Source: Nannocystis bainbridge
GTDB taxonomy: Bacteria; Myxococcota_A; Polyangia; Nannocystales; Nannocystaceae
DNA length: 64,000 nt
NCBI RefSeq assembly: GCF_028368995.1
Contig: NZ_JAQNDL010000002.1
Location: forward strand, 673,724 to 737,723
Direction of reading: 5' to 3'
Shown: one piece after another, positions 1 to 64,000 of the stretch
Layout of the letters: the number at the start of each line of letters is the position of its first letter
Position numbering within the stretch: position 1 is the stretch's first letter
Program-made: the position numbers and the translations under genes
Notes under the pieces: generated by a model
Seen by the model: the letters and a program-made list of their open reading frames with translations, nothing else
The model's database searches: none
Told to the model about the DNA's origin: nothing

Positions 1-560
1 CACCAGCACCGGCTGCAGCGGCGCGTGCCCGCCGTCAGGGGCCGGGAACACCCCCGCGTGTCGCAGCGTCGCCGCCAGGTTGTTCACGAAATCGTCGCCC
101 GGCCCCGCCACCGGCCCCGGGCGGAGGATCGTCCAATCTGTCCCCGAGGACATGACCAAACGTTCACCCGCACGCTTGCTCGCCAGGTACGGCGTCGGCG
201 AGGCGGGCTCCTGCTGCGGACCTGCCACGCTGACATGGATCAGCCGCCGGATGCCCGCCGTCTGCATCGCCGTCGTCAACGCCGTCACGGCTGCCTCGTG
301 CGCCGACGCGAACGTCTGCCCTTGCTCGGTCCGCTTGATCCCCACCAGGTTGACGACCGCCTCACAGCCTGCCAGCGCCGCCGCCAGCTCGGGCCCGCCG
401 CGGCTCGCGTCCGCGTCGCGCCAGGTCAGCCCCGGCCGTTCGAAGCGGCCGCGACGGCCCCGCGACAGCCCCACCACGGCATGACCGGCCTGCAGCAGCG
501 CGTGCACGGTCGCCTGTCCGATGAACCCGCTCGCTCCGGCCACGGCCACCTGCATGCGCA
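1..560 (-). CDS. NAD(P)-dependent epimerase/dehydratase family protein (NmrA/NDUFA9-like), start at 560, C-terminus runs off window
   Basis: Reverse-complement translation from 560 gives MQVAVAGASGFIGQATVHALLQAGHAVVGLSRG with a GxxGxxG Rossmann motif; open to window edge; not in ORF track because truncated. Confidence 0.65.
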
Positions 561-650
561 GCCAGCCTCGCACCGGCTCGGCCCGCCGCGCAAGGCCGGT
601 TTTTGCTTCTCAAACGCCGCCCGCGCGCCTACAACAAAAACTCGACCCGC

Positions 651-1733
651 ATGCTCAGCGCCCTCGCCGACCACGCCTGCGCCCGCTTCGATCGCGTCAT
701 GCGACACGGCCTCCGCCGCGTCCTCATGCAGCGCAACGAGCTCGACCGGATCGCCCGCGCCGAGCTCGAGCGTCGCCTCGAGTCCGTCGCGCAGTACACC
801 GATCCTGCCGTGCTCGCCGAGCCCGATCGCCTGCTCGCGCCGCCGCCCGCGCCCCCGCCGCTCGCGCCGCAGAGCGTGCGTCGCCTCGCCGACGGCCGCG
901 CCACCCACTTTACCTTCGCCTCGCCGTACCGCCCGCGCGACCCTGACTACGCCCGCGAGTACGCCGGCTACGACCGCGTCGGCACCGTGCACCTGCACGC
1001 ATGGCAGCACGACCGGCCCGCTCCCGCCTCGATCCTGCTCGCGCACGGCTGGTGCGTCGGTCACCGCCGCCTTCACGAGATCGAGTTCAACGTCGCCACC
1101 CTTTACCGGGACCTCGGCCTCGACGTCTACTTCTACGTCCAGCCCTATCACAGCGCGCGCAAGCCGACCGCCGCGCGCTTCTCCGGCGAGCTGTTCCCCT
1201 CGACCGACCTCGTGCGCACCAACGAGGCCTTCATCCAGACCGCTCAGGACGTGCGCGCCGCCATCACCGCCATCCTGCGCCACAGCCCCGCGCCGCTCGG
1301 CATGATGGGCTCGAGCCTCGGCGGCTACACCTCCGCCCTCATCGCCTCGATCGATCCGCGGCTGGCGTTCGTCGTCCCGATCATGGCCCCCGCCTCGTTC
1401 GCGCACCTCCTGTGGGATCACGGCGAGGGCGACCCGTTCCGCCGGCAGGCCGAGGCGATCGGCATGACCCGCGAGCGCTTCCACAGCGCGTGGGCCCTCC
1501 ACAGCCCCCTCTCGTACGCGCCCAAGGTCCCGTGGGAGCGCCGCCTCGTCGTCACGGCCCGCGGCGACGCCCTCGTCACCGAGGCCCACGCCGACGTGCT
1601 GTGGCACCACTGGCAGCGCCCGCGCCGCTTCAGCTTCACCGGCGGCCACTTTTTGCAGCTGGGCCGCCGCGACTACATCCGCGAGCTCGCCCGCTTCCTC
1701 ACCGACCTCCGCATCATCCCCGGCCTGCGCTGA
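651..1733 (+). CDS. alpha/beta hydrolase (serine hydrolase, GxSxG)
   Basis: ORF 603..1733 (603 is TTG; first ATG at 651); nucleophile elbow GMMGSSLGG; HGW dipeptide; length typical of alpha/beta hydrolases. Confidence 0.65.
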   Translation: MLSALADHACARFDRVMRHGLRRVLMQRNELDRIARAELERRLESVAQYTDPAVLAEPDRLLAPPPAPPPLAPQSVRRLADGRATHFTFASPYRPRDPDYAREYAGYDRVGTVHLHAWQHDRPAPASILLAHGWCVGHRRLHEIEFNVATLYRDLGLDVYFYVQPYHSARKPTAARFSGELFPSTDLVRTNEAFIQTAQDVRAAITAILRHSPAPLGMMGSSLGGYTSALIASIDPRLAFVVPIMAPASFAHLLWDHGEGDPFRRQAEAIGMTRERFHSAWALHSPLSYAPKVPWERRLVVTARGDALVTEAHADVLWHHWQRPRRFSFTGGHFLQLGRRDYIRELARFLTDLRIIPGLR

Positions 1734-1765
1734 GCTCGCTCGCGCTCCGGCGAGCTGCACGAAGA

Positions 1766-1862
1766 GGCATGTCTCCGAGGACATGTCCGAGTGGACACAT
1801 TTACTCGCGGGAAAATTCGGGTCATGTTCAAAAGAACATGCTCGATTGGACATGTTTTAAAG
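1766..1862. repeat. array of about 7 degenerate 14-bp tandem units of the GGACATGTCC palindromic repeat family
   Basis: CATG recurs at 14-bp phase: gcatgtctccgagg / acatgtccgagtgg / ... / catgttcaaaagaa / catgctcgattgga / catgttttaaagag; locally AT-richer than flanks. Confidence 0.8.
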
Positions 1863-2810
1863 AGCTCGTCGGGGCGATGCGGCCGCGGCCTGCGGGGCAG
1901 GGGAGGGCGATACGTCGCCGCGTCGAGCCGGGCCGCGCTCGCTCTGCCCAGGCGCAGCTCTGCTCGCCTGCACCTGCGCGCACGCGAGCCGCAGCGCTCG
2001 GTGGGCTAGCGTCCGTGGCGCTGCAAGGGCCGCAAGCCGGCGCGTCGTAGCTCGACGAGCGAGGCGATGACGGACGCGCCCGCCGGTCCGAGTGGGCCCC
2101 GTTCAGCACCGGGATCTTCCCGCGCCCTCGCATCACGCGGCGAGCCGCGCCGCATGGCCCATGGGACAGCCTACTCTGGCGCCCGCACCTCCGCGCCGAT
2201 CGGCGCATCACACTTCGCCATTCGACTCCAGCAATCGGTCGGACTCCGCGCTGCATCATCCGCGATCGAACCGACCCATCGAAACACGTAGCAGCGCCGC
2301 AAGAAGGTCAGGCCGCCCCGCATTGCCAGGGGGCGACCGATAGTCGCCCACACCGCCGCCGAAGCCAGCGTCCGCGATCGGGCCAGCCCACGGGCGCTGC
2401 GAACGGGGCGCCGCACGGCGTCGAGGGCCGCCTGAACGCAGCCCGAAGGTCGCCACTTGGAGTCGTCGCTTCCGGCGCGCCGCCAACTTTCGACCTCTGT
2501 CCCGATGGCCATGTCGACACCGTGTCGACGCCGCGGACAGACGCCTCCGCGCATCAACATCCAGCCTCGCCGCCGGTGTCCGTCGAAGGCCCGCCGACGC
2601 CCGCGACCGCATCGTCACGCTCGCCTCCGGGTCCCGCACATGCAGCGCGGCTCGGGACCGCTGTGTCGCGCATCACCTGCTCGGCAGCTTCGTACACGGG
2701 CGACGCTCGCCCACATCCGCGTGGTCTCGTTCACCTCGCAAGGCCCCGCGCACGGACCGCCTGCGCGGCGGTTCCTTGATCTCGTCGGCGCGCTCTGGCA
2801 GCATGATGCT

Positions 2811-3785
2811 GTGCGGTTTGGTTTGGGCGCCCTCTCTGCGGGCGTCGTCTATCTCTTCTCGTGGCTGGTGACGACCGGGTGTAGCCCTGGCCGTTCGGAC
2901 GCGCCCGTGCGCGGCACCGACGGCGACGGCGGCAGCACCGTCGCCACCAGCGGGGAGGGCAGCACCACCGGCCTCGCGAGTGGTTCGAGCACCGGCGACG
3001 CCGTCACCAGCCTGCCCGCCACCACCACCTCGGGCGCGCTCCTCGTCCCGCCGCCCGACCTCGCCCCCGAGCCCGCGCCCACCGCCGTCCAGCCGTGCGA
3101 ATCGCACGCCGTCGAGGCTGACTGCGACGCGGCCGGTTGCATCTGGTTCGCCACCGAGCGGCTCGCCGAGCGCTCCACGTGCGCCCTCGCGCCCACCGGC
3201 GCCTGCGCCTCCGCAAGCGCCTCGACCGGCGACGACGACTACGACTCCGCTTTCTACAAGCGCCTCGGCGACGAGGTCCACGTCCGCCGCGTCGGTCGCA
3301 AGGCCGGCGAAGTCCGCGGCCCCGAGCATCCCGCCGGCTGGACCGAGTGCGGCCTCGGCCCCGACGACCCGCCCGAGTGCGCCTGCGTGTGCGCGGCCGG
3401 CCGTTGCCCCGGCGACCTCGCCCTAGTCCTCCTCGACGCCTGCGGCACCCCGCGCCCCTGCGACGACGAAGTCGAGGGCGACGCCTGCCTCTACCAGACC
3501 CTCGCCGCCGCGGCCGCAGCCAGCCTGCGCGTCGTCAGCCCCGACCGCAGCCTCGACGATCGCGTCTTCCTGCGCGGCGACGGCACCGCCACCTGGATGC
3601 GCAGCACCTGCGACCCGCGCGACCAGAGCTGCCGCGATCGTAAGTGGGAGCTGCCGCGCCTGTGCTCCCTGCGCGACCGCGCCGCCTTCCTCGCCTGCGC
3701 CGGCGCCGACGCCCCCGGCCCCGAGTGCCGCGACGTGACCACCTGGTTCACGGACTGCAAGCTGACCCCGGCGACATGTCCGTAG
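2811..3785 (+). CDS. Cys-rich secreted lipoprotein, hypothetical
   Basis: In-frame GTG at 2811 gives VRFGLGALSAGVVYLFSWLVTTGC (signal peptide plus lipobox-like TTGC); mature part Thr/Ser/Gly-rich linker then many Cys pairs; upstream part of ORF 2457..3785 lacks start/features. Confidence 0.45.
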   Translation: MRFGLGALSAGVVYLFSWLVTTGCSPGRSDAPVRGTDGDGGSTVATSGEGSTTGLASGSSTGDAVTSLPATTTSGALLVPPPDLAPEPAPTAVQPCESHAVEADCDAAGCIWFATERLAERSTCALAPTGACASASASTGDDDYDSAFYKRLGDEVHVRRVGRKAGEVRGPEHPAGWTECGLGPDDPPECACVCAAGRCPGDLALVLLDACGTPRPCDDEVEGDACLYQTLAAAAAASLRVVSPDRSLDDRVFLRGDGTATWMRSTCDPRDQSCRDRKWELPRLCSLRDRAAFLACAGADAPGPECRDVTTWFTDCKLTPATCP

Positions 3786-3909
3786 AGACAGCCCTTTCGC
3801 TCCGGTGCCCGCGCCCTGACAGCCCGCGACCGGGCCGGCGATCCGCCGCGAACGAGCAAATTCGCCCTCACACCTCCCGCACCACCTGGGCTACCGTCCC
3901 GGTCGCCCC

Positions 3910-4464
3910 ATGCTGCAGGTCAAGAAGTACGGCAACCGTCGGCTCTACGACACCGAGGGGAGCCGCTACGTCACCCTCGAGGAGATCGCCGAGCGCGTGC
4001 GCATGGGCGAGGACCTCAAGGTCGTCGACGCCAAGAGCGGCCAGGACCTCACTCAGGTCACCCTCGCCCAGATCATCCTCGAGAGCCGCGGCGCGGCCCG
4101 GCTGCTCCCCGTCACTTTGCTCAAGCAGCTCGTGCGCATGCGGGACGACGCGCTCGCCGAGTTCTTCGGCCGCTACATCGCCTGGGCCCTCGAGGTCTAC
4201 CTGCAGCTCAAGGGCGGAGCGCGGGCGGTGGTCCCGTGGAACCCGCTCGCCGATCTCGCCATGCCGGGCATCCTCAAGCGGTGGTTCGGCGGCGCGGCGC
4301 CGACCGCCGGCGACCCGACGCCTCCGCCGTTCCCGGACGAGCCTCCCCCCGAGCCCGCCGGCATGGGTGACGAGCTCGCCGCGTTGAGGCGTGAGCTCGC
4401 CGACCTGCGCAAGACCGTCGAGGACAGCCGGCCCGCCCGCAAGGGCAGGCGGCCCGCCTCCTGA
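3910..4464 (+). CDS. phaR: polyhydroxyalkanoate synthesis repressor PhaR
   Basis: N-terminus MLQVKKYGNRRLYDTEGSRYVTLEEIAERV is the conserved PhaR DNA-binding signature; 184 aa; adjacent to PHA synthase genes. Confidence 0.8.
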   Translation: MLQVKKYGNRRLYDTEGSRYVTLEEIAERVRMGEDLKVVDAKSGQDLTQVTLAQIILESRGAARLLPVTLLKQLVRMRDDALAEFFGRYIAWALEVYLQLKGGARAVVPWNPLADLAMPGILKRWFGGAAPTAGDPTPPPFPDEPPPEPAGMGDELAALRRELADLRKTVEDSRPARKGRRPAS

Positions 4465-4603
4465 TCCATTTGTGCGCCGCACAATTCGCGACCGCTGACT
4501 CGACTGTCTCTGCCTCCCCGACGGCCATAGCGGCCGGCCCCGCCTTTTCGCACGTGCAGCACGGCCGGGGCTTCGGGTAGCCTCGCAGACGGAGGAGCAG
4601 AGC

Positions 4604-6127
<1,524 letters not shown>

Positions 6128-6139
6128 GACCCTTCCGCC

Positions 6140-6538
6140 ATGTCCCAAGAGACAGCCCCCCAGAACCTCACCGCCCGGGTCCTCCGGCTCGTCGGCTACC
6201 TCACCGATCCGAAGAGCGGCCCCGGCAAGTGGTGGATGCGCTTCGAGGGCGCCTCGACCGGCGTCATGACCCGCCTCGCCACCAGCCCGCGCTATCTGCG
6301 GCTGGCCGGCCGCGGGCTACAAAAGATGTTCCACCTCCACCGCGACCTCGTCGACCTCACCGAGGAGGTCCTGCACTTCTGGCGCGTGCCCACGCTCGGC
6401 GACCTCGACGAGGTGCGGGCCCAGCTGCGGCGCGCCGAGGACCGGCTCGAGATCACCACCAGCCAGCTCGAGCTCGCGCTCGAGCTGCTGGGCAAGCTGC
6501 AGGCCGAGCTGGCTCGCTCGACGCGGGGGGCCGCGTGA
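6140..6538 (+). CDS. PhaE-like / PHA granule-associated small protein (short)
   Basis: 132 aa immediately upstream of and overlapping (GTGA) class III phaC; C-terminal coiled-coil LPTxxDLDEVRAQLRRAEDRL resembles PhaE/phasin motif; much shorter than canonical PhaE so identity tentative. Confidence 0.4.
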   Translation: MSQETAPQNLTARVLRLVGYLTDPKSGPGKWWMRFEGASTGVMTRLATSPRYLRLAGRGLQKMFHLHRDLVDLTEEVLHFWRVPTLGDLDEVRAQLRRAEDRLEITTSQLELALELLGKLQAELARSTRGAA

Positions 6539-7692
6539 CCGCGGGCGACGGCGGACCGTTCTCGCGGGTCAAGGGCGCCGCGCGCAAGCTCGCCGACATG
6601 GCCGAAGGGACAGCCACGATCGGCGGCGCCTGGCAGCGGGCGCTGCGTGACCGCGCGATCAGCCCGACGCGGTACCTCGCCCCGCTGGTCAAGCGCGCCA
6701 CCGGCCTCGGCGACCCGCCCGTCAATTCGACCCCGAAGCGGGTCGTCTACGCGCGCGGCGGCATGAAGCTCATCCGCTTCGAGCCGGCCGTGCGTCGGTT
6801 TCGCACCCCGATCCTGTTCGTCTACTCGCTGATCAACCGCTACTACATCCTCGATTTCCTGCCGGGTCGCAGCCTGATCGAGTTCATGACCCAGCAGGGC
6901 TTCGACGTCTACGCCATCGACTGGGGCACGCCCGGCCCGGTCGAGCAGGACATGACCTGGGACGACCTGCTCGGCGGCTTCGTCGAGGCGGCCAAGCGGT
7001 GGATCTTCAAGCTGTCGGGTTGCGACGACCTGACGATGTACGGCTACTGCATGGGCGGCACGATGGCCCTCGCCGCCGCCGCGCTCCACCCGAACGGCGT
7101 GCGCAACTTCGTCGCCCAGGCCACCCCGGTCGACTTCAAGCACGGCGGCATCTTCACCACCTGGACCGACCCGGAGTTCTTCGACGTCGACGCCATGGTC
7201 GACGCCTACGGCAACGTCCCGATCGACCTGATGGAGTCGGGCTTCTCGATGATGGCCCCGGTCCAGCGGATCTCGAAGTGGTTCGAGGTGTTCCGCCGCC
7301 TCGACGACCGCGAGTTCGTCACCAACTTCCTCGCCATGGAGCACTGGGCCGCCGACAACGTGCCGTTCCCGGGCGAGGTGTATCGGCAGTACATCCGCGA
7401 CTGCTACCAGGAGAACAACTTCTTCGAGGGCCGCATGATCGTCGGCGGCCGCCGCGTCGACCTGCGCCAGATCGAGGGCCCGCTGCTCGTGCTCGTCGCC
7501 GACAACGACACCATCGCCCCGCCGCCCTCGTCCGAGGCGCTGCTCGGCGCCGTCGGCTCGACCGACAAGACGCTGCAGCGCTTCCCGGTCGGGCACATCG
7601 GCCTCTCGACCTCGAGCAAGGGGCCCAAGGTCATCTGGCCGAAGATCGCCGCCTGGCTGGCCGAGCACAGCGAGCCGCTGCCGCCAGCCTGA
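6535..7692 (+). CDS. phaC: poly(R)-hydroxyalkanoic acid synthase, class III PhaC subunit
   Basis: Lipase box GYCMGG; strong similarity in order and motifs to class III PhaC (VYAIDWG, ATPVDFK, GHIG); start GTG 6535 (alternative ATG 6598); the long ORF 4738..7692 upstream of this is a GC artifact. Confidence 0.85.
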   Translation: MTAGDGGPFSRVKGAARKLADMAEGTATIGGAWQRALRDRAISPTRYLAPLVKRATGLGDPPVNSTPKRVVYARGGMKLIRFEPAVRRFRTPILFVYSLINRYYILDFLPGRSLIEFMTQQGFDVYAIDWGTPGPVEQDMTWDDLLGGFVEAAKRWIFKLSGCDDLTMYGYCMGGTMALAAAALHPNGVRNFVAQATPVDFKHGGIFTTWTDPEFFDVDAMVDAYGNVPIDLMESGFSMMAPVQRISKWFEVFRRLDDREFVTNFLAMEHWAADNVPFPGEVYRQYIRDCYQENNFFEGRMIVGGRRVDLRQIEGPLLVLVADNDTIAPPPSSEALLGAVGSTDKTLQRFPVGHIGLSTSSKGPKVIWPKIAAWLAEHSEPLPPA

Positions 7693-7704
7693 CGGCGCCG
7701 CGCA

Positions 7705-9222
7705 TCACTGCGCCAGCCACGTCGAGATCTGGGCGGCCGCCGTCGCGTGCCAGCCCAGCTTGAGGTGGTTGATGTCCGGAAGGACAGCCGAGTCGGTGAG
7801 CGTGCCGATGCCGTCGGTCGCCGCGCAGCTGTCGACGAGCACCACGCCGTCGCTGGGCCCGGCGATCTCGTTGGGGATGCCCGGGATCAGCACGTTGTTG
7901 TCCTTGAGATCGAGGTCGCCGCACAGCAGGTGCGTCTGGATCGACGCCGGGATCCCGGCGTCGATCATGTCGTCGATCACCGAGCCCTGCGCGATCGCGT
8001 AGTCGATGCCCTTGCCGCGGGCGTACACGCCCTTGTACTGACCCTCGCCGTAGTAGGTCGACTCGCTGTCGCCGACGATCCACTGCATCAGCCCGTTGTT
8101 GGCCGTGCCGGTCAGCGGGTACACGTCGTCCCACGCCGCGAGCATCTGCAGCTGCCCGCGGTAGTTGTCGCCGGCGGCCGACTTGTAGATCGCGTACTCC
8201 GAGCGGTCCTCCCACAGCCCGAAGATCAGCAGCTCGTCGTGCGGCCCGGGCGCGTGGATCTTGCCGCCGAAGTCGGCGTACACGCCGGCGTTGTGGGCCG
8301 TGCCGTAGCGGAAGATGTAGTCGAAGCCGAGGTTGGGCCCGCCGATCAGGATCAGCTTGTCGATGTCGTCGCGGTACTCGAGCTTGCCGCCGGTCAGACC
8401 CGACGCGTACATGCGCGACGACATCACGCCCTTGCTCCACCCGATCACGTCGACCTTGTCGACCCCGGTGCGCTCGCGGATGATGTCGATCGCCCACGCG
8501 ATCTGCAGGGCCCAGAACACGTTGTCGCCCTGGCTGTGCGCGTGCGACACCGCGAACACGCGGTGACCCGCCGCCGCCAGCTCCTGCATCAGGCCGATGT
8601 CGGGGCACGTCGACTGCCCGCAGCCGAAATCGCCGCTCTCGCCCGGGTTGGCCCACGCGCGGTCGGCCTGGTCGTTGGCCCCGTGGGCCAGCAGCACCGT
8701 CGACTTGGCGCCGTTGTTCCAGCCGGGCGCGTAGTACAGCAAGAACCGGCCGCTGTGCGGCACCGGGTCGTTGCCGAAGAACTCGAGCCGCTGCCCGTTC
8801 TGGTGGGCCCGCTGGTCGAGGTCGAACCGGTCCTCCTGAATGAAGAACGGGTCGGGATCGAACCACCGCTCGACGCGGACCCACCCGTTCAGGATCTTGT
8901 CCTCGAAGGTGTCCTCGAGCACGAGGCGGTGCAGCGGATCGCCGGTGGTCTCGCCCGTGGGGTCCGTCGTCGAGGTCGGGTCCTCCGTCGTCGTCGACAC
9001 CGAAGTGCTCGAGGTCGGCGCGCTCGTCGTCCCGGTCGGCGGCTCTTCGCTGGTCGCCGTCGGCCCCGTCGTCACCGTGCCGGTCGCCTCGCTCGTGTCG
9101 GTGCCCGGCGAGCTGTCGGTCACCGCCGCGGTCGCAGCGTCGGTGTCGCCGCCGTCTTGCGGCGTGCAGGCGAGGAGGAGGGTGAGGACGGCGCAGGGAC
9201 GGCGTGTTCGCATGTGCAGCAA
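7705..9222 (-). CDS. secreted lipase/esterase-like alpha/beta hydrolase lipoprotein
   Basis: N-terminus MLHMRTRRPCAVLTLLLACTP (signal peptide plus lipobox LLAC); long Thr/Ser/Pro linker; GWSKG (GxSxG) nucleophile motif; convergent with phaC. Confidence 0.6.
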   Translation of the reverse strand: MLHMRTRRPCAVLTLLLACTPQDGGDTDAATAAVTDSSPGTDTSEATGTVTTGPTATSEEPPTGTTSAPTSSTSVSTTTEDPTSTTDPTGETTGDPLHRLVLEDTFEDKILNGWVRVERWFDPDPFFIQEDRFDLDQRAHQNGQRLEFFGNDPVPHSGRFLLYYAPGWNNGAKSTVLLAHGANDQADRAWANPGESGDFGCGQSTCPDIGLMQELAAAGHRVFAVSHAHSQGDNVFWALQIAWAIDIIRERTGVDKVDVIGWSKGVMSSRMYASGLTGGKLEYRDDIDKLILIGGPNLGFDYIFRYGTAHNAGVYADFGGKIHAPGPHDELLIFGLWEDRSEYAIYKSAAGDNYRGQLQMLAAWDDVYPLTGTANNGLMQWIVGDSESTYYGEGQYKGVYARGKGIDYAIAQGSVIDDMIDAGIPASIQTHLLCGDLDLKDNNVLIPGIPNEIAGPSDGVVLVDSCAATDGIGTLTDSAVLPDINHLKLGWHATAAAQISTWLAQ

Positions 9223-9273
9223 TTTAGCCCATTCGCTCCCACCTCGACAGCGCGCGCGGGAGTAGATATCGGC

Positions 9274-10326
9274 TTAGAACGCCGTTTCTGCGAAATTTCG
9301 CACCGCCGCAAGGAAGCGCTCCGCCTGCTCGATGTGCGGCGAGTGCCCGCATTCGGCGAACACCTCTTCGCGGACTTGGCCGCCGGCGGTCGCGTAGCGG
9401 TCGAGCACCCCGCGCAGCTGGCCGACCATCGGCTGCGGCGGCGCGACCTCGTCGCCCGGCCAGCCCGGCACCGCGCCGAGCTTGCCGAGGAAGCCGAAGT
9501 CGAACAGCGAGGTGTCGCTGACGATCTGGTCGTCGGCGCCGCGGATCCACAGCACCGGCGGCCGCGGATCGATCGCGGCGAAGCCCGAAAGGTCGACGTA
9601 CTTGGCCGAGATCGCGTTGTTCATGCCGCGCGTGCCCGGGGCGACCCCCGGCCAGTTCGTCGAGGCCGTCGTGTCGCCGGGGTAGTGGTCGTCGCCTGTC
9701 TGCGTCTTCAGCATCGCCGCCACGAACGCGTCCTCGAGCGCCGGCGCGACCCGGAACGGGGGCTTGAAGTAGAACGCGTTCATCACGTTGCGCGGCGACA
9801 CCTGACTGTCGTTGCCGCGGTCGCCGGCCTTGATCAGGCGCGCGAACTCGGGGTTGGCCGTGCCGCCGCCCGAGCCCGCAAAATCGTCGGTATACGCGGT
9901 GCCGCGGACATCCTTGGTGCCGCCGAAGCCGAACGGCGACATCGGGTTCTCGAGCACCAGGCCGGCCACGTGTTCGGCGTGGTCGATCGCGTACTGCATG
10001 ATCACGCCGCCGCCCGCCGACCAGCCGACGAAGAGGACTGGCCGCGAGGACAGGTCGAGCGCGTCCATCAGCGAGCGCAGATCGTCGGCGAAATCGCGGA
10101 CCCCGCGGGTCGCGTCGATCGGCGCCGGCTCGGTGTCGCCGAACCCGCGCATGTCCGGCGCGATCACGCGGAAGCGATCGGACAGGGCCTCCATCAGCGG
10201 CTCGAAGAACGCCCCCGTCGACACGTTGCCGTGGACGAGCACGATCGGCGGCGCGTCGACCGGACCGGCGATACGGGTGTGGACGCGGAGGCGCGACGTG
10301 GGGACGAGCTGCTGTTCGATCGGCAT
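9274..10326 (-). CDS. alpha/beta hydrolase fold protein
   Basis: ORF 9274..10404; start at MPIEQQL (10326); motifs HGNVSTGAFF, GWSAGGG (GxSxG), C-terminal His; other-strand long ORFs here are artifacts. Confidence 0.65.
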   Translation of the reverse strand: MPIEQQLVPTSRLRVHTRIAGPVDAPPIVLVHGNVSTGAFFEPLMEALSDRFRVIAPDMRGFGDTEPAPIDATRGVRDFADDLRSLMDALDLSSRPVLFVGWSAGGGVIMQYAIDHAEHVAGLVLENPMSPFGFGGTKDVRGTAYTDDFAGSGGGTANPEFARLIKAGDRGNDSQVSPRNVMNAFYFKPPFRVAPALEDAFVAAMLKTQTGDDHYPGDTTASTNWPGVAPGTRGMNNAISAKYVDLSGFAAIDPRPPVLWIRGADDQIVSDTSLFDFGFLGKLGAVPGWPGDEVAPPQPMVGQLRGVLDRYATAGGQVREEVFAECGHSPHIEQAERFLAAVRNFAETAF

Positions 10327-10527
10327 GATGGCAGCATGCAGGGTCGCAAATGGGCCCGCGCTTGTCGACGCGGGCGCGACGCGCGAACCCGCGCAAGCTA
10401 GCACCTGGCGTCAAGGACAGGTCGCTTCGGGCGCCGCGACCGGGCAGGGCACGCAGTGCTTTCGCAGTGCAACATGGCGCCCGGTCTGCCCCTGCGATTC
10501 GGGCCTGACCCGAGGCGCGGCCGCCGA

Positions 10528-11121
10528 TCAGCGGCGCCGGCGCGAGCGGCGGATCGCCAGGCCGAGCACGCCCAGGCCCAGCAGCGCCGGCGCGCTGTCG
10601 TCGCCCGCGCGGCAACTGCCGCACCCGAGCTCCTTCTTCGGCGTCGTCCCGTCGCTCTCGCTCCCGGAGCCGCTGCCCGCCGACGCGTCCGAGTCGCTGC
10701 CCGCCGAAGTGCCCGCCGTGTCGCCCGTCGAGGTCGCGGCGGTCTCGGCGACGCACAGTTTGATCGCGCGGCACGAGCCCTTGGCACAGGTGCCGCCCTC
10801 GCCGCACAGCCCGAGCAGATTGTCCTCCGACGAGCCGCTGCCGGTGTCGGACCACCCGCCGCTGCAGCTGACCGTATCGAGGCAGCCCTGGATCTCCTTG
10901 CAGACCTTGCCCTCGGAACAGGCGGAGCTCTCGATGCACACGTCGGGATCGCAGTACTCCCCGCCGTGGCAGCCGTTGGGGCTCGAACCTTCGGGGCAGC
11001 TCGGCGGCTCGGACACCGCGTCAGCCCGGGCGGTGTGGCTCGCGGCAGGGGCGAGCAGGAGGAGCGCGGCCGCGGACCAGCGCGCGACCGAAGTGAAGAA
11101 GAGCGGCGAAGACAAGCGCAT
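10528..11121 (-). CDS. Cys-rich secreted protein with MYXO-CTERM sorting domain
   Basis: Start MRLSSPLFFTSVARWSAAALLLLAPAASHTARA (signal peptide); C-terminus GCGSCRAGDDSAPALLGLGVLGLAIRRSRRRR = GCxxC + hydrophobic + Arg-rich tail typical of MYXO-CTERM. Confidence 0.6.
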   Translation of the reverse strand: MRLSSPLFFTSVARWSAAALLLLAPAASHTARADAVSEPPSCPEGSSPNGCHGGEYCDPDVCIESSACSEGKVCKEIQGCLDTVSCSGGWSDTGSGSSEDNLLGLCGEGGTCAKGSCRAIKLCVAETAATSTGDTAGTSAGSDSDASAGSGSGSESDGTTPKKELGCGSCRAGDDSAPALLGLGVLGLAIRRSRRRR

Positions 11122-11227
11122 CACCCGATCGTACACGCGCCGGGGCGAGCCCGGCAACCGGGGGCGCGGGCGTGAACCCGTCGCTCGCAGCCCCCGATTC
11201 CGTTCACGATGTCCTGGTCATTGAGAC

Positions 11228-11300
11228 ATGTCCAAAAAGACACTGCGTGACGCCTCCTCGCTGTGGTGAGCGACCTCGGACGTCCCATGTCTCTTCGGAC
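11228..11300. repeat. degenerate array of the 14-bp GGACATGTCC repeat family
   Basis: gagacatgtccaaaaagacac ... cccatgtctcttcggacatgttcgac between two minus-strand genes; CATG motifs at about 14-bp phase with one shift. Confidence 0.6.
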
Positions 11301-11406
11301 ATGTTCGACCCCGCGCTACGTGGTCGAGCTGCCGAGCTACGAGCCCCGCGCGATCACATGTCCTTGCGGTCAGGTCAAGCCATCGACCGCCGCTTCGATT
11401 TCTCGA

Positions 11407-12117
11407 CTACCGCGGCCCGTAGATCAGGTCCGAGCGGACCGCATACTTCACCCCGGCCGTCACCTCGGCGCCCTCGTGGAGCAGCAGGTGATCGAACACC
11501 ACCGCCCCGCCGACGGCGGGCTTGAGCGCGAACCTCACCTTGTTGTCGAACTTGCGTCCGCGGCCCTGACCGCGCCGCTGCGACTTGTCCTTCTCCTCGA
11601 AGAACCGCGTCTCGCCGCCCTCGAACTCCGCGTTCAAGAAGATGACCAGCGACTCGCGCGTCTCGCCGAGCGGCACCACCGTGCGGACGTCGACGTGCGG
11701 CGAGAACCGCATCCCGACCTCGTAGCGATACACGCGGAAGCGAAAGTTAAGCCCCCGCACCGGCGCGCCCTCGTGCTGCGGACCCGCGACCCCGCGGATC
11801 CGCTGCCACAGCCCGTCGGCCAGCGCCGGCGCGTCGAACACCACCCGCAGGTTGTTGCGCGCCGCCAGGTTGACGCGGTAGGTGTCGTCGCCGATCGCCA
11901 GGCCCGCGTGCGTGAAGCCGATCGCCTCGGCCGCCGCGATCAACCGCTTGCACTCCTTCGGCGACATCACCCCGTGGAGTACATGCACCCCGGGCGCCAC
12001 CTCTTCGCGGCGCGCGACGGCCTCGCGGTCCGCATCGAGCACCGCCTCCGTCAGCGCGTGGGGCGCCGCGTGAAACGTCGCCTCCCGACGAAACGACTCG
12101 TGCTCGCGGCTCCGCAT
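11407..12117 (-). CDS. 2OG-Fe(II) oxygenase family protein (prolyl 4-hydroxylase-like)
   Basis: Start MRSREHESF; HxD...H-like residues (SPHVDVRT, LLLHEGAEV) and double-stranded beta-helix length; tentative family call. Confidence 0.5.
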   Translation of the reverse strand: MRSREHESFRREATFHAAPHALTEAVLDADREAVARREEVAPGVHVLHGVMSPKECKRLIAAAEAIGFTHAGLAIGDDTYRVNLAARNNLRVVFDAPALADGLWQRIRGVAGPQHEGAPVRGLNFRFRVYRYEVGMRFSPHVDVRTVVPLGETRESLVIFLNAEFEGGETRFFEEKDKSQRRGQGRGRKFDNKVRFALKPAVGGAVVFDHLLLHEGAEVTAGVKYAVRSDLIYGPR

Positions 12118-12301
12118 GCCCTTGGCTCGGCTCACGGTCCTCCTTTTATCACGCCGGCGCGACGCCCTCCGCGGTCCGGACATTCGACCGAGCGGCGCCC
12201 CTCGCGCGCTGGCTGCATCGGCCCAAACCGCCTCCAGGCCGTCGCCTGCACCAACTTTTCCTGAGCTTGCTCAGCATATCGGCCTCGGCTAGTGTCGTTT
12301 C

Positions 12302-14209
12302 GTGGCCAACTACTTCGACGACAACGAAGACCTCCAGTTCTACATGGATCGCGGGCTCGACTGGGCCCCGATCGTCGGGCTCGTCGAGCAGGACTTCCGC
12401 GTCCCGGGCGGCTACGCGTCGCTCGACGAGGCGCGCTCGGCCTATCGCGACATCCTCGGCATGGTCGGCGAGTTCGCGGCCGAGCAGGTCGCGCCGCGGT
12501 CGATGGCCATCGATCAAAAGGGCGTGTCCCTGAAGGACGGCGAGGGCCACCTCGCGCCCGAGACTGACGCCCTGTTCGAGCAGATCAAGGGCCTCGACCT
12601 CCACGGCCTGGCGCTGCCGCGCGAGCTCGGCGGTATCGGCTGCCCGGCGGTCGTGCACTTCATGGTGTGCGAGCTGATGGCGCGGGCCGACAACGTCGTC
12701 ATGACGCACTACAACTTCTACAGCGGCATCGCCCTGATGCTGCTTCTGTACTCGGTGCACGAGGGCTCGACCACCTTCGACCGCGAGCAGCGCGTCATCA
12801 CCGGCACCCGCTTCCAGCCCGAGATCGCCGAGATCCTGCGCGGCGACGCGTGGGGCAGCATGGACATCACCGAGCCCGACGCCGGCAGCGACATGGCCGC
12901 GCTCCAGGCCCGCGCCGAGCAGGACGAAGAGGGCAACTGGTTCATCACCGGCCAGAAGATCTTCCTGACCTCCGGCCACGGCAAGCACCACATCGTCATC
13001 GCCCGCACCGAGCCCGACAAGCCCGGCCTCGGCGGCCTGTCGCTGTTCCACGTCCCCGCCTACGAGGACATGCCCGACGGGACCCGGCGCCGGATCGCCG
13101 TCATCGACCGCCTCGAGGAGAAGCTCGGCCACCACGGCTCGGCCACCGCCGCCGTCAGCTTCGAGCGCGCGCCGGGGCGCCTGCTCGGCAAGCGCGGCGA
13201 GGGCTTCCAGCTCATGCTGCTGCTGATGAACAACGCCCGCGTCGGCGTCGGCTTCGAGTCGATCGGCCTGTGCGAGGCCGCCTACCGCAAGGCCAAGGCC
13301 TACGCGGCCGAGCGCCGCAGCATGGGCAAGTCGATCGATCGCCACGAGATGATCGCCGACTTCCTCGACGAGATGCAGACCGAGATCCTCGGCTTGCGCG
13401 CGCTCGCCATGCAGTGCGCCTACCACGAGGAGCTGCACCAGCGCACCAAGATGCAGGGCACCCTCGACACCGACGCCGACAGCCTCGAGCGCGCGCGCGT
13501 GCTCAAGCAGGCCAAGCGCCACGCCAACCGGGCCCGCCGGCTCACCCCGTTGCTCAAGTACATCGCCAGCGAGAAGGCCGTCGAGATGGCGCGCAAGTGC
13601 ATCCAGATCCTCGGCGGCGCCGGCTACGTCCGCGAGTACGGGGCCGAGAAGCTGCTGCGCGACGCCATGGTCCTGCCGATCTACGAGGGCACCAGCCAGA
13701 TCCAGTCGCTCATGGCGATGAAGGACGCGATGAGCAGCATCATGCGCAACCCGCAGCGCTTCCTCACCCGCGTCGCCCAGGCCCGCTGGCGCAGCCTCTC
13801 GGCCCTCGACGCCCTCGAGCGCCGGGTCGCTCGCCTGGTCTCGCTGTCGCTCGCGTCCCAGCAGCACCTGATCCAGCGCACCGCCGCCGACAAGCTGCGC
13901 GGCCTCGGCAAGCACAAGATCGCCGAGTGGTCCAAGGAGTTCTTCCAGAACTGGGACCCCAAGCGCGACTTCGCCTACGCCATGCTGCACGCCGAGCGGC
14001 TGACGCGCCTGATGGCCGACGTCGCGATCGTCGAGATCCTCCTCGAGCAGTCGCGCCGGCATCCCGAACGCCGCAGCATCCTCGAGCGCTGGCTGGAGCG
14101 CGCCGAGCCCCGCTGCAACGCCCTGTTCGAGGAGATCACGACCCGCGGCGACCGCCTCCTGGCCCAGCTCCGCGAGCAGCAGCAGGACGAGGCCGTCTCG
14201 GGCCGCTGA
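12302..14209 (+). CDS. acyl-CoA dehydrogenase family protein (large, about 635 aa)
   Basis: GTG start; ACAD-like middle and C-terminal domains (ITGQKIFLTSG, IYEGTSQIQ, catalytic Glu region), long C-terminal extension. Confidence 0.8.
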   Translation: MANYFDDNEDLQFYMDRGLDWAPIVGLVEQDFRVPGGYASLDEARSAYRDILGMVGEFAAEQVAPRSMAIDQKGVSLKDGEGHLAPETDALFEQIKGLDLHGLALPRELGGIGCPAVVHFMVCELMARADNVVMTHYNFYSGIALMLLLYSVHEGSTTFDREQRVITGTRFQPEIAEILRGDAWGSMDITEPDAGSDMAALQARAEQDEEGNWFITGQKIFLTSGHGKHHIVIARTEPDKPGLGGLSLFHVPAYEDMPDGTRRRIAVIDRLEEKLGHHGSATAAVSFERAPGRLLGKRGEGFQLMLLLMNNARVGVGFESIGLCEAAYRKAKAYAAERRSMGKSIDRHEMIADFLDEMQTEILGLRALAMQCAYHEELHQRTKMQGTLDTDADSLERARVLKQAKRHANRARRLTPLLKYIASEKAVEMARKCIQILGGAGYVREYGAEKLLRDAMVLPIYEGTSQIQSLMAMKDAMSSIMRNPQRFLTRVAQARWRSLSALDALERRVARLVSLSLASQQHLIQRTAADKLRGLGKHKIAEWSKEFFQNWDPKRDFAYAMLHAERLTRLMADVAIVEILLEQSRRHPERRSILERWLERAEPRCNALFEEITTRGDRLLAQLREQQQDEAVSGR

Positions 14210-14310
14210 ATTCACGACTATGACGGCGCCGGCCGGCCTGCCGCGAGCAGGTCGCGCCGGCGCGCGCATTTCGGGCCAGCCGGCGCGAGATCGGGTACCG
14301 TCCGCCCCCC

Positions 14311-15429
14311 ATGGCCGCCCGCTCCCGCACCGCCGAGCCGCGCCCCGCCGCGCGCCGCGTGCAGGGTAGGGCGGCCAGCGCCGAGCCGCGTCCCGCCGCG
14401 CGCCGCGTGAAGGATAAAACGGTGCCCGTCGAGCCGCGCCCCGCCGCGCGCCGCGTGAAGGACAAAACGGCGCCCGCCGAGCCGCGCCCGTCTGCGCGTC
14501 GCGTGCAGGGTGGGGTGGCCACCGCCGACGTCGTCGTGTCCGCGCGCGTCGGCGACAACGCCGAGCTGTTCGCCCAGATCCTCGGCCTGCACGTCCGCCC
14601 CGGCGGCACCGTCGCCGACGTCACCTACGGCCTCGGCGTGTTCTGGCGCCGCGTCCCCGAGGGTCGCTACCGGTTGCTCGCCAGCGACATCGCCCTCAAG
14701 CCCGACGTCCCCGCGCGCGCCGGCGCGAAGTTGACGAGCGGCGTCGACTGTCGCGCCCTGCCGTACGCCGACGTCAGCCTCGACTGCGTCGTGCTCGATC
14801 CGCCCTACATGGAGGGCATGTACCGCCGCAGCGTCGATCACATGGCCGGCTCCGGCACGCACGCCGCCTTCCGCCGCGCCTACTCGGCCGCCGCCGCCAC
14901 CGAGGCCGGGCCCAAGTGGCACGACGCCGTCGTCGACCTCTACGAGAAGGCCTGCCGCGAAGCCGCGCGCGTGCTCGTGCCTGGCGGCACCCTGATCGTC
15001 AAGTGCCAGGACGAGGTCAGCGCCAACAAGCAGCGCCTTACCCACGTCGAGCTGATCACTGGCTGCGAGGCGCTCGGTCTCTACTGCAAGGACCTGTTCG
15101 TGCTCGTGCGCCCCAACAGCCCCGGGGTCAGCCGGCTCAAGGTCCAGGTCCACGCGCGTAAGAACCACTCGTACTTCCTCGTGTTCGAGAAGCGGCGGGT
15201 GGCGATCCGCAGCGTCCGCGACTTCACGGCCGGTGCCGCCGCCAAGCCGACCGACCTGTCCGAAAAGCCAGCCCCGCGCTCGCCCGAAATTGACCTGTCT
15301 CTCGAGACAGCACCATCATCCTCGCGCCAGCTGCCGCTCGTCGACCTGTCCCGAGAGACAGCCATCAAACCCGCCGCCCGGCCGACCGCTCGCCGCTCGC
15401 GCAAGCCGGGGCAGGGGGGCGGCGGTTGA
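14311..15429 (+). CDS. site-specific DNA methyltransferase (N6-adenine/N4-cytosine type, DPPY motif), apparently orphan
   Basis: Motif I-like [11 protein letters not shown] then motif [11 protein letters not shown]; N-terminal 4x tandem about 16-aa repeats EPRPAARRV(K/Q)xKT; C-terminal DLS(L/R)ETA repeats encoded by TGTC..GACA palindromes; no nuclease partner adjacent. Confidence 0.65.
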
Positions 15430-15598
15430 GGCGCCGACCGTCGCGCGGCCCAGGCGCGGTTGCCATTTTGGCAAGCGGCCTCGGACGGCCTGACAATTGC
15501 GCGTGACAGACCCGTTCTGGCTCCAGGAGATGCCGTAGAATCATTCGTCTTTCGCCGGGGACCCTGAATTGCACACCGCGGCTTCGACTCGAGCGCCC

Positions 15599-17008
<1,410 letters not shown>

Positions 17009-17017
17009 CGGAGAGCG

Positions 17018-18079
17018 ATGGAAGCCGTCTTCAAGCAGCACTTCTGGGTCGTCAAGGCGCTCGGCCTGAGCGTCGCCGCTGCGTTCGCCGCGTCGGCGGT
17101 CACCACCTGGCTCGGCACCTCGTACATCTACGATCCGCCGAGCGACGAGGTGGAGGCGACCGGCGGCACCGACACCGACGGCGCCGTCAAGGACGAGGAA
17201 GAGGACGAGGAGGACAAGCCGATCATCAACCCACGGTTGATGTCGAGCCCCTCGCGTGGGCCGAGCGCCGCCGACCGCAACAAGGTCACGCAGACCATCC
17301 TCTCGCTCAACCTGTTCTGCCCGACCTGCACCAAGGTCGTCACGCCCGAGACCGGCCCCGGCGGCTCCGTGATCACGCCCGACCTCGGCCCCGGCGACCT
17401 GCCCCAGGTCGCGGGCGGCAAGCAGCCGGGCGAGGGACCGTGCACGCAGCCGCTGCGGCTCATCGCCACGATGGAGACCAACATGCCCGAGTACTCGTGG
17501 GCGACCATCCGCGACGAAGAGGACGGCAGCGTCGGCCCTTACTGGCCCGGCGATCGCATCCGTACGGGCGTCTACCTCGTCAGCGTCGAGCGCAGCCTCG
17601 TGCACGTCAAGAACGGCGGCGCGCTCGAGTACATCGAGCTCGGCGTCGAGCCGCCGAAGCCCTCGGCCAAGCCGTTGCAGGTGGCCGAAAAGAAGGAAGA
17701 CGCCCCGCCGGCCGCGGGCGCGCTGCCCGGGGCCGAGGACGCGATCAAGTGCGAGAGCGAGAACTCGTGCACCGTCGATCGCATGTTCATCGACAGCCTG
17801 TTCGCCAACCCCGCCGCGCTGACCAAGCAGGCGCGGGTGATGCCGTCGATCAAGGACGGCGAGACCAAGGGCTTCAAGTTCTACGGGATCCGCCCGGGCA
17901 GCCTGCCCAAGCTGCTCGGCATGAAGAACGGCGACCTCCTCACCTCGGTCAACGGCATCGAGCTGAAGTCGGTCGACCAGGTCATGGGCCTTTTGACCAA
18001 GATGCGCAGCGCCAGCAACCTCCAGGTCACGATTGAGCGCAAGGGCGAGTCGATCACCAAGGACATCACGATCCAATGA
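17018..18079 (+). CDS. gspC: type II secretion system protein GspC-like (N-terminal TM, C-terminal PDZ)
   Basis: Position immediately upstream and overlapping gspD; N-terminal TM helix, acidic linker, C-terminal PDZ domain (GMKNGDLLTSVNGIELKS). Confidence 0.6.
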   Translation: MEAVFKQHFWVVKALGLSVAAAFAASAVTTWLGTSYIYDPPSDEVEATGGTDTDGAVKDEEEDEEDKPIINPRLMSSPSRGPSAADRNKVTQTILSLNLFCPTCTKVVTPETGPGGSVITPDLGPGDLPQVAGGKQPGEGPCTQPLRLIATMETNMPEYSWATIRDEEDGSVGPYWPGDRIRTGVYLVSVERSLVHVKNGGALEYIELGVEPPKPSAKPLQVAEKKEDAPPAAGALPGAEDAIKCESENSCTVDRMFIDSLFANPAALTKQARVMPSIKDGETKGFKFYGIRPGSLPKLLGMKNGDLLTSVNGIELKSVDQVMGLLTKMRSASNLQVTIERKGESITKDITIQ

Positions 18080-20496
18080 CCGCGCGTAGCACCCCGATCC
18101 GCCCGAATGCCTTGGGCCTCGTCTCTCTCGGTTTCGCCGCACTCACCCTCGGCCCGACCTCCGTCTCCGCGTCCACGCAGGACCCGACCACCGGCAGCCG
18201 CGGCGGCGAGCTGATCGGCGACGAAGGCGGCGGTACGCCCGGCGGCGGCCCGATCCCGTTCAACACGTGCAAGAAGACCCCGCGCGGGGCCAAGTTCACG
18301 ATCACGTTGCCGAAGGAGACCGAGCTCGAGGATCTCGTCAACTGGATCATGTCGATCACGTGTCAGAAGTTCATCTGGGACCGCAAGGTGCGGTCCGGCA
18401 AGGTGACGATCCTGTCGCCCGAGCCGGTCACGGCCGAGGAGGCGTACGCCGCCTTCTACGCCGCGCTCGAGACGATGGGCCTGACCGTCGAGCCCTCGGG
18501 TCGGTACTTCAAGATCGTCGAGACCACCGACGCCAAGAACCGCACCCTGCCGACCTACGGCGACGACGCCAGCGCGCCCAACAGCGACCGCTTCGTCACC
18601 AAGCTGCTGCGCGTCAAGCACGGCAACAGCAAGGAGATCAGCGACGTCCTCGGCCAGCTCAAGAGCAAGTCGGGCAGCGTCGACCTGGTCGGTAACCTCG
18701 TCATCATCACCGACAAGGGCTCGATGGTGCGGCGGCTCGAGACCTTCGTCGCCGAGCTCGATCAGCCGATGGGCAGCGAGAAGATCTTCTTCTACCAGCT
18801 GCAGTACGCCAACGCCGAGGAGGTCGCGCAGATCATCCGCGACATCTTCGGCGAGTCCAAGGCCAGCGGCGGCGGCGGCGGCAGCACCGGCGGCGCGGGG
18901 GCCGGCCGCGCCGGTCGGCGGGCCAGCGGGGGCGGGGGCGGGGGCGGCGGCGCGACGGACTCGGCGATCAGCCGCGTCATCGTCGACGAGCGCAGCAGCA
19001 CCCTCATCATCGTCACCACCGAGTCCGACTACTTCGTCATCCGCAAGCTGATCGAGCGCCTCGACGTCAAGCTGCCCGGCGGCGGCGGCCGGATCCACGT
19101 CTACAAGCTCAAGAACGCCGACGCCACCGAGGTCGCGCAGGTGCTCTCGCAGCTGGCCACCGGCGCCAAGCAGGCCGCCCAGGCCTCGGCGCAGGGCGGG
19201 CAGAAGCCGCCCGCGGGCAACCCCGTCAGCGCCGACCTGTTCTCGGGCGACGTCAAGGTCACGCCCGATCCTGCGACGCGCTCGCTCGTCATCATCGCCT
19301 CCGCGGGCGACTACAAGAACCTCGAGCCCGTGATCGAGAAGCTCGACCGCGAGCGGCGCCAGCTCTACATCGAGATCTACATGCTCGAGGTGAGCATCAA
19401 GCATCAGACCGACGCCGGCGCCGGCGGCCACTTCGGCTACCCGATCAGCACCAGCCTCGGTGGCACCGAGGGCACCGCGATCGGCCTGGTGAGCAGCGCC
19501 CCGACGCCCGCGCTCAACTCGCTGCTGCTCTCGCCCGACTCGCTGAAGAACTTCACTCTCGGCCTCATCGGCCCCCCGCTGCTCAACTCGGGCACCATCC
19601 TCGGCACCGGCCGCGACGTGCCCGCCTTCGGCGCCGTCATCCAGGCGCTGCAGAGCAACAGCGACGTCAACGTCGTCAGCGAGCCGCACATGTACGCGGC
19701 CGATAACCAGGAGGCCACCATCGAGGTCGGCCGCAACGTCCCGACCCCGGGCGCCCTGTCCTTCGGGGCAGGTGGCGGCGGCGGCACCGGCCTGGTCCCG
19801 CTGCAGTCGGTCGAGCGCCAGGACGTCACCCTGCGCATCAAGGTCAAGCCGTACATCAACGACGAGCGCAACGTGACGATGGACGTCGAGGTCGAGGACC
19901 GCGACATCACCGAGAAGGACCCGGTGCTCGGCGTCACCACCACCAAGCGGCGCATCAAGCTCGACAAGATCGTCGGCCGCGACGGTCAGCCGGTCGTGCT
20001 CGGCGGCCTCATCCGCGACCGCGAGAGCGAGAACGTCAAGCAGGTCCCCGGCCTCGGTTCGATCCCGCTCCTGGGCTGGCTGTTCAAGAACCGCGTCAAG
20101 GAGAAGGAGAAGATCAACCTCCTCCTCGTCATGGTCCCGCACATCATCGACAGCCCCGACGACGTGCGCCGGATCCACGAGCGGCGCGACAAGGAGCGGC
20201 TCGAATTCATCGAGCGCGAGACCAACTTCCGCAAGCGCGAGCTCAAGAGCAACATCAACTACCGCAAGAAATCCGGCATCTTGGCCTCGATCGACAAGGA
20301 GGCCCGGCGCATGGAGCAGGAGGAGCTGCTGCTGCGTCGCGCCGAGGAAGAGATGCGGCGCGAGATCATCACTGGCGAGCTCGGCCTGAGCCCGCGCTCG
20401 GCCGCGGCTGACGACAACGTCGGCGGCGAGGGCGGGGGCGGCGGGTCGCCGACCCCGACGGTGAATCCGGCGCCGGTGATCCGCCGCGAGCCCTGA
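18076..20496 (+). CDS. gspD: type II secretion system secretin GspD
   Basis: 806 aa; N0-N3 domains and C-terminal secretin domain (VVLGGLIRDRESENVKQVPGLGSIPLLGWLF). Confidence 0.9.
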   Translation: MTARSTPIRPNALGLVSLGFAALTLGPTSVSASTQDPTTGSRGGELIGDEGGGTPGGGPIPFNTCKKTPRGAKFTITLPKETELEDLVNWIMSITCQKFIWDRKVRSGKVTILSPEPVTAEEAYAAFYAALETMGLTVEPSGRYFKIVETTDAKNRTLPTYGDDASAPNSDRFVTKLLRVKHGNSKEISDVLGQLKSKSGSVDLVGNLVIITDKGSMVRRLETFVAELDQPMGSEKIFFYQLQYANAEEVAQIIRDIFGESKASGGGGGSTGGAGAGRAGRRASGGGGGGGGATDSAISRVIVDERSSTLIIVTTESDYFVIRKLIERLDVKLPGGGGRIHVYKLKNADATEVAQVLSQLATGAKQAAQASAQGGQKPPAGNPVSADLFSGDVKVTPDPATRSLVIIASAGDYKNLEPVIEKLDRERRQLYIEIYMLEVSIKHQTDAGAGGHFGYPISTSLGGTEGTAIGLVSSAPTPALNSLLLSPDSLKNFTLGLIGPPLLNSGTILGTGRDVPAFGAVIQALQSNSDVNVVSEPHMYAADNQEATIEVGRNVPTPGALSFGAGGGGGTGLVPLQSVERQDVTLRIKVKPYINDERNVTMDVEVEDRDITEKDPVLGVTTTKRRIKLDKIVGRDGQPVVLGGLIRDRESENVKQVPGLGSIPLLGWLFKNRVKEKEKINLLLVMVPHIIDSPDDVRRIHERRDKERLEFIERETNFRKRELKSNINYRKKSGILASIDKEARRMEQEELLLRRAEEEMRREIITGELGLSPRSAAADDNVGGEGGGGGSPTPTVNPAPVIRREP

Positions 20497-20521
20497 AGCT
20501 ATCCTGAAGTCGGACACGCCC

Positions 20522-22363
<1,842 letters not shown>

Positions 22364-22369
22364 CCGAGC

Positions 22370-23611
22370 ATGCCGGCGTACGCGTATACGGGCCTTCGCA
22401 AGGACGGCAAGACGGTCAAGGGCGTCGAGTCGGCCGACACGGTCGGCGCGCTCAAGGCCAACCTCAAGCGCGTCGGCATCTTCCTCACCGCGGTCAGCGA
22501 GACCACGGCGCAGGTGGCCTCGGCGGGCGGCGCGGGCATGGGCCGCGAGGTCGACCTCGGGGCGCTGTTCGACCGCGTGTCGCAGAAGACGGTCTCGCGG
22601 ACGACGCGGCTGCTGGCCACGCTGCTGTGCGCCGGCGTCACGCTGCCCGAGTCGCTGTCGGCGATCACCGAGCAGAGCGAGAGCCGGCGGCTCAAGGGCA
22701 TCCTCAGCGACGTCGCCAACAAGGTCAACGAGGGCAGCTCGCTGGCCGACGCCTGCGCCCGCTACCCCGACGTGTTCCAGCCGCTGTTCATCAACATGGT
22801 CCGCGCGGGCGAGGCGTCCGGCTCGCTCGAGACCGTGCTCCTGCGCATCGCCGACTTCATGGATCAGCAGGAGGAGCTGAAGGGCAAGGTCACCTCGGCG
22901 ATGATCTACCCGGCGATCATGACCGTGCTGTCGGGCGGCATCATCACCATGCTGATGCTCAACGTGGTCCCGCAGATCACGGAGATGTTCGAGGGCATGA
23001 ACGCGGACCTGCCGTGGAACACCGCGTTCCTGATCTGGCTCAGCGAGTTCATCGCCTCGTGGTGGGTCATGATCTTGATCGGCATGTTCGGCCTCGTCTG
23101 GCTGTTCCGCCGCTGGCGCAAGACCGACATCGGCCGCGCGACCGGCGACACGATCTTGCTCAAGATGCCGATCGTCGGCGACCTCGCGCGTAAGCTGGCC
23201 ATCGCGCGGTTCGCCCGTACACTTGCGACCATGCTCGCCAGCGGCGTGCAACTGCTCGCGGCGCTCGACATCGTGCGCGCGCTGCTCGGCAACTGGGTGC
23301 TCGAGAAGGTCGTCGCCACCGCGCGCGACAACATCCGCGAGGGCGAGGGCATCGCCCCGGCGCTCAAGCGCAGCGGCGAGTTCCCCGCCCTGGTGACGCA
23401 CATGATCGCGGTCGGCGAGCGCTCCGGCCAGCTCGAGCAGATGCTGACCGACGTCGCCAACGCCTACGACCGCGAGGTCAACACCGCCCTCACGCGCATG
23501 ACCGCGCTGCTGGAGCCCCTCATGATCGTCTTCATGGGCGGCAGCGTCGGCTTCATCGTGTTCTCGATCATGCAGCCGATCATGATGCTCAACGAAATGG
23601 CCGCGCAGTAG
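22370..23611 (+). CDS. gspF: type II secretion inner-membrane platform protein GspF
   Basis: 413 aa, two GspF repeats, three TM segments, typical position after gspE. Confidence 0.9.
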   Translation: MPAYAYTGLRKDGKTVKGVESADTVGALKANLKRVGIFLTAVSETTAQVASAGGAGMGREVDLGALFDRVSQKTVSRTTRLLATLLCAGVTLPESLSAITEQSESRRLKGILSDVANKVNEGSSLADACARYPDVFQPLFINMVRAGEASGSLETVLLRIADFMDQQEELKGKVTSAMIYPAIMTVLSGGIITMLMLNVVPQITEMFEGMNADLPWNTAFLIWLSEFIASWWVMILIGMFGLVWLFRRWRKTDIGRATGDTILLKMPIVGDLARKLAIARFARTLATMLASGVQLLAALDIVRALLGNWVLEKVVATARDNIREGEGIAPALKRSGEFPALVTHMIAVGERSGQLEQMLTDVANAYDREVNTALTRMTALLEPLMIVFMGGSVGFIVFSIMQPIMMLNEMAAQ

Positions 23612-23637
23612 CCCGAGTACCTCAGGAGAGACCACCC

Positions 23638-24084
23638 ATGAACCCGCAACTTCACACCGTCCGCCAGGCCATCCGCCGCCGCCGCAACAGCCGCGGCATG
23701 ACGCTGATCGAGATCCTCGTCGTGCTGGCGATCATCGGCCTCATCGTCGGTGGCGTCAGCGTCGTCGCCTTCAACGCGCTCTCGGACTCCAAGGTCAAGA
23801 TCGCCTACAACGAGGTGGTCGAGATCCAGAAGCTCAGCGAGCAGTACATGCTGCAGAAGAACGACAAGTGCCCGAAGACCATGGCGGACCTCAAGGCCGC
23901 CGGCGTCACGGCGCGCGTCAAGAAGGACCCGTGGGGCGAGGAGTACATCCTGGTCTGCCCCGGCCAGCACGGTCCGGTCGACGTCACCTCCAACGGCCCC
24001 GACAAGAAGCCGGCGGGCGGCGACGACGTCAACAGCTGGGAGGACCTCAAGGAGATCGAGGCCGCCAAGGAGGAGAAGAAGTGA
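23638..24084 (+). CDS. gspG: major pseudopilin GspG
   Basis: Prepilin leader and N-methylation motif RGMTLIEILVVLAIIGL; 148 aa. Confidence 0.9.
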   Translation: MNPQLHTVRQAIRRRRNSRGMTLIEILVVLAIIGLIVGGVSVVAFNALSDSKVKIAYNEVVEIQKLSEQYMLQKNDKCPKTMADLKAAGVTARVKKDPWGEEYILVCPGQHGPVDVTSNGPDKKPAGGDDVNSWEDLKEIEAAKEEKK

Positions 24085-24125
24085 GCGGGCGCTAGCCCGT
24101 TCGCTCTCTCGCCGCGAGGACCGTC

Positions 24126-25115
24126 ATGACCGTGCGGAGCCCCATCACAGCAGCGCGTCGGCGGCGAGGGAGCCTCGGCTTCACGCTGATCGAGGTCCTC
24201 GTGGTCATGGGGATCCTCGCGCTGCTGATCGGCTCCGTGATCACGGGCCTCGGCGCCAGCAAGCAGGCGCAGGTGGCCCGCGTCACCAACCAGCTCGCCA
24301 ACACGATCCGCTTCGCCTACAACAAGGCCCGCGTCACCGGCACCTACTACCGGCTCCTCATCGACATCGACAAGAACAGCTTCACCATGCAGCGCGGCGA
24401 CGACCGCATGTACCTGCCGGCCACCGATCGCTACGGGCGCATCGTGATGGTCGACCCGGGCAAGGTGAAGGAGCGCGAGGAGCGGGACAAGCGGGCCGAG
24501 GAGAACTACAACCGCTCGCTGCAGGCGCGGGTGCTCGACGCGGTCAAGGGCGCGCCGGTCGGCAAGCCCGGCCAGACCATGGGCCCGCTCGGCCAGCCGA
24601 TGGCGAACGTGTCTCAAGGGCCAGGTACGCCGGGGCAGCCGACCAAGGCGGGCACGCCCGCAGCCCCCGGGCAGCCCGCGGCGGCCGGCGCGGCCAAGCC
24701 GAGCACCCCGGCGTCGGCCGGCTCGCTCGACAAGTACATCACCCCGCCGAAGAAGGTCCCGCGGCGCAAGCCGCCGATCTTCGGCGCCTTCGAGGACGAC
24801 AACAGCCTGTCGGAGCTGCGCAAGCCGTTCAAGTTCCCGCCCGAGGTCAAGGTCATCGCCGTACGCACCGCCGAGGACCTCAAGCCGATCACCAAGGGCG
24901 AGGCGAGCCTGTTCTTCTTCCCGCAGGGCCACACCCAGCAGGCGCACATCCACGTGCAAGAGGTCGCCAACCCGGAGAACGAGTTCACGATCATCGTCAA
25001 GCCGCTGACCGGCCGCGTCGAGATCAAGGAGGGCCACGTCGACCTGGCGCTGCCCGACGATCCGACCACCATCCGCGACGACCTCGGCAAGAGGATGAAC
25101 CGGAGGGCGTTCTGA
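24126..25115 (+). CDS. gspH: minor pseudopilin (GspH-like) with prepilin-type N-terminal domain
   Basis: GFTLIEVLVVMGILALL prepilin cleavage/methylation motif; position after gspG; long Pro/Gly-rich insert. Confidence 0.55.
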   Translation: MTVRSPITAARRRRGSLGFTLIEVLVVMGILALLIGSVITGLGASKQAQVARVTNQLANTIRFAYNKARVTGTYYRLLIDIDKNSFTMQRGDDRMYLPATDRYGRIVMVDPGKVKEREERDKRAEENYNRSLQARVLDAVKGAPVGKPGQTMGPLGQPMANVSQGPGTPGQPTKAGTPAAPGQPAAAGAAKPSTPASAGSLDKYITPPKKVPRRKPPIFGAFEDDNSLSELRKPFKFPPEVKVIAVRTAEDLKPITKGEASLFFFPQGHTQQAHIHVQEVANPENEFTIIVKPLTGRVEIKEGHVDLALPDDPTTIRDDLGKRMNRRAF

Positions 25116-25116
25116 C

Positions 25117-25881
25117 ATGACCGCGCCCCGCACCCCTCGTCCGCGCCTGCGCCCGCCCGAGCAGCGCTACGCCGCCGCCGGCTTCACCCTGCTCGAGGTC
25201 ATGATCGCCATGGCCGTGCTGTCGCTGTCGCTGACCTCGATGCTGACGTCGCAGATGGCCAGCCTGCGCGCCACCCGCTACGCGCAGACCATCACCTCGG
25301 TCGCGTTCCTGGCCGACTACCAGCTGATCGAGACCGAGTACATCGTCCGCAAGGAGGGCGGCTGGGTGCTCGAGGACAAGTTCTACGAGGGCACCTTCGC
25401 CGACCAGGGCTGGCCTGACGTCAAGTACAAGTGCATCGTCGACTTCCTCAAGCTGCCCGAGTTCACCGAGCTGCGCGCGGCCAAGGACGACACCGACCGG
25501 GCCAACCGCGGCGAGAGCAGCATGTACTACCGCAGCGCCGCCGATCAGGCGTTCACGGCGCTCGGCATGGTCTGGACCCCGGTCAAGCAGGCCATCGAGC
25601 GCTCGATCCGCAAGGTCAAGTGCACCGTCAAGTGGAAGAACGGCAACCTCGACGAGGAGTTCGTCGTCAACACCTTCTGGGCCGACCCGGAGAAGCTCAA
25701 GCAGCTGCCCGGCCTCGGCGGCGAGGCGAAGGAGGGCGACCTCGGCGACGACAAGCCGCAGGGCGGCAGCGGCGGCGCCGGCAGCGGCACCGGCACGCCT
25801 TCGACCGGCGGCGGCGCGGGCCGGCAGCCGGCGGGCGGCGCCACGGGCTCCAACATGGGCATGGGAGGCGGGCGGCGATGA
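25117..25881 (+). CDS. gspI: minor pseudopilin (GspI-like)
   Basis: AAGFTLLEVMIAMAVLSL prepilin-type N-terminus; gene order. Confidence 0.55.
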   Translation: MTAPRTPRPRLRPPEQRYAAAGFTLLEVMIAMAVLSLSLTSMLTSQMASLRATRYAQTITSVAFLADYQLIETEYIVRKEGGWVLEDKFYEGTFADQGWPDVKYKCIVDFLKLPEFTELRAAKDDTDRANRGESSMYYRSAADQAFTALGMVWTPVKQAIERSIRKVKCTVKWKNGNLDEEFVVNTFWADPEKLKQLPGLGGEAKEGDLGDDKPQGGSGGAGSGTGTPSTGGGAGRQPAGGATGSNMGMGGGRR

Positions 25882-26603
25882 GCACCTTCGTTCCTGGCGC
25901 TTCGAACATGTCCTCGCGGACAGCCCGTCAACGCGGCCTGTCGCTGGTCGAGATCCTCGTCGCGGTGACGATGATGACGATGATGACCGCCTCGGTCTAC
26001 GCCAGCTTCAGCACCACCGCGCAGAGCATGCGCACCGCCGAGAAGACCCAGCAGAAGTACGCGGTGCTGCGCAACTGCCTGGCGCGCATGGGCACCGAGA
26101 TCTCGCTGGCGTACCTGTCGCACAACCGGCCGCCGGTCGAGGACCTGCACTTCACGCTGTTCGAGGGCCGCGACCAGTTCTACTCCGACAGCCTCACGTT
26201 CTCGGCGTTCGCCCACGTCCGCATGCGCAAGGACGCCAACGAGAGCGACCAGTCGGTGATCCAGTACTTCCTCTACAAGGACCCGAACGACGCCAACCGC
26301 ACCCACCTGTACAAGCGGGAGTCGCGGCGGCTGATGGGCGACCGCCCGGAGAAGATGGAGGAGTTCTTCCCGGCCTACGTGTTCTGCGAGGACATCAAGT
26401 CGTTCGACGTCAAGTACTGGGACGTGAAGCGCATCGAGTGGCGCGACGAGTGGCGGACGATGAAGCAGGACATGCAGCCCAACCGCCTGCCCGAGCGCGT
26501 CAAGATCACGCTCGGCGTGTGGGACGCGGACCTCGGCAAAGAGGTCAAGTACGTCACCCAGACCCTCATCCCGATGCAGGAGCGCATCGACTTCTCCCGC
26601 TGA
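25878..26603 (+). CDS. gspJ: minor pseudopilin (GspJ-like)
   Basis: ATGA overlap with gspI stop; RGLSLVEILVAVTMMTMM prepilin-type motif; an in-frame copy of the CATGTCC palindrome lies at codons 9-16 (NMSSRTA). Confidence 0.55.
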   Translation: MSTFVPGASNMSSRTARQRGLSLVEILVAVTMMTMMTASVYASFSTTAQSMRTAEKTQQKYAVLRNCLARMGTEISLAYLSHNRPPVEDLHFTLFEGRDQFYSDSLTFSAFAHVRMRKDANESDQSVIQYFLYKDPNDANRTHLYKRESRRLMGDRPEKMEEFFPAYVFCEDIKSFDVKYWDVKRIEWRDEWRTMKQDMQPNRLPERVKITLGVWDADLGKEVKYVTQTLIPMQERIDFSR

Positions 26604-26616
26604 AAGGCCCCCCGCC

Positions 26617-27987
26617 GTGACCGTCGACGCCGACAACACCCCGCCCGAGAGACATGTCCGTAAGGTCAGGTCCGGCGTGGCGCGTCGACGCGGCGGCGGC
26701 AAGGAGCACGGCATCGCCCTGCTGATGGTCCTGGCCTGCATCGCGGTGCTGCTGCCGTTCACCGCCTCGTTCAGCTACACCACGCGCGTCGACTGGCAGG
26801 CCGCGATCAACCTGCGCGACGAGATCTCGGCGCGCAACCTGACCCGCGGCGGGATGCGCCTGTCGCTGCTGCTGTTCGAGCTGCAGCGCATGGTGTTCAA
26901 CCAGAAGCAGTTCCGGCAGATGCTCGGCACCTGGGACATCACCCAGGTCGCGCCGTACCTGATGTCGGCGTTCGGCTCGAAGGACGGCCACGAGGCCATC
27001 TCCGGGCTGGTCGGCCTCGACAACTCGACCTTCAAGGACCTCGCCATCGACCACGGCGGCTTCGAGATCCGGGTCGAGGCCGAGAGCGGCAAGCTCAACG
27101 TCAACTGCCTGGCGTCGTCGGGGCAGGGCAAGGACAACTCGCAGGCGCGCACCGTCGAGACGCTCGAGGCGATGCTGATGCCGACCCTCTACGACCCGCT
27201 GTTCGACGAGGAGAAGGCCGACGGTCAGCGCTACACCCGGGCCGACGTCATCAAGGCGATCGTCGACTACATCGACGAGGACAACAAGTCGTGGGACATG
27301 GTCAAGCTGGCCTCGTCGTCGACGCAGGAGCGCTACCGCTACACCGAGATCTTCGACCCGTACCAGCCGCGCAACTCCCGGATCGACAGCGTCGAGGAGC
27401 TGCACCTGGTCCAGGGCGTCGACGACGACCTGATGTCGGCGATCGCCGCCGACATCACCGTCTACGGCGCCTGCAAGGTCAACCTCAACTTCGCCAGCGC
27501 CGACCAGATCGCGCTGGTGCTGCGCCACTCGGTCACCGAAGAGGACAAGTGGAAGACCGAGGGCGAGAACTTCCTGATCAAGACGCTGCCGCTGGCCCGC
27601 TACGTGGTCGACACGCGGGCGATGAGCTTGTTCTCCGACATGAAGGCGTTCAAGGAGTTCGTCGAGAAGCCCGACAAGCTCATGAACCCGATGGCCGCGC
27701 TCGGCGGCGGCGGCACGAGCGCGCAGGCGCTGAACCGGGCCAACCTGCCGCGCATCCCCGAGGGCATGAACATCCGCGAGAACAGCGAAGAGGACAAGGG
27801 CTCGGGCGAGCAGCTCGGCGGCCTCAGCGACATCGCCACCATCGCGCCCGAGCGGGTCTATCGCATCGAGATCATCGCCGAGGTCGGCGCGGTCAAGAAG
27901 CGCCTCACCGCCATCTACGACATGCAATTCGTCCGCAGCGAGGGCGCGAAGGGCACCGGCGCGTGGCTCTACCTGCGCGAGGACTGA
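26617..27987 (+). CDS. gspK: type II secretion protein GspK
   Basis: RRRGGGKEHGIALLMVLACIAVL N-terminal signature of GspK, two helix-hairpin-helix like regions; start may be GTG about 26677 because first 20 codons are the palindromic repeat. Confidence 0.65.
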   Translation: MTVDADNTPPERHVRKVRSGVARRRGGGKEHGIALLMVLACIAVLLPFTASFSYTTRVDWQAAINLRDEISARNLTRGGMRLSLLLFELQRMVFNQKQFRQMLGTWDITQVAPYLMSAFGSKDGHEAISGLVGLDNSTFKDLAIDHGGFEIRVEAESGKLNVNCLASSGQGKDNSQARTVETLEAMLMPTLYDPLFDEEKADGQRYTRADVIKAIVDYIDEDNKSWDMVKLASSSTQERYRYTEIFDPYQPRNSRIDSVEELHLVQGVDDDLMSAIAADITVYGACKVNLNFASADQIALVLRHSVTEEDKWKTEGENFLIKTLPLARYVVDTRAMSLFSDMKAFKEFVEKPDKLMNPMAALGGGGTSAQALNRANLPRIPEGMNIRENSEEDKGSGEQLGGLSDIATIAPERVYRIEIIAEVGAVKKRLTAIYDMQFVRSEGAKGTGAWLYLRED

Positions 27988-28027
27988 CTCCCATGGCTCC
28001 CAACTTCAACCGCAAGGACTGCCGCCC

Positions 28028-29782
28028 GTGGCTCAGAAGTACGTAGGACTCGACCTCGGCACCTCCGAAGTCAAGGCCGTGCTCATCAACGCCGGCCTGC
28101 GCACCATCCAGGTGCTCGAGACGGTCGTCGAGCCGGTGACGCTCACGCCGCAGGGCGACACGTCGCTGGCGGCCGCGCTCGACATCGGCATCGCCGTGCT
28201 GCGCCGCCGCGGCTGGAACCACTACCCGATCGGCGTGGTGCTGCCGGGCAGCTTCGCGGCCTACCGCGTGTTCAAGTTCCCGTTCAGCGACCCGCGCCGG
28301 ATCGCCCAGGCGATCGCGTTCGAGGCCGAGGGCCAGTTCCCGGTCCCGCTCGAGAACCTCGAGCTCGACCACGTGCCCGCGACCGTCGCCGGCGGCGGCG
28401 GTCAAGCGCTCGCGGTCGCGGTCCGCCGCTCGGCGATCGACCAGGTCCAGGCCGCGTTCAAGGCCGCGACGATCGACGTCAAGCTGATCACCGTCGACGT
28501 CCTGGCGACCGCGCAGGTGCTCACCGCCGACCTGCCCGAGGCGGCCAAGGGCGCGCCGGCCGAGGCGCGCACGCCGGTGGTGCTCGGCCTCGACATCGGC
28601 CACGCGACCACCGACCTGGTGGCGTTCGGCGCCAAGGGCCCGGTCGCCGCCCGCATGCTCCGCCGCGGCGGCGTTCACGTCACGCGCGCGCTGCAGCAGC
28701 GCTACCAGCTCAGCGACGCCGAGGCCGAGGCCGCCAAGCGCGACAACGCCTTCCTGCCGCACCGCGGCCAGGGCGACCTGACGGCCGAGCAGATGGAGTC
28801 GGCGACGCTCGTGGCCCGCGCGCTCGAGCCGGTGGTGCGGGAGATCGAGCACACGCGGATGTGGCTGCGGGCCGAGTTCGCGGCCGAGGTGGTGCAGCTG
28901 CGGCTGTCCGGCGGCGGCGCCAACCTGCGCGGCCTCGACGCCTACCTGGCCGAGCAGCTCGGGCTGCCGACCGAGCGCGCCCGTCCGCGCGAGAGCCTCG
29001 GCCTCAAAGGTCTCGCGGGACATGACTGGACGGCCATGTCGGCCGCGCTCGGCGGCGCCGTCGGCTGCGCCCGCCGGCCGCTCATCCAGCTGCACAAGGA
29101 CGCCGCCGTCCAGCGCGGCGGCGACGGCAGCTGGATCGCCGAGCGCATCGCCACCGTCGCCGCGCTCGGGTTCGCGATCCTGGCGTTCGGCGTGGTCGAC
29201 ACCGTGGTCGGCATGAGCGCGCTCGAGGCGGAGCGCATGGCCTACGAGGAGGAGCTCGGCGAGGCCAGCAACAAGGTGTTCGGCGAGACGCTCACCTCGA
29301 AGGCCGAGATCGAGGACCGCCTCAACGCCGTCGACGGCCGCGACATCACCAAGCTGATCCCGCAGCGCGGCGCGCTCGACGTGCTCGCGGGCTTCGTCAA
29401 GGCGGCCACGCCGAGCGGCGCCAAGCCGCCGCCGACGCCGCTGCCGGTGGTGGAGGGCGAGGGCGGCGTCGTCTCCGACGACAGCTCGCCGGCGACGACG
29501 CCGACGGCTCCGGTCCAGCTGCCCTCGGTCGACCCGGCCTCGGGCATCGCGTGGGACGACGAGTTCGTGCTGTCGCTGATCGAGATCCGGCCGCGCGCGA
29601 TCCAGTTCCGCGCCTCGGCCACGCGCTCGTCGGCGCAGGAGCGGTTCAAGAACAAGCTGCTGCAGGCGCTGCCCTGCGTCATCCCGTTCCAGGTCGGCAA
29701 GGTGCGCGACGAGGGCACCAAGAAGGTGTTCGACCCCAACATCGAGCACGACTGCTACAGCAGCACGGAGACCGAGTCGTGA
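28028..29782 (+). CDS. gspL: type II secretion protein GspL (PilM-like actin-fold cytoplasmic domain + TM + periplasmic domain)
   Basis: N-terminus MAQKYVGLDLGTSEVKAVLI (PilM/GspL actin-like fold), central TM WIAERIATVAALGFAILAFGVV, periplasmic C-terminus; gene order. Confidence 0.6.
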   Translation: MAQKYVGLDLGTSEVKAVLINAGLRTIQVLETVVEPVTLTPQGDTSLAAALDIGIAVLRRRGWNHYPIGVVLPGSFAAYRVFKFPFSDPRRIAQAIAFEAEGQFPVPLENLELDHVPATVAGGGGQALAVAVRRSAIDQVQAAFKAATIDVKLITVDVLATAQVLTADLPEAAKGAPAEARTPVVLGLDIGHATTDLVAFGAKGPVAARMLRRGGVHVTRALQQRYQLSDAEAEAAKRDNAFLPHRGQGDLTAEQMESATLVARALEPVVREIEHTRMWLRAEFAAEVVQLRLSGGGANLRGLDAYLAEQLGLPTERARPRESLGLKGLAGHDWTAMSAALGGAVGCARRPLIQLHKDAAVQRGGDGSWIAERIATVAALGFAILAFGVVDTVVGMSALEAERMAYEEELGEASNKVFGETLTSKAEIEDRLNAVDGRDITKLIPQRGALDVLAGFVKAATPSGAKPPPTPLPVVEGEGGVVSDDSSPATTPTAPVQLPSVDPASGIAWDDEFVLSLIEIRPRAIQFRASATRSSAQERFKNKLLQALPCVIPFQVGKVRDEGTKKVFDPNIEHDCYSSTETES

Positions 29783-29811
29783 GCGCCATCGATTCCACCC
29801 TGTTCGGGTTC

Positions 29812-30384
29812 ATGTCCCGCTTCAACCCGCGCGAGCGGGCGCTGCTCGGCGTGCTCATGCTGGTGTTCTTCGTCACCGCGGTCGGCGTGCTCTACATGAT
29901 GCGCAAGAGCTCGTTCGACACCGCCCGCGCCGAGATCGCCGATCTGCGCGAGGGCCTGGTGCTGGTCCGCACCAAGGGCACCGCGTACGACACCAAGAAG
30001 AAGGAGAAAGAGGCGCGCGAGGCGAGGATCGCCAACGCCCAGCCGATCGTGTTCTCCATCCTGCTCGAGGAGGCGCAGAAGGACCTCGTCACCGGCACCC
30101 TGCGCGGTGAAGAGGAGCGCCAGGCGGTCGCCGTCGACGACAAGGGCCTGACCAAGCGCGTGGTCGCGTTCGAGGTCCGCAACGTCGCCCTCGAGGAGCT
30201 GCTCAACTTCCTCGCCAAGATCGAGGGCCAGCCGGGCAACATCCTGTTCGTCGAGCGGCTGATGCTGCGCTCGCCGTCGGCGCTCGAGGACCGCCTCAAC
30301 GCCGAGGTCGAGCTGGCCACGTGGGAGCTGCAGAAGCAGGACGAGCCGGCCGCGGCGCCGACCGTCGAGGAGGGCGAGTCGTGA
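29812..30384 (+). CDS. gspM: type II secretion protein GspM-like
   Basis: Small bitopic protein MSRFNPRERALLGVLMLVFFVTAVGVLYMM after gspL; alternative GTG start 29779 overlapping gspL stop. Confidence 0.5.
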   Translation: MSRFNPRERALLGVLMLVFFVTAVGVLYMMRKSSFDTARAEIADLREGLVLVRTKGTAYDTKKKEKEAREARIANAQPIVFSILLEEAQKDLVTGTLRGEEERQAVAVDDKGLTKRVVAFEVRNVALEELLNFLAKIEGQPGNILFVERLMLRSPSALEDRLNAEVELATWELQKQDEPAAAPTVEEGES

Positions 30385-31919
30385 AGATCCGCCTGCCCAG
30401 CCTCACCAGTCTCCGTCGCGGCGGCGACCTGCCCGGGCCCCCGCCGAGCGGCACCATGATCGCCCAGCCCACCCCGATCGGCGGCTTCGGCGACCGCATG
30501 CGCCTGTTCTCGCGGCGCCTCCGCAGCTCGGCCGGCTGGGTGTTCCTGGCCGTGTTCGTGTTCTTCGCCTTCGTGTGGCTGAGCCTCCCGACCCGCGGCA
30601 TCGCCTGGCGGATCGGTCAGCAGGCGCGCAAGGCCGGCTACCTCATCGACATCGAGGACATGTCGGTGCGCCCGTGGGGCAGCGCGACGCTCCACAACGT
30701 GACGTGGACGTACGCGCCGTCGCACCCGGGCCAGATCCCGCACCAGCTGGTGCTCGACGCCGTCGACGTCGACTTCTCGGTGCTCAAGTACTTGCTGCTC
30801 GGCAACATCGACGTCGAGGTCGACACCGTGCTCGACGAGGCGCCGATCCACGCCGAGTACGCGCGCAGCGACAGCGAGTCGAGCATCAAGATCGAGGTCA
30901 CCGAGTTGCCGCTCGGCTCGGTGCCCAAGCTGCAGCAGGCGCTCGGCGCCCCGCTGCGCGGCCTGTTCGCCCTGCACGTCGACATGACGATGCCGGAGAA
31001 CCTGTTCGAGAAGGCCGAGGGGACGATCGCGCTCGAGTGCGCCTCGTGCTCGATCGGCGACGGCGAGGAGCTGCTGTTCATCCCCGGCTCGTCGGGCATC
31101 ACCGCCAAGGGCATCACGATCCCCGAGATCGACCTCGGCACCCTGATCGGCAAGCTGAAGGTCTCGGAGGGCCGGGCCACCGTCGAGGACTTCAAGACCA
31201 AGAGCGCCGACATCGAGCTCGAGCTCACCGGCGACATGCCGCTCAAGGATCCGTTCTCGAAGTCCGAGTTCGCGTTCCAGATGAAGCTGCTGGTGACGCA
31301 GGCGCTGCAGGACAAGAGCGAGACGCTGCGCTTCGCGGTCCAGACCGCGGGCCCGTCGTCGAAGATGGATCCGCCCGACGACGGCTGGCTCGGCTTCAAG
31401 CTGCGCGGCACCGTCGGCAAGCCGCGCTTCATGGGCATCAAGAGCAAGACCGCCGAGGAGCGCATGCTCGAGCGGCGGCAGAAGAACGCCGAGCGCGACG
31501 CGGCCAGGAAGTCGCGCACCAAGTCTCGCTCGTCCACTTCGAAGAAGACCGACGAGAAGGACGCGCTCGAGCGCAACCAGGGGCCGGAGCTGCCGAACAT
31601 CGGCGGGGACACCGGCGGGACCGACCGCGAGCCGGAGAAGGCGCCCGACACCGAGATGCGTCAGGCCGAGCCGCCGTCGATGCCTTCGACCCAGCAGCCG
31701 CCGCCCGAGCCCGAGCCCGAGCAGCGGCAGGAGGAGCGTCCGCCAGAGCCGCCGCCGCCGCTACCGCCGGCGATGGAAGAGGTGCAGCCCGAAGGTGGTC
31801 AGGGTCAGGGCCAGGGTGATGGTCAGGGCCAGCCTGAAGCTCAGCCCGATGGCCAGATGCCGGCCGAACCGTCGCGCGAAGGCGAAGCGCCGCCGTCGAC
31901 GGACGCGCCCACAGGCTGA
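30381..31919 (+). CDS. gspN: type II secretion protein GspN-like with C-terminal Pro/Glu/Gln-rich disordered tail
   Basis: GTGA overlap with gspM; single N-terminal TM (AGWVFLAVFVFFAFVWL) then periplasmic domain, position at end of gsp cluster; low-complexity tail QPPPEPEPEQRQEERPPEPPPP, GQGQGDGQGQ. Confidence 0.45.
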   Translation: MKIRLPSLTSLRRGGDLPGPPPSGTMIAQPTPIGGFGDRMRLFSRRLRSSAGWVFLAVFVFFAFVWLSLPTRGIAWRIGQQARKAGYLIDIEDMSVRPWGSATLHNVTWTYAPSHPGQIPHQLVLDAVDVDFSVLKYLLLGNIDVEVDTVLDEAPIHAEYARSDSESSIKIEVTELPLGSVPKLQQALGAPLRGLFALHVDMTMPENLFEKAEGTIALECASCSIGDGEELLFIPGSSGITAKGITIPEIDLGTLIGKLKVSEGRATVEDFKTKSADIELELTGDMPLKDPFSKSEFAFQMKLLVTQALQDKSETLRFAVQTAGPSSKMDPPDDGWLGFKLRGTVGKPRFMGIKSKTAEERMLERRQKNAERDAARKSRTKSRSSTSKKTDEKDALERNQGPELPNIGGDTGGTDREPEKAPDTEMRQAEPPSMPSTQQPPPEPEPEQRQEERPPEPPPPLPPAMEEVQPEGGQGQGQGDGQGQPEAQPDGQMPAEPSREGEAPPSTDAPTG

Positions 31920-31951
31920 ACGTCGTCAAAAAGCAGCTCTCGTGCCAATCG

Positions 31952-31983
31952 GGAACCTCTCTCAACCAAAAGAGAAAGGTTCC
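31952..31983 (+). terminator. putative intrinsic terminator hairpin downstream of gspN
   Basis: ggaacctctctc-aaccaaaa-gagaaaggttcc: 12-bp stem (one mismatch), 8-nt loop, 33 bp after gspN stop; no clear U-tract. Confidence 0.35.
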
Positions 31984-32081
31984 TGAGGGGGTCTGCGGGT
32001 TTGCGCCTGCGCGCAAAGTATGCATTACACCCGCGCATCTTCCGCCCGCAGAGTAGGCGAAGCCCCGCGGAGGTACCGCCT

Positions 32082-33500
32082 ATGACGAACTTTGAAGAGC
32101 CCAAGCCGACCCGAATTCTGGTGGTTGACGACGAGTCAAGCGCACGGTCTGCACTCAGCGAGCTGCTGCGCGAGGAAGGTTATGAAGTCCAGTCCGCCGC
32201 CGATGGTTACAAGGCGCTCGGACGCGTCGACCAGTGGGAGCCCGACGTCGTCATCACCGACGTCAAGATGCCCGGCCTCACTGGCCTCGAGCTCATAACC
32301 AAGCTCCGTGAAATCTACCCTGACGTCGCGGTCGTCGTGATGACGGCTTTTGGCTCGGTCGAGGGCGCCGTCGAGGCGCTCCACCTCGGCGCCGACGATT
32401 ACCTCGGCAAGCCGGTCGATCTGCCGCAGCTGCTGATCGGGCTGCAGCGGGTGCTGCGTCACCGGGCGCTGCAACGCGAGGCCCGGCAGCTGCGCTCGGC
32501 GCTGGCGAGTCAGCGCGCCGATATGCGCGCCGGCGTCATCGGCCAGTCGAAGGTGTTCCGCGACCTCCTCGGCCTGGCCCGCCAGGTCGCCGACTCGCCG
32601 GTGTCGGTGCTCGTCACCGGCGAACGCGGCACGGGCAAACAGCACCTCGCGCGCCTGATCCACCAGTGGAGCGGTCGCCGCGGCCCGTTCGTCAGTCTGC
32701 AGTGCAGCGGCTTCACCGACGAGGCGTGCGCCCGCGAGCTGTTCGGCGTGCGCGAAGGCGGAGCCGTGCTGCGCGAGGGCAGGCTGGTCGAGGCCGACGG
32801 CGGCACGCTCTTCCTCGCCGACGTCGACGAGCTGCCGGCAGGCGTGCAGGCGGCGCTGCTGCGCTTCCTGCAGGACCGCACGTTCTGCCGCGTCGGCGAC
32901 AGCGAGCCGCTGCAGGCCGATGTCCGCGTGATCGCGGCGACCAGTCAGGAGCTCGGCGCGGCCCGGGGCAGCAAGCTGCGCGAAGACCTGTACTACCGCC
33001 TCAACGTCGTCAGCCTGCGCATGGCGTCGCTGCGCGAGCGCCGGGACGACGTGCCGCTGCTGGCGATGTATTTCCTGCGGCAGTTTGCGGCCCAGGCCCA
33101 TCGCCCGGTGATCGGCTTCAGCGAGCGGGCGCTCGGCGTGCTGCTCGGCTGCGATTGGTCCGGCAACATCCGCCAGCTCGAGAACAGCGTCGAGCGAGCG
33201 GTGGTGCTGGCGCGCGGGGCGGAGATCGAGCCGCGCGACCTGCCGCGCGAGCTGATGTCGAAGATGCGTGGTGACGACGCGGCGCCGGTGATTCCGGGCG
33301 CGTCGCTGCGAGAGATCGAGCGCTACGCGATCCTGCGGACGCTCGAGCACGTCGGCGGCAGCACCAGCAAGGCGGCCAAGATCCTCGGGATCTCGCCGCG
33401 CAAGATCCAGTACCGCCTCAACGAGTACCGCGGCGCTCCGCAGACGGGGATGCCTCCCGCGCTGCCAGAACCGCACGCGCACCGCAGCGCGGTGAAGTAG
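32082..33500 (+). CDS. sigma-54-dependent response regulator (NtrC family)
   Basis: [14 protein letters not shown] receiver, GERGTGKQ Walker A, sigma-54 interaction domain, C-terminal HTH ([20 protein letters not shown]). Confidence 0.85.
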
Positions 33501-33666
33501 GCCCGCGGAACGTCGAACCACCGCGGGCGATCATGGTTCGCCGCGGTGGTCGGCTGGCTGAAGAGACAGGTTCGAATTTCACCGATCCGCCGCGCCCGCG
33601 CGCGTGGGACCGCGCCTGCGAGGGGGGTCGTGGCCGCGTGCTACCTTCGATCCGTCGGAGGGCGCG

Positions 33667-36066
33667 ATGAAAGAGATCGAGATACGGATCGGGCGCGGCG
33701 CCAGGGCTACGCGGTTCGCCGCGGTCCTGGTCAAATCGGGCAGCACGGCCACCCGCAGCTTCGAGCGGTCGCGCAGCGGGGCGGGCGTGCAGGTCCACCT
33801 CACCGGCGAGCGCGACTACCACGTGGCCCTCGTCGCCGAGCCCGCGGCGGCCGACAAGGCGCTGCTGCGCGCGACCGTCGGGCAGAAGCTCCTGCTCGAT
33901 TTCCCCGGGCGTCGGGCCGTCCGCCAGCGCCTCGCCGGCCTCGCGGGACATGGCCTTCAGGACAGGTCAGAGCCGAAGGCTGCGGCGCTCGACCTCACCG
34001 CTGGCATCCACGGCGCAGCCCCGCTGTTCCTCCTGAGCAGCGGCGAGCTGGCCGCGGACGCCGACGGACCTGCCCCGAAGGACATGTCGTCGCTGCCGGT
34101 GTTCGTCGCCGCCGCGCGCTGGATCTCGTCGCGGCGGACCTCGAGCTTCGAGTGCCTGTTCCCGCCGAGCGCGTTCTTCCCCGACGAGCCGCTGCGCACC
34201 GAGCGATTGACGCCGACGCAGGCCAGGGCGCTGCTGCGGCAGGTCGATGGCGTGTTGACGGAGGCCGCCGCGAGCGGGCCGAACGCGGCGGTCGACGACG
34301 CCGTGCAGCTGCGCTCGGCCGCGCTGACGGTGCTGTCGCACGTGGTCGCCACCGTGCTCAAGGATCCCGAATTCCGCGCGGCCGCCGACGCTGCGGCCGA
34401 ACGCATCTTCCGGCTGATCGACGAGGAGACCGGTCCTGGCGGACGCGGCGAGCTGCGGGCGCACGCCATCTCGCTGCTGTCGCTGCGCGGCCCGGCCCTG
34501 CGCCCCGAACAACAGGCGCGCGCGCAGGCGCTGCTGCGCTCGCTGTCGCGGCAGGCCCCGCCGTACGCCGCGCTGACCGGGCCGTGGCGGTTCGCGCTGG
34601 CCTCGGCGCCCGAGTTCTTCCCCGGCGAGGTCGAGCTGCTGCAGACCAAGTTCGGCTTCACCAAGGTGGCCGCGCCCGAGGGCACGCCCGCGTCGCCGAA
34701 CCCGTGGGGCGACGGCTACGTGGTCCTGCGGGCGCCGTTCGTCGGCAAGGGCGGGCGCGAGTTCATGGTGTTCGCCCGCTCGGCCGCGCCGCGCGACGAG
34801 AACTTCGAGATGTCGCAGGAGTTCTTCACCGGCCTGCTGGTCAGCCGCCACGCCAACCTCGGCGCCTACGACATGCGCGCGTCGGCGATCCAGACCCCGC
34901 AGGTCGGCTACAAGCTGATGATGAACTGCCAGTGCGCCGGGCTGACCACGCGGTTCGCCATCGCCCGCATGTTCCCCGACGCCGACATCTTCTCGAGCTG
35001 GGACTCGACCTACTTCCGCACCGGCGAGGGCGACAAGGTGGTGGCGTCCGAGGGCATCGACTGCTTCGTGGCGATCCTGCGCGGCCTCGCGGAGGAGGAG
35101 GACTTCGCCGCGATCGACCGGCGGATCCGCAAGGCCCAGTGGCACCACCGCCAGAGCCGCACGCCCGACTTCGTGCAGTTCATCGGCCCGGCCCACCCGC
35201 TGGTGGTGGCGCGTTACCAGGACATCAACCGCGACGGCAAGGCCGACTATTACGACGGCTTCCTCGACTTCCGGCTGGTCGAGATCGCCGAGAGCCTCAA
35301 GGACTCGGCGATCCCGCGCGACCCCGGGGCGTCGCCGTCGCAGATCGGCGGCGAGGCGGCGCGCGGGCTCGGGTGGGCCGCCGGCAGCCTCAATCGAGTC
35401 ACGCAGTACTCTGAACTTTGGGACAGCTTGCCCGGGCAGGCCGAGCTCCTGTACGCGTTCCGGGCCGGCGGCTTCTTCAGCGGCGCCGAACCACCGCGCG
35501 ACGTGCCGGCCGGCAAGGGCCCGCGCGGCGAGCTCGGGCGGCTGCCGGCGGTGGTCCGCTACGTGCGCGAGCCGGCCGGCGACGCGCTCACGGCCGACGT
35601 GCTGTTCCACAGCCACCTCAGCCACAGCGCGCAGGAGCTCAAGCGCCTGCTCGTGGCCGCCGAGGCGTGGTGGCGGGCGATCGACCTCGGCTACCTGGCC
35701 GACACCACGCCGCTCGACACGCCCCTGGGCCAGCGCGCCGGCCTGCTGCTGCTGCTCGCGGGGCTGCTCGAGTTCCCCGCTGATCAGAACTTCATCGACG
35801 GGCTGTGGGAGATGGCGCTCGACATGCTGCACCTGCCGCGGCTGTCCCGCTCGCTGATCCGCCGCTGCAACAGCGACGAGGACCACAATGACGGCAACTA
35901 CTACGGGTCGGTCCGCGGCATCCGCGAGCTGGTCGGCACGGCCGAGGCGCCCGGCGGGGTGCTCAAGCCGGCCAACCCCGAGGCGTACGAGGAGCTGGCC
36001 GCGGCCGATCCGGCGATCGGCCGCGCCCGCCCGCTCGGCGAGGTCGCCCAGGCCGCGGGGCCGTGA
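33667..36066 (+). CDS. large hypothetical protein (about 800 aa), no signal peptide
   Basis: Long ORF with coherent GC3 codon bias; start MKEIEIRIGRG at 33667; contains possible Cys/His motif NCQCAGLTTRFAIARMF ... WHHRQ; no confident domain assignment. Confidence 0.5.
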   Translation: MKEIEIRIGRGARATRFAAVLVKSGSTATRSFERSRSGAGVQVHLTGERDYHVALVAEPAAADKALLRATVGQKLLLDFPGRRAVRQRLAGLAGHGLQDRSEPKAAALDLTAGIHGAAPLFLLSSGELAADADGPAPKDMSSLPVFVAAARWISSRRTSSFECLFPPSAFFPDEPLRTERLTPTQARALLRQVDGVLTEAAASGPNAAVDDAVQLRSAALTVLSHVVATVLKDPEFRAAADAAAERIFRLIDEETGPGGRGELRAHAISLLSLRGPALRPEQQARAQALLRSLSRQAPPYAALTGPWRFALASAPEFFPGEVELLQTKFGFTKVAAPEGTPASPNPWGDGYVVLRAPFVGKGGREFMVFARSAAPRDENFEMSQEFFTGLLVSRHANLGAYDMRASAIQTPQVGYKLMMNCQCAGLTTRFAIARMFPDADIFSSWDSTYFRTGEGDKVVASEGIDCFVAILRGLAEEEDFAAIDRRIRKAQWHHRQSRTPDFVQFIGPAHPLVVARYQDINRDGKADYYDGFLDFRLVEIAESLKDSAIPRDPGASPSQIGGEAARGLGWAAGSLNRVTQYSELWDSLPGQAELLYAFRAGGFFSGAEPPRDVPAGKGPRGELGRLPAVVRYVREPAGDALTADVLFHSHLSHSAQELKRLLVAAEAWWRAIDLGYLADTTPLDTPLGQRAGLLLLLAGLLEFPADQNFIDGLWEMALDMLHLPRLSRSLIRRCNSDEDHNDGNYYGSVRGIRELVGTAEAPGGVLKPANPEAYEELAAADPAIGRARPLGEVAQAAGP

Positions 36067-36106
36067 CGCGTTGTCGGCGAGCCAGGCGGCGTGGCAAAAA
36101 GGAGGG

Positions 36107-36418
36107 ATGCACCGCCTCACGCCCGGGCTCGCCGGGTTCGCCCTGCTCCTCGTCGCCTGCGCCGGCTCGGGGCCTCCGCCTCAACCTGTCCCGGAGGACA
36201 GCCTCCGCGCGGCCGCCCCCGAGGACGCGGGCGGCTCGTGCTCGGCCAGCGCCGAGTGCCCCGGTGCCGCGCCGGTCCGCTGCACCGGCAAGGGCGAGGG
36301 CCGCTGCCGCGGCGAGGACGGCGTCGGCTGCCGCTTCGAGCCGCTCACGGGCCCGCCGCAGACCCGCTGCTGCGACGGCTCCGACAGCTGCACGTTCACG
36401 CCGCTGTCGGGCCCCTGA
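36107..36418 (+). CDS. small Cys-rich lipoprotein, hypothetical
   Basis: aaaaaggaggg RBS then ATG 36107; MHRLTPGLAGFALLLVACAG signal peptide with lipobox LVAC; 10 Cys in about 80 mature residues. Confidence 0.5.
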   Translation: MHRLTPGLAGFALLLVACAGSGPPPQPVPEDSLRAAAPEDAGGSCSASAECPGAAPVRCTGKGEGRCRGEDGVGCRFEPLTGPPQTRCCDGSDSCTFTPLSGP

Positions 36419-36442
36419 GCGCGTGGGGATGATCGAGGCAGC

Positions 36443-36500
36443 TGTCTGAATCGACATGTTCTTCAAGGCATGTCTCGGAAGCCATGTTCTCGCTCGCGCT
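36443..36500. repeat. short array (about 3-4 units) of the 14-bp GGACATGTCC-family repeat
   Basis: acatgttcttcaag / gcatgtctcggaag / ccatgttctcgctc. Confidence 0.6.
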
Positions 36501-36550
36501 GACCAGGGCGAGCGCGCTTCGAGGTCCGGTGACCAGATGCTCGTTCGGAG

Positions 36551-36694
36551 TCTGTCTGTAAGGACATGCTCTTTCGAGCATGTCCCGCGGCCAGGGATCA
36601 GCCGGCCGAGCTGTCGTCTGGGTCTGTCCGTAAGGACATGCTCTTTCGAGCATGTCCACCGGCCAAGAAACAGCCGGCCGAGCGGTTTTTAAGT
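36551..36694. repeat. two direct copies of an about 72-bp repeat, each containing the perfect palindrome GGACATGCTC-TTTC-GAGCATGTCC
   Basis: tctgtctgtaaggacatgctctttcgagcatgtcccgcggccagggatcagccggccgagc vs tctgtccgtaaggacatgctctttcgagcatgtccaccggccaagaaacagccggccgagc; lies at convergent junction. Confidence 0.8.
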
Positions 36695-37695
36695 GACCTG
36701 CTCTTCCGGCAATGTCCCGGCGACCAGGTGCTCGAGCCAGCCGGCGAAGCGCGGGCCGGTGAGCCCGTGGCCGAGGTGGTAGCGCAGCTCGGCCTCGACG
36801 GCGCCGCGCCAGGCCTCGATCTCGCCCGAGCCCGCCAGCAGCTCGCCCACGGTGGCGTCGCCGAGCCCGGCGACGACCTCGTTCAACACGGCCTCGATCT
36901 CGGCGGGCAGGCGGTCCCACGCGGCGACGGCGACCAGCGCGGCGTGGAGATCGCGGGCGACCACGGCAGGGTCGAGCTTGAGCAGCTCGGCATGCAGCGC
37001 CGACTCCGGCAGGTCGAGCAGCGAGGCCAGGACATCGCCGCGAAAGGCCGCGCCCTCGCTGGCGTGCCTGGGGTCGCTGACGCGATCGACGATCATGTCG
37101 ATCACGCGACCGACCGCGCCGTCGACGAAGCCGCGCACGCGGTCCTCGACCGAGGCGTCGAGGCCGACCGCGGAGGCGACGCCCTTGGCGACGCCGAACA
37201 GCTTGGAGGTCACGCCGGCGCCCGGGATCTTGCTGGTGTCCGGGAAGATCGAGCCGACCTTCTTTGCGAAGTCGAGCAGGGTGGTGTGGAGGATCGTGCG
37301 CGACAGGTCGCGCACGGTCGCCTGATCGACGACGGCCCGCACGAGCGCGCGGCTCGGCGTGTAGGGCCTGCGGACGACGCTGCGGAGCAGCGGCACCAGC
37401 TCGCCGGGCAGCCGCGCGCGCACGCTGCCCTGGCGCGGACGGATCCGCCCGAGCGCGTCGCGGAGGCGCTGCTCGAGCCATGACGCGTGGCCGGGCGCGG
37501 CGGCGGCGGCCTGCAGGCCGGTGACGATCAGCGGGGTCAGCCGGACGGGATCGACGAAGCGACGTGCGGGCGCCGCGAGGACCTCGTCGACCAGCAGCGC
37601 TGCGAGCGCGGCGAGGTAGCGCGGCTCGTCGCGCAGTCGCGCGAGGAGGGCAGGGACGTGGGGCACGCCGGCCCTATACCAAGCTTCCTGCACCA
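36689..37695 (-). CDS. hypothetical protein
   Basis: Minus-strand ORF 36689..37936 with good codon bias; true start uncertain (GTG about 37692-37695 at VVQEAWYRAG; the ATG at 37777 would overlap the divergent gene start); no domain recognised. Confidence 0.4.
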
Positions 37696-37775
37696 CGGAT
37701 ACGCTGGTCTCACGACGCGCTCTCGCCGGCCTCTCGCCGAGACCCGGCCCTGACAAGGCGCGTTGTCCCGCCGCC

Positions 37776-38642
37776 ATGCACAGCCGCAACGTCGAGATCA
37801 AGAGCCCCTGCCACGAGTCGTGGGACGCCATGCACGGCGACGAAGCGCGCCGCTTCTGCGATGTCTGCGCCAAGCACGTGCACAACCTCTCGGCGATGTC
37901 CCGGCAGGCCGCCACCGATCTCCTGACGGAGCACAAGGGCCAGCACCTGTGCGTCCGCTACTCGAACCAAGAGGACGGCCAGATCGCGTTCCGCGACACC
38001 GTTCCGCTGTCTCGCCTGCGTCCGGTGCGGACCGCCTTTGCAGCGATGATGCTGGCCGCCTGCGCCCCGCACGGCGACGGCCCGCCGATCCAGGACCTCG
38101 GCGACATCGCCATCGAGGCGATGGCCCGCGACGCCAGGCCGTCGCCCGAGGGCGGCTGCGAGGTCCAGACCGGGCCGTTCACGACGATGCACTTCCCCGC
38201 GAGCCACGAGGTGTGCCGCAACGTCGTCGACATCGGGGCCCAGATCCGTCCGCCCGTGGCGCCGCCGCCCGAGCCGCCGCCGCCGATGCCGACGATGGGC
38301 GCCGCGCCCGTGGCGATGGACCCGCCGCCGCCGCCGCCCGGTGAGGAGCTGATGGGCAAGGTGGCGCCGCCCGAGCACGTGAAGATGGGCGAGGCGACGC
38401 CCGACGCGAAGGAGCCGTGCGACCCGCAGGCCTTCGCCCCGCCGCCGCCGGACCCGCCGCCGTCGATGCTGATGGGCCAGGCGGTCGCCCCGGAAGCGCT
38501 CCAGCCGCCCGCGCCGCCGCCCCCCGCGGAGCCGCTGATGGGCGACGTGGTCGCCGACATCCCGCCGCCGCCGCCGCCGACCGCGAGGATGGGCCGGGTC
38601 GCTCCGAAGACCGGCAAGGTGAAGGTGCCCGCCGGACTCTGA
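37776..38642 (+). CDS. putative zinc-finger membrane protein with proline-rich repeat ectodomain
   Basis: N-terminus CHESW...RRFCDVCAKHVHNL (Cys/His cluster), predicted TM/anchor RTAFAAMMLAACAPHG, then five repeats of the form PPPPxPPxxLMGxVAP. Confidence 0.5.
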   Translation: MHSRNVEIKSPCHESWDAMHGDEARRFCDVCAKHVHNLSAMSRQAATDLLTEHKGQHLCVRYSNQEDGQIAFRDTVPLSRLRPVRTAFAAMMLAACAPHGDGPPIQDLGDIAIEAMARDARPSPEGGCEVQTGPFTTMHFPASHEVCRNVVDIGAQIRPPVAPPPEPPPPMPTMGAAPVAMDPPPPPPGEELMGKVAPPEHVKMGEATPDAKEPCDPQAFAPPPPDPPPSMLMGQAVAPEALQPPAPPPPAEPLMGDVVADIPPPPPPTARMGRVAPKTGKVKVPAGL

Positions 38643-38666
38643 GGTCGCGTCGCTGCGGGTGGGAAG

Positions 38667-38750
38667 GGCATGGCCTCGCGGCCATGCCCTTTCGTACATG
38701 TCCTCGAGGGCATGTTTTTATGGGCATGGCCTTTGGCTCATGCTTCGCCG
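38667..38750. repeat. array of 6 units of the 14-bp repeat
   Basis: ggcatggcctcgcg / gccatgccctttcg / tacatgtcctcgag / ggcatgtttttatg / ggcatggcctttgg / ctcatgcttcgccg. Confidence 0.85.
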
Positions 38751-38852
38751 AGCCCGCCGCGGACCCGGCCCGCGACCGCGGTCACGGCTCCTCCGCCCGA
38801 GCGTCCGCGGGGCGAGGCGGCCCTCGCACCGGCCCTCGCACCTGGCCTGCGG

Positions 38853-38908
38853 GTCATGCCCTCACGGCCATGTCCTCAAAGACATGGCCGCAGCGACATG
38901 TCCTCACG
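38853..38908. repeat. array of 4 units of the 14-bp repeat overlapping the stop codon of the large minus-strand gene
   Basis: gtcatgccctcacg / gccatgtcctcaaa / gacatggccgcagc / gacatgtcctcacg; the last unit supplies the TGA (38904-38906, minus strand). Confidence 0.8.
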
Positions 38909-41900
38909 GACCGGTGGTGAAGTCCTCGCGGTTGCTGTCCCACCAGGCCTGCCAGGCGCGCAGCGCCAGGTCCCGGCTGCGGCGGTCGCCCTCGGCGGGG
39001 AACGGGATCCGCTGGCCGGTGATCCGCGCCAGCTCGTCGGCGGCCCACCGGCGCACGGCCTCGTCGCGGTGACGCAGGCCGTCGATGACCCACTCGATGC
39101 GCGGCTCCTGGCCGTGCTCGGCGTACCAGGCCCGCCAGCGCTGGGCGCGGTAGCCGTGGTGCTTGGCGGTGATCGAGCACAGCGCCTCGAGCGCGGCCTC
39201 GCGGACGTGCTTGTCGCGCACGGCCAGCAGGTCGATGAGGCGCGGCACGGCCAGGGTGTCGCGCAAGGTGCCGGCGGCCTCGACCGCGAGCAGCTGCCGG
39301 TCGTGGTCCTCGCTCTCGAGATCGCCGCGGATCTCCGCGGCCACGGCGGCGAAGTCGGGCACGCGGCTGTACGACTCGAGCACGCGGGTGGCGATCAGGC
39401 GCACGTCGGGGTCGGGGTCGAACGCCAGCTCGGCGAGCGGCCGCAGGCACCGCGGGTCGCGCAGCTCCTGGAACAGGAACGCGGCGTAGAAGCGGATCTG
39501 CGGCCGCACGCTGGCGAACAGCGCCAGCACGTGGGGGCTGACGGCGTGCCCGAGCTCGACGCAGGCGCGCAGCAGCGGGCCGTGGGCGCTCGGCGGCGGG
39601 AAGGTGGTCGCGTTGGCGAGGTCGATGGGGCCGGGGAAGCGCGCGGCGAGGCGAGCCAGGCCGCGCTCGTCGAGCGCCCGCAGGCGCGAGACGCTGGTCC
39701 ATTCGGCCGGGTTCTGCAGGAAGGCCTCGAGCACGGCGTCGATCTCGCGCTCGTCGAGCGCCGTCGTCGGGCCCGCTTCGGCCGGCCTGTCGGCGGGCGC
39801 CGCGTCGGTCGGCGGCGCGGCGGCTGCAGACGCGGTCGCGGCGGCCTCGGTCGCGTCGTCGCGGGGGGTGTCCTCCGCGACATGCCCTTCGGGACCGGTC
39901 TCGGAGGACATGTCCTCGGGGACATGACCGGAAGTGCTGGAGGAGGCGGCCGGGACGTCGTCGGCCTCGCGCACCAGCCGCGGCATGGTCAGGACGTCGG
40001 ACGAGGCCTCCGGGCGCGGCTCGTGCTTGGCGCGGCGCCGGCCGCTGCGCGGGCCGATCAGGGTGGTCGGCATCGACAGCGTCGGGCCGCCCTCGAGCTC
40101 GTCGGGGCCGCTGCGCCGGGCCATCGGGTGCGGCGTGGCGGTGAGGCCGCTCGAGCGCCGCAGCGTCTTCGGGATCACCAGCACCGGCTCCTCCGCGCTC
40201 GGCTCGGCGGGACGGCGGCGCCTCACGGCCCCGGGGGTGCCGGGCGGCGCGACGAGGTTGGGGATCAGCGGCCCGGATGCGCCCGGTTCGACCAGCGGCG
40301 GGATGTCGAGCACGGTCTTGGCGTCGGGCGCGGCGAGGCTCTCGACCAACAGCGGCGCGTGCGTCAGCGGCGGCGAGAGGTCGAGGATCGTCGGCGTGTC
40401 GGAGGCGGCGCGCGGCCAATCGTCGAACTCGGGGTCGGGCAGGCCGCCCCGCGCGGTCTCGTCGAGCATCACCCGCGGCGCGCCGGGCAGCGTCGAGGCC
40501 GGGTCGTGATCGACCCGGGCGTCGGCGGCGGACCGCAGCGCGCTGGCGACCGGCAGCGGATCCTCGATGCCCGAGGGCTCGGCGGTGGCGATCCAGCCGG
40601 GCATGTCGGCCCGGGCAGCCGCGGGCGGCCCGGAGGTGTCCGAACGACCATGTCCGAAGGTGCCTGGCCGATCGGTCAGGTCGATGGTGACGGTCGGGAC
40701 CGGCGGGCGCGTGAACATCGCCGCGAAGCGAGCCACGAGCGGGCTGTCGGGGCCGTTCTCGGGGCCGAGCGGCACCGGCACCGGCGCCAGGCCGAGGCCG
40801 GGGCCGTCGCGCCGCGGGGGCGGGCTGTCGGCCTCGTGATCGTCGGTGAGGTCTTCGTAGTCCTGCTCGTCCGCGCTCGGTTCGGGCTCGTCGGCGCTCG
40901 GCTGGGCCCGCACCACCGCGGAGCTCTCGGCGCGGACCGGCAGCGGGGTGACGGTCGACGGATCGTCGCGGCGGATCGGGTTCTTCAGGGTGATGATGCC
41001 GCGGCCACGGCTGCTGCTGCTGCTGCTGCTGCTGCCGCTGCTGCGCCCGCGCGAGCGGCTGGCCGCGCTGCTGCTGTCCCCGAAGCCAGGTTCATCGGTC
41101 AGCCGGGCGGGGCTAGGCGGCGGCTCGTCCGGAGTCTCCGGCGCTGCGGCGGCGACCGCGGGCTCGGGCTCGGGCTCCGGGATGTCCTCGGGGACAGGTG
41201 GCACGGCGGCCGGCGCGTCGGCCTCGTCTTCGCTGACGATCGGGTGCGGGCGGACGGACGGGCGCGCGCGGTCGGCTGCTCCGGCGCCGACGGTGCCGCC
41301 GGGCACCACCCAGCCGAGCAGACGCAGCAGGGCCTCGAGGCTCTGGCGGGCGGTGTCGCACAGCTCGCGCAGGACGGTGCGCTCGCGCGGATCGAAGGCG
41401 ACGCCGGCGCGGTCGACGTAGAGCATCAGGACCGTGCGACCGCCGGCGAGCACCGGCTCGAAGATGCAGGGGATCCCGAGCGGCTGGCCGACGGCGAACG
41501 ACAGGCTCGGCTCGATCAGGAGGTGCAGCGGGCCCTGGCCGGACACCGCGCGATCGAGCAGGCCGCCCTCGGGCAGCGGGATGACGAGGCCCTCGGACAG
41601 CCTGAGCGCGCTGCCGGGGGCCGCCAGCACGCGCAGGCCCTCGCGCTTGACGCCGAACAGGGCCACGCGCGGGGCGACCAGCGAGGCGGCCTTGACCAGC
41701 GCCTCGGTGATCCGGTCGCGCTCGCGCGCGGTCGCCAGCGCGGCCCGGGCGGCGTCGAGCCGCTGGGCCAGGGTCATGACCATCGCCTGCGGGAGGGCCG
41801 GGGGCTTCTTGGTCGAGGACTCGATCAACGCCTCGTCGGCGCCGACGACCGCGGCTTCGGAAGCGCTGGTCGAAGGGACAGGTGCGGCGTCCGCCGGCTC

Positions 41901-44123
41901 GTTGGATCTGGCCGAAGAGACAGGTAAGGCCGAGCCCGCCGGCGCGGGAGAGCTGGCCGAAGCGACAGGCGGAGCTTCTTCCAGCGCGGTGGAGCTGGTC
42001 GAAGAGACAGGTGAGGCCGAGCTCGCCGGTGCGGGAGAGCTGGTCGAAGAGACAGGCGGAGCGGCTTCCGACGGGCGAGTGGCGCTGTCGTTCGCGCCGG
42101 GAGCGAGGTTGTCGGGCGGCGTGGTGGCGGCGCCGACGGGGATGCCGACCAGGGTGCGGCGGTCCGCGAGACCGGAGGAGTCCCTCGCGCGGGGCGTGGG
42201 CCGGGTCGTGGGCGCCGGCGGGAGGATGATGAGCGGCGTATCGGGGGCGATCGCCATCCCGGCGAACGAGCCGCCGCCGTCGTCGAACCCACGCGGGGGA
42301 ACGAGCGGCGCGTCAGGGGCGACGGGCACGGGGTCGAAGCTCGACGGCCGGGTCGGCGACGGTTGCGGGGCGGGGTTCGCGGTGATGCTCGCCGAATCGG
42401 TCTCGGGCGCGCTGTCGTAGGCGGCCGTCTGACGGCTGGCAGCGGGGGTGGGGGCGGGGTCGTCGGTGAGGCTGTCCTCGAGGCCAGGCTGCTGCGCGTG
42501 CCGTGAGGCCCGGGCCGCGTCGGCTGCGAACGCCTCGGTGAGGGCGCTGGGCTCGCCCTTGTTCGCGGGGCGCGCGTCGGGGATGGTCGCGGCGGGCCTG
42601 TCCTCGGGGACAGCTGCGGCGAGGTCCGAGGACCTGTCCGGAGAGGCAGGTGCCGAACCCGACGGCTCGCCGGCCGCGGACGGCGAGGTCGCGGGGACAG
42701 GCTGAGGCAGATCGACCCGGGCCGTCGAGCCTTCGGCGGCAGGACGCGACGAATCGACGGAGATGTCCTCGGGGACAGGCGCGAGCGACTCGTCGCGCGC
42801 GGTCGCGCCGTTGCCGGCTCCGCGCAGCGAGCCCGCGTCCGCAGGGCGGGGCGAAGCGGCCGTCGCGGAACCACTGGTAGCAGGGCTCCCGGCGAGCCCG
42901 GAGGCGCGGGCGGCGGTGGTCGGACCGGACATCGCGGCCGGTCGGGGGCCGGCGTTTTGCCTGTCCGCGGGGACAGGTACGTCGGTCCCTCGCGCCTCGG
43001 TCAGCGGCGCCGCGGCGTCCTGGGTCGCGCCGAGCGCACGTGCATCGGCGGCGTCGCGCGGCCTGTCCGCTGGGACAGGCGCATCCGCGGCGCGGAGTTC
43101 GGGCGTCGCTCCGGCCGAGGTGTCGGCGGGGTTGTCCGCAAGGACAGGCGCTTCGGGCGAGGCGTCGGCGGGGCTGTCCGCAAGGACAGGCGCTTCGGGC
43201 GAGGCCTCGGCGGGGCTGTCCGCAAGGACAGGCGATTGGGCCGAGGCGTCGGCGGGGCTGTCCGCAAGGACAGGCGCCGTCGCCTCGTGAGCGTCGCGGG
43301 CCCCGGAGGCGTTCGCGGACTCGTCCGTCGCGCTCGCGTCGTCGGAGCCACCGATCTCACCCGGCGCGACCTCATCCTCGGCCATGTCCGAAGAGACAGG
43401 CCGCTCGTCGCTCGTCGACAAGTCGGGCGTCGCAGCCCCGGCGCCCGTCGAGCTGTCCGCGGGGACAGGTTCTCCGGCCGTCGGCGCATCGGCGACGGAC
43501 CGGACCGAAGAGCCAGGCGATTCGACGCCCGCCGGCTTGGCGGCGGCTGCGTCCCCGCGCTCGGCCTGCCTGTCCTCAAGGACATGTGCACTCGTCAGCT
43601 CGCTCGCCGGCCCGTGGGTGGGGACGAGGCTGATCGTGAGCGAGGAGGTGCGCATCGCCTCGAGATAGTCGAGCAGGATCAGCGCGTAGCGGGGCGCGAG
43701 GATCGAGCCGGTCCGCTCGGCCGCGATCTTGGCCAGGCAGCACTCGGGCGCGACCACCGGGTAGAAGCCGCGGACCATGCGATAAAGCTGGCCGAGCTTG
43801 GCGTCGGGCAGGTCGGGGTGGACGGCGACGATCAGGCGACCGTCCTCCTGCACGAGCGGCATGGCCCAGCCGATGTCGACCAGGTCGCGCGGGACGTGCT
43901 CCCACGGGCGGGCCGGCCCGCGCTCGAGCAGCCGCACCGGCGCGCCCGGGAGGCCGCACGCGCTCTGCAGCAGGTGATCGAGCTGCACCGGGGTCATCAG
44001 CCCGAGCTCGAGGATCGCGGTGTCGAGACTGCCGCCGGCTTGTTGCTGCCGCCGGGTCGCGGCCTCGAGATCGGCGCGCGACAGCGGACCGTTGGCTTCG
44101 AGGTGGCGCAGGAGGAGGCTCAC
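38904..44123 (-). CDS. large multidomain protein: N-terminal T2SS-E N-terminal (GspE-N/MshEN-like) domain, long acidic Pro/Ala/Ser-rich repeat region, C-terminal HEAT-like repeats
   Basis: GTG 44123 overlaps RDD stop as GTGA. N-terminal about 140 aa resemble the T2SSE_N fold. The centre is low complexity with 14-aa (42-nt) PVLADSPAEASPEA repeats and PVPED motifs. C-terminal HEAT-like repeats VREAALEALCSI, VRRWAADELARI. Opposite-strand ORFs inside are artifacts. Confidence 0.6.
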   Translation of the reverse strand: MSLLLRHLEANGPLSRADLEAATRRQQQAGGSLDTAILELGLMTPVQLDHLLQSACGLPGAPVRLLERGPARPWEHVPRDLVDIGWAMPLVQEDGRLIVAVHPDLPDAKLGQLYRMVRGFYPVVAPECCLAKIAAERTGSILAPRYALILLDYLEAMRTSSLTISLVPTHGPASELTSAHVLEDRQAERGDAAAAKPAGVESPGSSVRSVADAPTAGEPVPADSSTGAGAATPDLSTSDERPVSSDMAEDEVAPGEIGGSDDASATDESANASGARDAHEATAPVLADSPADASAQSPVLADSPAEASPEAPVLADSPADASPEAPVLADNPADTSAGATPELRAADAPVPADRPRDAADARALGATQDAAAPLTEARGTDVPVPADRQNAGPRPAAMSGPTTAARASGLAGSPATSGSATAASPRPADAGSLRGAGNGATARDESLAPVPEDISVDSSRPAAEGSTARVDLPQPVPATSPSAAGEPSGSAPASPDRSSDLAAAVPEDRPAATIPDARPANKGEPSALTEAFAADAARASRHAQQPGLEDSLTDDPAPTPAASRQTAAYDSAPETDSASITANPAPQPSPTRPSSFDPVPVAPDAPLVPPRGFDDGGGSFAGMAIAPDTPLIILPPAPTTRPTPRARDSSGLADRRTLVGIPVGAATTPPDNLAPGANDSATRPSEAAPPVSSTSSPAPASSASPVSSTSSTALEEAPPVASASSPAPAGSALPVSSARSNEPADAAPVPSTSASEAAVVGADEALIESSTKKPPALPQAMVMTLAQRLDAARAALATARERDRITEALVKAASLVAPRVALFGVKREGLRVLAAPGSALRLSEGLVIPLPEGGLLDRAVSGQGPLHLLIEPSLSFAVGQPLGIPCIFEPVLAGGRTVLMLYVDRAGVAFDPRERTVLRELCDTARQSLEALLRLLGWVVPGGTVGAGAADRARPSVRPHPIVSEDEADAPAAVPPVPEDIPEPEPEPAVAAAAPETPDEPPPSPARLTDEPGFGDSSSAASRSRGRSSGSSSSSSSSRGRGIITLKNPIRRDDPSTVTPLPVRAESSAVVRAQPSADEPEPSADEQDYEDLTDDHEADSPPPRRDGPGLGLAPVPVPLGPENGPDSPLVARFAAMFTRPPVPTVTIDLTDRPGTFGHGRSDTSGPPAAARADMPGWIATAEPSGIEDPLPVASALRSAADARVDHDPASTLPGAPRVMLDETARGGLPDPEFDDWPRAASDTPTILDLSPPLTHAPLLVESLAAPDAKTVLDIPPLVEPGASGPLIPNLVAPPGTPGAVRRRRPAEPSAEEPVLVIPKTLRRSSGLTATPHPMARRSGPDELEGGPTLSMPTTLIGPRSGRRRAKHEPRPEASSDVLTMPRLVREADDVPAASSSTSGHVPEDMSSETGPEGHVAEDTPRDDATEAAATASAAAAPPTDAAPADRPAEAGPTTALDEREIDAVLEAFLQNPAEWTSVSRLRALDERGLARLAARFPGPIDLANATTFPPPSAHGPLLRACVELGHAVSPHVLALFASVRPQIRFYAAFLFQELRDPRCLRPLAELAFDPDPDVRLIATRVLESYSRVPDFAAVAAEIRGDLESEDHDRQLLAVEAAGTLRDTLAVPRLIDLLAVRDKHVREAALEALCSITAKHHGYRAQRWRAWYAEHGQEPRIEWVIDGLRHRDEAVRRWAADELARITGQRIPFPAEGDRRSRDLALRAWQAWWDSNREDFTTGP

Positions 44124-44701
44124 TGTTCCCTCACGACGTAGGTGCCCGTCAGATAGTCGTGGAAGGCCCGCTTCTCGCGGTCGAAGACCATCCACAGCGA
44201 GCCGAGGCCGCCGGGCACCAGGCCGACGGCGGTGCCCGCGAATCGCACGGTGGCGCGCACCGGACCGACCTTGCCGCCGGCGCGGTGGACCACGCGGATG
44301 CCCGTGAGCTTCTGCCCGGGTGTCCTCCCGGACAGGGCGATGAACAGCACGAAGTAAATCGCGACCATCACCAGCAGGGGCGCGAGCCACACGAGGATCT
44401 CGAGCGGCTCGACGGTGAGGAGCTGCAACAGGCCGGCCCACGAGAAGCCGCCGCGCACCGGGCTCGCCTCGCCGAGCACGCGCTGCAGGCCGAGGTGCAG
44501 CGGGCCCGCGGTGACCAGCAAGATCGCGGCGTCGACCACCGCGGCGGCGAAGCGGCGCCAGAAGCCGGCGACGCGCACCGGCACCAGCGCTTGCCCGCAC
44601 GCGGGGCACGTCGGTCGCCCGTCATTGACGAGGCCGATGTCCAGCGCCGCGTCGCAGCTCGGACACGGGGCGGGGCGCTCCTTGCGAGACCAAAACGCCA
44701 T
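44120..44701 (-). CDS. RDD family membrane protein with N-terminal zinc-ribbon
   Basis: MAFWSRKERPAPCPSCDAAL...CPACGQ zinc ribbon; then RDD-type TM helices and conserved FDREKRAFHDYLTGTYVV C-terminus. Confidence 0.7.
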   Translation of the reverse strand: MAFWSRKERPAPCPSCDAALDIGLVNDGRPTCPACGQALVPVRVAGFWRRFAAAVVDAAILLVTAGPLHLGLQRVLGEASPVRGGFSWAGLLQLLTVEPLEILVWLAPLLVMVAIYFVLFIALSGRTPGQKLTGIRVVHRAGGKVGPVRATVRFAGTAVGLVPGGLGSLWMVFDREKRAFHDYLTGTYVVREQ

Positions 44702-44775
44702 GGGCGCGCACCATAACACGGCCCCGGGCCTCCCGGCCGGTCCCCGCGCGGCCCGGGCCGGGTCTGGGCGGGCGC

Positions 44776-45465
44776 TCAGGCGAACATGACGCGAGCGACA
44801 GCGACCAGCGCCGCCGTCTCGGTCCGCAGCGTGTAGGGCCCGAGGCCGATGGCGCGGAAGCCCGCTGCGCGCAGCAGCGCAGCCTCCTCGGGGGTAAAAC
44901 CACCCTCGGGTCCGACGCACACGCGCGCGCCCGTGACGGCCGCCGGCGCGTCGCTCGATGTCGCGCGCAATTCCTCCCACGCGAACACGCCCGGGAGGTC
45001 GGCGCGCCGGGCGGTGGCCTCGCGGAGATCGACGGGGCCCGAGATCGCGGGGGCTCGCGGCCTGCCGCACTGCCGCTGCGCCGCTCGCAACACCCGCGCG
45101 ATCCGTTCGCCGCCGGGCGCCGCGCCCTGACTGCGGGCGCAGCGGACCAGCACGACCTCGGCGACGCCGACCTCGCACAGCCCCGGCAGCAGGTCCAGCA
45201 CCGTGGCCGGCTCGGGCATGCCGAGCAAGACCACGATCTCGCGCGGCGGCGCCGGCACGGTTCGTTGCTCGAGCAACTTCACGGTGGTGCCGCGCGCGTC
45301 GCCGCCGACGACCTCGGCCAGCCACAGCGCGCCGTGGTCGTCGATCGCCTCGACGTGCGCGCCGTCGCCGACGCGGCGGACCCGGCGAAGGTAGTGCGAC
45401 TCGGCGGCGTCGAGGGCGACGCGCGCCGGATCGGCCGGCGCGCCGACGAACACGCGTGTGCTCAT
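44776..45465 (-). CDS. rsmE: 16S rRNA (uracil1498-N3)-methyltransferase RsmE
   Basis: MSTRVFVG...; C-terminal SPOUT motifs VCVGPEGGFTPEE, LGPYTLRTETAALVAVARV; ATGA overlap with prmA stop. Confidence 0.75.
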   Translation of the reverse strand: MSTRVFVGAPADPARVALDAAESHYLRRVRRVGDGAHVEAIDDHGALWLAEVVGGDARGTTVKLLEQRTVPAPPREIVVLLGMPEPATVLDLLPGLCEVGVAEVVLVRCARSQGAAPGGERIARVLRAAQRQCGRPRAPAISGPVDLREATARRADLPGVFAWEELRATSSDAPAAVTGARVCVGPEGGFTPEEAALLRAAGFRAIGLGPYTLRTETAALVAVARVMFA

Positions 45466-46430
45466 CCGGCGGCCCGCAGGACCAGCGCGCACCACTCGGC
45501 GAGGTCGCGGCGATCGATCAGGGTCAGGCCGGCGGCGGCGTAGGCCGCGAGCACTTCCTCGGCCTCTTCGCCGAGCACGCCGCTCAGGACCACGGCGCCG
45601 CCCGAGGCGAGGCGGCGCGCGACGTCGCCGGCGATCGGGATCAGCACGCCGGGGCGGATGTTGGCGAGGATCAGATCGAAGCCGCCCTCGAGCTCGAGCA
45701 CGGTGACGGCCCGGATCTCGAGCCGGTCCTCGAGCGCGTTCTCGGCGGCGTTCTCGGCGGTGGTGTCGGCCGCGTCGGGGTCGTTGTCGGCGGCGACCAC
45801 CGCGGCCTGCGGGAACAGCCGCGCCGCCGCGAGGGCGAGGATGCCGGAGCCGCAGCCGAGGTCGAGCACGCGGCTCGGGCGAGCGCCCGCCTCCGACAGC
45901 GCGACCAGCAGCTCGAGGCACAGCCGCGTGGTCTCGTGCTGGCCAGTGCCAAAGGCGCGGCCGGGGTCGAGGACCAACTCGAGCTCCGGGTCGCCGGGCC
46001 GACGATCGATCCACGACGGCCGCACCAGCAGCGTCGTCGTCGCGGCCGAGAACACCAGCGGCGCGTAGAACTGCTTCCACGTGTCGCGCCAGTCGTCGTC
46101 GGTGCGCACGGCCGGGGTCAGGCGCAGCGGCAGGTGCAGCTGCGCCGCGAGCCGCTCGACCTCGGTGACGAGGCCTTCGAGGCCGTCGGGCGTGGTGTAA
46201 ATGGTGAGCTCGGGGATCTCGCAGCGACTGCCGAGCGTCGAGGTGTCGCGCGTCTCGACCCCGGCGGCCCGCGGGTCCTCGGCGATGAGTGTCGCCAGCG
46301 CCTCGAGCCGCTCCGAAGCCTCCGCCACTTCGCCGAGCTCGATGCCCCCGGCGTCTTCGTCGGACCGGCCGCGGAGCTGGACCAAAAGCGTCGCCCACGG
46401 TTCGGCGGTCGTCTCTGCTGTCTCACGCAT
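45462..46430 (-). CDS. prmA: ribosomal protein L11 methyltransferase PrmA
   Basis: FGTGQHETTRLCLELL, VLDLGCGSGILALAA SAM motif, 322 aa. Confidence 0.8.
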   Translation of the reverse strand: MRETAETTAEPWATLLVQLRGRSDEDAGGIELGEVAEASERLEALATLIAEDPRAAGVETRDTSTLGSRCEIPELTIYTTPDGLEGLVTEVERLAAQLHLPLRLTPAVRTDDDWRDTWKQFYAPLVFSAATTTLLVRPSWIDRRPGDPELELVLDPGRAFGTGQHETTRLCLELLVALSEAGARPSRVLDLGCGSGILALAAARLFPQAAVVAADNDPDAADTTAENAAENALEDRLEIRAVTVLELEGGFDLILANIRPGVLIPIAGDVARRLASGGAVVLSGVLGEEAEEVLAAYAAAGLTLIDRRDLAEWCALVLRAAG

Positions 46431-46671
46431 CGCGCGGCAATATAGGCGAGTTCATCGCAATAGCGACGGATCAAATTGCATGCTCAATTACAAAAACGGC
46501 AATAGCTGGCAGTGGCCTGCGGCCCGCGGGCCTGTGCGCACTTTTTAACTTTATTCGCCTTGCCGCCTCTGCCATACCTCGGGGCCAGATCTGGGCGGCG
46601 CCTCCGGCGACGGCGACCCATGAGGGGTTGGCCGCGCATCATCCCCCGGGCGCTGCAAGAGGGAGAGGCAC

Positions 46672-46899
46672 ATGGTGGCATTTACGGGAGTCAAGGTGTT
46701 CTCGGCGACCAAGGCTTGGGAGCGCGAGCAGATCAGCGATCGCATCAACGAGTGGCTCGAGGCCAATCCGGGCGTCGAGATCGTCGACAAGGTGGTCACC
46801 CAGAGCTCCGACAGCGAGTTCCACTGCCTGACCATCACCCTGTTCTACAGCCGCCCGACCAGCCGTGCTGCCCACGCTCAGGCGTCGGCCGCGCCCTGA
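46672..46899 (+). CDS. small hypothetical protein (possibly dodecin-like), 75 aa
   Basis: Isolated short ORF in AT-richer divergent intergenic region; alternating hydrophobic beta-strand pattern (VKVFSATKAWEREQISDRINEWLEANPGVEIVDKVVT) loosely dodecin-like; weak. Confidence 0.3.
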   Translation: MVAFTGVKVFSATKAWEREQISDRINEWLEANPGVEIVDKVVTQSSDSEFHCLTITLFYSRPTSRAAHAQASAAP

Positions 46900-47093
46900 C
46901 GCGCGAGCCGCCGATCGAGCTTTTCGCCTCGCGAGCGCCGGCGCCTGTTTGCGTCGGCGTCGCGCTTTCCCCCGGTTCCGTGGGCTGAACGCTGCCTGGC
47001 GCATCACGCGCTCGGATCGCTGGTAGTGTCTTTCGGGACAGGTCCCTCGGGACAGGCGGCGGCGATGCTTGTCGCGCCGCCCGGCCAGCGGGT

Positions 47094-48119
47094 ATGGTGC
47101 CGGTGGCGATGGCACGAGGGCGGCTCAGCGTCGAGGCGTACGCGGCGGGGGTGCGAGCCGGCGATCGAGCAGTGCTGGCGCGGGCGATCACGCTGGTCGA
47201 GAGTCAGCGGGCTGACGACCAGGAGCTGGCGCGCGCGCTGGTGTCGGCGCTGCAGACGGAAGATCTGCGGACCGGCGGGGCGCTGCGAGTCGGCATCACC
47301 GGCAGCCCGGGGGCCGGCAAGAGCACGCTGATCGAGGCGCTCGGCCTGCATCTGGTGCGCGAGCTCGGCCGCCGCGTCGCCGTGCTCGCGGTCGATCCGA
47401 GCTCGGTGCGCAGCGGCGGCAGCATCCTCGGCGACAAGACGCGCATGCAGGAGCTGGCCCGCGAGCCGCGGGCCTTCATCCGCCCGTCGCCGTCGCTCGG
47501 CGAGCTCGGCGGCGTCGCTCGCCACACCCGCGAGACGGTGCTGCTGTGCGAGGCCGCGGGCTTCGACGTCGTGCTGGTCGAGACCGTCGGCGTCGGCCAG
47601 TCCGAGGTGATGGTCGCGCAGCTGGTCGACTGCTTCCTCGTCCTCATGCTCGCCGGCGCCGGCGACGAGCTGCAGGGCATCAAGCGCGGGATCCTCGAGC
47701 TCGCCGACATCCTCGCCATCACCAAGGCCGACGGCGACAACCTCGCCGCGGCCGGGCGCGCCCGCGCCGAGTACGCCCTGGCGATGCGCCTCATCCGGCC
47801 GAAGCACGCCGGCTGGTCGGTGCCGGTCGTCACGACGTCGTCGGTCACCGGCGCCGGCCTCGCCGCGCTGTGGCAGACGGTCGAGCGCCACCGCGAGGCC
47901 CTCCAGGCCGGGCCGGCGTGGCAGGCCCAGCGGGAGGCGCAGCAGGTCTACTGGCTGTGGCGAGCGATCGAGGCCGAGCTGATGCGCCGTTTCGCCGCCG
48001 ACCCCGAGGTGCTGGCCCGCAGGCCGGCGCTCGAGGCCGGTGTCCGCGCCGGCCGCGTCAGCCCCGACCACGCGGCCGCTGAACTGCTCGCGGCGTTCAC
48101 CCGCGCGTCGGGGCAGTAG
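47094..48119 (+). CDS. meaB: methylmalonyl-CoA mutase-associated G-protein chaperone MeaB/ArgK
   Basis: VGITGSPGAGKSTLIEAL P-loop, LVETVGVGQSE switch, ITKADGDN NKxD-like motif; 341 aa. Confidence 0.85.
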   Translation: MVPVAMARGRLSVEAYAAGVRAGDRAVLARAITLVESQRADDQELARALVSALQTEDLRTGGALRVGITGSPGAGKSTLIEALGLHLVRELGRRVAVLAVDPSSVRSGGSILGDKTRMQELAREPRAFIRPSPSLGELGGVARHTRETVLLCEAAGFDVVLVETVGVGQSEVMVAQLVDCFLVLMLAGAGDELQGIKRGILELADILAITKADGDNLAAAGRARAEYALAMRLIRPKHAGWSVPVVTTSSVTGAGLAALWQTVERHREALQAGPAWQAQREAQQVYWLWRAIEAELMRRFAADPEVLARRPALEAGVRAGRVSPDHAAAELLAAFTRASGQ

Positions 48120-48139
48120 CGGTTCCATATTAAAGAGAG

Positions 48140-48237
48140 GACATGTTCCGAGGGGCATGTCCTGGCGGGCATGTTCGAATGGGCATGTTTTATCAGCCAT
48201 GTCTTGAAGGGCATGCTTATTGCGACATGTTCCTCGC
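48140..48237. repeat. array of 7 units of the 14-bp repeat
   Basis: gacatgttccgagg / ggcatgtcctggcg / ggcatgttcgaatg / ggcatgttttatca / gccatgtcttgaag / ggcatgcttattgc / gacatgttcctcgc; starts 21 bp after meaB stop. Confidence 0.9.
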
Positions 48238-48654
48238 CCAGTGCTCGGTTCGAGCGAGAGGGGTGCTTGCGACCGGCACTTGGCGCTCGCAGCGAGAGTC
48301 GGCCGGTCGCAATCGCGGTGGAGCGGGGCGCTCGGCCTCCGCAAGTGCGAGCACGGCCGCGCTAGCCTCGGCTCGCGGGCGTGCGCTGGGGGCCAATTTC
48401 GGTCGCGGGCGTCTCTCGTCGATGTGGCGAGACGTTCGGCGAACGCGGCGATCTCGGTGAGCTTCGCCCTGCGGATCGGCTTGCATGCGAGCTGCCGTGT
48501 CGCGCGTCGTGATGACTCGCTGGGCCGAGCGGCCGCGGGGCCCTGCGATTTCCTCATGGCCCGTCGACTTCCTGGCGGCCTTTCGAGAACCACCGCGTCT
48601 TCACGCTGCGCCGATCTGTGCGCAGCGAGGCCGGCCGCCGTATCATGCCCCGGT

Positions 48655-50050
48655 GAGCGTCGACATCGACCGGTTGCTCGAGCTGTTCCGCCGTCACCTC
48701 CCGCTGCGCGCCGGGTCCGTCGAGGTCGCGTTCGCCTCCGAGGTTGAGCCGCCGGTGTGGCGCAACGAGGCGGGGTACCCGGTCGTCGCGTTGCGGCTGA
48801 CGACGTTCGACCCGGACGACGGCGTCGTGCCGCTCGACATCAAAGCGCAGGAGGTGTGCATCGGCGACGACCGGGAGCACCCGCCCGAGCGCTGGCTGGC
48901 GTTCGTCGAGGGGCACCTGCGGGCGATGCCCGCGATCCTCGGGCACGTCGAGGAGTCGGACACGCTGATGCCCTCCGATCTGTTCGTGTACGAGGCCGTG
49001 CTCACCGACGCCGGGCTGCAGCGGGCCGACGAATTTGCCGCGGCGCTGCGCGATCCGGTCCGCCTCGCCGCGATGCAGGCGGCCGCGGGTGAGGCCGAGT
49101 GGCGTGAGCGGCTGGAGCCGCTCGGTCTCGCCGAGCACGTCGCCGAGGTGCGCGCCATGGCCCGCCCGTCGATCCGCCTGCACCTGTCCCGCGTCGAAGG
49201 GGAGGACGAATACGACGACGAGGATGACGAGGACATCGACGACACCGAGAACACCGACGCCGTCGACGATGCGACCTGTCCAACCGGCCAGACGCGCCTG
49301 GGTGGCGACCCCGACCTGCCGCCCGAAATGCCGTGGCCCGAGGTCGACGGCGTACCGTTGACCTTCGTCGCCCAGTTCGACCTCGCCGGGCTGGCGCGCC
49401 GCGACGCCGCCAGCGAGCTGCCCGCGAGCGGCCTCCTGAGCTTCTTTTACGCCCCGAGCCCCCCCGACGGCGTGCGCGGCCACCCCGTGCGGGTGCTCCA
49501 TCTCACCGACCTCGATACGCTGGTGCACCGCCCGGCCCCCGCGGCCGTCGAGCGGCTCGCCGCGTACGACATCGACACCGCGGACGAGCTGCAGTACCCG
49601 GGCGTCGACAGCCACTTCTTCTACGAGGCGCTGTTGCCCGAGGCGCGCATCCTCGAGGGCCATCGTCAGCGGCAGCAGGGCGAGGGGGGCGAGCTCGTCC
49701 CGTTCAACCCGCTCGCGTGCTTCATCGCCGAGTCCGAGCAGCTCGACGCATTCGAGCGGCCGACCCACCGCCTGCTCGGGCACCCGTCGGCGATCCAGGG
49801 GGACCCGTACCTCGACGTCGAGATCGATACCCGCCCGCAGGGCTGGGACGGCTGGGAGGACGGTTCCCACGAGGCGCTGCAGGTCCGCCGGCGATCGCTG
49901 CGCTGGCGGCTGCTGCTGCAGATCGACGCCCAGGAGCACGGCGGCCCGCTGCTCAACCAGGACGGCGGCTTTTTCTATTTCTGGCTCCCCGCCGACGCCC
50001 TGGCCGCCCACGACTGGTCGCAGGCGCGCGGGTCCCTGCAGTGCCACTGA
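48655..50050 (+). CDS. DUF1963 (YwqG-like) domain protein
   Basis: C-terminal half: CPTGQTRLGGDPDLPPEMPWPEVDGVPLTFVAQFDLAGL...LPASGLLSFFY matches DUF1963 pattern; acidic DE-rich linker; start uncertain (GTG about 48655; ORF open from 48485). Confidence 0.55.
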
Positions 50051-50061
50051 GGCTGGAGCTC

Positions 50062-50160
50062 CGGGACATGTCCGGGAGAGCATGTCCGATGGGTCATGCT
50101 CTCGCGGACATGCACCGATGGACATGCCTGAGAGGACATGTCCGGAGCGACATGCCTCGC
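50062..50160. repeat. array of 7 units of the 14-bp repeat
   Basis: gacatgtccgggag / agcatgtccgatgg / gtcatgctctcgcg / gacatgcaccgatg / gacatgcctgagag / gacatgtccggagc / gacatgcctcgcta; fills convergent gap between DUF1963 gene and MATE gene. Confidence 0.9.
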
Positions 50161-50169
50161 TAGACGGCG

Positions 50170-51585
50170 TTACGCCGCCGTGCCGCGGCCGGTGAGGTCG
50201 ATGCGGCGCCAGGCGCCGGAGCGGAAGCGCAGCACCATCGCCGCCGCCAGCGCCACCATGTACACCACCATGCTCCACGTCGCGGCCGCGGCGCCGCCGT
50301 CCCAGGTGAACACGGTCAGCCAGGCCAGCGGCAGCCAGATCACCCAGGCGAGGGAGATCCGCAGCACCAGCGGCCAGGCGGTGTCGCCGGCGGCGCGCAG
50401 GGCCTCGTTCACGGTGATGACGGTGGCGTCGAGCAGCTGCCACACCGCGCTGATCGCCAGCAGCTGGGCCCCGAGCTCGACGACCGCGCGCGACGACTCG
50501 ACCTCGTCGCGCGCGAACACCATCATCAGCGGCACCGGGATGGCGAAGTAGAGCAGGCCGACCACGCCTTGCCAGGACGCCGCGACCGCGAAGGTGCGCA
50601 GCACGATCCGCGGCACGTGGTCGTGGTGGCCGGCGCCGATCGCCTGGCCGACCAGCACCGCGCCGGCCGAGCCGAGCCCGAACGCCGGCATGAACGAGAC
50701 CGAGTTGACGGCCGTCACCGCCATCAGCGCCGCGACCGCGACGGTCCCGAGCTCGGCGACCACGAGGTTGATGAAGATCAAAAAGGCGGCGAACTCGAGG
50801 AACCAGTTGAGGCCGTTGGGCAGGCCGAACCGCATCATCCGCGCGAACTCGCGGACGCCCAGGCGGCCGTCCTGTCTGTCCGAAAGGACAGGTACGGGGT
50901 GCTCGACGGGGCCGACGGTCGCGGGGTCGATGGTCCGCTGGTGGCGCGCGCGCCAGAACGCGTGGCAGCAGACGGCGAAGCCGGCGACGCTGGCGAGCAC
51001 GCTGGCCCACGCGGCGCCCTGGACCCCGAGCGCGGGGGCGCCGAGGTTGCCGTAGATCAGCACCCAGTTGAGGGCGAGGTTGACGACCATCGCCGTCAGG
51101 CTGGCGCGCATGGCCACCCGGGTGTCGCCGAGGCCGGCGAACCAGTTGCCGAGCGCCTCGGTGCCGACGACCACGCCGGTGCTGAGCATGCGGATCGCCA
51201 TGTACTCGCCCATCACCTCGCGCACCGCCGGCGCGTGGCCGGTGAGCGCGAGGACCGGCGCGATCGCGGGGATGATGGGCAGGGCGGCGAGCATCGCCAG
51301 GCCGGCCAGCGCCAGGCCGTACCAGGCGTAGCGGCGGGCGCTGGCGAGGTCGCCCTGACCGGCGAGCTGGGCCGCGTAGCTCTGGACGATGAACGTGATG
51401 CCCATCGGCAGGATGAGGATCCCGAGCGCGTTCATGGCCCCGGTGGTGGCCGCCGCGAGCGCGTCGTCGCCGAGCGGGGCGACCATCGCGGCGTCGCTGA
51501 AGCTGATCACCGACTGCGCCGAACGTGCGAGCACGATCGGCCAGGCGAGGGTGATGAGCGCGCGGAGTCCAGGGACCGGGGCCAT
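50170..51585 (-). CDS. MATE family efflux transporter
   Basis: Start MAPVPGLRALITLAWP (51585); 12 predicted TM segments, MATE N- and C-lobe pattern; upstream part of ORF 50170..52638 is an artifact overlapping pgi. Confidence 0.8.
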   Translation of the reverse strand: MAPVPGLRALITLAWPIVLARSAQSVISFSDAAMVAPLGDDALAAATTGAMNALGILILPMGITFIVQSYAAQLAGQGDLASARRYAWYGLALAGLAMLAALPIIPAIAPVLALTGHAPAVREVMGEYMAIRMLSTGVVVGTEALGNWFAGLGDTRVAMRASLTAMVVNLALNWVLIYGNLGAPALGVQGAAWASVLASVAGFAVCCHAFWRARHQRTIDPATVGPVEHPVPVLSDRQDGRLGVREFARMMRFGLPNGLNWFLEFAAFLIFINLVVAELGTVAVAALMAVTAVNSVSFMPAFGLGSAGAVLVGQAIGAGHHDHVPRIVLRTFAVAASWQGVVGLLYFAIPVPLMMVFARDEVESSRAVVELGAQLLAISAVWQLLDATVITVNEALRAAGDTAWPLVLRISLAWVIWLPLAWLTVFTWDGGAAAATWSMVVYMVALAAAMVLRFRSGAWRRIDLTGRGTAA

Positions 51586-51629
51586 GGGCGCGGGAGGATA
51601 CTCGCTCGCGCCCGCGACGTCTCGGCGCG

Positions 51630-53216
51630 TCAGGTCGCGCGCGCGAACTGAGCCGTCGCCGGATCGACGAGGCTGTCGACGCTCACGCGCCCGTTGCTGG
51701 CGAGGTGTCGCAGCACTTGCCACACGGCCACCGGGTCGGTGCCGAGCGCGTCGGCGAGCTCGCGGCAGGTCTTGCCTCCGGAGCCGGGCAGCGCCGCCAG
51801 CACCGCCGTCTGCAGCACGAGCACGCCCTGGGCGGCCTTTTTGCCGGCCTCGACGCCGGGCTGGTGGTACGCGTTGACGTCGATGAGCTCGGCGTAGATC
51901 CCGACGGCGCGCTCGAACAGCGCGATCAAGGCGCCGACCGAGGTCGCGCTGACCTCGCGCAGGACGATCGTCGCGCTGGCCCGACCGCGCTCGGCGAGGG
52001 CGGCGCGGGTGCCCTGATAGAAGCCGTCGAGGCAGTCGCCCGAGCTCACCTGCGGCTCGACCTCGACGGCGCCGGGGCCGTTGGCCGGGCCGTCGAGATC
52101 GCGGAGCACCCGCACGAACACGGCGAAGAAGTTGTGGAGGCCGTCGCGCAGCTGCTGCACGTAGGCGTGCTGGTCGGTCGAGCCCTTGTTGCCGTAGACG
52201 GCGAGGCCCTGCCACACCTCGCGCCCCTGGCGATCGAGGCGCTTGCCGAGCGACTCCATCACGAGCTGCTGCAGGTAGCGCGACATCAGCGACAGGCGAT
52301 CCTTGTATGGCAAAATGACCATGTCCCGAAGGCCATGTCCGGAGCCCTGCTGATGCCACATCCAGGCCAGCAGGGCGGCGGGGTTGCGCCGCGCCGGGCG
52401 CACGCGGCCCCACTGGTCCATGGCCGCGGCGCCGCGCAGGAGGGCGCGCCAGTCGTGGCCGAGCAAGGCGGCGGGCAGGAGGCCGACGGGCGAGAGGACG
52501 CTGGTGCGGCCGCCGACCCAGTCCCACATCGGGAAGCGGGCGAGCCAGCCCTCGCGCTCGGCGAGCTGATCGAGGGTGCTGCCCTCGCTGGTGATGGCGA
52601 TCGCCCGCTTCGGGAATTCGATGGCCTGGCGGGCGCAAGCGGCCCGCAGCTCGAGCATGCCGTTACGCGTCTCGACGGTGGAGCCCGACTTGGAGACGAC
52701 GAGGATCAGGGTCTGCGCGAGCGTACCTGTCTCTGCGAGCAGGTCGGCGATGCCGGCGGGATCGGTGTTGTCGAGCACGCGCAGGCTGAAGCCGGGGCCG
52801 CTGTCGCGCGCGGTGAGGGCAGCCTCGAGCAGCTGCGGGCCGAGAGCGCTGCCGCCGATCCCGACGAGGATGGCGCCGGTGAACGGGCGGCCGTCGTCGG
52901 CGAGGATCTGGCCGCCGCGCACGCCCTCGGCGAAGGCTTCGATCTGGTTCCAGCTGGCCTGGATGGCCTGGGAGAGCGCGGGATCGGGGGCGCGCTCGGG
53001 GTCGCGGAGCCAGTAGTGGCCGACCATGCGCCCCTCGTCGACGTTGGCGACGGCGCCGCCCTCGATCCGGTGAAGAGCGTCGAGCGCAGCCTCCAGCCGC
53101 GCGGCATTGGCGGTCAAGGCGGGCTCGTCGAGCTGGGCGTCGGCGAAGTCGAGCTCGATGTCGAGTTCGCCACGGTAAAGGCGCCAGGTGAGGTAGTGGT
53201 CGAGTGGGTCGGCCAT
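51630..53216 (-). CDS. pgi: glucose-6-phosphate isomerase
   Basis: Start MADPLDHYL (53216); PGI signatures ILVGIGGSALGP, VVSKSGSTVET, GGRTSVLSPVG; contains an internal in-frame copy of the repeat at 52318..52346 (GSGHGLRDM). Confidence 0.85.
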   Translation of the reverse strand: MADPLDHYLTWRLYRGELDIELDFADAQLDEPALTANAARLEAALDALHRIEGGAVANVDEGRMVGHYWLRDPERAPDPALSQAIQASWNQIEAFAEGVRGGQILADDGRPFTGAILVGIGGSALGPQLLEAALTARDSGPGFSLRVLDNTDPAGIADLLAETGTLAQTLILVVSKSGSTVETRNGMLELRAACARQAIEFPKRAIAITSEGSTLDQLAEREGWLARFPMWDWVGGRTSVLSPVGLLPAALLGHDWRALLRGAAAMDQWGRVRPARRNPAALLAWMWHQQGSGHGLRDMVILPYKDRLSLMSRYLQQLVMESLGKRLDRQGREVWQGLAVYGNKGSTDQHAYVQQLRDGLHNFFAVFVRVLRDLDGPANGPGAVEVEPQVSSGDCLDGFYQGTRAALAERGRASATIVLREVSATSVGALIALFERAVGIYAELIDVNAYHQPGVEAGKKAAQGVLVLQTAVLAALPGSGGKTCRELADALGTDPVAVWQVLRHLASNGRVSVDSLVDPATAQFARAT

Positions 53217-53830
53217 GTCGGGGCGCTTTATAGCAGCGTCGGGGGCGGCTGGGCTCGTGCTCGGCGGGGCTGTTCGCTTGCTCGGTGGGCTGAGGTCGGT
53301 CGGAGCGCTGCAGAGCGGCTGGGTTCGCGAACTGCCGGTGCCGCCTCGCGGGCGGTCAGGGACGCGGGTCGGCGCCCAGTCCTCGCGGATGCTCCCTCCT
53401 TCGTCGGGCGCATCTCGCTGCGGATGGGCGCCGACCCGCGTCCCCGACCGCTGCACGGCTGGCCTCGTGGGTGGCTCGAGCGCCGGTCGTCGGCTTCGAC
53501 GTGGGGCCTGGACTCCGCGGTGTGGCTTTCCGTGGGATGGCCGGCCGGGGCCGGCCGGCCATCCCGCGGACCTCTGGGCGAACTATCCGGCGCTCGTCGA
53601 GGCGCGACGGGCCTGCGCGACGCGAGGGTCGTCTGCGTCGCGGCGGACCTCCGGTGGCGGGGCTCGTTCGCGAGAGATCGTCGGTTGCGGGGCTCAACTT
53701 CGCTGCGATACGCGTCCGCGATGCAGAGGCCCGTCCGCGTTGCGGAGCCCATCAGCGGCGTGGGGGCTCGTCGCGCTACGTCGGGGAGGGGCGCTCGCCG
53801 GCTGCGCTCGCTGTGAGAGGTGGCCTCATG

Positions 53831-53914
53831 TACATGTCCTTTGGAGAATGTTCCAAGGGACATGTCTGCGAGGACATGGTGGAAAGAGCATGCTCAAAAG
53901 AGCATGTCCTCGGG
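53831..53914. repeat. array of 6 units of the 14-bp repeat
   Basis: tacatgtcctttgg / agaatgttccaagg / gacatgtctgcgag / gacatggtggaaag / agcatgctcaaaag / agcatgtcctcggg; directly downstream of UDPGP gene stop. Confidence 0.9.
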
Positions 53915-53928
53915 TGAGTCGTGGACGA

Positions 53929-55053
53929 TCAGCCGGGATCGAGGCCGACGCTCTTGACGATGGCGGTCATCGCGGGGCGGGCGGCGGCGAGGTCGTCGCG
54001 GGTCTTGATCGGGAGGAAGCGGGCGCGGTCGACTCGCAGGCAGGCGGTGCGGGCGAATTCGGTGATCTGGCCGATGAGCTGTTCGAACTGGATGACGGCG
54101 AGGTCGTCACGGCCGGGCCACTCGACGGCGCGCTCGACGGGGAACCAGGTGAGGGGGTAGGGGCGCTCGAGCGCGGCGAGGGAGATCCACAGGGTGTTGG
54201 TGTTGAAGTGCGGGTACTGGGCGAGAGAGGTGCCGGGAGGGAGGCGGAAGGACTCGATGATGGTGGCACGGCCGTCGAGGTCGGCGACGCAGCCGCCAGC
54301 GTCCTCGGGGGCGCGAGCGACGACCTCGACGCTGAGCTCGGCGCCGCCTTCGACGGCTTCGAGGTGAGCACCGAGGACGGTGGGGTCGAGGGAGGCGCCG
54401 AGGTTGTCGACGTTGGAGACGAGGAGGTGCTCGACGCCGCGGGCCCGCAGCTCGGCGACGATGCCGCTGTCGCGGACGCGCCGCAGGGTGTCGCCGTGGC
54501 CAGGGGCGGCGTAGACGGTGGTGTCCGGCAAGAGGTCGGCGCCGGGCAGGGTGACGAGCGGAGTGCCGTCGGGGAGGACGCGCGGCATGAGCGACTGCAA
54601 GAACTCGTGACGATCACGCTCGGGGATGCCCGACCAACCAAGGGTGGCGAGGTGATCGCGGGAGGCGGCAGCGGTGGCGAAGCTGTGCATGACGACCGCG
54701 GGGACACCAGCGGCGCGGACACCAGCGAGCTTGACGGCGAGGAAGGAGAGGTCGGGCCGGTCGGGCAAGACGGGGACGACGCCCTTGACGACGCCGCCGA
54801 ACCTCGTGGCCATGCCGCCGTTCAAGATCAGGGCGGCGACCTTGCGCGCAGCCAGAGCTGCCTCGCCGCGGGCCCGCCTGGCAGGGCGGGCGTGAGGCTC
54901 GTCGAGGTCGAGCAAGGCGTCGTCGCCGAGCGGGCGCGGCGGGGCAGGCAGGCGAGCGCGCGTGGGGCTGAGCTCGCCGCGGGCGAGGGCGCTGCGCAGC
55001 TGATCGAAGAGAGCAGCGTCGAAGGCGATGTCGGCGACCGAGGGGCGGAGCAT
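53929..55053 (-). CDS. UTP--glucose-1-phosphate uridylyltransferase (UDPGP family, eukaryotic-type)
   Basis: ILNGGMATRFGGVVKGV nucleotide-binding loop, VSNVDNLGA; 374 aa. Confidence 0.7.
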   Translation of the reverse strand: MLRPSVADIAFDAALFDQLRSALARGELSPTRARLPAPPRPLGDDALLDLDEPHARPARRARGEAALAARKVAALILNGGMATRFGGVVKGVVPVLPDRPDLSFLAVKLAGVRAAGVPAVVMHSFATAAASRDHLATLGWSGIPERDRHEFLQSLMPRVLPDGTPLVTLPGADLLPDTTVYAAPGHGDTLRRVRDSGIVAELRARGVEHLLVSNVDNLGASLDPTVLGAHLEAVEGGAELSVEVVARAPEDAGGCVADLDGRATIIESFRLPPGTSLAQYPHFNTNTLWISLAALERPYPLTWFPVERAVEWPGRDDLAVIQFEQLIGQITEFARTACLRVDRARFLPIKTRDDLAAARPAMTAIVKSVGLDPG

Positions 55054-55333
55054 GTCGCGCTGGTCTTACTCCACGTCCGGCATGAGGTCGAACCGAGGGC
55101 CGCGAAACGCCCGCACGCGCGCGGTCCAGGCGGCTGGTCGGCGCCGGCCCGCCGAGGTGCGCAAGTCCCTGCGGAACCACCGCGAGCGTGGGAGCCAGAT
55201 ACGCCTCGCGGTCGAACGCGGGCCGTGACGCGCGTCGGTGAGGGGGCTCGGTGCTCGAGTTTCGCGGTGACGCGCGTCGGTGAGGTCGCTCGGCGAGAGC
55301 GCGCCCCTTCGTGATCGACGCGCAGGTCGGGGC

Positions 55334-56428
55334 TCAGAGGCGACCGACGGAGCGCGCCCAGGCGACGGTGTGCTCGAGGCCCTTGGCGAGCGGCCACTGC
55401 GGCGCGTACTCGAGCTCGCGCACGGCCCGGCTGTCGTCGCACCACCAGCCGGGAGCCATGCTGCCGCGCGCCTTGTCGAGGGTCAGCGCGGGGGCCTTGC
55501 CGCGCAGGCGACCGATGGCGTGGTTGATGCCGGCGACGGTCCACACGGCGACCTGCGGCATCGGCAGGGCGAGGGCGCGGCGACCGAGCGCGGCGGCGGC
55601 GGCCCGCCCGAAGTCGACGACGGTGCTGCGCTGGCCGTCGGTCAGGTAGTAGATGCCGGCGCCGGTGGGGTGCGAGCTGTCCTCGGGGACATGGTCGAAG
55701 GGGCTGCCGTGATCGGCGAGCACGTGGTCGCCCTGGCGGGGGATCGGGATGCCGCGAGCGCCGGCGCGGGCGATGCCGTCGACGAGGTCGAAGGCGTGGA
55801 TGAAGGACATCCACGTGGATCGCATGCCGGGCTGGGCGATCACCCCGAACTTGGCGGAGCGGATCATCTGCAGCATGTCGAGGTCGCGCGGGCCGTAGAC
55901 GGCGGGCGGACGCACGATCACGGCCTCGACGTCGCCGGCGCGCGCGGCCGCGAAGATCAGCCGCTCGCCGTCGAGCTTGCTGTCGCCGTAGAGCGTGTAG
56001 CCGACGCGCGGGGCGTGGTGCTCGCGCCGCGCGACCTCGGGGTGCGAGGGGCCGGCGGCCATCAGCGAGGAGACGTAGACGAGCCGCCGCGGCCGTCGTG
56101 GGGCCTGACGGATCGCCGCGAGCACGTTGTCGACCCCGGCGGCGTTCGCCAGCGCGAACTGCTCGCGCGTGAACGCGGCGGTCAGACCGGCCACGTGATA
56201 GACGACCTCGGCGCCGTCGAACGCGGCGGCCATGGCTTCGACGTCCGTCAGCGAGGCGCGCACGAGCTCGGGTCGCGCGTCTGTCCGCGCGAGCGCGTCG
56301 GCGAGGTTGTCGAGGTTGGCGCTGGCGCGGACCATCGCTCGCACCGCGTCGCCGCCCGCGAGCAAGCGATCGACGAGGTGGCTGCCGATGAACCCGTTGG
56401 CCCCGGTGACGACGACCTTCGTGGGCAC
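55334..56428 (-). CDS. NAD-dependent epimerase/dehydratase
   Basis: VVVTGANGFIGSHLV Rossmann motif, YxxxK (YGDSK); internal repeat-derived segment at 55678..55700 (HVPEDSS). Confidence 0.75.
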   Translation of the reverse strand: MPTKVVVTGANGFIGSHLVDRLLAGGDAVRAMVRASANLDNLADALARTDARPELVRASLTDVEAMAAAFDGAEVVYHVAGLTAAFTREQFALANAAGVDNVLAAIRQAPRRPRRLVYVSSLMAAGPSHPEVARREHHAPRVGYTLYGDSKLDGERLIFAAARAGDVEAVIVRPPAVYGPRDLDMLQMIRSAKFGVIAQPGMRSTWMSFIHAFDLVDGIARAGARGIPIPRQGDHVLADHGSPFDHVPEDSSHPTGAGIYYLTDGQRSTVVDFGRAAAAALGRRALALPMPQVAVWTVAGINHAIGRLRGKAPALTLDKARGSMAPGWWCDDSRAVRELEYAPQWPLAKGLEHTVAWARSVGRL

Positions 56429-56838
56429 GATGCGGGGGGATTACCGGGCGCGCGCCGCTTCCGTCAAGGCTGTGACGTCGCACTCGCGAAGCCTCGATCG
56501 CGGTCTTGTGTCCGCGTGACATTCAGCCAGTGTGCGACGCATTTCGCAGTCCACACGCGAGCGCGAGCGCGAACCGGCCGTCGAGGTCGGTGGCAGGTCA
56601 CCGAGATTGTTGCACTCGAGATTAACTACCAGCGGCCGATGCAGCCGCATGCGGGCGCCTCACGGCGCATCATTTTATGCATCGGTTTAAATAGTTCGGC
56701 GATAAGGCCAGCGCGTCGCAATCTGCAACACGTGAAGCTACGCATCAGCGCGCGCTGCACGTGGATCCGCATGCGATGAAGAACAAAATTTCCGTGACAG
56801 CCGCGATACTTTCGCTGTAACTACGCCCGGGCCTCGAT

Positions 56839-58113
56839 ATGCCGGGGAGTACCGTAATGGGCCGCGAAGCCGAGCACAGTTTGGCCGACTTCTACTTCTC
56901 GGACAGCGACGATCCGCTCTGTCCGCCCGAGGGCTTCGTGCAGTGGGCCGAGGCCGGCTCGTGGGCGATGTCGATGTACGAACCCCACATGCTGGGGGCC
57001 GTCGCACCGCGCATGGCCATCGAGCGCGCCGGGGTTCGCAGCGACGTCATCAACCTCAGCTCGTACAACTACCTCGGGCTGGCGACCCACCCGGAGGTCG
57101 TCGAGGCGGCGCAGGAGGCCCTGCGCACCTACGGCACCGGCGCGTGCGGCTCGCCGCTGCTGTCGGGCCTGTCGGACCTGCACCGCGGGCTCGAGCAGGA
57201 GCTCGCGGCGTTCCTCGGCCAGGAGGACTGCATCCTCTTCAACAGCGGCTTCGCCGGCGGCATGGGCACGCTGGCGGGCGTGCTGCGCAAGGGCGACGTG
57301 GCGATCCTCGACGCCAAGACGCACCTTTGCTCGATCGACGGCGCCAAGCTGGCGCGCGCCAAGCTGGTGTTCTTCGACCACAACGATCCCGACTCGCTGG
57401 ACCAGGCGCTGAAGGACAGCGAGGGTCAGCGCCGGCTGGTGGTGGTCGAGGGCGTGTACTCGATGGACGGCGACACCGCCGATCTGCCGAAGCTCCTGCC
57501 GGTGGCCGAGAAGCACGGCGTCGGCGTGCTGATCGACGAGGCCCACTCGATCCTCGTGTACGGCGCGAACGGCCGCGGGGTCGTCGAGCACTACGGCGCC
57601 GAGAAGTCGATCGGCCTGCAGTTCGCGACCTTCAGCAAGGCGTTCGCCGGCTGCGGCGGCTTCACCGTCGGGCCGCGCTCGCTGCTGCACTACATGCGCT
57701 ACTACATCAACGCCTACGGCTTCAGCTGCGCGCTGCCGCCGTCGGTGGTGGCCGGGCTGCGCAAGGCGCTCGAGGTGGCGACCCGCGACAATTCGCTGCG
57801 CGAGACGCTGTGGGCCAACACCCGCTACTTCCGCGAGAAGGCGCTGCAGATCGGCCTCGACCTCGGGCATGGCTCGAGTCAGGTGGTGCCGATCATGGTC
57901 GGATCGGATCGCCGCCGGCTGTATGAGTTGACGCGCACGCTGCACCGCCGCGGGCTGTTCCTCGCGCCGGTCGACTACCCCTCGGTGCCCGAGGACGGGC
58001 TGCGCTTCCGCGTCGCGATCACGGCCGCGCATACGCGCGCCGATCTCGACCGCGCGCTCGAGATCCTCGAGGATACGATCATCCGCGGCCGCGTCGACGA
58101 GGCGGTCGAGTGA
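56839..58113 (+). CDS. alpha-oxoamine synthase family PLP enzyme (serine palmitoyltransferase / 8-amino-7-oxononanoate synthase-like)
   Basis: SSYNYLGL substrate motif, PLP-lysine region ATFSKAFAGCGGF, DEAHS; 424 aa; first gene after an AT-richer about 400-bp promoter region. Confidence 0.75.
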   Translation: MPGSTVMGREAEHSLADFYFSDSDDPLCPPEGFVQWAEAGSWAMSMYEPHMLGAVAPRMAIERAGVRSDVINLSSYNYLGLATHPEVVEAAQEALRTYGTGACGSPLLSGLSDLHRGLEQELAAFLGQEDCILFNSGFAGGMGTLAGVLRKGDVAILDAKTHLCSIDGAKLARAKLVFFDHNDPDSLDQALKDSEGQRRLVVVEGVYSMDGDTADLPKLLPVAEKHGVGVLIDEAHSILVYGANGRGVVEHYGAEKSIGLQFATFSKAFAGCGGFTVGPRSLLHYMRYYINAYGFSCALPPSVVAGLRKALEVATRDNSLRETLWANTRYFREKALQIGLDLGHGSSQVVPIMVGSDRRRLYELTRTLHRRGLFLAPVDYPSVPEDGLRFRVAITAAHTRADLDRALEILEDTIIRGRVDEAVE

Positions 58114-58138
58114 GCGGGACAGGGGAGGGGGCACGACG

Positions 58139-59146
58139 ATGACGACGCTGGTGTTCATGTTCCCAGGGCAGAGCTCGCGCTACCCGGGGATGCTCGGCAA
58201 GCTGGCCCGGCTGCATCGCCGCGCGGCCGAGGTGCTGGCGGTCTGCAGCGACGTGCTCGGCCGCGATCTCGGCGCCCACACCAGCGAGGACAACCCGACC
58301 GCGTTCGACCGCAACGTCGACGTCCAGGTCGGCGTGTTCGTCGCCAACCACATGATGCTCAGCGCGCTGCAGGCCGAGGGCGTCGACGCCGAGCTGTCGC
58401 TGGGGCTGTCGCTCGGCGAGTACAACCACCTCGTGCACATCGGCGCGCTCGAGCTGCCGGAGGCGCTGCGCCTGGTCCAGGCCCGCGGCGAGGCCTACGA
58501 CGCCGGCCCGCGCGGCATGATGGCCTCGGTCCAGCCGCTCGACCTCGAGACGCTCGAAGAGGTCGTCGAGCAGATCCGCGGCCAGGGCCTCGGGGTGCTC
58601 GAGATCGTCAACCTCAACTCGCCGAAGCAGCACGTGCTGTCGGGCGAGGCCGCCGCGGTCGAGGCCGCGGTCGCGCTGCTTGAGGACGAGCATTACGTGG
58701 TGCCGACGATCATCGAGCGCCAGGTGCCGATGCACTCGTCGCTGTTCGAGCCGGTCGGCGCGGCCATGCGGCCGTACCTGCAGCGCGCGCGCTTCAAGGC
58801 GCCGCGGCTGCCGTATCTTCCCAACCGCCGCGGCGAGCTCGTGCCGACGCCGACGCCCGCCGACTTCGTCGAGCTGCTGGCGGCGCACGTGCACACGCCG
58901 GTGCTGTGGCGCAAGTCGATCGACCGCGTGGCCGAGCGTCACCCGGGCGCGGTGTTCGTCGAGGTCGGCCCGCGCCAGGTGCTGCACAACCTGCTCGACC
59001 GCAAGTGGTCGACGCGGCCCAAGTACGCGACCGACAGCCGCGACGACGTCGCCGAGCACCTCGCCGGCGTGCTCGCGGCGCTGCGCCAGCACCTGCCGCC
59101 GACGACCCGCAAGGACAAGGCCCGGGAGGCGTCGTGGACCAGCTGA
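58139..59146 (+). CDS. malonyl-CoA:ACP transacylase-like acyltransferase (FabD family)
   Basis: FPGQSS, GLSLGEY (GxSxG), NSPKQHVLSG, catalytic His in VPMHSSLFEP. Confidence 0.75.
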   Translation: MTTLVFMFPGQSSRYPGMLGKLARLHRRAAEVLAVCSDVLGRDLGAHTSEDNPTAFDRNVDVQVGVFVANHMMLSALQAEGVDAELSLGLSLGEYNHLVHIGALELPEALRLVQARGEAYDAGPRGMMASVQPLDLETLEEVVEQIRGQGLGVLEIVNLNSPKQHVLSGEAAAVEAAVALLEDEHYVVPTIIERQVPMHSSLFEPVGAAMRPYLQRARFKAPRLPYLPNRRGELVPTPTPADFVELLAAHVHTPVLWRKSIDRVAERHPGAVFVEVGPRQVLHNLLDRKWSTRPKYATDSRDDVAEHLAGVLAALRQHLPPTTRKDKAREASWTS

Positions 59147-59688
59147 GCGGCCTCGACGCGCTGGTCAAGCAGCACCGCCGCCGGCCCGTGTTCGTGCCCG
59201 GAGAGGCCAGCACGCGGGTCGAGTTCGGGCGGGCTGCGATCGAGCGCATGCTGCCGCACCGCGATCCGTTCCTGTTCGTCGACGCGATCGACGCCGTCGA
59301 GCTGCCGCGCACGCCTGAGGCGCCGGGCATGATCCGCGGCGCGCGGACGATCGACGCCGCCGACCCGGTGTTCGCCGGTCACTTCCCCGGCGACCCGGTG
59401 TACCCGGGCGTGCTGCTGGTCGAGGCGATCGGGCAGCTCGGGATCTGTCTCCTCCACCTCATGGCCAAAGGGACAGCCAGCATCGACGCCGCGGACACGC
59501 CCGCGCGCCTGCGGCTGCTCAAGGTCCACCACGCCCTGTTTCAGGGCGGCGTCCGCCCGGGCGAGCGGCTGACGCTGCTCGCCCGCTCCCTCGAGCACAG
59601 CGACTACGTCTCGACCTGCGTCGGCCAAGCCCTCCGCGGCGAGGAGGTCCAGGCCCTCGCGGTGTTCGAGGTCTACTTGATGGACTGA
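59143..59688 (+). CDS. FabZ/FabA-like 3-hydroxyacyl-ACP dehydratase (hotdog fold)
   Basis: GTGA overlap with upstream stop; LPHRDPFLFVD ... GHFPGDPVYPGVLLVEAIGQ hotdog dehydratase signature. Confidence 0.6.
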   Translation: MSGLDALVKQHRRRPVFVPGEASTRVEFGRAAIERMLPHRDPFLFVDAIDAVELPRTPEAPGMIRGARTIDAADPVFAGHFPGDPVYPGVLLVEAIGQLGICLLHLMAKGTASIDAADTPARLRLLKVHHALFQGGVRPGERLTLLARSLEHSDYVSTCVGQALRGEEVQALAVFEVYLMD

Positions 59689-59707
59689 TCCCCCCAGAAG
59701 AGCACGC

Positions 59708-61018
59708 ATGGTCTCATCGCAGGCACAATCGCCCCGCCGCGTGGTCATCACCGGCCTCGGCATCAACACGCCGCTCGGCGACGATCTCGACACGTTCTAC
59801 GCCAACCTCGTGGCCGGCAAGTCGGCGATCACGCGCTGGAAGTGGCACAACAACGAAGGCGTCTACTCGAAGATCGGCGGCGATCTCTCGCAGTACGACG
59901 TCAAGGCCAAGCTCGAGCGCATGCGCGGCGTGCTTCCGGCCGAGGTGCACAAGCGGGCCCGCCAGCTGTGCAACAAGGCGCCGTTCTCGACGTCGCTGTC
60001 GGTGCTGTGCGCGGCCGATGCCTGGCGCGATGCCGGCATGGTCGAGGTCGCGGACCCGACCCGCTGCGCGGTGCTGGTCGGCGGTCACAACCTCAACGAG
60101 CGCTACTTCGCCGACAACTACGTCACCTTCCAGACGGAAGACCCCGACTACATCGACTCGATGGCGGCGCTGCACATGCTCGACACCGACCACGCCGGTT
60201 CGGTGAGCGAGATGCTGGGCTGGAAGGGCGCCTGCTATACGCTCGGAGGCGCGTGCGCCAGCGCCAACGTGGCCCTGCGCAACGCGATCGACGAGATCCG
60301 CCACCACGACCACGACATGGCGATGGTGGTCGGCGCGGTGCTCGACTTCTCGCAGATGGGCGTGCACGCGATGGCGCTGCTCGGCGCCATCACCTTCGAG
60401 AGCTTCAACGACACGCCCGAGCTGGCCAGCCGGCCGTACGACTCGCGGCGCGAGGGCTTCGTGCCGTCGCACGGCGCCGGCGCGCTGGTGCTCGAGGAGC
60501 TCGGCCACGCGCTGAAGCGCGGGGCGACGATCTACGCCGAGGTGCTCGGCTGCACCTCGAGCTCCGACGGCTGCCACTTGCCGTCGCCATCGACCGAGGG
60601 CCAGGCGCGCACGATCGAGCGGCTGCTGCGGCGCGCGCAGGTGCGGCCCGACGAGATCGATTTCGTCAGCGCCCACGCGACCAGCACGCCGCTCGGCGAC
60701 CTGTCCGAGCTCAACGCGATCCGCAAGGTGTTCGGCGCCCACGCCAAGAAGCTCAAGATCAACGCGCCGAAGTCGATGCTCGGCCACACCTGCTGGTCGG
60801 CGCCGGCGGTCGAGACCGTCGCGGCGATGCTGCAGATGCGCGGCGGGGTGCTGCACCCGTCGATCAACATCGACCAGCTCGACCCCGAGGTCGACGTCGA
60901 CGTGTGCGCCAACCAGGCCGTCGAGCATCGCATCGAGCTCATGGTCAAGAACTCGTTCGGCTTCGGCGGCCTCAATTGCTGCGCGCTGTACCGTCGGTGG
61001 GATCCGAACGCCCTGTGA
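59708..61018 (+). CDS. beta-ketoacyl-ACP synthase (KAS I/II-like), active-site Cys retained
   Basis: VVITGLGINTPLG, active-site region GACYTLGGACASANVA (Cys present, so not a KS0 decarboxylase), HxxxT and GHTxxxAG-like motifs (HATSTPLGD, GHTCWSAPA). Confidence 0.85.
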   Translation: MVSSQAQSPRRVVITGLGINTPLGDDLDTFYANLVAGKSAITRWKWHNNEGVYSKIGGDLSQYDVKAKLERMRGVLPAEVHKRARQLCNKAPFSTSLSVLCAADAWRDAGMVEVADPTRCAVLVGGHNLNERYFADNYVTFQTEDPDYIDSMAALHMLDTDHAGSVSEMLGWKGACYTLGGACASANVALRNAIDEIRHHDHDMAMVVGAVLDFSQMGVHAMALLGAITFESFNDTPELASRPYDSRREGFVPSHGAGALVLEELGHALKRGATIYAEVLGCTSSSDGCHLPSPSTEGQARTIERLLRRAQVRPDEIDFVSAHATSTPLGDLSELNAIRKVFGAHAKKLKINAPKSMLGHTCWSAPAVETVAAMLQMRGGVLHPSINIDQLDPEVDVDVCANQAVEHRIELMVKNSFGFGGLNCCALYRRWDPNAL

Positions 61019-61026
61019 GCCGCGCC

Positions 61027-61770
61027 ATGAACTTCTTCGTCACCGGGGGTTCGCGGGGGATCGGCGCGGGGATCGTGCTCGAGGCGGTGCGCGCCGGCCA
61101 CGACGTGGCGTTCGCGTACCGCAGCAACGACGAGGCCGCGCGCAAGATCGAGGCCGAGGCGGCGGCGATCCGACCGGGCGCCAGGTGCAAGGGCTACGCG
61201 CTCGACGTGAGCCGCTCCGACAAGGTCGGCGAGGTCGCCGACGCGGTGCTCGACGACTTCGACAGCATCGAGGTGATCGTCAACTGCGCCGGCATCAACC
61301 GCGCCAATCTCGTGGTGTCCATGTCCGACGAGGAGTGGCACGACGTGCTGGCGACCAACCTGCACGGGCCGTTCTACGTCGTGCGGGCGTTCCTGCCGTC
61401 GATGCTGGCGGCGCGGTTCGGCCGGATCGTCAACATCTCGTCGATCCAGCACAACGGCGCGGCCGGGCAGGCCAACTACGCCGCCAGCAAGGCCGGCCTG
61501 CACGGCTTCACCCAGGCGCTCGCCAAGGAGTACGGGCGCAAGGGCATCACCGCCAACGTGGTCGTGCCGGGCTTCTTCGACACCGACATGACGCGCGAGA
61601 CGATGCCGCAGGCCGCCAAGGACTACTGGCAGCAGTACTGCCCGATGCCGAAGGGCCGCATGGGCACGCTGGCCGAGCTGGCCGCGGCGGTGCTGTTTTT
61701 GGCCACGGGCGGCAGCTTCATCAACGGTCAGGTCGTGCCCGTCACCGGCGGCCTCGACTGGACGTACTGA
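61027..61770 (+). CDS. 3-oxoacyl-ACP reductase (SDR, FabG-like)
   Basis: TGGSRGIG, NCAG, catalytic YAASKAG, 247 aa. Confidence 0.85.
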   Translation: MNFFVTGGSRGIGAGIVLEAVRAGHDVAFAYRSNDEAARKIEAEAAAIRPGARCKGYALDVSRSDKVGEVADAVLDDFDSIEVIVNCAGINRANLVVSMSDEEWHDVLATNLHGPFYVVRAFLPSMLAARFGRIVNISSIQHNGAAGQANYAASKAGLHGFTQALAKEYGRKGITANVVVPGFFDTDMTRETMPQAAKDYWQQYCPMPKGRMGTLAELAAAVLFLATGGSFINGQVVPVTGGLDWTY

Positions 61771-61783
61771 GGGGAGGACGGCG

Positions 61784-63025
61784 ATGGCGCACCACCGGCC
61801 GCGCGTCGGCATCGAGCGGATCACGGCCTACCCGTGCACGCTCTCGCTCGACATGAAGCTGCTCGCAGAGGCGCGTGATCACGATCCGCGCCACCCGCTC
61901 GACGAGCTGTGGGTCCGCGAGCGCTCGCTCAACCCCACGTGGGAGGATCCGGTGACGATGGCGGTGAACGCCGCGCTGCAGATCGTCACGCCCGAGGACC
62001 GCAAGGACATCGAGCTCGTGATCGTCGGCACCGAGTCGTCGGTCGACTTCGGCAAGCCGATCTCGACCTACGTGCAGCGCTACTGCGGCCTCACCGCGAA
62101 CTGCCGCAACTTCGAGACCAAGCACGCCTGCTACGGCGGCACCGGCGGGCTGATGATGGCGGCCCACTGGGTCGCGTCGGGCGCGGCGCCCGGCAAGAAG
62201 GCGCTGGTGGTCTGCACCGATCAGAGCCGCGTGCACCTCGGCCAGCCGTGGGAGTACGTGCTCGGCGCGGCGGCGTCGGCGATGCTGGTCAGCGCCCAGC
62301 CGGACGTGCTCGAGATCGACCTCGACACCTGCGGCTACTGGACGCAGGAGATCTTCGACACCTACCGGCCGACTTCGACCAAGGAAGTCGGCCACGCGGA
62401 CACCAGCCTGTACGGCTACCTCGACGCGCTCGAGGGCGCGTACGACCACTTCGTCGCCCGCTCGGGCATGGTCGACTACGACGCCGAGTTCGCCCGCCAC
62501 ATCTATCACGTGCCGTTCGGCGGCATGACCTTCCGCGCCCACCGGGCGCTGCTGCGCCGCGGCCCGCACGAGATGGCGCTGCGCGAGGCCAGGGCCCACT
62601 TCGAGCGCAAGTCGAAGCAGGCGCTGCGCTACAACTCGCGCTTCGGCGGCACGTACACCTCGGCGACCTTCATCGCCATGCTCGGCCTCCTCGACGCCGA
62701 CCCCGAGCTGCGCGCCGGTGACAAGGTCTCGGTGTTCTCCTACGGCTCGGGCTCGTGCGCCGAGTTCTACCGCACGACCGTCGGCGAGCGCGCGCGCGAG
62801 CAGGTCGCCAGCCAGCAGCTCGCCGCCGGCCTCGATCGCCGGATGCCGCTGACGATCGCCGAGTACGAGGATCTCGAGCACCAGCGCGCCGGCTACATCG
62901 ACCAGAGCGACTACGAGGTCGACCAGTCGGGCCTGCGCGGGCTGTACGAGCGCGCCTACGCCGGCAAGGGCCGCCTCGTGCTCGACGCGGTGCGCGGCTT
63001 CCAGCGGGAGTACCGCCTGTCCTGA
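61784..63025 (+). CDS. hydroxymethylglutaryl-CoA synthase family (polyketide beta-branching HMGS, PksG/TaC-like)
   Basis: 413 aa; HMGS catalytic triad regions GTESSVDFGKP, CYGGTGGL, FIYHVPFGGMTF (His), YGSGS; followed by two ECH genes as in beta-branching cassettes. Confidence 0.8.
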   Translation: MAHHRPRVGIERITAYPCTLSLDMKLLAEARDHDPRHPLDELWVRERSLNPTWEDPVTMAVNAALQIVTPEDRKDIELVIVGTESSVDFGKPISTYVQRYCGLTANCRNFETKHACYGGTGGLMMAAHWVASGAAPGKKALVVCTDQSRVHLGQPWEYVLGAAASAMLVSAQPDVLEIDLDTCGYWTQEIFDTYRPTSTKEVGHADTSLYGYLDALEGAYDHFVARSGMVDYDAEFARHIYHVPFGGMTFRAHRALLRRGPHEMALREARAHFERKSKQALRYNSRFGGTYTSATFIAMLGLLDADPELRAGDKVSVFSYGSGSCAEFYRTTVGERAREQVASQQLAAGLDRRMPLTIAEYEDLEHQRAGYIDQSDYEVDQSGLRGLYERAYAGKGRLVLDAVRGFQREYRLS

Positions 63026-63136
63026 GGGACCGATCCATGCTGCGCACGTGCCCCGTCACACCGCCCGCGCCGCCCTTCGGCGACGCGCGGACGGATCGCT
63101 CGTCCCCCCGCCACCATCCTGCGGAGATCTGAGCCG

Positions 63137-63892
63137 ATGCGCGTCCGCTGCGAAGAGGGCGAGCTGATCCGGCGACTGTTCCTCAGGACAGGTCCTGGAG
63201 GACATGTCGCTTTGGACACCGACGGGATCGCCGCGCTGGCCGAGGCGGTCGAGCGCGCGGTCACCTTCCCGGCGCGCGCGCTGGTGATCGCCAGCGAGGG
63301 CCCGGAGTTCTGCGCAGGCATGGACCTGGCGGCGGCGCTGAAGACCCCGCCGGCGCAGATGCGGGCGGCGATGGAGCGGTTCGCCGGCTGCCTCGAGCTG
63401 CTGGCGAGCGCGCCGGTGGTGACGATCGCGGTGGTCGGCGGCCCGGCCAGCGGCGGCGGCGTCGGTCTGGCGGCCGCCTGCGATCTGGTGGTGGCGGCAA
63501 AGACGGCCACGTTCGCGCTGCCGGAGCTGCGCTACGGGCTGGTGCCGGCGGTCATCTTGCCGGCCCTCGAGGCCCGGATCGGCGCGCGGCGGATCCGGAG
63601 GTTAGCGCTCACCGGTGAGCTGGTGTCGGCGGCCCAGGCCGAGCCGTGGGGCCTCGTCGACGTCGTCACCGACGATCCCGACGCGGCCCTGCGCGGGCTC
63701 CTGCGATCGCTCTTGCGGGCGCGGCCGCAGGCGGTGGCGACCCTCAAGCGCATCACCGGGCCGGCGGGGCAGGGCGGGGTGGCCCAGACCGCGGCCGACC
63801 TCGAGGACCCCGAGCTGCGCGCGGCGCTGGCGGCCCTGCTGGCCGACGGGCAGGCGCCGCCGTGGTTCGCCAGGCTGAAAGGACAGGAATGA
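63137..63892 (+). CDS. enoyl-CoA hydratase/isomerase (crotonase) family, ECH1-like dehydratase of HMGS cassette
   Basis: Crotonase oxyanion motifs FCAGMDL and GGPASGGG; first about 25 codons coincide with a copy of the palindromic repeat so true start may be downstream. Confidence 0.6.
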   Translation: MRVRCEEGELIRRLFLRTGPGGHVALDTDGIAALAEAVERAVTFPARALVIASEGPEFCAGMDLAAALKTPPAQMRAAMERFAGCLELLASAPVVTIAVVGGPASGGGVGLAAACDLVVAAKTATFALPELRYGLVPAVILPALEARIGARRIRRLALTGELVSAAQAEPWGLVDVVTDDPDAALRGLLRSLLRARPQAVATLKRITGPAGQGGVAQTAADLEDPELRAALAALLADGQAPPWFARLKGQE

Positions 63893-64000
63893 ACGCGCAT
63901 GTCCCTACGGACAGCCTCGTCGAGGTGACGCTCGAGCGCGACGGCGTGGCGGTGCTGACGATGCGAGACGCCGCCGGCAAGAACGCGTTCAGCCGGGCCT
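63890..64000 (+). CDS. second enoyl-CoA hydratase family protein (ECH2-like), 5' fragment
   Basis: ATGA overlap with upstream stop; MNAHVPTDSLVEVTLERDGVAVLTMRDAAGKNAFSRA is a typical crotonase N-terminus; runs off window. Confidence 0.45.

Follow-up and report, generated by a model that had tools for sequence, protein, structure and literature searches.

Gene order and integrity of the locus

The window, a stretch of 64 kb of Nannocystis bainbridge DNA, carries on its minus strand the gene of a giant protein which stands last in the order prmA, rsmE, RDD gene, giant gene, as an earlier note made from the sequence had proposed. A complete gsp cluster is situated on the plus strand at about 18-30 kb.

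38904..44123, minus strand: gene of the giant MshEN-like/GAF/HEAT protein, GTG start at 44123, stop codon at 38904-38906
44120..44701, minus strand: gene of an RDD-family membrane protein of 193 aa with an N-terminal CPxCD...CPxC zinc ribbon (Pfam RDD 3e-24)
44776..45465, minus strand: rsmE (16S rRNA methyltransferase, PUA_4 and Methyltrans_RNA), the coordinate near 45465, its start, being approximate
45462..46430, minus strand: prmA (ribosomal protein L11 methyltransferase, Pfam PrmA 2e-53)
20480-22363: the true GspE of the window

The giant gene is translated into 1739 aa, identical to the N. bainbridge protein WP_272087794.1 / MDC0719283.1 at NCBI, so the ORF reported earlier exists at the size given for it. 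It could be extended to 44609 at most, and 44123 is the true start because homologues begin at the same MSLL... residue and the longer stretch overlaps the RDD gene in a different frame. The RDD gene itself starts at the ATG at 44701, and its stop overlaps the giant gene's start in a GTGA with an SD-like GAGGGA upstream, which bears out the translational coupling and the zinc-ribbon membrane partner described before. This arrangement is not a peculiarity of the window. An RDD gene was found directly upstream of the family gene in 51 of 51 loci, the two genes usually overlapping and most junctions being 0-4 nt; the 4-nt overlap is present in the gene calls of all of L001-L004 and L078-L080, and the zinc ribbon in 54 of 65 RDD partners.

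The earlier note had considered that collapse of repeats during assembly might have created a chimeric ORF. The DNA of the giant gene is indeed rich in repeats, and in L079 the gene is split within the second disordered linker (IDR2) into an ORF of 1109 aa and a separate HEAT ORF of 304 aa, while in P0023 and P0024 it is truncated in the same linker. A chimeric or collapsed ORF is nevertheless very unlikely, because GC3 exceeds the other codon positions throughout the gene, an unbroken coding signal, and because in eight independent Nannocystis assemblies a single ORF, 1673-1840 aa long, encodes all three conserved domains in unchanged order; the three-domain architecture is also identical family-wide. 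The giant gene is real and intact, and its product is a cytoplasmic multidomain protein.

Domain architecture and family of the giant protein

The protein consists of an MshEN/GSPII-fold domain, an acidic disordered linker, a GAF-fold domain, a second linker and HEAT repeats, in this order:

43644..44123, minus strand: MshEN/GSPII-fold N-terminal domain, aa 1-160, with degenerate c-di-GMP motifs (profile, AF2 and Foldseek)
41784..43643, minus strand: IDR1, aa 161-780 (620 aa), Ala/Pro/Ser/Asp-rich, net charge -47, hypervariable
41289..41783, minus strand: central GAF-fold domain, aa 781-945 (conserved block, AF2 and Foldseek)
39732..41288, minus strand: IDR2, aa 946-1464 (519 aa), Pro/Ala/Ser/Asp/Arg-rich, net charge -37
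38907..39731, minus strand: HEAT/alphaRep-like C-terminal domain, aa 1465-1739, with a Trp-rich helix (W..WW) at its end

The N-terminus had been likened to the GspE-N/MshEN fold with no ATPase following, and both points hold, though Pfam PF05157 (MshEN/T2SSE_N) itself has no match at E<=1 in the 1739-aa protein. The homology is supported transitively, because the profile of the N-domain family matches MshEN domains in PDB (PilF at 5.6e-8, PilB, MshE at 0.003) and 39 of 47 distant relatives of the domain pass PF05157. The AF2 model (pLDDT 92.5) has the two-subdomain fold, an N-terminal 4-helix bundle and a C-terminal alpha/beta subdomain, and its best 19 Foldseek matches in PDB were all MshEN/MshE, GSPII/PilF, PilB-N or XpsE-N (E 1.7e-6 to 8e-4). 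The Pfam search found no T2SSE ATPase (PF00437) in the protein, and just one of the 47 distant relatives has it; DUF4388 (PF14332), suggested earlier as a check, has no match at E<=1 and occurs in only 4 of the 47. The domain shares with the PF05157 domains of MshE, PilB, PilF and XpsE/GspE its fold, its N-terminal position and the 24+5+24 spacing of its motifs. It differs from MshE, PilB, PilF and XpsE in that the giant protein is without the T2SSE ATPase, carries SLD for RLG and stays below the Pfam and NCBIfam thresholds.

The earlier note also proposed a c-di-GMP effector, in which the N-terminal MshEN domain would bind c-di-GMP and switch a scaffold. Known c-di-GMP receptors include MshEN domains with many output domains attached to them (PMC5013675), and, besides the fold, the giant protein preserves the linker of 5 residues that joins its two motifs. 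Receptors follow a consensus of two tandem 24-residue motifs, RLGxx(L/V/I)(L/V/I)xxG(L/V/I)(L/V/I)xxxxLxxxLxxQ, in which Arg, Gly and Gln make the contacts. However, motif I (aa 3-26) has L3 for Arg and L5 for Gly, motif II (aa 32-55) has S32 for Arg, D34 for Gly and A55 for Gln, and neither matches even the relaxed version, [RKPN]hG..., given by Wang et al. 2016 (PMC5013675). The NCBIfam model 'c-di-GMP_motif, MshE-related' matches at E=5.7e-4, yet its 19.6 bits are below the cutoff of 38. [quoted passage not shown] GGSLDT in the motif II region is invariant within the close family, and it is the non-binding PilF GSPII-A, with GGSLA against GGSLD here, that the domain resembles most. Judged from these residues, canonical c-di-GMP binding is unlikely because the key contacts are missing from both motifs, and we give the effector explanation a small chance. 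The domain could have a different nucleotide as its ligand, or accommodate c-di-GMP in a non-canonical way.

The core had been described as about 1000 aa of disordered sequence. The disordered stretches are present as IDR1 and IDR2, but they do not form one block, since a folded GAF domain, overlooked in the earlier architecture, lies between them. Its AF2 model (pLDDT 85.8) shows the central antiparallel sheet flanked by helices, and Foldseek returned more than 100 matches at E<=1e-3, of which the 50 listed all contain GAF (TM ~0.6-0.67). Phytochrome GAF, Lcd1, PtsP and PDE are found among the matches. At the sequence level the Pfam GAF match is weak (E=0.079, 13.9 bits vs the 22.4 cutoff), and the region has no sequence match in PDB. 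Conservation falls to 0.06-0.39 in IDR1, which is 51% identical to its N. punicea counterpart, compared with 95% in the folded domains; IDR2, with semi-conserved short motifs and a poly-Ser run, is 71% identical. The C-terminal HEAT repeats named earlier are well supported by Pfam (HEAT_2 2e-9 with 38 bits, cutoff 27.7; HEAT 27.5, cutoff 23.5; Arm 25.4, cutoff 20.6) and by a profile match to alphaRep in PDB at 6.5e-29, and the family alignment of this domain has 74 invariant columns.

The architecture, which the earlier note did not recognise, is no isolated case: the 1739-aa protein is a member of a recurrent, uncharacterised, conserved myxobacterial family, whose tripartite N-GAF-HEAT layout recurs among its members. 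The N-domain has 2098 relatives, 41 of them at E<1e-30, and the family was located at 73 genome loci in Nannocystaceae, Kofleriaceae and Haliangium. Contigs of 12-13 Mb occur among the eight Nannocystis assemblies. Members are normally ~800-1100 aa long (median 966 aa), and in the Nannocystis clade the linkers are roughly doubled in length. Myxococcus xanthus has 17-22 non-ATPase MshEN fusion proteins per genome, mostly uncharacterised, and these likewise join a modular N-terminal MshEN to signalling domains (PMC5013675, PMC8844925). The 2016 list of fusion partners comprised REC, HD-GYP, CheA/CheX, cyclase and kinase (PMC5013675), whereas the giant protein combines MshEN with GAF and HEAT and has an obligatory RDD partner, a combination of which we found no description in the literature searched.

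A palindromic repeat in the linkers and between genes

The tandem repeats in and next to the giant gene are as follows:

43107..43277, minus strand: 42-nt (14-aa, PVLADSPAEASPEA) tandem repeat (TRF score 286, 4.1 copies, 92% matches)
41858..42069, minus strand: Ser/Pro/Ala-rich tandem repeats (TRF), 4.6 copies with a 45-nt period and 1.9 copies with an 87-nt period (88% matches)
39869..39926, minus strand: four-unit array of 14-nt period in coding sequence, aa ~1400-1418, HVPEDMSSETGPEGHVAEDT (TRF 4.1 copies), with a GGACATGTCC junction at 39906
38855..38911, no strand assigned: palindromic array of 14-nt period overlapping the giant gene's stop codon (TRF, RNA fold)

The first two had been noticed before, at about four copies and about 45 nt respectively, as had the abundance of TGTCC-N4-GGACA and the geometry it shares with an intergenic family, and all of this was recovered. 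The palindrome has 22 copies in the window against 0.02 expected, N4 being the sole spacing used, and 12 of the 22 fall in the giant gene, all in one frame. Relaxed copies number 33, and intergenic arrays, which fold strongly (z = -4.7 to -7.4), are found at at least seven sites. The 14/28/42-nt geometry is common to in-gene palindromes and intergenic arrays: palindromes open each 42-nt unit (43133, 43175, 43217 and 43259), and the unit of the coding array at 39869..39926, whose HV..DM motif other Nannocystis species have retained, is that of the intergenic arrays. The array over the stop codon forms a strong hairpin at the 3' end (-47 kcal/mol, z = -4.8), and an equivalent array lies immediately downstream of the orthologue in L078. 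Linkers of the Nannocystis clade contain 7-14 in-frame copies per gene, while orthologues outside it have none and their linkers are not alignable; a total of 819 kb drawn from 75 loci in other genera contained 0 copies. TGTCC-N4-GGACA is a Nannocystis-clade-specific palindrome of 14 bp, the same unit as that of the intergenic hairpin arrays.

Translation of the palindrome within the gene, in the frame xxT GTC Cnn nnG GAC Ann, yields [P/A/H/S]-V-x-x-D-[S/R/M/I/T/N]. One may ask whether PVxxD[S/R] is instead a peptide short linear motif, with the palindrome a by-product of duplication from one ancestral copy. The motif occurs in every Nannocystis-clade orthologue, several copies sit in obvious tandem repeats, and in six orthologues all but one of the 50 in-gene copies lie in the same frame, although binomial P-values overstate the independence of these copies, which are partly related via tandem duplication. 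The shared frame also fits some peptide-level selection. The codons, however, argue against a purely peptide origin. The residue preceding Val differs (CCT, GCT, CAT or TCT) while its third base is always T, so synonymous positions are fixed where the amino acid varies. At sites defined by the peptide PVxxD[SR], Pro is CCT in 42 of 45 cases (background 8%); all 39 Ser codons are AGY (background 44%), TCN being unused; Arg is AGR in 5 of 6 (background 4%), almost always AGG. At a decayed orthologous site which retains the peptide and has lost the palindrome, CCT GTC..GAC AGG has become CCG ATC..GAC CGG, the codons reverting to CCG and CGG. Copies of the identical palindrome also stand in the intergenic arrays and at start codons, and the RDD gene carries it in a different frame. 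Its clusters lie in IDR1 in the window, where 11 of 14 in-frame motifs are situated, and in IDR2 in L001; individual sites are gained, lost and decayed within the genus. The codon bias at Pro and Ser shows that the constraint on the palindrome acts on the nucleotides and not on the peptide, and that the palindrome overrides normal codon choice; the peptide-motif explanation is accordingly improbable.

Extragenic REP/BIME palindromes are short, dispersed and imperfect and stand in hairpin arrays after genes, and Rickettsia palindromic elements (RPE) are inserted in frame in genes, read through, and add peptide segments. The Nannocystis palindromes resemble the former in being short, dispersed and imperfect, with hairpin arrays after genes, and the latter in that copies within ORFs are translated in frame and contribute peptide segments. 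They differ from both in the unit of only 14 bp, the strict N4 loop, the 14-nt tandem periodicity and the concentration of in-gene copies in one gene's disordered linkers; no RAYT/Y1 or other transposase and no mobilising or binding factor was noticed within the 64-kb window. The window does contain many dispersed copies of one imperfect palindrome, with intergenic arrays and strong folds, and in this agrees with REP-like repeats, whose copies are mainly extragenic. We suggest that the palindrome is a REP-like structural or selfish repeat tolerated in one frame by a low-constraint linker, and that it may promote turnover of linker repeats, such as the 42-nt (3 x 14) tandem repeat. As the palindromes make up ~200 nt of ~2.3 kb of extra length in the giant gene, they alone fail to explain linker expansion.

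Possible roles of the giant protein and its RDD partner

The function of the giant protein can be approached by analogy with known domains and from the neighbourhood of its gene. A role for it as an adaptor or polar scaffold of T2SS/T4P, put forward in the earlier note, or as a decoy would have the ATPase-less MshEN dock on platform proteins of the GspL/PilM type. The N-domains of XpsE and PilB, whose structures are among the best fold matches, mediate binding of XpsL and PilZ, and the complete gsp cluster, which includes a PilM-like gene, is 9-26 kb from the giant gene, an arrangement also preserved in N. punicea. On the other hand, the giant gene is on the opposite strand in an operon separate from gsp, and its N-domain has no significant similarity to that of the local GspE. 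The gsp neighbourhood is kept in Nannocystis only (the window and L002) and is absent around the orthologues in L001, L003, L004 and L078-L080, whereas the invariant partner is the RDD protein and no secretion component. Seen from sequence and gene order, such an adaptor is unlikely. The genes further upstream could instead hint at a function linked to the ribosome or translation, as the RDD/large-protein pair nearly always follows prmA and rsmE in the same orientation: of 50 loci, prmA is adjacent in 48 and rsmE in 47, across families ~30% identical whose outer flanks differ. But 70-400 nt separate rsmE from the RDD gene, and the pair could therefore have its own promoter; L027 and L073 have no prmA/rsmE nearby, L029 has an insertion between, and the giant protein contains no translation-specific domains. 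We see a slim chance for a function of this kind.

What recurs throughout is the RDD gene, and its position suggests a link between the two products. The upstream partner is a clear member of the RDD family (PF06271), and differs from the RDD proteins reported so far in its N-terminal zinc ribbon and in being coupled to a large cytoplasmic protein, a putative scaffold. The role of RDD proteins is unsettled across reports: one describes an antiporter (PMC5996927), another a protein that partners and inhibits the SppA protease (PMC7568657), and a third a binding site within the membrane that is oriented towards the cytoplasm (PMC12419801).

From all these results we put forward, with about even confidence, that the pair forms a signalling scaffold tethered by RDD, with a REP-like palindromic repeat residing in the scaffold's linkers. 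The RDD protein would be the membrane anchor or sensor, with a cytoplasmic CPxC zinc ribbon in Nannocystaceae, and the large protein its cytoplasmic scaffold. Ligand and client cannot be read from the GAF and HEAT calls; the GAF domain may serve in ligand sensing or dimerisation, and the HEAT solenoid may bind a client. The MshEN-like domain would be a protein-docking module comparable to those in XpsE-XpsL or PilB-PilZ, not a canonical c-di-GMP receptor, and the disordered linkers would set the reach of the scaffold.

The giant gene and its product

On the minus strand of the window, which has a G+C content of about 71%, an open reading frame (ORF) extends from 44609 to 38904. Its first part, as far as 44123, lies over the RDD gene in a different frame, and all homologues in our alignment start at the same MSLL(L/R)… residues; therefore the gene is delimited as the earlier note had proposed:

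38904-44123, minus strand: giant gene, GTG start, 1739 aa

The identical Nannocystis bainbridge protein WP_272087794.1 / MDC0719283.1 is a "hypothetical protein" at NCBI and a GspE N-terminal domain-containing protein in UniRef. The third codon position is the richest in GC throughout the gene (GC3 is 0.81-0.87 for the linkers, 0.93-0.99 for the folded domains), and a single ORF of 1673-1840 aa is kept in 8 Nannocystis assemblies. A chimeric ORF is very unlikely, and an origin of the whole ORF as an assembly artefact is hardly credible. One Nannocystis sp. MAG (L079:10001-14303) carries the orthologue as a 1109-aa ORF with the N-domain and GAF and a separate 304-aa HEAT ORF; either the gene is genuinely divided within the second linker, or an error in the repeat DNA has introduced a frameshift. 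A GC-skew minimum near 30-36 kb was considered as a replication origin and rejected, since skew in the giant gene follows its Pro/Ala-rich coding strand.

Alignment of 24 homologues divides the protein into three conserved blocks and two linkers:

aa 1-160: conserved block, MshEN-like N-domain
aa 161-780: hypervariable linker (IDR1), net charge -47
aa 781-945: conserved block, GAF domain
aa 946-1464: semi-conserved linker (IDR2), net charge -37
aa 1465-1739: conserved block, HEAT repeats

Both linkers are rich in Ala, Pro, Ser and Asp, with 13-18% hydrophobic residues. No signal peptide or transmembrane segment is evident in the protein sequence, and the product is predicted from it to be a cytoplasmic protein of three folded modules.

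The whole-protein Pfam search matched neither MshEN nor DUF4388, the latter having been put forward in the earlier note. In NCBIfam, an MshE-related match of the N-domain (19.6 bits) lies below the cutoff of 38, and all hints of MshE or PilB are sub-threshold. Because these models are insufficient, the assignment is based on the profile of the family together with a predicted structure. The 12-sequence N-domain profile matched Thermus PilF GSPII (5.6e-8), PilB N-domains and Vibrio MshE (0.003) in the PDB, and the best 19 Foldseek matches of the AlphaFold model (pLDDT 92.5) were only MshE, PilB-N, PilF GSPII-A/B and XpsE-N. When 1.84 billion representatives were searched with a profile, 2098 relatives of the N-domain came back; 39 of 47 distant ones pass Pfam MshEN, and an ATPase is present in only one of the 47. 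The MshEN/T2SSE_N fold and homology suggested previously thus stand. The N-domain is not a recent paralogue of the local GspE N-domain (BLASTP E=8.9).

For the central block (AF2 pLDDT 85.8), Pfam GAF was weak (E=0.079) and a PDB sequence search with the block's profile gave nothing meaningful. It is assigned to GAF because the fold search settled the call: Foldseek gave more than 100 matches at E<=1e-3, and all 50 of those listed are GAF-containing proteins. The disorder ascribed to the centre of the protein is borne out for the linkers, but the GAF domain lying within it, visible as a conserved block and by AF2 and Foldseek, had been overlooked. At the C-terminus, the HEAT repeats described earlier pass Pfam thresholds and match alphaRep structures at 6.5e-29.

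It is known that the MshEN site consists of two 24-residue motifs, RLGxxhhxxGhhxxxxLxxxLxxQ, with a 5-residue linker between them (PMC5013675; PMC12002112). With the register set by the conserved residues G12 and G41, the Arg and Gly of motif I (aa 3-26) are replaced by L3 and L5. In motif II (aa 32-55), S32-L33-D34 stands where R-L-G is expected and A55 where Gln is; the linker of 5 residues between the motifs is kept. GGSLDT does not vary within the close family and predominates in the wider one, and the N-domain does not satisfy even the relaxed motif, [RKPN]hG…, with which Wang et al. searched (PMC5013675). Its closest sequence match is PilF GSPII-A (GGSLA). In a variant engineered to bind c-di-GMP, putting Ser back at the Arg position abolishes binding and changing Gly to Ala lowers affinity (PMC12002112), and XpsE lost binding through similar changes (PMC5013675). 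From the degenerate motifs and these precedents, canonical c-di-GMP binding by the N-domain is therefore unlikely.

The family and its genomic neighbourhood

The architecture of N-domain, GAF and HEAT is found again in dozens of clusters formed at 50% identity (634-1936 aa); the cluster members of ten distant relatives come from MAGs and are named only "hypothetical" or "HEAT repeat protein". Among relatives P0085-P0170 there are two-module proteins, with N-domain and GAF (about 400 aa) or N-domain and HEAT (about 430 aa), and these shorter forms suggest that the family was assembled from modules. In a scan of GTDB species, each represented by one genome, 73 family loci were returned, in Nannocystaceae (Paraliomyxa, Enhygromyxa, Plesiocystis and many MAGs), Kofleriaceae and Haliangium.

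Neighbours at family loci, counted by tblastn with the window's proteins
RDD gene immediately upstream and co-oriented: 51 of 51 loci whose upstream sequence was long enough, junction mostly 0-4 nt
rsmE adjacent: 47 of 50 loci
prmA adjacent: 48 of 50 loci
Median length of the family protein: 966 aa

The pairing with RDD is invariant and translationally coupled. Gene calls gave a 4-nt overlap in every individually fetched locus (L001-L004, L078-L080). In the window GTGA holds both the GTG start and the RDD stop, as had been noticed, with a Shine-Dalgarno-like GAGGGA just upstream. The RDD gene (Pfam RDD 3e-24) has its true start at ATG 44701 and encodes 193 aa, and rsmE and prmA lie upstream of it on the same strand. 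An N-terminal CPxCD…CPxC zinc ribbon is present in 54 of 65 RDD partners and was undetected in those of the Kofleriaceae/Haliangium group.

The earlier note also pointed to a nearby gsp cluster of type II secretion genes. The cluster is indeed there (GspD, GspE, GspF, pseudopilins, GspK and a PilM-like protein), but it adjoins the family gene only in Nannocystis itself, i.e. in the window and in N. punicea. Several other genes lie nearby:

14224-15429, plus strand: ORF weakly matching an N6/N4 DNA methylase (5.6e-7), upstream of the gsp cluster, with an acyl-CoA dehydrogenase gene on one side and a sigma-54 activator on the other
15539-17008 and 31920-33500, plus strand: two REC-sigma54-HTH_8 enhancer-binding proteins flanking the gsp cluster
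33604-36066, plus strand: high-GC3 ORF without a Pfam match
37776-38642, plus strand: high-GC3 ORF without a Pfam match, proline-rich (PPPPP runs), convergent with the giant gene; N. punicea has an equivalent unannotated gene

These data bear on three alternative roles. That the giant protein is an adaptor of the T2SS/T4P machinery would accord with the fold of its N-domain and with the cluster in the window, but other orthologues adjoin an ATP synthase or an FHA-ABC transporter instead, and we regard this role as improbable. Slightly less probable still is a translation-linked role, to which the nearly constant prmA and rsmE neighbours would point. The role of a c-di-GMP effector, which the MshEN-like fold had suggested, is not borne out, both motifs being without key contacts, and is given an equally small chance.

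Palindromes inside and outside the reading frame

The window contains 22 copies of the palindrome TGTCC-N4-GGACA (14 bp), where 0.02 would be expected, and 12 of them lie inside the giant gene. When GGACA follows TGTCC after 0-30 nt, N4 accounts for these 22 and the only others are three at N18 (4+14) and one N23 pair; the reverse order, GGACA-Nx-TGTCC, occurs at x = 0, 14 and 28, a 14-nt lattice. Related intergenic arrays lie mostly just 3' of stop codons.

Intergenic arrays with a strict 14-nt period (unit approximately CATGKCC-N4-GGMC)
About 1760-1800
36560-36660
38665-38715
38855-38911, overlapping the stop of the giant gene
48139-48200
50064-50170
53850-53920

Their unit junctions form the 10-bp palindrome GGACATGTCC. 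The arrays fold into very stable hairpins (z of -4.7 to -7.4 against shuffles), and Rfam at the gathering threshold gave no family anywhere in the window, arrays included. GNRA or UNCG tetraloop bias was sought in the loops, and no consistent pattern was seen on either strand.

Palindromes also cover two start codons in another frame: that of a pseudopilin at 25908 (25908-25925, ATG TCC TCG CGG ACA GCC, MSSRTA) and that of a 364-aa ORF at 6598 (6598-6615, ATG GCC GAA GGG ACA GCC, MAEGTA), which hints at a role, or at tolerance, at translation starts. In the window's RDD gene one copy (44321-44334) falls within the conserved LSGRTPGQ, read L-S-G-R-T with the rare Arg codon AGG. The N. punicea RDD gene (L002:9790) has an exact palindrome as well.

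Within the giant gene all copies read xxT GTC Cnn nnG GAC Ann, i.e. [P/A/H/S]-V-x-x-D-[S/R/M/I/T/N]. Six Nannocystis-clade orthologues hold 50 exact copies, 49 of them in the xxT GTC frame, and in 75 loci of other genera (819 kb) there are none. This uniform frame suggests that only the xxT GTC translation is tolerated or favoured. We examined codons at PVxxD[SR] sites defined by peptide, not conditioned on the DNA motif.

Codon use at PVxxD[SR] sites (P-values are inflated because tandem-repeat copies share descent)
Pro, CCT: 42 of 45, background 8%, P = 2e-42
Val, GTC: 44 of 45, background 70%
Ser, AGY: 39 of 39, background 44%, P = 2e-14
Arg, AGR: 5 of 6, background 4%

Identity between the window and N. 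punicea is 95% in the folded domains and 51% in IDR1; four palindromes are at conserved positions, with arms kept and loops diverged. Where a site has decayed from PVPADR to PIPADR, the codons CCT…AGG revert to CCG…CGG. A peptide SLiM could account for the repeated PVxxD, but the residue before Val changes while the third base of its codon is always T, and such a motif is a poor candidate. The constraint on the palindromes acts on nucleic acid. This makes the giant gene an unusually clean case of nucleotide-level constraint overriding codon usage within an ORF, because rare CCT and AGG are fixed, the amino acid varies over an invariant third base and codons revert upon decay; it is also the most surprising element of these results.

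The tandem repeats reported earlier were recovered by TRF (42 nt at 43107-43277, 4.1 copies, 92% matches; 45/87 nt at 41858-42069). Palindromes make up about 200 nt of the approximately 2.3 kb by which Nannocystis proteins exceed the family median. We do not propose 14-nt arrays as the origin of the linkers as a whole, since in autocorrelation lag 14 is raised no more there than in the folded domains; the strongest lag of IDR1 is 42.

A possible RDD-tethered scaffold

The overall picture of an RDD-tethered scaffold with REP-like palindromes in its linkers seems to us about evenly balanced. We are highly confident of the anatomy, of the coupling to RDD and of constraint at the nucleotide level, and less so of the specific roles of the modules. 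The RDD protein would be a membrane anchor or sensor; one proposal gives RDD an intramembrane site that faces the cytoplasm (PMC12419801). The MshEN-like domain may be a docking module, by analogy with XpsE-XpsL or PilB-PilZ, both among the fold matches, GAF a sensor or dimeriser, HEAT a client binder and the linkers spacers. In the Nannocystis clade the linkers have expanded, and their low-constraint sequence would tolerate a REP-like palindromic repeat in one frame.

More tentatively, the linkers may be dual-coded: a Nannocystis-specific palindrome, which is also the unit of the 14-nt-period hairpin arrays, would be kept in the ORF by selection on nucleic acid, with the PVxxD[S/R] peptide as a passenger and the element driving length variation of the scaffold. 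The palindromes could then be, for example, sites for a DNA- or RNA-binding factor, or mRNA hairpins tuning decay or translation. The RPE of Rickettsia is a selfish-element precedent for in-frame palindromes; if dual coding is true, this would go further than that precedent, to a bacterial family of functional cis-elements lying in frame within a gene for a protein.

The individual domains and MshEN fusions are already known. In the literature searched we found no description of the MshEN-GAF-HEAT architecture, the RDD partnership or the palindrome family, and nothing relevant on TGTCC/GGACA in myxobacteria, Nannocystis palindromic repeats or MshEN with HEAT. The in-frame palindromes are relevant to the ways in which disordered stretches of proteins are built or remodelled by repeat elements, and to annotating giant ORFs that are rich in repeats. 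Myxococcus xanthus has 17-22 MshEN fusions, mostly unstudied (PMC5013675; PMC8844925). Orphan MshEN-domain proteins of unclear role are numerous in myxobacteria, and here one conserved MshEN-like/GAF/HEAT family has an obligatory RDD partner, which provides a testable partner pair for the enigmatic RDD domain and for a non-c-di-GMP branch of MshEN domains.

Follow-up and report, generated by a model that had tools for sequence, protein, structure and literature searches.

Tandem arrays of a 14-bp CATG-centred unit as candidate transcription-unit-end elements in Nannocystis

Tandem arrays of a short CATG-centred unit recur just past stop codons in a 64,000-nucleotide stretch of DNA from the soil myxobacterium Nannocystis bainbridge (the window, meaning the whole stretch analysed). 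Here we describe the anatomy, distribution, conservation pattern and folding potential of these arrays, and we tentatively favour the reading that they are Nannocystis-specific transcription-unit-end elements, REP/BIME-like in function and read by a putative sequence-specific factor. Their most likely role is to mark the points at which transcription units end, or to enforce an end there. Such ends are poorly understood in very GC-rich bacteria that do without canonical hairpin-plus-U terminators, and the arrays provide a concrete, sequence-recognisable element exactly where ends are expected.

CATG recurs at an exact interval of 14 bp at about ten sites in the window (Table 1), with 34 CATG-CATG pairs at a distance of 14, 22 at 28 and 17 at 42 in comparison to none at 13 and one at 15. 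In a separate count, 317 pairs were spaced at 14 bp (2 at 13 and 5 at 15) and 206 at the double period of 28 bp (7 at 27 and 2 at 29). Arrays with at least three phased CATG numbered 65 in 336 kb of Nannocystis DNA versus 0.05 in shuffled sequence, and their density was about one per 8 kb. The sequence GGACATGTCC was counted 4 times against an expectation of 0.06, and GGRCATGYCC 6 times against 0.3. The over-representation and periodicity that a preliminary description had anticipated beyond the window were thus borne out, as the motif is strongly enriched and the periodicity is genus-wide. Arrays consist of three to seven contiguous units, each 14 bp long with the consensus A-[A/C]-G-G-R-CATG-Y-C-C-n-n, and have a GC content of 56% versus 71% for the window, in agreement with the earlier remark that they are AT-richer than their background. 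All eight loci listed in the preliminary description carry 14-bp-phased units, with a weak case at 11226-11309, while the intragenic array had been missed.

Table 1. Repeat arrays in the window, with gene context and predicted RNA folding energy
Position	Composition	Gene context	Fold, + / - strand (kcal/mol)
1764..1861	2 units, degenerate 28-nt middle, 3 units	30 nt past stop of 603..1733(+)	
11226..11309	weak/decayed; 1 unit at 11226, 2 units at 11282-11309	convergent gap between + gene ending 11224 and - gene 11407..12135	
36451..36492	3 units	convergent gap, 32 nt past stop of 36107..36418(+)	
36549..36683	72-bp tandem duplication, 1.9 copies, 90% identical	6 nt from stop of 36689..37915(-)	
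38665..38748	6 units	22 nt past stop of 37776..38642(+); shares one convergent gap with 38851..38906	-65 / -54
38851..38906	4 units	last unit includes stop codon (38904-38906) of HEAT-repeat gene (-)	
39863..39932	5 unit positions, 3 with CATG	intragenic, HEAT-repeat gene 38904..44123(-)	
48138..48235	7 units	18 nt past stop of MeaB-like gene 47094..48119(+); 417 nt to DUF1963 gene start	
50063..50160	7 units	fills convergent gap between DUF1963 and MatE genes; 12 nt from DUF1963 stop (50050), 9 nt from MatE stop (50170)	-75 / -66 (z about -7)
53829..53912	6 unit positions, 5 with CATG	16 nt past stop of UDPGP gene 53929..55053(-); about 610 nt to pgi start	

Several arrays have features of their own. 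The feature next to the stop of 36689..37915, previously taken for a longer 72-bp derivative of the family, is simply one block of three units together with its flank, duplicated in tandem, and each copy includes the 10+4+10 hairpin GGACATGCTCTTTCGAGCATGTCC (36562-36585 and 36634-36657). Units 1, 2 and 5 of the array starting at 38665 are mutually complementary variants (GGGCATGGCC / GGCCATGCCC). The intragenic array lies in the HEAT-repeat gene, where it is translated as ..GHVPEDMSSETGPEGHV.. within a linker of low complexity, and two to three of its units are kept in five species. The array starting at 1764 is followed by approximately 1 kb without coding signal.

Array position relative to genes was strongly biased. 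Arrays start 0-32 nt past a stop codon, and none of the 56 arrays for which both flanking genes were called lay at a divergent junction, 33 being at convergent and 23 at co-directional ones, which supports the REP/BIME-like placement at 3' ends and convergent junctions proposed earlier. Arrays occupied all four convergent gaps of at least 40 nt in the window, 3 of 19 co-directional gaps and none of 4 divergent ones, and at junctions outside ascertainment the corresponding fractions were 9/18, 12/71 and 2/31. In co-directional gaps the array always lay close behind the gene upstream, 16-30 nt past its stop, and the following start was 400-960 nt away. Since arrays begin so close to a stop codon or take up a whole convergent gap, they presumably form part of a 3'UTR, with transcription arriving from one side or from both. 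Their position suggests that the arrays are transcribed and that transcription terminates there, and they may also stabilise the transcripts.

The position matrix of the unit is symmetric, with a dyad centred on CATG and no loop. CATG is the invariant part, the arms follow the consensus at about 70%, and the 4-bp spacer is A/T-enriched and loosely symmetric. The preliminary description had built the family on the perfect palindrome GGACATGTCC, as a 10-bp palindrome followed by a 4-bp variable spacer. The 14-bp phasing of that proposal stands, but only CATG is invariant, the spacer has a composition and symmetry of its own, and GGACATGTCC is not the typical unit, being slightly rarer among units than expected (14 observed, 19.8 expected). 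The commonest unit cores were GGACATGCCC and GGGCATGTCC. Units with zero to four mismatches per core numbered 65, 138, 99, 41 and 10, in comparison to 64, 131, 107, 45 and 10 expected from an independent-position model. The unit population therefore fits an independent-position matrix, with no master copy, and no covariation was found within units. Units at a lag of 1 or 3 showed inverse similarity, albeit weak (z about 2.5), and those at a lag of 2 or 4 did not.

This unit population bears directly on whether the arrays could be functionless slippage microsatellites or VNTRs. Gap lengths do vary between species by whole units, as slippage would produce, and among the matches listed, those to a 5xCATG pattern outside Nannocystis are all plain microsatellites. 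However, slippage leaves near-identical neighbours, and adjacent units within an array share 4.3 of 10 variable positions versus 4.03 for random pairs; the exception is array L080 of N. pusilla, a 'young' array of near-identical units. Together with roughly one array per 8 kb, a single consensus in six species, a strict positional bias and position-specific constraint, this leaves the slippage explanation effectively refuted.

Arrays were found in five Nannocystis species besides N. bainbridge, at compared loci that do not overlap the window, and were not seen in three outgroup loci. The pattern scan covered 185,579 genomes and returned at least 116 loci. No arrays were found in viral contigs, which held only 4 isolated two-unit matches, and a phage origin was rejected on this ground. 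Comparison of orthologous gaps, as the preliminary description had proposed, showed arrays present or absent according to species. The array downstream of the MeaB-like gene has orthologues in N. exedens and N. punicea and none in RBIL2 and pusilla, where the gap measures only 87 nt, and the array beside the UDPGP gene has orthologous arrays in four other species. In four other species the DUF1963-MatE gap is array from stop to stop, at 55 or 69 nt (4x14-1 and 5x14-1). The orthologous 55-nt gap of N. radixulma has no array and folds no better than its shuffles (z 0.0), so the element is dispensable there; an inverted repeat in this gap was considered as an unrelated replacement hairpin and rejected on the same folding result. 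Between orthologous arrays, identity was 96-100% at CATG, 0.91 and 0.87 at the third base outward from CATG in the left and right arm (x3/y3), and 0.53-0.65 in the spacers. The spacers are thus randomised, but the arms retain their G/C positions and the units their 14-bp register, and arrays differ in length between species by whole units.

The same variation raises the question of a selfish non-autonomous element, either REPIN/RAYT-like or some other small insertion element, that is copied by a host transposase and tolerated only in 3' regions, with any effect on the host secondary. High copy number within one genus, species-dependent unit number, orthologous gaps with or without an array, one array inside a coding region and the 'young' array of N. 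pusilla could all be read in this way, and vertical persistence over very long times is known for REPIN-RAYT systems (bioRxiv 10.1101/2021.07.10.451892). The units themselves are difficult to reconcile with it. The 358 units comprise 162 distinct cores with no dominant master sequence surrounded by mutational neighbours, neighbouring units are nearly as unlike as random pairs, and orthologous arrays are held under position-specific constraint without decay. The unit is symmetric and lacks an asymmetric GTAG-like head and inverted doublets, and it is not a self-folding imperfect palindrome of 20-40 nt; the arrays share with REP and REPIN-RAYT sequences a high copy number, an extragenic location and a 3'-end bias. 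Array flanks contained no terminal inverted repeats, target-site duplication, conserved sequence or head motif, only one decayed unit past the last and then nothing. No transposase was found in approximately 130 kb of Pfam-annotated neighbouring or syntenic DNA. An origin from a MITE or IS was likewise rejected, as the arrays have no defined length, and neither flanks nor unit population gave any sign that they are parts of a single such element, an outcome that the preliminary description had named as refuting. We consequently regard a mobile origin, including the RAYT-type transposase target suggested earlier, as unlikely.

Database and literature searches agreed with the earlier statement that no described repeat family matches. 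Rfam returned no match in the whole window at gathering thresholds, and an E-value scan of 53200-53930 gave chance miRNA-like matches only. Nothing was found in the literature on Nannocystis or myxobacterial extragenic repeats, and GGACATGTCC led only to papers on the p53 half-site, a coincidence of consensus. As far as Rfam and the literature extend, the family is undescribed.

Every unit is quasi-palindromic and can therefore pair with its neighbours. Both strands of the arrays form strong predicted hairpins (-40 to -75 kcal/mol), with z-scores against dinucleotide shuffles of -3.3 to -7.3 apart from one antisense strand at -1.6; most arrays reach -4 to -7 on both strands. In N. exedens a whole 69-nt gap including both stop codons folds into one nested hairpin. 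Tandem palindromes automatically give strong hairpins in both transcripts, a point overlooked in the preliminary description. A unit alone cannot fold, and at least two are required. A hairpin within the unit, with a GGR/YCC stem and a CATG loop, was rejected as complementarity inside the unit was at or below expectation.

Compared with arrays built from random units, real arrays gained only slightly in folding stability (mean z -0.39, p=0.02), and they did not fold better than versions in which their own units had been reshuffled (p=0.09), so unit order had no effect. A specific conserved secondary structure was rejected on these results. The longest perfect inverted repeat of real arrays averaged 9.06 nt in comparison to 7.79 nt for random-unit arrays (p=0.0016). 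Given the near-random folding stability and the lack of covariation within units, the capacity to form hairpins follows for the most part from the palindromic consensus itself. Selection is weak on base-pairing and strong on the 4-bp core and exact 14-bp register. Of 23 co-directional arrays, 15 folded better on the sense strand (p=0.03), and all five orthologous arrays beside the UDPGP gene folded better on the antisense strand. These two sets disagree on a strand asymmetry through G-U pairs; replication-strand skew is a possible cause.

Canonical hairpin-plus-T terminators occurred at chance level in this DNA (4 versus 5.5 expected, and 4 versus 2.8), and some other end signal is therefore needed. 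The arrays place a stable GC-rich hairpin just past the stop, as an intrinsic terminator does, and have no U-tract on one strand or A-tract opposite; a T-run that would qualify as canonical follows one unit pair only (38696-38715). We propose that a first layer of array function would be the folding of both transcripts, or of extruded DNA, into 10-16-bp stems and nested hairpins that would block read-through by RNA polymerase as well as 3' exonucleases. The outcome would be a bidirectional terminator or 3'-end protector that needs no U-tract.

RNA hairpins do not explain the retained CATG or the exact 14-nt period. The invariant CATG, the matrix-like half-sites and a register that stays exact despite randomised spacers point to sequence-specific reading of the units. 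In a second layer, the simplest reader would be a putative symmetric dimeric DNA-binding protein, one per palindrome, that could polymerise along the array with a turn of about 120 degrees per unit, either strengthening the block in the manner of a roadblock or bringing in other activities, for example a topoisomerase. A periodically binding protein, as the preliminary description had also supposed, is a plausible fit to the exact register and the matrix-like half-sites, and the palindrome with independent half-site positions and the spacing kept in evolution are likewise those of metbox- or iteron-like arrays. Such a protein presumably exists.

The same observations could be taken further, to a purely DNA-level function in which the arrays, set where transcription units meet, are phased sites for a dimeric DNA-binding protein that would be nucleoid-associated, serve as a roadblock or insulator, or recruit a topoisomerase, and RNA hairpins are incidental. 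The exactness of the register (317 versus 7 pairs), where RNA hairpin loops should accept 1-nt indels, argues for it, as do the invariant CATG with independent half-site positions, the one consensus across six species, the hairpin stability barely above that of random-unit arrays, and the preference for convergent junctions, the places at which positive supercoiling builds up and polymerases tend to collide. Against these points, no candidate protein was found, and the modest but significant excess of inter-unit complementarity would be superfluous in a pure array of binding sites. Bacteria are not known to have a protein system dedicated to marking transcription-unit boundaries genome-wide, which lowers the prior, and we consider the purely DNA-level reading possible but doubtful.

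The invariant 4-bp palindrome also resembles a type II recognition site, CATG being an NlaIII-type site and RCATGY an NspI-type site. A methyltransferase or restriction-modification target, with clusters acting as methylation-dependent signals in the manner of SeqA and clustered GATC, would accord with the hexamer counts within units, where ACATGT and GCATGC, both fully palindromic, are under-represented in comparison to GCATGT and ACATGC. However, no methylase was identified, CATG outside arrays is not depleted (291 in the window versus 169 expected from base composition), and methylation leaves the 3'-end position, the GG/CC arms and the 14-bp register unexplained. An epigenetic role is therefore highly improbable.

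Returning to the favoured reading of the arrays as transcription-unit-end elements, their evolution separates the constraint on pairing from that on core and register, which are usually confounded in REP-like repeats. At approximately one array per 8 kb, a genome of 12-13 Mb would contain more than a thousand. A bolder version, which we regard as speculative and rather less probable, is a dedicated boundary system in which a dimeric protein would bind GGRCATGYCC and polymerise on 3-7 sites in strict 14-bp register, past stop codons and at roughly half or more of the sampled convergent junctions, to act as a genome-wide roadblock terminator or supercoil insulator. If true, transcription units would here be ended by a means that has not been described in bacteria, and one that might make up for the lack of canonical intrinsic terminators in a 12-13 Mb genome of 71% GC. 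The arrays could be of use as a genus marker and, in the engineering of myxobacterial gene clusters for natural products, as compact insulator parts that work in both directions.

Among known systems, the REP/BIME and REPIN-RAYT repeats of enterobacteria, Pseudomonas and E. coli are similar in their hundreds to thousands of extragenic palindromic copies, their bias to 3' ends and convergent junctions, their hairpins once transcribed, their lineage-specific consensus and their regular tandem clusters (BIME-2; tandem REP arrays, PMC3116915). In E. coli, REPs in the 3'UTR both terminate transcription and stabilise mRNA (bioRxiv 10.64898/2026.03.23.713779). In contrast, the Nannocystis unit is 14 bp rather than 20-40 nt, does not fold alone, is symmetric without a GTAG-type head or orientation, and forms contiguous arrays with a period of exactly 14 bp whose copies are matrix-like, whereas REP copies are near-identical to a master sequence. 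Bidirectional intrinsic terminators likewise offer a symmetric hairpin common to two convergent genes directly past both stops, but the Nannocystis arrays lack flanking A- and U-tracts, stack many quasi-identical units in place of a single hairpin, and conserve a CATG core that a terminator hairpin does not require.

Short, contiguous palindromes in exact register, degenerate around a consensus, are also found in the MetJ metboxes, which are 2-5 abutting 8-bp palindromes AGACGTCT, and in the heptad arrays bound by the omega repressor. These are bound cooperatively by dimers in the promoters of a few regulated genes, whereas the Nannocystis arrays have a 14-bp period and a binder that is only putative, and are found at 3' ends about once in every 8 kb. 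Neisseria DNA uptake sequences, protein-read and kept genome-wide, are a further parallel as short sequence-specific motifs whose inverted pairs downstream of genes double as terminator hairpins; they differ in being 10-12 nt, asymmetric, common inside genes and not arranged in phased arrays of 3-7. Finally, mycobacterial MIRU-type VNTRs are tandem intergenic repeats of a high-GC genome, located at or over stop codons with strain-variable copy number, but unlike the Nannocystis arrays they are 46-101 bp, directional and non-palindromic, with near-identical copies.

Phased units were found at all eight loci for which the preliminary description had reported 14-bp-periodic repeats, and CATG-CATG distances in the window peaked at 14 (34 pairs), 28 (22), 42 (17) and 56 bp (10), in comparison to no pair at 13 bp and one at 15 bp. 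Eight arrays with three or more phased CATG lay in the window (approximately one per 8 kb), and arrays had a GC content of 56% versus 71% for the window. The palindrome GGACATGTCC was indeed commoner there than composition predicts (4 copies observed versus 0.06 expected); the perfect palindrome on which the repeats had been said to be built was nevertheless somewhat rarer than expected among cores, and a supposed 72-bp derivative proved to be a tandem duplication. An additional array lay within the coding sequence of a HEAT-repeat gene, where two to three units were kept in five species, so that it was apparently absorbed before the genus diversified.

Features of the window and of syntenic loci in other Nannocystis species (L117-L121); unlabelled coordinates refer to the window
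Feature	Coordinates	Description
Seven-unit array, 3' of MeaB-like gene	48138-48235	Head-to-tail 14-nt units, each CATG-centred (direct reading of 48000-50300)
Seven-unit array, DUF1963/MatE	50063-50160	Head-to-tail 14-nt units, each CATG-centred (direct reading of 48000-50300)
DUF1963/MatE convergent gap	50051-50169; L117-L120	In four species the convergent stops (TGA...TCA) lie symmetrically within the end units and are predicted to pair with each other (CUGA/UCAG); array spacers, too, often contain TGA
Tandem duplication	36550-36683	Three-unit block plus its flank
Coding array	39863-39932	Low-complexity linker of HEAT-repeat gene 38904..44123(-); translates to GHVPEDMSSETGPEGHV; GAG GAC ATG TCC = EDMS, GGG CAT GTC = GHV
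HEAT-gene tandem repeats	41858-42069; 43107-43277	45- and 87-bp units, plus a 42-bp unit (4.1 copies, 92% identical) holding GCTGTCCGCAAGGACAGG, a small hairpin; all probably peptide repeats
Isolated CATG pair	29017-29044	14 bp apart, partial GG/CC arms; in gene 28028..29782 (+); may be chance or a remnant
Isolated CATG pair	52316-52343	14 bp apart, partial GG/CC arms; in pgi, 51630..53216 (-); may be chance or a remnant; same place in 5/5 other species (two-unit matches near 13543-13714, L117-L121)
Non-coding stretch	1734-2822	~1.1 kb after array 1764-1861; codon-position GC signal absent from every frame; unusually long for the genome
48-bp tandem repeat	14328-14509	3.8 copies, 84% identical, at start of + gene 14311..15429; AT-rich patch GTGAAGGATAAAACGGC in every unit
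pgi-upstream element (~185 nt)	53322-53506; L117 14611-14845; L121 14622-14802 and 9682-9862	86-97% identity over six Nannocystis species, neighbouring intergenic DNA unalignable
Near-identical array, N. pusilla locus L080	L080 3544-3627	Six units of CGGACATGCACGTT

A position matrix built from 292 units was symmetric overall, starting with an A/T-rich position (-5) and an A or C (-4) and running through G (0.75), G (0.69), R (0.86), CATG, Y (0.89), C (0.65) and C (0.72) to two weakly T-rich positions. No covariation was observed between left and right arms within units, and the bases flanking CATG (G..T 70, A..C 64, A..T 55, G..C 34) were complementary less often than expected. There were 162 distinct sequences among 358 cores, and counts of cores with zero to four mismatches (65/138/99/41/10) fitted an independent-position model (64/131/107/45/10), demonstrating that the units have no master copy. 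Past the last CATG lay one decayed unit, frequently CAGG or CACG (GC-ward changes), and the flanks beyond it contained no terminal repeats, head motif or target duplication; the IS or MITE anatomy that the preliminary description had named as grounds for its refutation is absent.

Over 443 kb the spacing was practically exact: CATG pairs numbered 317 at 14 bp versus 2 at 13 bp and 5 at 15 bp, with 206 at 28 bp versus 7 at 27 bp and 2 at 29 bp. Neighbouring units had 4.3 of 10 variable positions in common versus 4.03 for random pairs; recent slippage was therefore rejected as the source of the arrays, and a functionless microsatellite is extremely improbable. The N. pusilla array L080 was an exception among these diverged arrays: it resembles a single unit newly multiplied by slippage and illustrates how an array can arise.

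The DUF1963 protein encoded between the two seven-unit arrays matched one from N. bainbridge at 100% identity. A scan for five CATG at 14-bp spacing across 185,579 species genomes returned at least 116 loci; among the matches listed, 34 of 116 belonged to five Nannocystis species, with degenerate, palindrome-cored units as in the window, and all non-Nannocystis loci were ordinary microsatellites of near-identical 7- or 14-bp units. The periodicity thus extended beyond the window to five further Nannocystis species, and one consensus was common to all six species; 336 kb of Nannocystis sequence contained 65 arrays with three or more phased CATG, versus 0.05 in shuffles. Three outgroup loci with the same protein family (Nannocystaceae ST9 and two metagenomic relatives of 56% GC) had no arrays; a nearer uncultured relative (65% protein identity, 72% GC) had short degenerate ones 3' of stop codons. 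Viral contigs yielded no more than four isolated two-unit matches, and nothing comparable was found in Rfam or in the literature.

The arrays are placed at transcription-unit ends, above all where genes converge. With flanking coding strands assigned by codon-position GC, 33 of the 56 arrays assigned on both flanks were convergent, 23 co-directional and none divergent, bearing out the placement in the preliminary description. Among window gaps of 40 nt or longer, arrays occupied 4/4 convergent, 3/19 co-directional and 0/4 divergent ones; the corresponding counts for junctions outside ascertainment in fetched loci were 9/18, 12/71 and 2/31. The three occupied co-directional gaps in the window were 533-1089 nt long and the array adjoined the upstream stop in each. 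Arrays started 0-32 nt from a stop codon, and the stop at 38904-38906 fell within an array's last unit.

Synteny around the focal genes was kept in N. sp. RBIL2, N. pusilla, N. exedens, N. punicea and N. radixulma, and four junctions, the same in most of these species, carried arrays, which have been retained at orthologous sites since before the Nannocystis species split. The DUF1963/MatE gap was array throughout in four species (55, 69, 69 and 69 nt; 4x14-1, 5x14-1) and 119 nt with seven units in N. bainbridge; the 55-nt gap of N. radixulma had no CATG. Three species in which the gap is long had the MeaB-side array, and two with a gap of only 87 nt lacked it. Units compared between species were about as unlike as random pairs. 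When arrays were ascertained in one species and the aligned base scored in a close relative, identity was 96-100% for CATG, 0.91/0.87 (left/right arm) at the third base out, 0.84/0.78 at the first, 0.61/0.78 at the second and 0.53-0.65 in the spacer. Selection keeps the 4-bp core, the G/C arm positions and the exact 14-bp register, and preserves neither particular base pairs nor particular copies.

The conserved element upstream of pgi forms, on the pgi sense strand, a predicted near-perfect hairpin of ~100 nt (MFE -141.6 kcal/mol, z -8); no match to it was present in Rfam. A second copy, likewise in sense orientation, precedes the DUF1963 gene of N. radixulma by ~140 nt, and the element may be part of a 5' leader or a mobile hairpin.

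Tandem repetition of a palindrome necessarily makes neighbouring units inverted repeats of one another, and both strands of the arrays gave strong predicted folds (for example, -75 and -66 kcal/mol at 50051-50170, z about -7); the 69-nt gap of N. exedens, including both stop codons, was predicted as a single nested hairpin. Real arrays were only slightly more stable than arrays assembled from units picked at random (mean z -0.39, p=0.02) and had no advantage over reshuffled versions of themselves; most folding strength therefore follows from the consensus by itself. A modest array-specific signal exists: the longest perfect inverted repeat averaged 9.06 nt in arrays versus 7.79 nt in random-unit arrays (p=0.0016), and inverse similarity between units occurred at lags 1 and 3 and was absent at lags 2 and 4. 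The strand asymmetry expected of RNA (G-U pairs) was inconsistent between array sets, and canonical hairpin-plus-T terminators were at chance level in the Nannocystis DNA examined, with a single qualifying unit pair.

Position at transcription-unit ends together with folding potential would point most naturally to a REP/BIME-like role, with the arrays acting as bidirectional terminators and/or protectors of mRNA 3' ends, a role matched by current evidence for E. coli REPs (bioRxiv 10.64898/2026.03.23.713779). Hairpins leave the retention of core and register unexplained, as a hairpin can accommodate indels in its loop and compensated changes in its stem, and retention of core, arms and register is characteristic of units that are recognised by sequence and in phase. 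In its simplest form, the putative reader would be a symmetric dimeric DNA-binding protein on each unit, touching its neighbours; a RAYT-like enzyme and a methyltransferase are weaker candidates, and arrays related to methylation are very unlikely. Our tentative preference, to which we give somewhat less than an even chance, is that hairpins and such a reader are combined; a protein array acting purely at the DNA level is unlikely but credible.

A selfish REPIN-like element is quite improbable. In contrast to REP/REPIN sequences, the array unit is unable to fold singly and has no asymmetric head, and the family has no master sequence; intrinsic terminators have a U-tract, which the arrays lack. 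The arrays belong to an already known class, the extragenic palindromic repeats at gene 3' ends, and what is new in them, no described counterpart having been found, is that contiguous units, each built on an invariant CATG, keep an exact 14-bp register.

Follow-up and report, generated by a model that had tools for sequence, protein, structure and literature searches.

HIP1, a short palindrome of cyanobacteria, is conserved between genomes within ORFs, and this has been taken as selection on the DNA itself (PMC5861425). Inside ORFs, USS and DUS copies build up through substitutions where the protein is poorly conserved, with a preference for certain frames, and leave protein length unchanged (PMC2817400). 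For REP elements, a role in termination and mRNA stabilization has been proposed (PMC3733652). The RPE repeats of Rickettsia number 728 in R. felis, with 85 lying within ORFs (PMC1166351). Here, we analyzed a window of 64,000 nucleotides from a myxobacterium, Nannocystis sp. (about 71% GC), in which a palindromic repeat recurs between and inside genes. Its closest analogues are HIP1, USS, and REP, and not the Rickettsia RPE. The repeat is probably a 14-bp word that is arrayed at gene ends, was written into enzyme genes by substitution, is constrained at the sequence level, and multiplies only in disordered linkers and tails.

A 14-bp palindromic word in and between genes

The repeat unit, TGTCC-N4-GGACA, is a palindrome of 14 bp; in head-to-tail tandem copies, a CATG recurs every 14 bp. 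Across the window, CATG-N10-CATG pairs number 34 at the exact 14-bp spacing, compared with 0–5 at other spacings from 4 to 27 bp, and GGACATG occurs 54 times where 7 are expected. Among array units, the 14-bp phase is strict and CATG is 98% invariant. As an earlier note on this DNA had stated, the GGACATGTCC core is free of stop codons in every frame, and three units equal 42 nt. That note had also placed copies in pgi, an epimerase gene, gspJ, gspK, a DNA methyltransferase, a small lipoprotein, a "phaE-like" ORF, ECH1, and an 820-aa ORF (799 aa in Table 1), and each position holds the sequence and peptide attributed to it. The presence of the repeat inside ORFs is real: 18 TGTCC-N4-GGACA hairpins were found there, against 0.4 expected under synonymous-codon shuffling. 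Six of the 18 fall outside a giant ORF. With that ORF excluded, 5 two-unit PWM matches reach 17 bits or more, where 0.025 are expected, and ~51 kb of ORFs hold ~6 hairpins and 5 strong two-unit sites. The word is ~10-fold denser in intergenic DNA than in ORFs, and 31 of the 34 CATG pairs are intergenic. A control of 1,239 kb from other bacteria yielded only 15 CATG-N10-CATG pairs and 2 hairpins. No Rfam family matched at the gathering threshold in a scan of the whole window, and in the literature GGACATGTCC turned up solely as a p53 half-site, with nothing on Nannocystis repeats. We regard the in-ORF copies as embedded instances of a 14-bp word known so far only from Nannocystis.

Gene assignments (Table 1) follow a codon-likelihood map in which Pfam and orthologue gene calls confirm the key genes only. 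A Nannocystis MAG locus of 63% identity (L086) is not syntenic and was used for density only. A turn in GC skew near 32 kb was considered as a replication signal and rejected, as the skew tracks gene orientation.

Table 1. Copies and arrays of the 14-bp word in the window
Feature	Position	Strand	Sequence, peptide, or context
Intergenic array, 14-bp CATG phase	1765..1871		37 nt past stop of + strand gene
132-aa ORF, start codon (ATG 6140)	6139..6155	+	CATGTCC-caag-AGACAG
N6/N4 DNA methyltransferase tail, two variant units	15292..15362	+	CTGTCT-ctcg-AGACAG, CTGTCC-cgag-AGACAG = DLSLETA, DLSRETA
gspJ start site	25904..25927	+	CATGTCC-tcgc-GGACAGCC; NMSSRTA
gspK N-terminal tail, codons 12-19	26650..26673	+	aga cat GTC cgt AAG GTC AGG; ERHVRKVRSG
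PilM-like gene	29018..29041	+	gga cat GAC TGG ACG GCC ATG TCG
799-aa (820-aa ORF) conserved hypothetical, site a	33946..33969	+	gga cat GGC ctt CAG GAC AGG = GHGLQDR; GHGLQDRS
799-aa protein, site b	34066..34089	+	gga cct GCC CCG AAG GAC ATG TCG; PKDMSS
Lipoprotein linker	36183..36206	+	cct GTC CCG GAG GAC AGC = P-V-P-E-D-S; directly after lipobox Cys
Intergenic arrays and 72-bp duplicated composite hairpin	36452..36657		between convergent genes
Two intergenic arrays	38666..38903		flanked by convergent genes with stops 29 nt and 5 nt away
Giant protein, C-terminal linker, translated five-unit array	39864..39932	-	HVPEDMSSETGPEGHVAEDT; reads all three frames in turn
Giant protein, N-terminal disordered linker	42599..43585	-	eleven hairpin units, all in frame x-V-[PLS]-x-D-x
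RDD-family gene hairpin	44316..44339	-	GTGTCC-tccc-GGACAG (L-S-G-R-T)
Seven-CATG array	48139..48232		25 nt past stop of + strand gene
Seven-CATG array	50064..50157		between convergent DUF1963 gene and MatE
MatE central-loop hairpin	50872..50895	-	CTGTCC-gaaa-GGACAG (P-V-L-S-D-R)
pgi in-ORF site	52317..52340	-	two CATG 14 nt apart; GGA CAT GGC CTT CGG GAC ATG = G-H-G-L-R-D-M
Array	53816..53909		24 nt past UDPGP stop
Epimerase hairpin	55673..55696	-	CTGTCC-tcgg-GGACATG; cat GTC CCC GAG GAC AGC = H-V-P-E-D-S; HVPEDSS
ECH1, codons 17-24	63186..63209	+	aca ggt cct gga gga cat GTC gct; RTGPGGHV
ECH2, codons 3-10	63895..63918	+	CAT GTC CCT ACG GAC AGC = H-V-P-T-D-S

Gene ends and gene starts

Of 28 clusters of the word, 13 start no more than 60 nt past a stop codon, where randomization gave a mean of 1.85 and a maximum of 7 in 2000 trials. 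The intergenic arrays vary in presence between species, and the in-ORF sites persist. Both seven-CATG arrays are missing in N. radixulma, the one at 48139..48232 from a syntenic spacer; also missing there is the array past UDPGP, which occupies the same place in N. punicea. Folded as RNA, the 48139..48232 array is more stable in the sense orientation (-49.7 kcal/mol) than in the antisense one (-34.0). Of the four arrays that follow a single gene, the sense strand folds better in three and the antisense strand in one. Across six Nannocystis sequences, one-sided mismatches in the stems (C/A 14, T/G 10) far outnumber compensatory T/A changes (2), and this lack of compensatory covariation weakens the case for a pure hairpin function that depends on pairing only. 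Between 36 and 55.5 kb, a scan for canonical terminators found 4 sites against 3.0 expected, only two of which touch arrays.

Of 17 clusters within ORFs, 7 are no farther than 100 nt into their gene (p = 6e-4). The gspJ site is 26 nt past the stop of its upstream gene, the gspK site 47 nt past that of gspJ, and the site of the 132-aa ORF 12 nt past that of an AMP-binding enzyme gene; the ECH2 site begins 3 nt past the ECH1 stop. The annotated starts of gspJ, gspK, and ECH1 had been doubted. For ECH1 (ATG 63137) and gspK (GTG, replaced by ATG in N. radixulma) the doubt was misplaced, as both start positions are conserved. It was justified for gspJ, where the start is ambiguous; conservation favors ATG 25908, inside the motif, as the most likely start, giving a predicted prepilin leader MSSRTARQRG/LSL. 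An alternative GspJ N-terminus comprises 20 aa instead of the leader MSSRTARQRG. An ATG within the word may thus act as a start codon, with gspJ as the candidate example. For ECH2, a start inside the motif (ATG 63899) was rejected: its frame runs into a stop after 9 codons, and orthologue gene calls agree with a start at the ATGA overlap (63889). The 132-aa ORF at 6140, previously labeled "phaE-like," matched no family, and the label has no Pfam support.

Copies inside conserved genes, linkers, and tails

On the minus strand of pgi, GGC TCC GGA CAT GGC CTT CGG GAC ATG (52318–52346) encodes GSGHGLRDM. The site scores 25.1 bits against the PWM; when the protein sequence of pgi was itself resampled 5000 times, no resampling reached this score. 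The earlier note had proposed that such residues are insertions. For pgi this fails: in an alignment with 80 orthologues, which come from phyla that lack the repeat, the site has no gap, and the orthologues share G-x-G-[RK]-G-x-[KR]-D-M-V. GAC ATG (D-M) occurs in most of the 80 and is near-universal, so this half of the site is there because the residues are conserved. Only GGA CAT and CTT are Nannocystis-specific, and the entire site is identical in N. radixulma. The ancestral state was inferred from outgroups for pgi alone.

The epimerase loop DHVPEDxSHP is constant in length to within one residue among 120 homologues, with no site-specific insertion, and DHVPED is conserved to about 55% identity. 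In ECH1, GPGGHV is gap-free over the first 28 homologues (58–98% identity), again with no insertion; the site is a run of rare codons in which GTC is the sole common one, and the run is mostly conserved in N. punicea and N. pusilla. Site a of the 799-aa protein, nearly equal in DNA to the pgi site, falls in a variable-length loop without a motif-matching indel, and site b is gap-free and retains rare gga and cct even in a 75%-identical relative (L087). At the gspJ, gspK, MatE, and PilM-like sites, no motif-sized length difference was found among Nannocystis relatives. The orthologue comparisons covered sites other than those at 3775, 7774, and 15688 and in the 132-aa ORF at 6140. In the PilM-like gene, three core species encode G-H as gga cat and divergent L087 encodes the same residues with the common codons GGG CAC, so GGACATG arose there by synonymous change. 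Relatives retain the gspK motif as DNA with an altered peptide (HVRKVR vs PVPKAS). The MatE hairpin is degenerate in N. radixulma in a protein of equal length, and the RDD-family hairpin is identical at 23/24 nt in N. pusilla and N. radixulma. The lipoprotein site is retained in N. radixulma, including the rare CCT, and is missing from the more divergent L087. Repeat-like sequence in a conserved enzyme need not imply an insertion or a misannotated start. Nor does the description of these copies as "in-frame" hold beyond their location within ORFs: all three frames are used, giving no fixed in-frame sense, and the gspJ and small-ORF copies sit on the start codon.

Rare codons make up 30% of motif windows and 3.4% of the 150-nt flanks, a ninefold difference in density. 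Overall nucleotide identity does not differ between motif windows (89.0%) and flanks (88.7%); constraint is therefore visible at rare codons only, and a rare-codon test was used instead. Retention of rare codons was 17/24 in motifs versus 9/29 in flanks for N. radixulma (p = 0.006) and 16/22 versus 7/23 for N. pusilla (p = 0.007), in samples that are small (~24 codons) and from species that share ancestry and so are not independent. Restricted to positions with the same amino acid, retention was 15/16 and 11/11, compared with 34% and 29% gene-wide (p ~2e-6). Because sister species kept the word together with its rare codons, the sequence comparison points to constraint on the DNA or RNA itself.

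Copy-number variation inside ORFs is confined to disordered regions, namely the giant-protein linkers and the methyltransferase tail, and changes between relatives resemble tandem duplications of 42–48 nt. The idea that the element invades or extends ORFs applies to these regions and not to pgi, the epimerase, ECH1, the 799-aa protein, gspJ, or gspK. The giant-protein linkers of three species carry 13, 9, and 6 hairpin units, the positions of which are not orthologous, and all 28 share the single frame x-V-[PLS]-x-D-x. Tandem periods are 42 or 45–48 nt, with a 42-bp tandem repeated four times (43107–43277) among the N-terminal linker hairpins; the five-unit array of the C-terminal linker is partially conserved in the three species. 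The window includes an N6/N4 DNA methyltransferase gene (14311–15429). Its 72-aa C-terminal tail is lineage-specific and missing from most homologues, the copies in it are TGTCY/AGACA variants of the word, and unit number or frame varies in the two nearest homologues. ORFs that enter nearly stop-free arrays may be extended, either spuriously or genuinely, as exemplified by this tail.

Explanations and comparison with known repeats

Chance resemblance arising from amino-acid content and codon usage at 71% GC has almost no claim on the data. It would predict about one CATG-N10-CATG pair in the window, it could supply the half of the pgi site set by conserved residues, and GGACATG in ORFs is only modestly in excess (23 against 16 expected under synonymous shuffling). 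For the site set as a whole, chance is refuted by the excess of hairpins and strong PWM matches, the pgi resampling, the dense rare codons retained across species, and the near absence of the pattern from other bacteria; a single weak site (e.g., 34066 or 15688) could still be chance. It is also quite improbable that a peptide is what is selected (e.g., PVPED or HVPED as a short linear motif), with the DNA palindrome a by-product of GC-rich codons. Such selection would fit the shared frame of the 28 giant-protein hairpins and the conservation of DHVPED in the epimerase, and V-P-E-D written as GTC CCS GAG GAC automatically yields GTCC-N4-GGAC (synonymous-shuffle expectation, 11.5). The full palindrome, however, requires that a rare codon ending in T precede GTC and that an A follow GAC, and it is this form that occurs 18 times against 0.4 expected. 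Moreover, one DNA word encodes unrelated peptides in three frames (GHGLRDM, MSSRTA, TGPGGHV), gspK kept the DNA through a change of peptide, the PilM-like change was synonymous, and the word also forms noncoding arrays.

We judge as unlikely a selfish, RPE-like palindromic element that transposes in-frame into ORFs and, having a stop-free core, adds short peptide linkers. The arrays that come and go between sister species, the giant-protein units at non-orthologous positions, and the lineage-specific methyltransferase tail with its variable unit number or frame all agree with it. Against it, pgi, the epimerase, ECH1, and the 799-aa ORF show no motif-sized length change, nor do gspJ, gspK, MatE, and the PilM-like gene among Nannocystis species; gap-free or length-conserved alignments refute in-frame insertion for the conserved enzymes. 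The encoded residues are partly universal (D-M of Pgi), and the linker expansions look like tandem duplications of 42–48 nt and not insertions of 14-nt units. The 5-N4-5 layout of the word resembles the operators of dimeric regulators, which would favor a HIP1-type system acting in DNA only. In such a system, a putative chromosome-organizing or epigenetic factor would bind or methylate the word (CATG core), arrays would be multi-site platforms, and there would be no RNA role. The near-invariant CATG, the strict phase, and the lack of compensatory covariation, as for half-sites read independently, accord with this account, and the in-ORF conservation parallels the HIP1 report (PMC5861425). Yet such a system predicts neither the strong tie to stop codons nor the better folding, with G-U pairs and U-runs, of the sense strand, and the in-ORF density is far below that reported for HIP1; we consider it improbable.

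In the explanation that we favor, the gene-end word with substitution-written copies in enzymes, the main habitat is the first few tens of nucleotides past stop codons, where units are stacked into arrays that could form hairpins at transcript 3′ ends. By analogy with REP/BIME, these arrays may act at the mRNA end as terminators or stabilizers. Because tightly packed operons leave no spacer, a post-stop copy would overlap the first codons of the next gene, as in gspJ, gspK, the 132-aa ORF, and ECH2. In Pgi, the epimerase, ECH1, the PilM-like protein, the 799-aa protein, and MatE, substitutions and rare A/T-ending codons, not insertion, would have written the word into tolerant loops at unchanged protein length, and sister species have since retained it. 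The constraint or drive could come from a hairpin in the RNA, from a protein that binds the sequence specifically, or from methylation of CATG. Only in disordered linkers and tails would units multiply or extend an ORF, always by multiples of 3 nt. A mid-gene hairpin of 5–7 bp has no obvious role, which counts against this explanation. A bolder version, which we offer tentatively as a possibility, is an undescribed "cistron-end word" read by a dedicated factor (RNA-end, DNA-binding, or CATG-methylation) that overrides codon bias. Such a word would mark gene ends and reshape the loops of housekeeping enzymes as a hybrid of REP array and HIP1 site, and it may seed in-frame linker minisatellites.

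Set beside RPE, the Nannocystis word is likewise a palindromic repeat of coding and noncoding regions. RPEs are about 100–150 bp long and are clear in-frame insertions relative to orthologues, whereas the conserved Nannocystis enzymes are unchanged in length; none of the pgi, epimerase, ECH1, 799-aa, gspJ, gspK, MatE, and PilM-like sites is such an insertion. With USS (Pasteurellaceae) and DUS (Neisseria), the word shares in-ORF copies that arose by substitution with protein length kept, and inverted USS/DUS pairs sit after genes as terminators. USS and DUS differ in being non-palindromic, linked to competence, and without 14-bp phased arrays, and their coding-region copies favor preferred codons, whereas the palindromic Nannocystis word forces rare ones. 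REP/BIME units resemble it as palindromes clustered past stop codons and between convergent genes, with a presence that varies among relatives; the word, too, lies mainly outside genes near their 3′ ends, with a minority of copies in ORFs. REPs, however, are imperfect palindromes of 20–40 nt that carry GTAG or CGTC as a head and are linked to RAYT transposases; they are by definition extragenic, and within BIMEs their orientation alternates. The Nannocystis word, in contrast, is a perfect 14-bp palindrome in strict head-to-tail phase, lacks the GTAG/CGTC head, and also occurs in ORFs. Like HIP1 (GCGATCGC), it is a short palindrome over-represented in one lineage, found within ORFs without indels, and conserved there between genomes (here, 71–73% of rare codons against ~30% in flanks). 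HIP1 is an 8-mer that occurs about once per gene, is mostly intragenic, and has neither phased tandem arrays nor a tie to stop codons; the 14-bp Nannocystis word includes a free N4 spacer, is ~10 times denser in intergenic DNA, and does not match the hyper-abundance of HIP1 (about one per gene) in coding DNA. Methylases are known for HIP1, and the N6/N4 methyltransferase in the window has at most a putative role with the word. If the constraint is real, the Nannocystis word would join cyanobacterial HIP1 as a second clear case in which selection maintains a short palindrome in protein-coding sequence in spite of codon bias. Its tie to gene ends is an obvious positional logic, which HIP1 lacks and which renders its function testable by 3′-end mapping.

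The 14-bp palindromic repeat in Nannocystis

The window has a GC content of ~71%. Its Pgi shares 90% identity with the Nannocystis radixulma protein, and other encoded proteins are 87–93% identical to their counterparts in N. punicea and N. pusilla; these identities indicate a Nannocystis species, a myxobacterium, as the source. Genes were mapped by self-trained codon likelihood, with key genes checked by Pfam and by gene calls on orthologous contigs. GGACATG occurs 54 times in the window against 7 expected, and 34 pairs of CATG lie exactly 14 bp apart, compared with 0–5 pairs at each of the other spacings between 4 and 27 bp. This 14-bp phase is the defining feature of the repeat, whose unit is the palindrome TGTCC-N4-GGACA; head-to-tail units give ...GGACATGTCC.... 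The 7.8 kb of intergenic DNA holds 31 of the 34 pairs. A control set of 79 other bacterial loci (1,239 kb) contained 15 such pairs and 2 hairpins, and its subset above 66% GC (330 kb) contained 1 pair and 0 hairpins. The family is also present in N. radixulma, N. punicea, and N. pusilla; our literature search found no account of it. Across the window, CATG is three times as dense in intergenic DNA as in ORFs, where it is mildly depleted (202 vs ~225 in synonymous shuffles). Published work gives GGACATGTCC as the consensus p53 half-site, a match that we take as coincidence.

Features of the window and of related loci (positions in the window unless another locus is named)
Feature	Position	Strand	Detail
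Copy at the end of ORF 2907–3785	3775–3791		CATGTCC-gtag-AGACAGCC; spans last codons and stop
Methyltransferase ORF, 5' part	14328–14509		48-bp tandem repeat, 3.8 copies
gspJ, upstream ATG	25878		Nine unconserved codons before the motif ATG
gspJ, motif ATG	25908		Within CATGTCC
Direct repeat between convergent genes	36550–36683		72 bp, 1.9 copies, 90% identical; each copy a hairpin GGACATGCTC-TTTC-GAGCATGTCC plus a second GC-rich stem (GGCCGGCTG...)
T-run	~36686		Closes the 72-bp repeat region
Giant protein	38904–44123/44609	−	Conserved N-terminal and central domains, C-terminal HEAT repeats
Five-unit array in giant-protein gene	39864–39932		Translated as HVPEDMSSETGPEGHVAEDT
Poly-Ser run in giant protein	41010–41044		(GCT)x11.7
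Tandem repeats in giant-protein gene	41858–42069		45/87 bp
Folded array	48125–48240		Sense −49.7, antisense −34.0 kcal/mol; G-U pairs possible; U-run after
Intergenic arrays	48139; 50064		Absent from N. radixulma syntenic spacers
pgi site	52317–52340	−	PWM score 25.1 bits
Beta-branching-type cassette	56800–64000		Right end of window
HMG-CoA synthase stop	63019–63030		Hairpin-like unit CCTGTCC-tgag-GGACC with the TGA in its loop
ECH1 start	63137		ATG
N. radixulma spacers (locus L002)	9400–9545; 14860–15000		Own ~50-nt direct repeats (cgagcgccggatacgcccgaggacgacgcccagcacatcgtcgcgtcac)
N. punicea cassette (locus L082)	3700–13500		Aminotransferase, acyltransferase, FabA-like, ketosynthase, ketoreductase, HMG-CoA synthase, two ECH, then two SDRs and an ACP

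Placement is tied to stop codons. With the giant ORF excluded, 13 of 28 site clusters start within 60 nt after a stop (random mean 1.85, maximum 7 in 2000 trials) and 18 lie within 200 nt (4.7 expected). Of the in-ORF clusters, 7/17 fall in the first 100 nt of their gene (binomial p=6e-4). The 5'-end copies of gspJ, gspK, the 132-aa ORF, and ECH2 sit 26, 47, 12, and 3 nt past the upstream stop, respectively, and are best interpreted as post-stop copies belonging to spacer-less operons. The asymmetric form CATGTCC-N4-RGACAGCC is shared by the start copies of gspJ, the 132-aa ORF, and ECH2 and by the copy at 3775–3791.

Intergenic arrays are unstable between species: besides the two absences in the table, N. 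punicea has the array after UDPGP and N. radixulma does not. The cgagcgccggatacgcccgaggacgacgcccagcacatcgtcgcgtcac repeats of N. radixulma lie in two spacers, one upstream of pgi and one downstream of the gene at 47172–48119; other parts of both spacers carry CATG arrays in the window but not in N. radixulma, and the two species thus have different repeat families there. The arrays have strong predicted RNA folding, with the sense strand more stable in three of the four that follow a single gene, and such folding would fit a role like that of REP elements, at the 3' ends of transcripts. We saw no compensatory covariation in the stems, few arrays match the canonical terminator pattern, and Rfam returned no match.

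Copies inside conserved coding sequences

In-ORF copies had been reported in an earlier note, and its coordinates and peptides were all correct on re-examination. Tested against nulls preserving each protein sequence and codon usage, ORFs contain 18 copies of TGTCC-N4-GGACA (0.4 expected), 13 of them in the giant ORF. Using a PWM trained on intergenic units, two-unit matches of ≥17 bits outside the giant ORF numbered 5 (0.025 expected). The pgi site scores in the range of true array units, a value reached by 0/5000 resamplings of pgi's own protein sequence. The presence of in-ORF repeat copies is confirmed.

The note had further proposed that the palindrome invades or extends coding regions in-frame, and for conserved proteins this reading fails on alignment. 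Across the Pgi site, an alignment of 80 orthologues that cover Planctomycetota, Verrucomicrobiota, other myxobacteria, and further phyla has zero gaps and gives the consensus G-x-G-[RK]-G-x-[KR]-D-M-V-[IV]-LPYKDR. The second CATG is part of GAC ATG, which encodes the conserved D-M and is found in most orthologues; only GGA CAT (GGC CGC or AAG in most others) and CTT are Nannocystis specific. The note itself had named this outcome as one that would refute its reading. The epimerase loop bearing DHVPEDxSHP has the same length within one residue in 120 homologues, the peptide being kept down to ~55% identity. In ECH1, G-P-x-G-[HQR]-V is gap-free in the first 28 homologues (58–98% identity), and in more distant ones the loop is mostly of equal length. 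In the 799-aa conserved hypothetical protein, site b is gapless and site a falls in a loop of variable length that shows no motif-matching indel; the MatE, PilM-like, gspJ, and gspK sites show no motif-sized length difference among Nannocystis species.

The sites instead arose by substitution and codon choice. A/T-ending codons make up 30% of motif windows versus 3.4% of 150-nt flanks in the same genes; pgi, with gga cat GGC ctt, and ECH1, with aca ggt cct gga gga cat, are examples. A more divergent relative (L087; 75% identity in the 799-aa protein) encodes G-H of the PilM-like site with the common codons GGG CAC. In three core species the codons are gga cat, and GGACATG thus arose there through a synonymous change. 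In gspK the DNA word is preserved and the peptide changed (CCTGTCCCCAAGGCCAG, P-V-P-K-A-S, in L087 vs CATGTCCGTAAGGTCAG, H-V-R-K-V-R, in the window), and in gspJ one ACC-to-TCC change completes TGTCC.

Rare codons turn over fast in this genome: among same-amino-acid positions, only 34% have an identical codon in N. radixulma and 29% in N. pusilla. Inside motif sites, same-codon retention was 15/16 and 11/11, respectively (Fisher p ~2e-6 each). Against local 150-nt flanks, rare codons were kept in 17/24 vs 9/29 cases (p=0.006) for N. radixulma and 16/22 vs 7/23 (p=0.007) for N. pusilla, small numbers from comparisons that share ancestry. Overall nucleotide identity is equal in motif windows and flanks (89.0% and 88.7%), and thus the retention signal is specific to positions at which codon bias opposes the word. 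On balance, we favor the explanation that an in-ORF copy would be an embedded, selectively retained instance of the post-stop palindromic word.

Gene starts and disordered regions

Doubts had also been raised about three gene starts. The first 28 ECH1 homologues begin M-R-V, apart from one M-F-V and one M-R-I, and more distant ones M-[RDH]-[VL]; given these starts and the gapless site, the ATG at 63137 is therefore upheld as the start, with nothing inserted. The gspK start is likewise conserved in position (GTG; ATG in N. radixulma). For gspJ the doubt was justified: MSSRTARQRG and the following LSL are conserved, unlike the codons before them, and L087 opens directly with MTRRTAHQRG, which together make the ATG within CATGTCC the most likely start. 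Prepilin leaders are typically short; translation from this ATG gives a normal short leader, with an N_methyl motif detected by Pfam.

Extension of ORFs and expansion of the word are real, but solely in disordered protein regions; the note's proposal, partly supported overall, holds for such tails and linkers. Hairpin units in the disordered linkers of the giant protein number 13 in the window, 9 in N. pusilla, and 6 in N. radixulma (protein lengths 1739, 1756, and 1673 aa), all in the frame x-V-[PLS]-x-D-x and at non-orthologous positions; the tandem period is 42 nt in the window and 45–48 nt in N. pusilla. As predicted, the five-unit array is read through all three frames in turn; it is partly conserved in three species. 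The window's giant protein spans 1739–1901 aa, with hypervariable Ala/Pro/Ser/Asp linkers. The DNA methyltransferase has a lineage-specific 72-aa tail, which includes DLSLETA and DLSRETA; its homologues stop near query residue 295–300. In the nearest homologue the tail is longer and contains additional xL[ST]xE[TP]A units, and in another, array-like sequence is read in a different frame. The 48-bp repeat in this gene, encoding units in which ten residues precede a K/Q position, precedes the part that encodes the catalytic domain, which leaves the true start of the gene uncertain.

Comparison with known repeat systems

Insertion defines the Rickettsia palindromic elements (RPE), a test that the Nannocystis word fails in conserved proteins. 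REP/BIME elements share its position and probable role but differ in unit structure. HIP1 sites are, like the Nannocystis word, conserved inside ORFs (PMC5861425), although they lack its arrays and link to stop codons. USS/DUS similarly accumulate by substitution at tolerant positions (PMC2817400); unlike the Nannocystis word, they are asymmetric and favor preferred codons.

Follow-up and report, generated by a model that had tools for sequence, protein, structure and literature searches.

A Nannocystis operon that probably directs synthesis of a methyl-branched amino lipid: a private fatty acid synthase joined to a methyl-branching cassette and an alpha-oxoamine synthase

The core of bacterial ceramide synthesis consists of Spt, an N-acyltransferase (bCerS) and a reductase (CerR), and the corresponding genes are often clustered (PMC11334938). 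Methyl branching that proceeds from HMG through methylglutaconyl and dimethylacrylyl to isovaleryl is found on CoA in the AIB pathway of M. xanthus (PMC5389471), and the HMG-to-isovaleryl sequence has been established on ACP in PKS cassettes (PMC10006238). The HMG synthases (HMGSs) of PKSs take long acceptor chains, and insertions in the beta6-beta7 loop of these enzymes have been linked to varied, larger substrates (PMC11522927).

The locus described here, from Nannocystis bainbridge, occupies positions 56839–64000 of the window, i.e. of the 64,000-nucleotide stretch of DNA that was analysed. GC3 periodicity and analysis of open reading frames bear out an initial annotation of eight co-directional genes, all on the plus strand, and Pfam and NCBIfam back every family assignment made at that time (Table 1). 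Of the several 4-nt start/stop overlaps also reported, ECH1/ECH2 is the sole example, the ATG of ECH2 overlapping the ECH1 stop codon (ATGA). AT and DH overlap by 13 nt, as likewise annotated in N. pusilla; other intergenic gaps are 8–25 nt, and 111 nt lie 5′ of ECH1. For the alpha-oxoamine synthase (AOS), the ATG at 56857 is the more likely start, since a Shine-Dalgarno-like GGGGAG motif is found 7 nt upstream and the ATG at 56839 is not conserved in N. radixulma.

Table 1. Features of the operon and its upstream flank (window coordinates)
Feature	Position	Strand	Remarks
Extended SDR, 364 aa, divergent from operon	55334-56428	-	Epimerase/3beta-HSD/NmrA family
Divergent intergenic control region, 410 bp	56429-56838	.	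GC 0.61, conserved blocks
AOS, PLP-dependent alpha-oxoamine synthase	56839/56857-58113	+	ORF opens 56839, likely start 56857
AT, FabD-like malonyl-CoA:ACP transacylase	58139-59146	+	Acyl_transf_1
DH, FabZ/ApeI-like 3-hydroxyacyl-ACP dehydratase	59134-59688	+	GTG start
KS, FabF-like ketosynthase	59708-61018	+	ketoacyl-synt N and C domains
KR, FabG-like 3-ketoacyl-ACP reductase, classical YxxxK SDR	61027-61770	+	adh_short, adh_short_C2, KR
HMGS, HMG synthase homologue, aldol-type branching enzyme	61784-63025	+	HMG_CoA_synt N and C
ECH1, crotonase family, putative HMG-ACP dehydratase	63137-63892	+	ECH_1
ECH2, decarboxylase type, 37 N-terminal codons only (window end)	63889-64000	+	N. exedens match

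The remainder of the operon was read from six Nannocystis genomes that are collinear with the window at 92–94% nucleotide identity. In these genomes ECH2 is followed by two paralogous SDRs and an 88-aa ACP, with which the operon ends ∼3 kb past the window; the convergent genes beyond it are unrelated. Judged from these relatives, the operon has 11 genes, of which the first eight are in the window, and runs about 3 kb past 64000. The observation that neither ACP nor ER is visible is true within the window; both are located just beyond it in orthologous loci. In the relatives the cluster does continue with an ACP past the point that corresponds to 64000, as had been thought possible; the trans-AT PKS megasynthases also considered there are missing from the six genomes and from about 40 further loci. 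Nor does the locus border a larger hybrid cluster: genes for sugar-nucleotide and housekeeping functions lie upstream of the operon, and the operon closes with the four genes named above.

The two additional SDRs display Tyr-x6-Lys in place of YxxxK in 116 of 119 homologues. FabL is their top NCBIfam model, and scores against any solved SDR are at most 64 bits; the motif and this weak similarity suggest that both are of the enoyl-reductase type. The ACP has PRK07117 as its best NCBIfam model, and its sequence varies very little from phylum to phylum, as one would predict for a carrier used by many partner enzymes. It has no Trp at the sixth position past the phosphopantetheine-bearing Ser, where this residue marks beta-branching acceptor ACPs in PKSs.

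The fatty acid synthase (FAS)-type enzymes have their catalytic residues in place. AT (NCBIfam fabD, 147 bits) has invariant Q11, S91 (GLSLGE), R116 and H199 among 58 sequences. DH matches Pfam FabA (1e-18) and NCBIfam FabZ, its orthologues have an ApeI-like Pfam domain, and H83 and E97 are invariant among them. KR (NCBIfam 3-oxoacyl-ACP reductase, 239 bits) has a YAASK motif with invariant Y151 and K155. The best model for KS is PRK07103 ('polyketide beta-ketoacyl:ACP synthase'; 360 bits against a cutoff of 445), followed by fabF at 327 bits. Alignment with FabF shows Cys183, His323 and His360 all in place, and these are invariant in 66 sequences, which confirms the intact catalytic Cys. The operon is atypical in this respect, as HMGS cassettes normally use a condensation-inactive KS0 (PMC10006238). 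AT, DH and KR, like KS, fall under their cutoffs, and indeed every operon component is under its NCBIfam equivalog cutoff. Thus, the FAS components are paralogues of housekeeping enzymes, in agreement with the initial view that this is not primary FAS.

The HMGS-ECH1-ECH2 triad is present and of the polyketide beta-branching kind, as first proposed. HMGS scores 258 bits against TIGR01835 (cutoff 360), and E84, C116 and H242 are invariant among 74 sequences. Full-length scores against solved structures are 273 bits for CurD, 232 for PksG, 225 for M. xanthus MvaS and 223 for VirC. The C-terminal tail is common only to PKS-type HMGSs; the beta6-beta7 loop aligns without gaps with that of MvaS and does not contain the insertions (7+3 residues) seen in CurD and PksG. 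A grouping with MvaS, named in the initial annotation as part of the outcome that would speak against polyketide-type branching, was not observed, CurD being closest and the tail PKS-type, but the MvaS-like loop and the MvaS score make the separation less clean than expected. CurD, the nearest solved HMGS, acts on acetoacetyl-ACP (PMC11522927), and MvaS, with a loop length like that of the operon enzyme, acts on acetoacetyl.

ECH2 is the more securely placed crotonase. The 37-aa fragment is identical at 36 of 37 positions to the N-terminus of N. exedens ECH2, whose best matches among solved structures are PksI (153 bits) and CurF ECH2 (141 bits), with generic crotonases at no more than 90 bits. 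The Pseudenhygromyxa orthologue reaches 278.6 bits with PRK07110, a PksI-type model, and passes the 215-bit cutoff. ECH1 (Pfam ECH_1, 9e-32) has PRK07112 as its top NCBIfam model at 128 bits against a cutoff of 250, and PksH ranks only sixth among solved structures (78 bits). It is the least conserved cluster member (mean identity 0.44), and one variant of the cluster (L005) lacks it; its designation as an HMG-ACP dehydratase is a weak, putative assignment.

AOS (Pfam Aminotran_1_2, 3e-47) fits no curated subfamily: bioF scores 325 bits, Kbl 300, Spt 297 and CqsA 199, all under cutoff. Among solved structures, Thermus AOS and S. multivorum SPT are tied at 246 bits. The PLP lysine K267, together with D233 and H236, is invariant in 48 sequences. 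AOS is proposed to be the chain-releasing enzyme, condensing an amino acid with an acyl-ACP.

Recurrence was assessed in 43 loci from species-representative genomes, each flanked by 6 kb or more on either side. The DH/KS/KR/ECH1/SDR/ACP core is found in 41, AOS in 34 and the full set in 32, and the two paralogous ER-like SDRs are kept in 40. The order DH-KS-KR-HMGS-ECH1-ECH2 is fixed. Hosts include Nannocystaceae and other Polyangia, as well as MAGs labelled Acidobacteriota and Planctomycetota. In nine of the 43 loci AOS is absent within 10 kb, and seven of these nine retain the FAS/HMGS core; therefore, release by AOS is not obligatory. At one locus (L028) a TolC-like gene takes the AOS position.

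The neighbouring genes vary. In Enhygromyxa, Plesiocystis and Pseudenhygromyxa, the operon has a GNAT gene beside it, and FAAL and GT4 genes are found at some loci, the GT4 being similar to a lipid glycosyltransferase. At a separate site of its genome, N. exedens carries a GNAT-ACP-AMP-ligase trio. The adjacent GNAT, ACP, FAAL and GT4 genes of related genera hint that the product is N-acylated and glycosylated, which would make it ceramide-like or glycolipid-like. The divergent extended SDR matches Pfam Epimerase (1e-31) and 3Beta_HSD (2e-20); its top NCBIfam models, all under cutoff, are HpnA, OleD (2-alkyl-3-oxoalkanoate reductase) and SdmB. It keeps its divergent position in Nannocystis, Enhygromyxa, Plesiocystis and Pseudenhygromyxa loci and may be the reductase of an aminoketone product.

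Between this gene and the operon is the control region. It was initially described as AT-richer, with repeated CACGTG and ATGCAT palindromes. The GC content is 0.61 versus 0.71 for the whole window and CACGTG does occur twice (P about 0.012 at window density), but ATGCAT occurs only once; the palindrome CGCATGCG is truly repeated, with two copies. A search of Rfam matched no family to the region, and no sigma-70 consensus was found in it. Alignment of six Nannocystis species reveals long invariant blocks. Over the 3′ 298 bp, identity to N. exedens is 94%; in the same comparison it is 76% for the HMGS-ECH1 spacer and about 91% at third codon positions.

The family assignments and the conservation of catalytic residues lead us to favour, with some reserve, a self-contained one-ACP type II FAS in which HMGS, ECH1 and ECH2 would introduce the methyl branch, most simply as an iso-terminal isovaleryl primer derived from malonyl-CoA, and the chain would leave as an alpha-aminoketone through the action of AOS. 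AT would move malonyl from malonyl-CoA to the dedicated ACP. KS would generate acetyl-ACP by decarboxylation and condense it with malonyl-ACP to acetoacetyl-ACP, and HMGS would then place an acetyl-derived enolate on the beta-keto group to form HMG-ACP. Dehydration by ECH1 and decarboxylation by the PksI/CurF-type ECH2 would yield 3-methylcrotonyl-ACP, which one of the Tyr-x6-Lys SDRs may reduce to isovaleryl-ACP. Iterative extension of this primer by KS, KR, DH and ER would give an iso-branched acyl-ACP, and AOS may join it to an amino acid (serine, alanine or glycine are candidates) to form a methyl-branched sphingoid-like base, the ketone of which the divergent SDR may reduce. The scheme requires one KS for both decarboxylation and elongation. 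As the system is iterative and has a single ACP, KR and HMGS could in principle both act on every beta-ketoacyl-ACP.

We favour the general scheme, a branched chain on a private ACP with off-loading by AOS, more firmly than the iso-terminal branch; we infer the product, chain length and amino acid partner. Only the similarity to CurD and MvaS and the loop length point to branching confined to the C4 stage. The branched aminolipid or sphingoid-like product suggested at the outset is the most reasonable inference from the confirmed gene set.

Other readings of the same genes can be weighed. That the eight genes form one end of a hybrid PKS/NRPS cluster, supplying trans-acting beta-branching and tailoring to megasynthases past 64000, might be argued from the best models of KS, ECH1, ECH2 and ACP (PRK07103, PRK07112, PRK07110 and PRK07117), which derive from the pksX sub-cluster of B. 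subtilis, and from two genuine PKS-context HMGSs (L071, L087) detected in the scan for related loci at 47–50% identity. Yet no multi-domain PKS lies within 10 kb of any of the 41 core-containing loci, the KS is of the active type and no KS0, the upstream genes in the window are of sugar-nucleotide and housekeeping kind, and in the six relatives the operon stops after the ACP. This reading is largely refuted, and we regard it as highly improbable. A role in primary metabolism, with an AIB-like supply of isovaleryl primer at the CoA or ACP level for bulk iso-fatty acids and AOS as a BioF or Kbl with an unrelated housekeeping task, draws on the central part of HMGS, for which M. xanthus MvaS is the best match, on AIB chemistry being known from myxobacteria, and on bioF heading the list for AOS. 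The bioF cutoff of 426 is well above the AOS score, however, and the FAS components are likewise under their equivalog cutoffs. No other biotin-synthesis gene family is present among mapped or recurrent neighbours, nor is there an AibA/B-type decarboxylase candidate among recurrent flanking families, the decarboxylase being ECH2. The co-inheritance of a dedicated conserved ACP and a full private FAS with AOS in 34 of 43 loci across phyla also makes such a role quite improbable.

The other two readings retain the release by AOS and are unlikely rather than remote. A C5–C9 branched acyl-ACP could give a small diffusible product in place of a membrane lipid, namely a volatile or signalling alpha-aminoketone; this might serve as precursor of a CAI-1/LAI-1-type hydroxyketone or an alkylpyrazine, and the neighbouring SDR could reduce it. 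The autoinducer synthases CqsA and LqsA belong to the AOS family, a reductase gene adjoins the operon, an amine oxidase is next to AOS in some variants (L008, L067), and the cluster is compact and widely transferred. Against this, the CqsA score is well under those of bioF, Kbl and Spt and under its own 428-bit cutoff, the flanking genes of the loci include no conserved CqsS-type sensor kinase, the full KR/DH/ER elongation set is kept, and accessory genes are of the lipid type (FAAL, GNAT, GT4, and MMPL/MlaA in one variant). We consider it equally doubtful that the branch is not iso-terminal, i.e. that the HMGS cassette acts on longer beta-ketoacyl-ACPs, once near the carboxyl end or repeatedly, to form a mid-chain beta-methyl or a multi-methyl isoprenoid-like chain that AOS off-loads. 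One ACP and one iterative KS would present a beta-keto substrate in every cycle, and alternating branching and fully reducing cycles would explain KR and DH beside two different enoyl reductases, of which one could take the trisubstituted beta-methyl-enoyl and the other ordinary enoyl-ACPs. The long acceptor chains taken by PKS HMGSs also fit. But no feature able to program alternating cycles was found, the ACP does not have the Trp, CurD uses acetoacetyl-ACP, and the short MvaS-like loop is without the insertions tied to larger substrates (PMC11522927).

Since the gene set recurs in several phyla without a megasynthase, and the literature yielded nothing on this gene architecture and no published product, the operon probably makes an undescribed methyl-branched amino lipid. 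It unites a private FAS, a polyketide-type methyl-branching cassette and an amino-acid-condensing enzyme.

The gene limits at the 3′ end of the window, drawn from third-codon-position GC combined with open reading frame boundaries, define eight genes on the + strand (see the table of features) in a sequence of ~71% G+C. Pfam and NCBIfam models support all the families named for these genes in the initial annotation, and its list of eight is borne out with minor corrections. It had described several 4-nt start/stop overlaps, but the sole 4-nt case is the ECH1/ECH2 junction. The AT and DH genes share 13 nt, HMGS and ECH1 are 111 nt apart and the remaining junctions are gaps of 8–25 nt. N. radixulma does not keep the first ATG of the AOS open reading frame. 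The true start is probably the ATG at 56857, which has a Shine-Dalgarno-like GGGGAG 7 nt on its 5′ side and gives a product of 418 aa. Elsewhere in the window, positions 38904–44609 (− strand) contain a 1901-aa open reading frame with weak HEAT-repeat matches, which is overlapped by a 1085-aa open reading frame on the opposite strand.

Features of the operon and of the region adjoining it in the window
Feature	Positions	Strand	Remarks
Extended-SDR gene	55334-56428		Divergent from operon; position kept across Nannocystaceae
Intergenic region	56429-56838		410 bp, GC 0.61
AOS (alpha-oxoamine synthase)	56839-58113	+	Start probably 56857
AT (FabD-like)	58139-59146	+
DH (FabZ/ApeI-like)	59134-59688	+	GTG start
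KS (FabF-like)	59708-61018	+
KR (FabG-like)	61027-61770	+
HMGS (HMG synthase homologue)	61784-63025	+
ECH1 (crotonase family)	63137-63892	+
ECH2 (crotonase family)	63889-64000	+	Only first 37 codons within window

Look-ups of the exact ECH1 and HMGS sequences of the window matched no recorded contig, and the part of the operon past position 64000 is deduced from orthologous loci. Over positions 53929–64000 the window and six Nannocystis genomes are collinear, with 92–94% DNA identity, and Nannocystis proteins match its HMGS at 95% identity. In six of six relatives the genes that follow are, in 3′ order, the remainder of ECH2, two paralogous SDRs of ~270 aa, an 88-aa ACP and then unrelated convergent genes; no PKS/NRPS megasynthase is found after the operon in these genomes. 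Upstream of the operon, the window contains the divergent extended-SDR gene followed by genes for UDP-glucose pyrophosphorylase, phosphoglucose isomerase, a MatE transporter and housekeeping functions. The end of the operon in the six relatives and the upstream gene content therefore point to an almost complete small operon, and not to the edge of a large hybrid cluster.

The intergenic region between the divergent extended-SDR gene and the operon has two copies of CACGTG, two of CGCATGCG and one of ATGCAT. Both palindromes had been described as repeated, which holds for CACGTG but not for ATGCAT. Only the second CACGTG is kept in six of six Nannocystis species. Conservation of the region among these species is well above the neutral expectation, with long invariant blocks: identity to N. 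exedens is 94% over the 3′ 298 bp, compared with 76% in the HMGS–ECH1 spacer and about 91% at third codon positions. Rfam and sigma-70/terminator scans of the region revealed no Rfam family and no sigma-70 promoter consensus. The intergenic region is probably a shared regulatory one.

At the protein level, HMGS displays the N- and C-terminal Pfam HMG_CoA_synt domains, and residues E84, C116 and H242 do not vary in a set of 74 sequences. Its closest PDB matches by full-length score are CurD (273 bits, query residues 6–411), PksG (232 bits, residues 8–411), M. xanthus MvaS (225 bits, residues 3–364 only), VirC (223 bits, residues 7–410) and Gram-positive MvaS (about 185 bits, to residue ~365). 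The C-terminal ~45 residues (365–411, including GKGRLVL...F.R.Y) can be aligned with CurD, PksG and VirC and with no MvaS. The central region, on the other hand, has M. xanthus MvaS as its top match, and the beta6–beta7 active-site loop (about residues 146–165) matches that enzyme gap-free, without the 7+3-residue insertions that CurD and PksG carry. This loop is conserved in HMG-CoA synthases and is variable, with insertions, in PKS HMGSs; CurD itself acts on an acetoacetyl substrate, as do the CoA enzymes (PMC11522927). The compact pocket predicted for the window HMGS would suit a small acceptor (acetoacetyl). We read the protein as a distinct lineage, putatively ACP-dependent on the strength of its context and C-terminal tail, and the mosaic may represent an intermediate between CoA-type and PKS-type enzymes.

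Of the two crotonase-family proteins, ECH2 is represented in the window by a fragment identical to N. exedens ECH2 at 36 of 37 residues, and the best PDB matches of the N. exedens protein are PksI (153 bits) and CurF ECH2 (141 bits), with generic crotonases far lower. The Pseudenhygromyxa orthologue scores 278.6 bits with the PksI-type model PRK07110, above the cutoff of 215. ECH1 matches Pfam ECH_1 (9e-32), but its best NCBIfam model, PRK07112, gives 128 bits (cutoff 250), and PksH ranks only 6th among its PDB matches.

The enzymes of the fatty acid synthase type have conserved catalytic residues. When KS is aligned to FabF, Cys183, His323 and His360 are all in place and are invariant in 66 sequences, so the intact catalytic Cys seen in the initial annotation is confirmed. 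Its sequence thus makes KS a condensing enzyme and not a condensation-inactive KS0, although it may also have decarboxylase activity. Invariant residues in orthologue sets of 48–74 are Q11, S91, R116 and H199 in AT, H83 and E97 in DH, and Y151 and K155 in KR. KR has the classical YxxxK motif; the two extra SDRs have instead Tyr-x6-Lys, in 116 of 119 homologues, a spacing typical of FabI/FabL enoyl reductases. FabL is also their best NCBIfam model (98–151 bits, cutoff 328). A PDB search with one of them gave matches of at most 64 bits, with many FabI proteins and some glucose dehydrogenases and imine reductases. Because the likeness to solved SDRs is weak, we infer, rather than assign, an enoyl reductase role.

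The ACP, encoded past the end of the window, is 86–89 aa in length in 41 of 43 loci, including those of all the Nannocystis relatives. Conservation of the ACP is very strong, and its core reads GANSLDIVEVVSCSMRELKVKVPR. Among NCBIfam models it fits PRK07117 best (60 bits, cutoff 79). It does not have a Trp at the sixth position past the Ser that bears the phosphopantetheine.

AOS has the invariant residues K267, D233 and H236 (orthologue sets of 48–74), but it is under the cutoff of every curated subfamily, including those of three NCBIfam Spt models (297, 287 and 233 bits; cutoffs 640, 500 and 670). The bioF and Kbl models equal or outscore the Spt models, and a PDB search results in a tie between the broad-specificity Thermus AOS and Sphingobacterium SPT. 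To our knowledge, there is no simple residue code for the amino acid specificity of these enzymes.

The distribution of the operon was surveyed with an HMGS-alignment scan of one genome per species, which gave 80 loci to which reference proteins were mapped by tblastn. Components were counted in the 43 loci flanked by 6 kb or more at both ends. DH, KS, KR, ECH1, an SDR and the ACP are each found in 41 of the 43, two SDRs in 40, AT in 39, AOS in 34 and the complete set in 32. The genes DH-KS-KR-HMGS-ECH1-ECH2 stand in an unchanging order, whereas the places of AOS, the ACP and the SDR pair differ between loci. As a whole, the unit of 10–11 genes is found in dozens of species of several phyla. 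Cultured hosts are Nannocystis, Plesiocystis, Enhygromyxa and Pseudenhygromyxa. Metagenome-assembled genomes (MAGs) with the unit belong to Polyangiaceae, Kofleriaceae and Haliangiales and, by label, to Vicinamibacterales/Terriglobia (Acidobacteriota), Planctomycetota/Phycisphaeraceae, Armatimonadota, Eremiobacterota and others. On one 'Armatimonadota' contig, a planctomycete-type PSCyt/PSD multi-domain gene lies beside the cluster (loci L008/L041, 1–1276), and thus some of the MAG phylum labels behind this distribution may be wrong.

Several variants are found. A variant AOS, ~35% identical to that of the window, is present in loci L005/L006/L046 (7388–16639), L079, L080 and L083, and the gene after it often encodes a conserved protein of 240 aa with no Pfam or NCBIfam match. 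The L005 form has no AT or ECH1 but has a PPTase, and MMPL, MlaA and FtsX/ABC genes flank it. A gene of the FAD amine-oxidase family adjoins AOS or the ACP in some variants (L008/L041, 14649–16172; L067, about 8.5 kb; L003, 849–2960), and in one of them an acyltransferase of PF03417 (AAT) is present as well. In these lineages, then, the amine may be oxidized or tailored further. AOS is missing within 10 kb in nine of the 43 well-flanked loci, and in two loci of Nannocystaceae MAGs a gene for a TolC-like outer-membrane efflux protein is found in the usual AOS position (L028, 4390–5850; L033). Four of the 80 loci show only HMGS, which in three cases is accompanied by ECH1 and ECH2. Recurrent flanking families across the loci reflect lineage-specific synteny only, plus an occasional fatty acyl-AMP ligase (FAAL), GT4 glycosyltransferase or PPTase.

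Neighboring genes of a tailoring type differ between genera. The divergent extended SDR is best matched, under cutoff in each case, by the NCBIfam models for HpnA, OleD (a lipid ketoreductase) and SdmB (a sterol enzyme). A GNAT gene encoding 380–410 aa adjoins the operon in Enhygromyxa, Plesiocystis, Pseudenhygromyxa and several Polyangia MAGs; its product scores 23.6 bits with PF13480, just over the gathering score, and carries the NCBI name N-acetyltransferase. A fatty acyl-AMP ligase gene follows the GNAT gene in some loci. In N. exedens, a GNAT-ACP-ligase trio (L089, 8001–11278) is located ~6.5 Mb from the cluster, and in four other loci (L017, L019, L020 and L029) GNAT and ligase genes are directly beside the cluster, just past its ACP. 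The trio looks like an N-acylation module for the amine product of the cluster. The Enhygromyxa loci have an added GT4 glycosyltransferase similar to a lipid glycosyltransferase.

Among the closest known systems is the polyketide beta-branching cassette, which consists of an ACP donor, KS0, HMGS, ECH1 and ECH2, as in bacillaene (PksF/G/H/I and AcpK), curacin (CurB-F) and virginiamycin (VirB-E) biosynthesis (PMC10006238, PMC11522927). The operon shares with it an HMGS that has the Glu/Cys/His triad and the C-terminal tail common to CurD, PksG and VirC, a PksI/CurF-type ECH2 decarboxylase, a crotonase-type ECH1, a small discrete ACP (best model PRK07117), a discrete AT, and the expected sequence of aldol addition, dehydration and decarboxylation. 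HMGS cassettes have been reported from trans-AT, cis-AT and type II aromatic PKS systems (PMC11522927), and the condensation-inactive KS0, which does no more than decarboxylate malonyl-ACP, is a defining part of the canonical ones (PMC10006238). The operon, unlike these, has no megasynthase and no separate acceptor ACP; its KS retains the catalytic Cys, and its HMGS has a beta6–beta7 loop of MvaS length. It embeds the cassette in a complete type II FAS set (KR, DH and two ER-like SDRs) and couples it to chain release by AOS. It thus lacks two features that define the canonical cassette, namely a KS0 and a PKS-borne acceptor ACP. No report was found of an HMGS cassette in a comparable FAS/AOS context, and a search of open-access full texts revealed no publication that links an HMGS cassette with AOS or describes the cluster from Nannocystaceae.

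The alternative isovaleryl-CoA biosynthesis (AIB) pathway of M. xanthus consists of MvaS, LiuC, AibA/B and AibC, and its carbon logic is established on CoA: acetoacetyl and acetyl units give HMG, then 3-methylglutaconyl, dimethylacrylyl and isovaleryl intermediates (PMC5389471). The corresponding logic on ACP is established in PKS cassettes (PMC10006238). The carbon logic proposed for the operon, with isovaleryl priming of iso-branched chains, is the same, and the center of HMGS aligns best with M. xanthus MvaS. The operon differs in that its intermediates are presumably ACP-bound, the decarboxylase is a crotonase-type ECH2 and not AibA/B, reduction would be by SDR-type enzymes and not AibC, and the pathway is joined in a single operon with a private FAS and AOS.

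Other likenesses are to lipid and polyene systems. Sphingolipid loci of Caulobacter and Sphingomonas include a dedicated ACP and an acyl-ACP synthetase. The bacterial ceramide core consists of Spt, bCerS and CerR, whose genes are often clustered (PMC11334938). With this core the operon shares an AOS-family enzyme beside a dedicated ACP, an adjacent extended-SDR gene, and a GNAT with its own ACP and ligase, adjacent in sister genera or elsewhere in N. exedens. It differs in its AOS (297 bits, against an Spt cutoff of 640) and in that its private FAS and HMGS cassette are proposed to build the chain de novo on ACP, with no synthetase drawing it from the fatty acid pool. The parallel is suggestive; GNAT and SDR are likened to bCerS and CerR by gene type and position. 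Aryl polyene and flexirubin clusters likewise have discrete KS, KR, DH and ACP genes, and DH orthologues have an ApeI-like Pfam domain; KR scores 189 bits, under cutoff, with the FlxB model. The operon, however, has no chain-length-factor-type second KS and no aryl-starter machinery, and it has the ER-like SDRs, the HMGS cassette and AOS.

Several other readings of the genes may be weighed against a dedicated lipid-type pathway. The initial annotation placed the genes at the edge of a hybrid cluster in which trans-AT PKS megasynthases might lie downstream. Its inference at the level of chemistry stands. Only two of the 80 loci (L071 and L087) look like classical PKS contexts. The large PKS cluster was dropped: the operon ends after the ACP in the relatives, no multi-domain PKS is found within 10 kb in the 41 core-containing loci or upstream within the window, and there is no PKS acceptor ACP. 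A housekeeping type II FAS (FabD/F/G/Z/I and AcpP) was likewise rejected: every component is under its equivalog cutoff, with 147 bits for AT (fabD, cutoff 261), 327 for KS (fabF, 494), 239 for KR (FabG, 298), 80 for DH (FabZ, 113) and 32 for the ACP (housekeeping ACP model, 70).

The mevalonate or AIB enzyme MvaS, which the central region of HMGS resembles, is rejected on 258 bits against a TIGR01835 cutoff of 360 and on a context of an ACP and a PksI-type ECH2. For AOS, BioF is the nearer of two alternatives (325 bits, TIGR00858 cutoff 426), but it has no biotin-gene context: no other biotin synthesis families are found among the mapped or recurrent neighbors in the window or the loci. The autoinducer synthases CqsA/LqsA score lower (199 bits, PRK07179 cutoff 428), and no conserved CqsS-type sensor kinase is found beside the cluster among the compared loci. 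With all components under the cutoffs of curated housekeeping equivalogs, the enzymes are therefore dedicated paralogues, and not primary FAS, BioF or MvaS. The operon apparently represents a compact, widely distributed and uncharacterized lipid-type pathway.

A route may be proposed from family membership and conserved catalytic residues. AT would load malonyl units onto the ACP, and KS would supply acetyl-ACP and acetoacetyl-ACP. HMGS, ECH1 and ECH2 would then convert acetoacetyl-ACP, via HMG-ACP and methylglutaconyl-ACP, to 3-methylcrotonyl-ACP, which an ER-type SDR would reduce to isovaleryl-ACP. Extension by KS, KR, DH and ER would lead to an iso-branched acyl-ACP, and AOS would release the chain by condensation with an amino acid to give an alpha-aminoketone. 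The presence of KR and DH implies at least one fully reducing elongation cycle, and hence an acyl group larger than C5. The general mechanism, in which a branched acyl chain is built on a private ACP and off-loaded by AOS, seems on balance probable, if modestly so. Less confidence attaches to an iso-terminal, sphingoid-like product in particular. The broadest proposal is tentative and perhaps unlikely to hold in full: a widespread, undescribed multi-phylum pathway to an iso-branched or isoprenoid-like methyl-branched long-chain base, made wholly from malonyl-CoA on a private ACP by polyketide beta-branching inside a type II FAS, with release by AOS.

There is also a consequence for genome annotation. 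An HMG-CoA synthase homologue of N. pusilla has been taken as evidence of a mevalonate pathway in work on nannosterols, where HMG-CoA reductase was not found (PMC10152446); the homologue counted there could be the HMGS of the operon. The operon HMGS should not be annotated as a mevalonate-pathway enzyme in Nannocystis genomes.

HMGS beta-branching has been reported as an accessory of modular and aromatic PKSs, and here it is found within a minimal free-standing FAS that has an amino acid-condensing release enzyme. If the broadest proposal is true, branched sphingoid-type lipids could be made without branched-chain amino acid catabolism or the housekeeping FAS. If the proposed chemistry is right, the operon would represent a new portable route from malonyl-CoA alone to methyl-branched amino lipids (sphingoid-like bases) and a compact, expressible model of beta-branching with one ACP and no megasynthase. 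It would also provide a genetic handle on unidentified aminolipids and sphingolipids of soil and marine bacteria.
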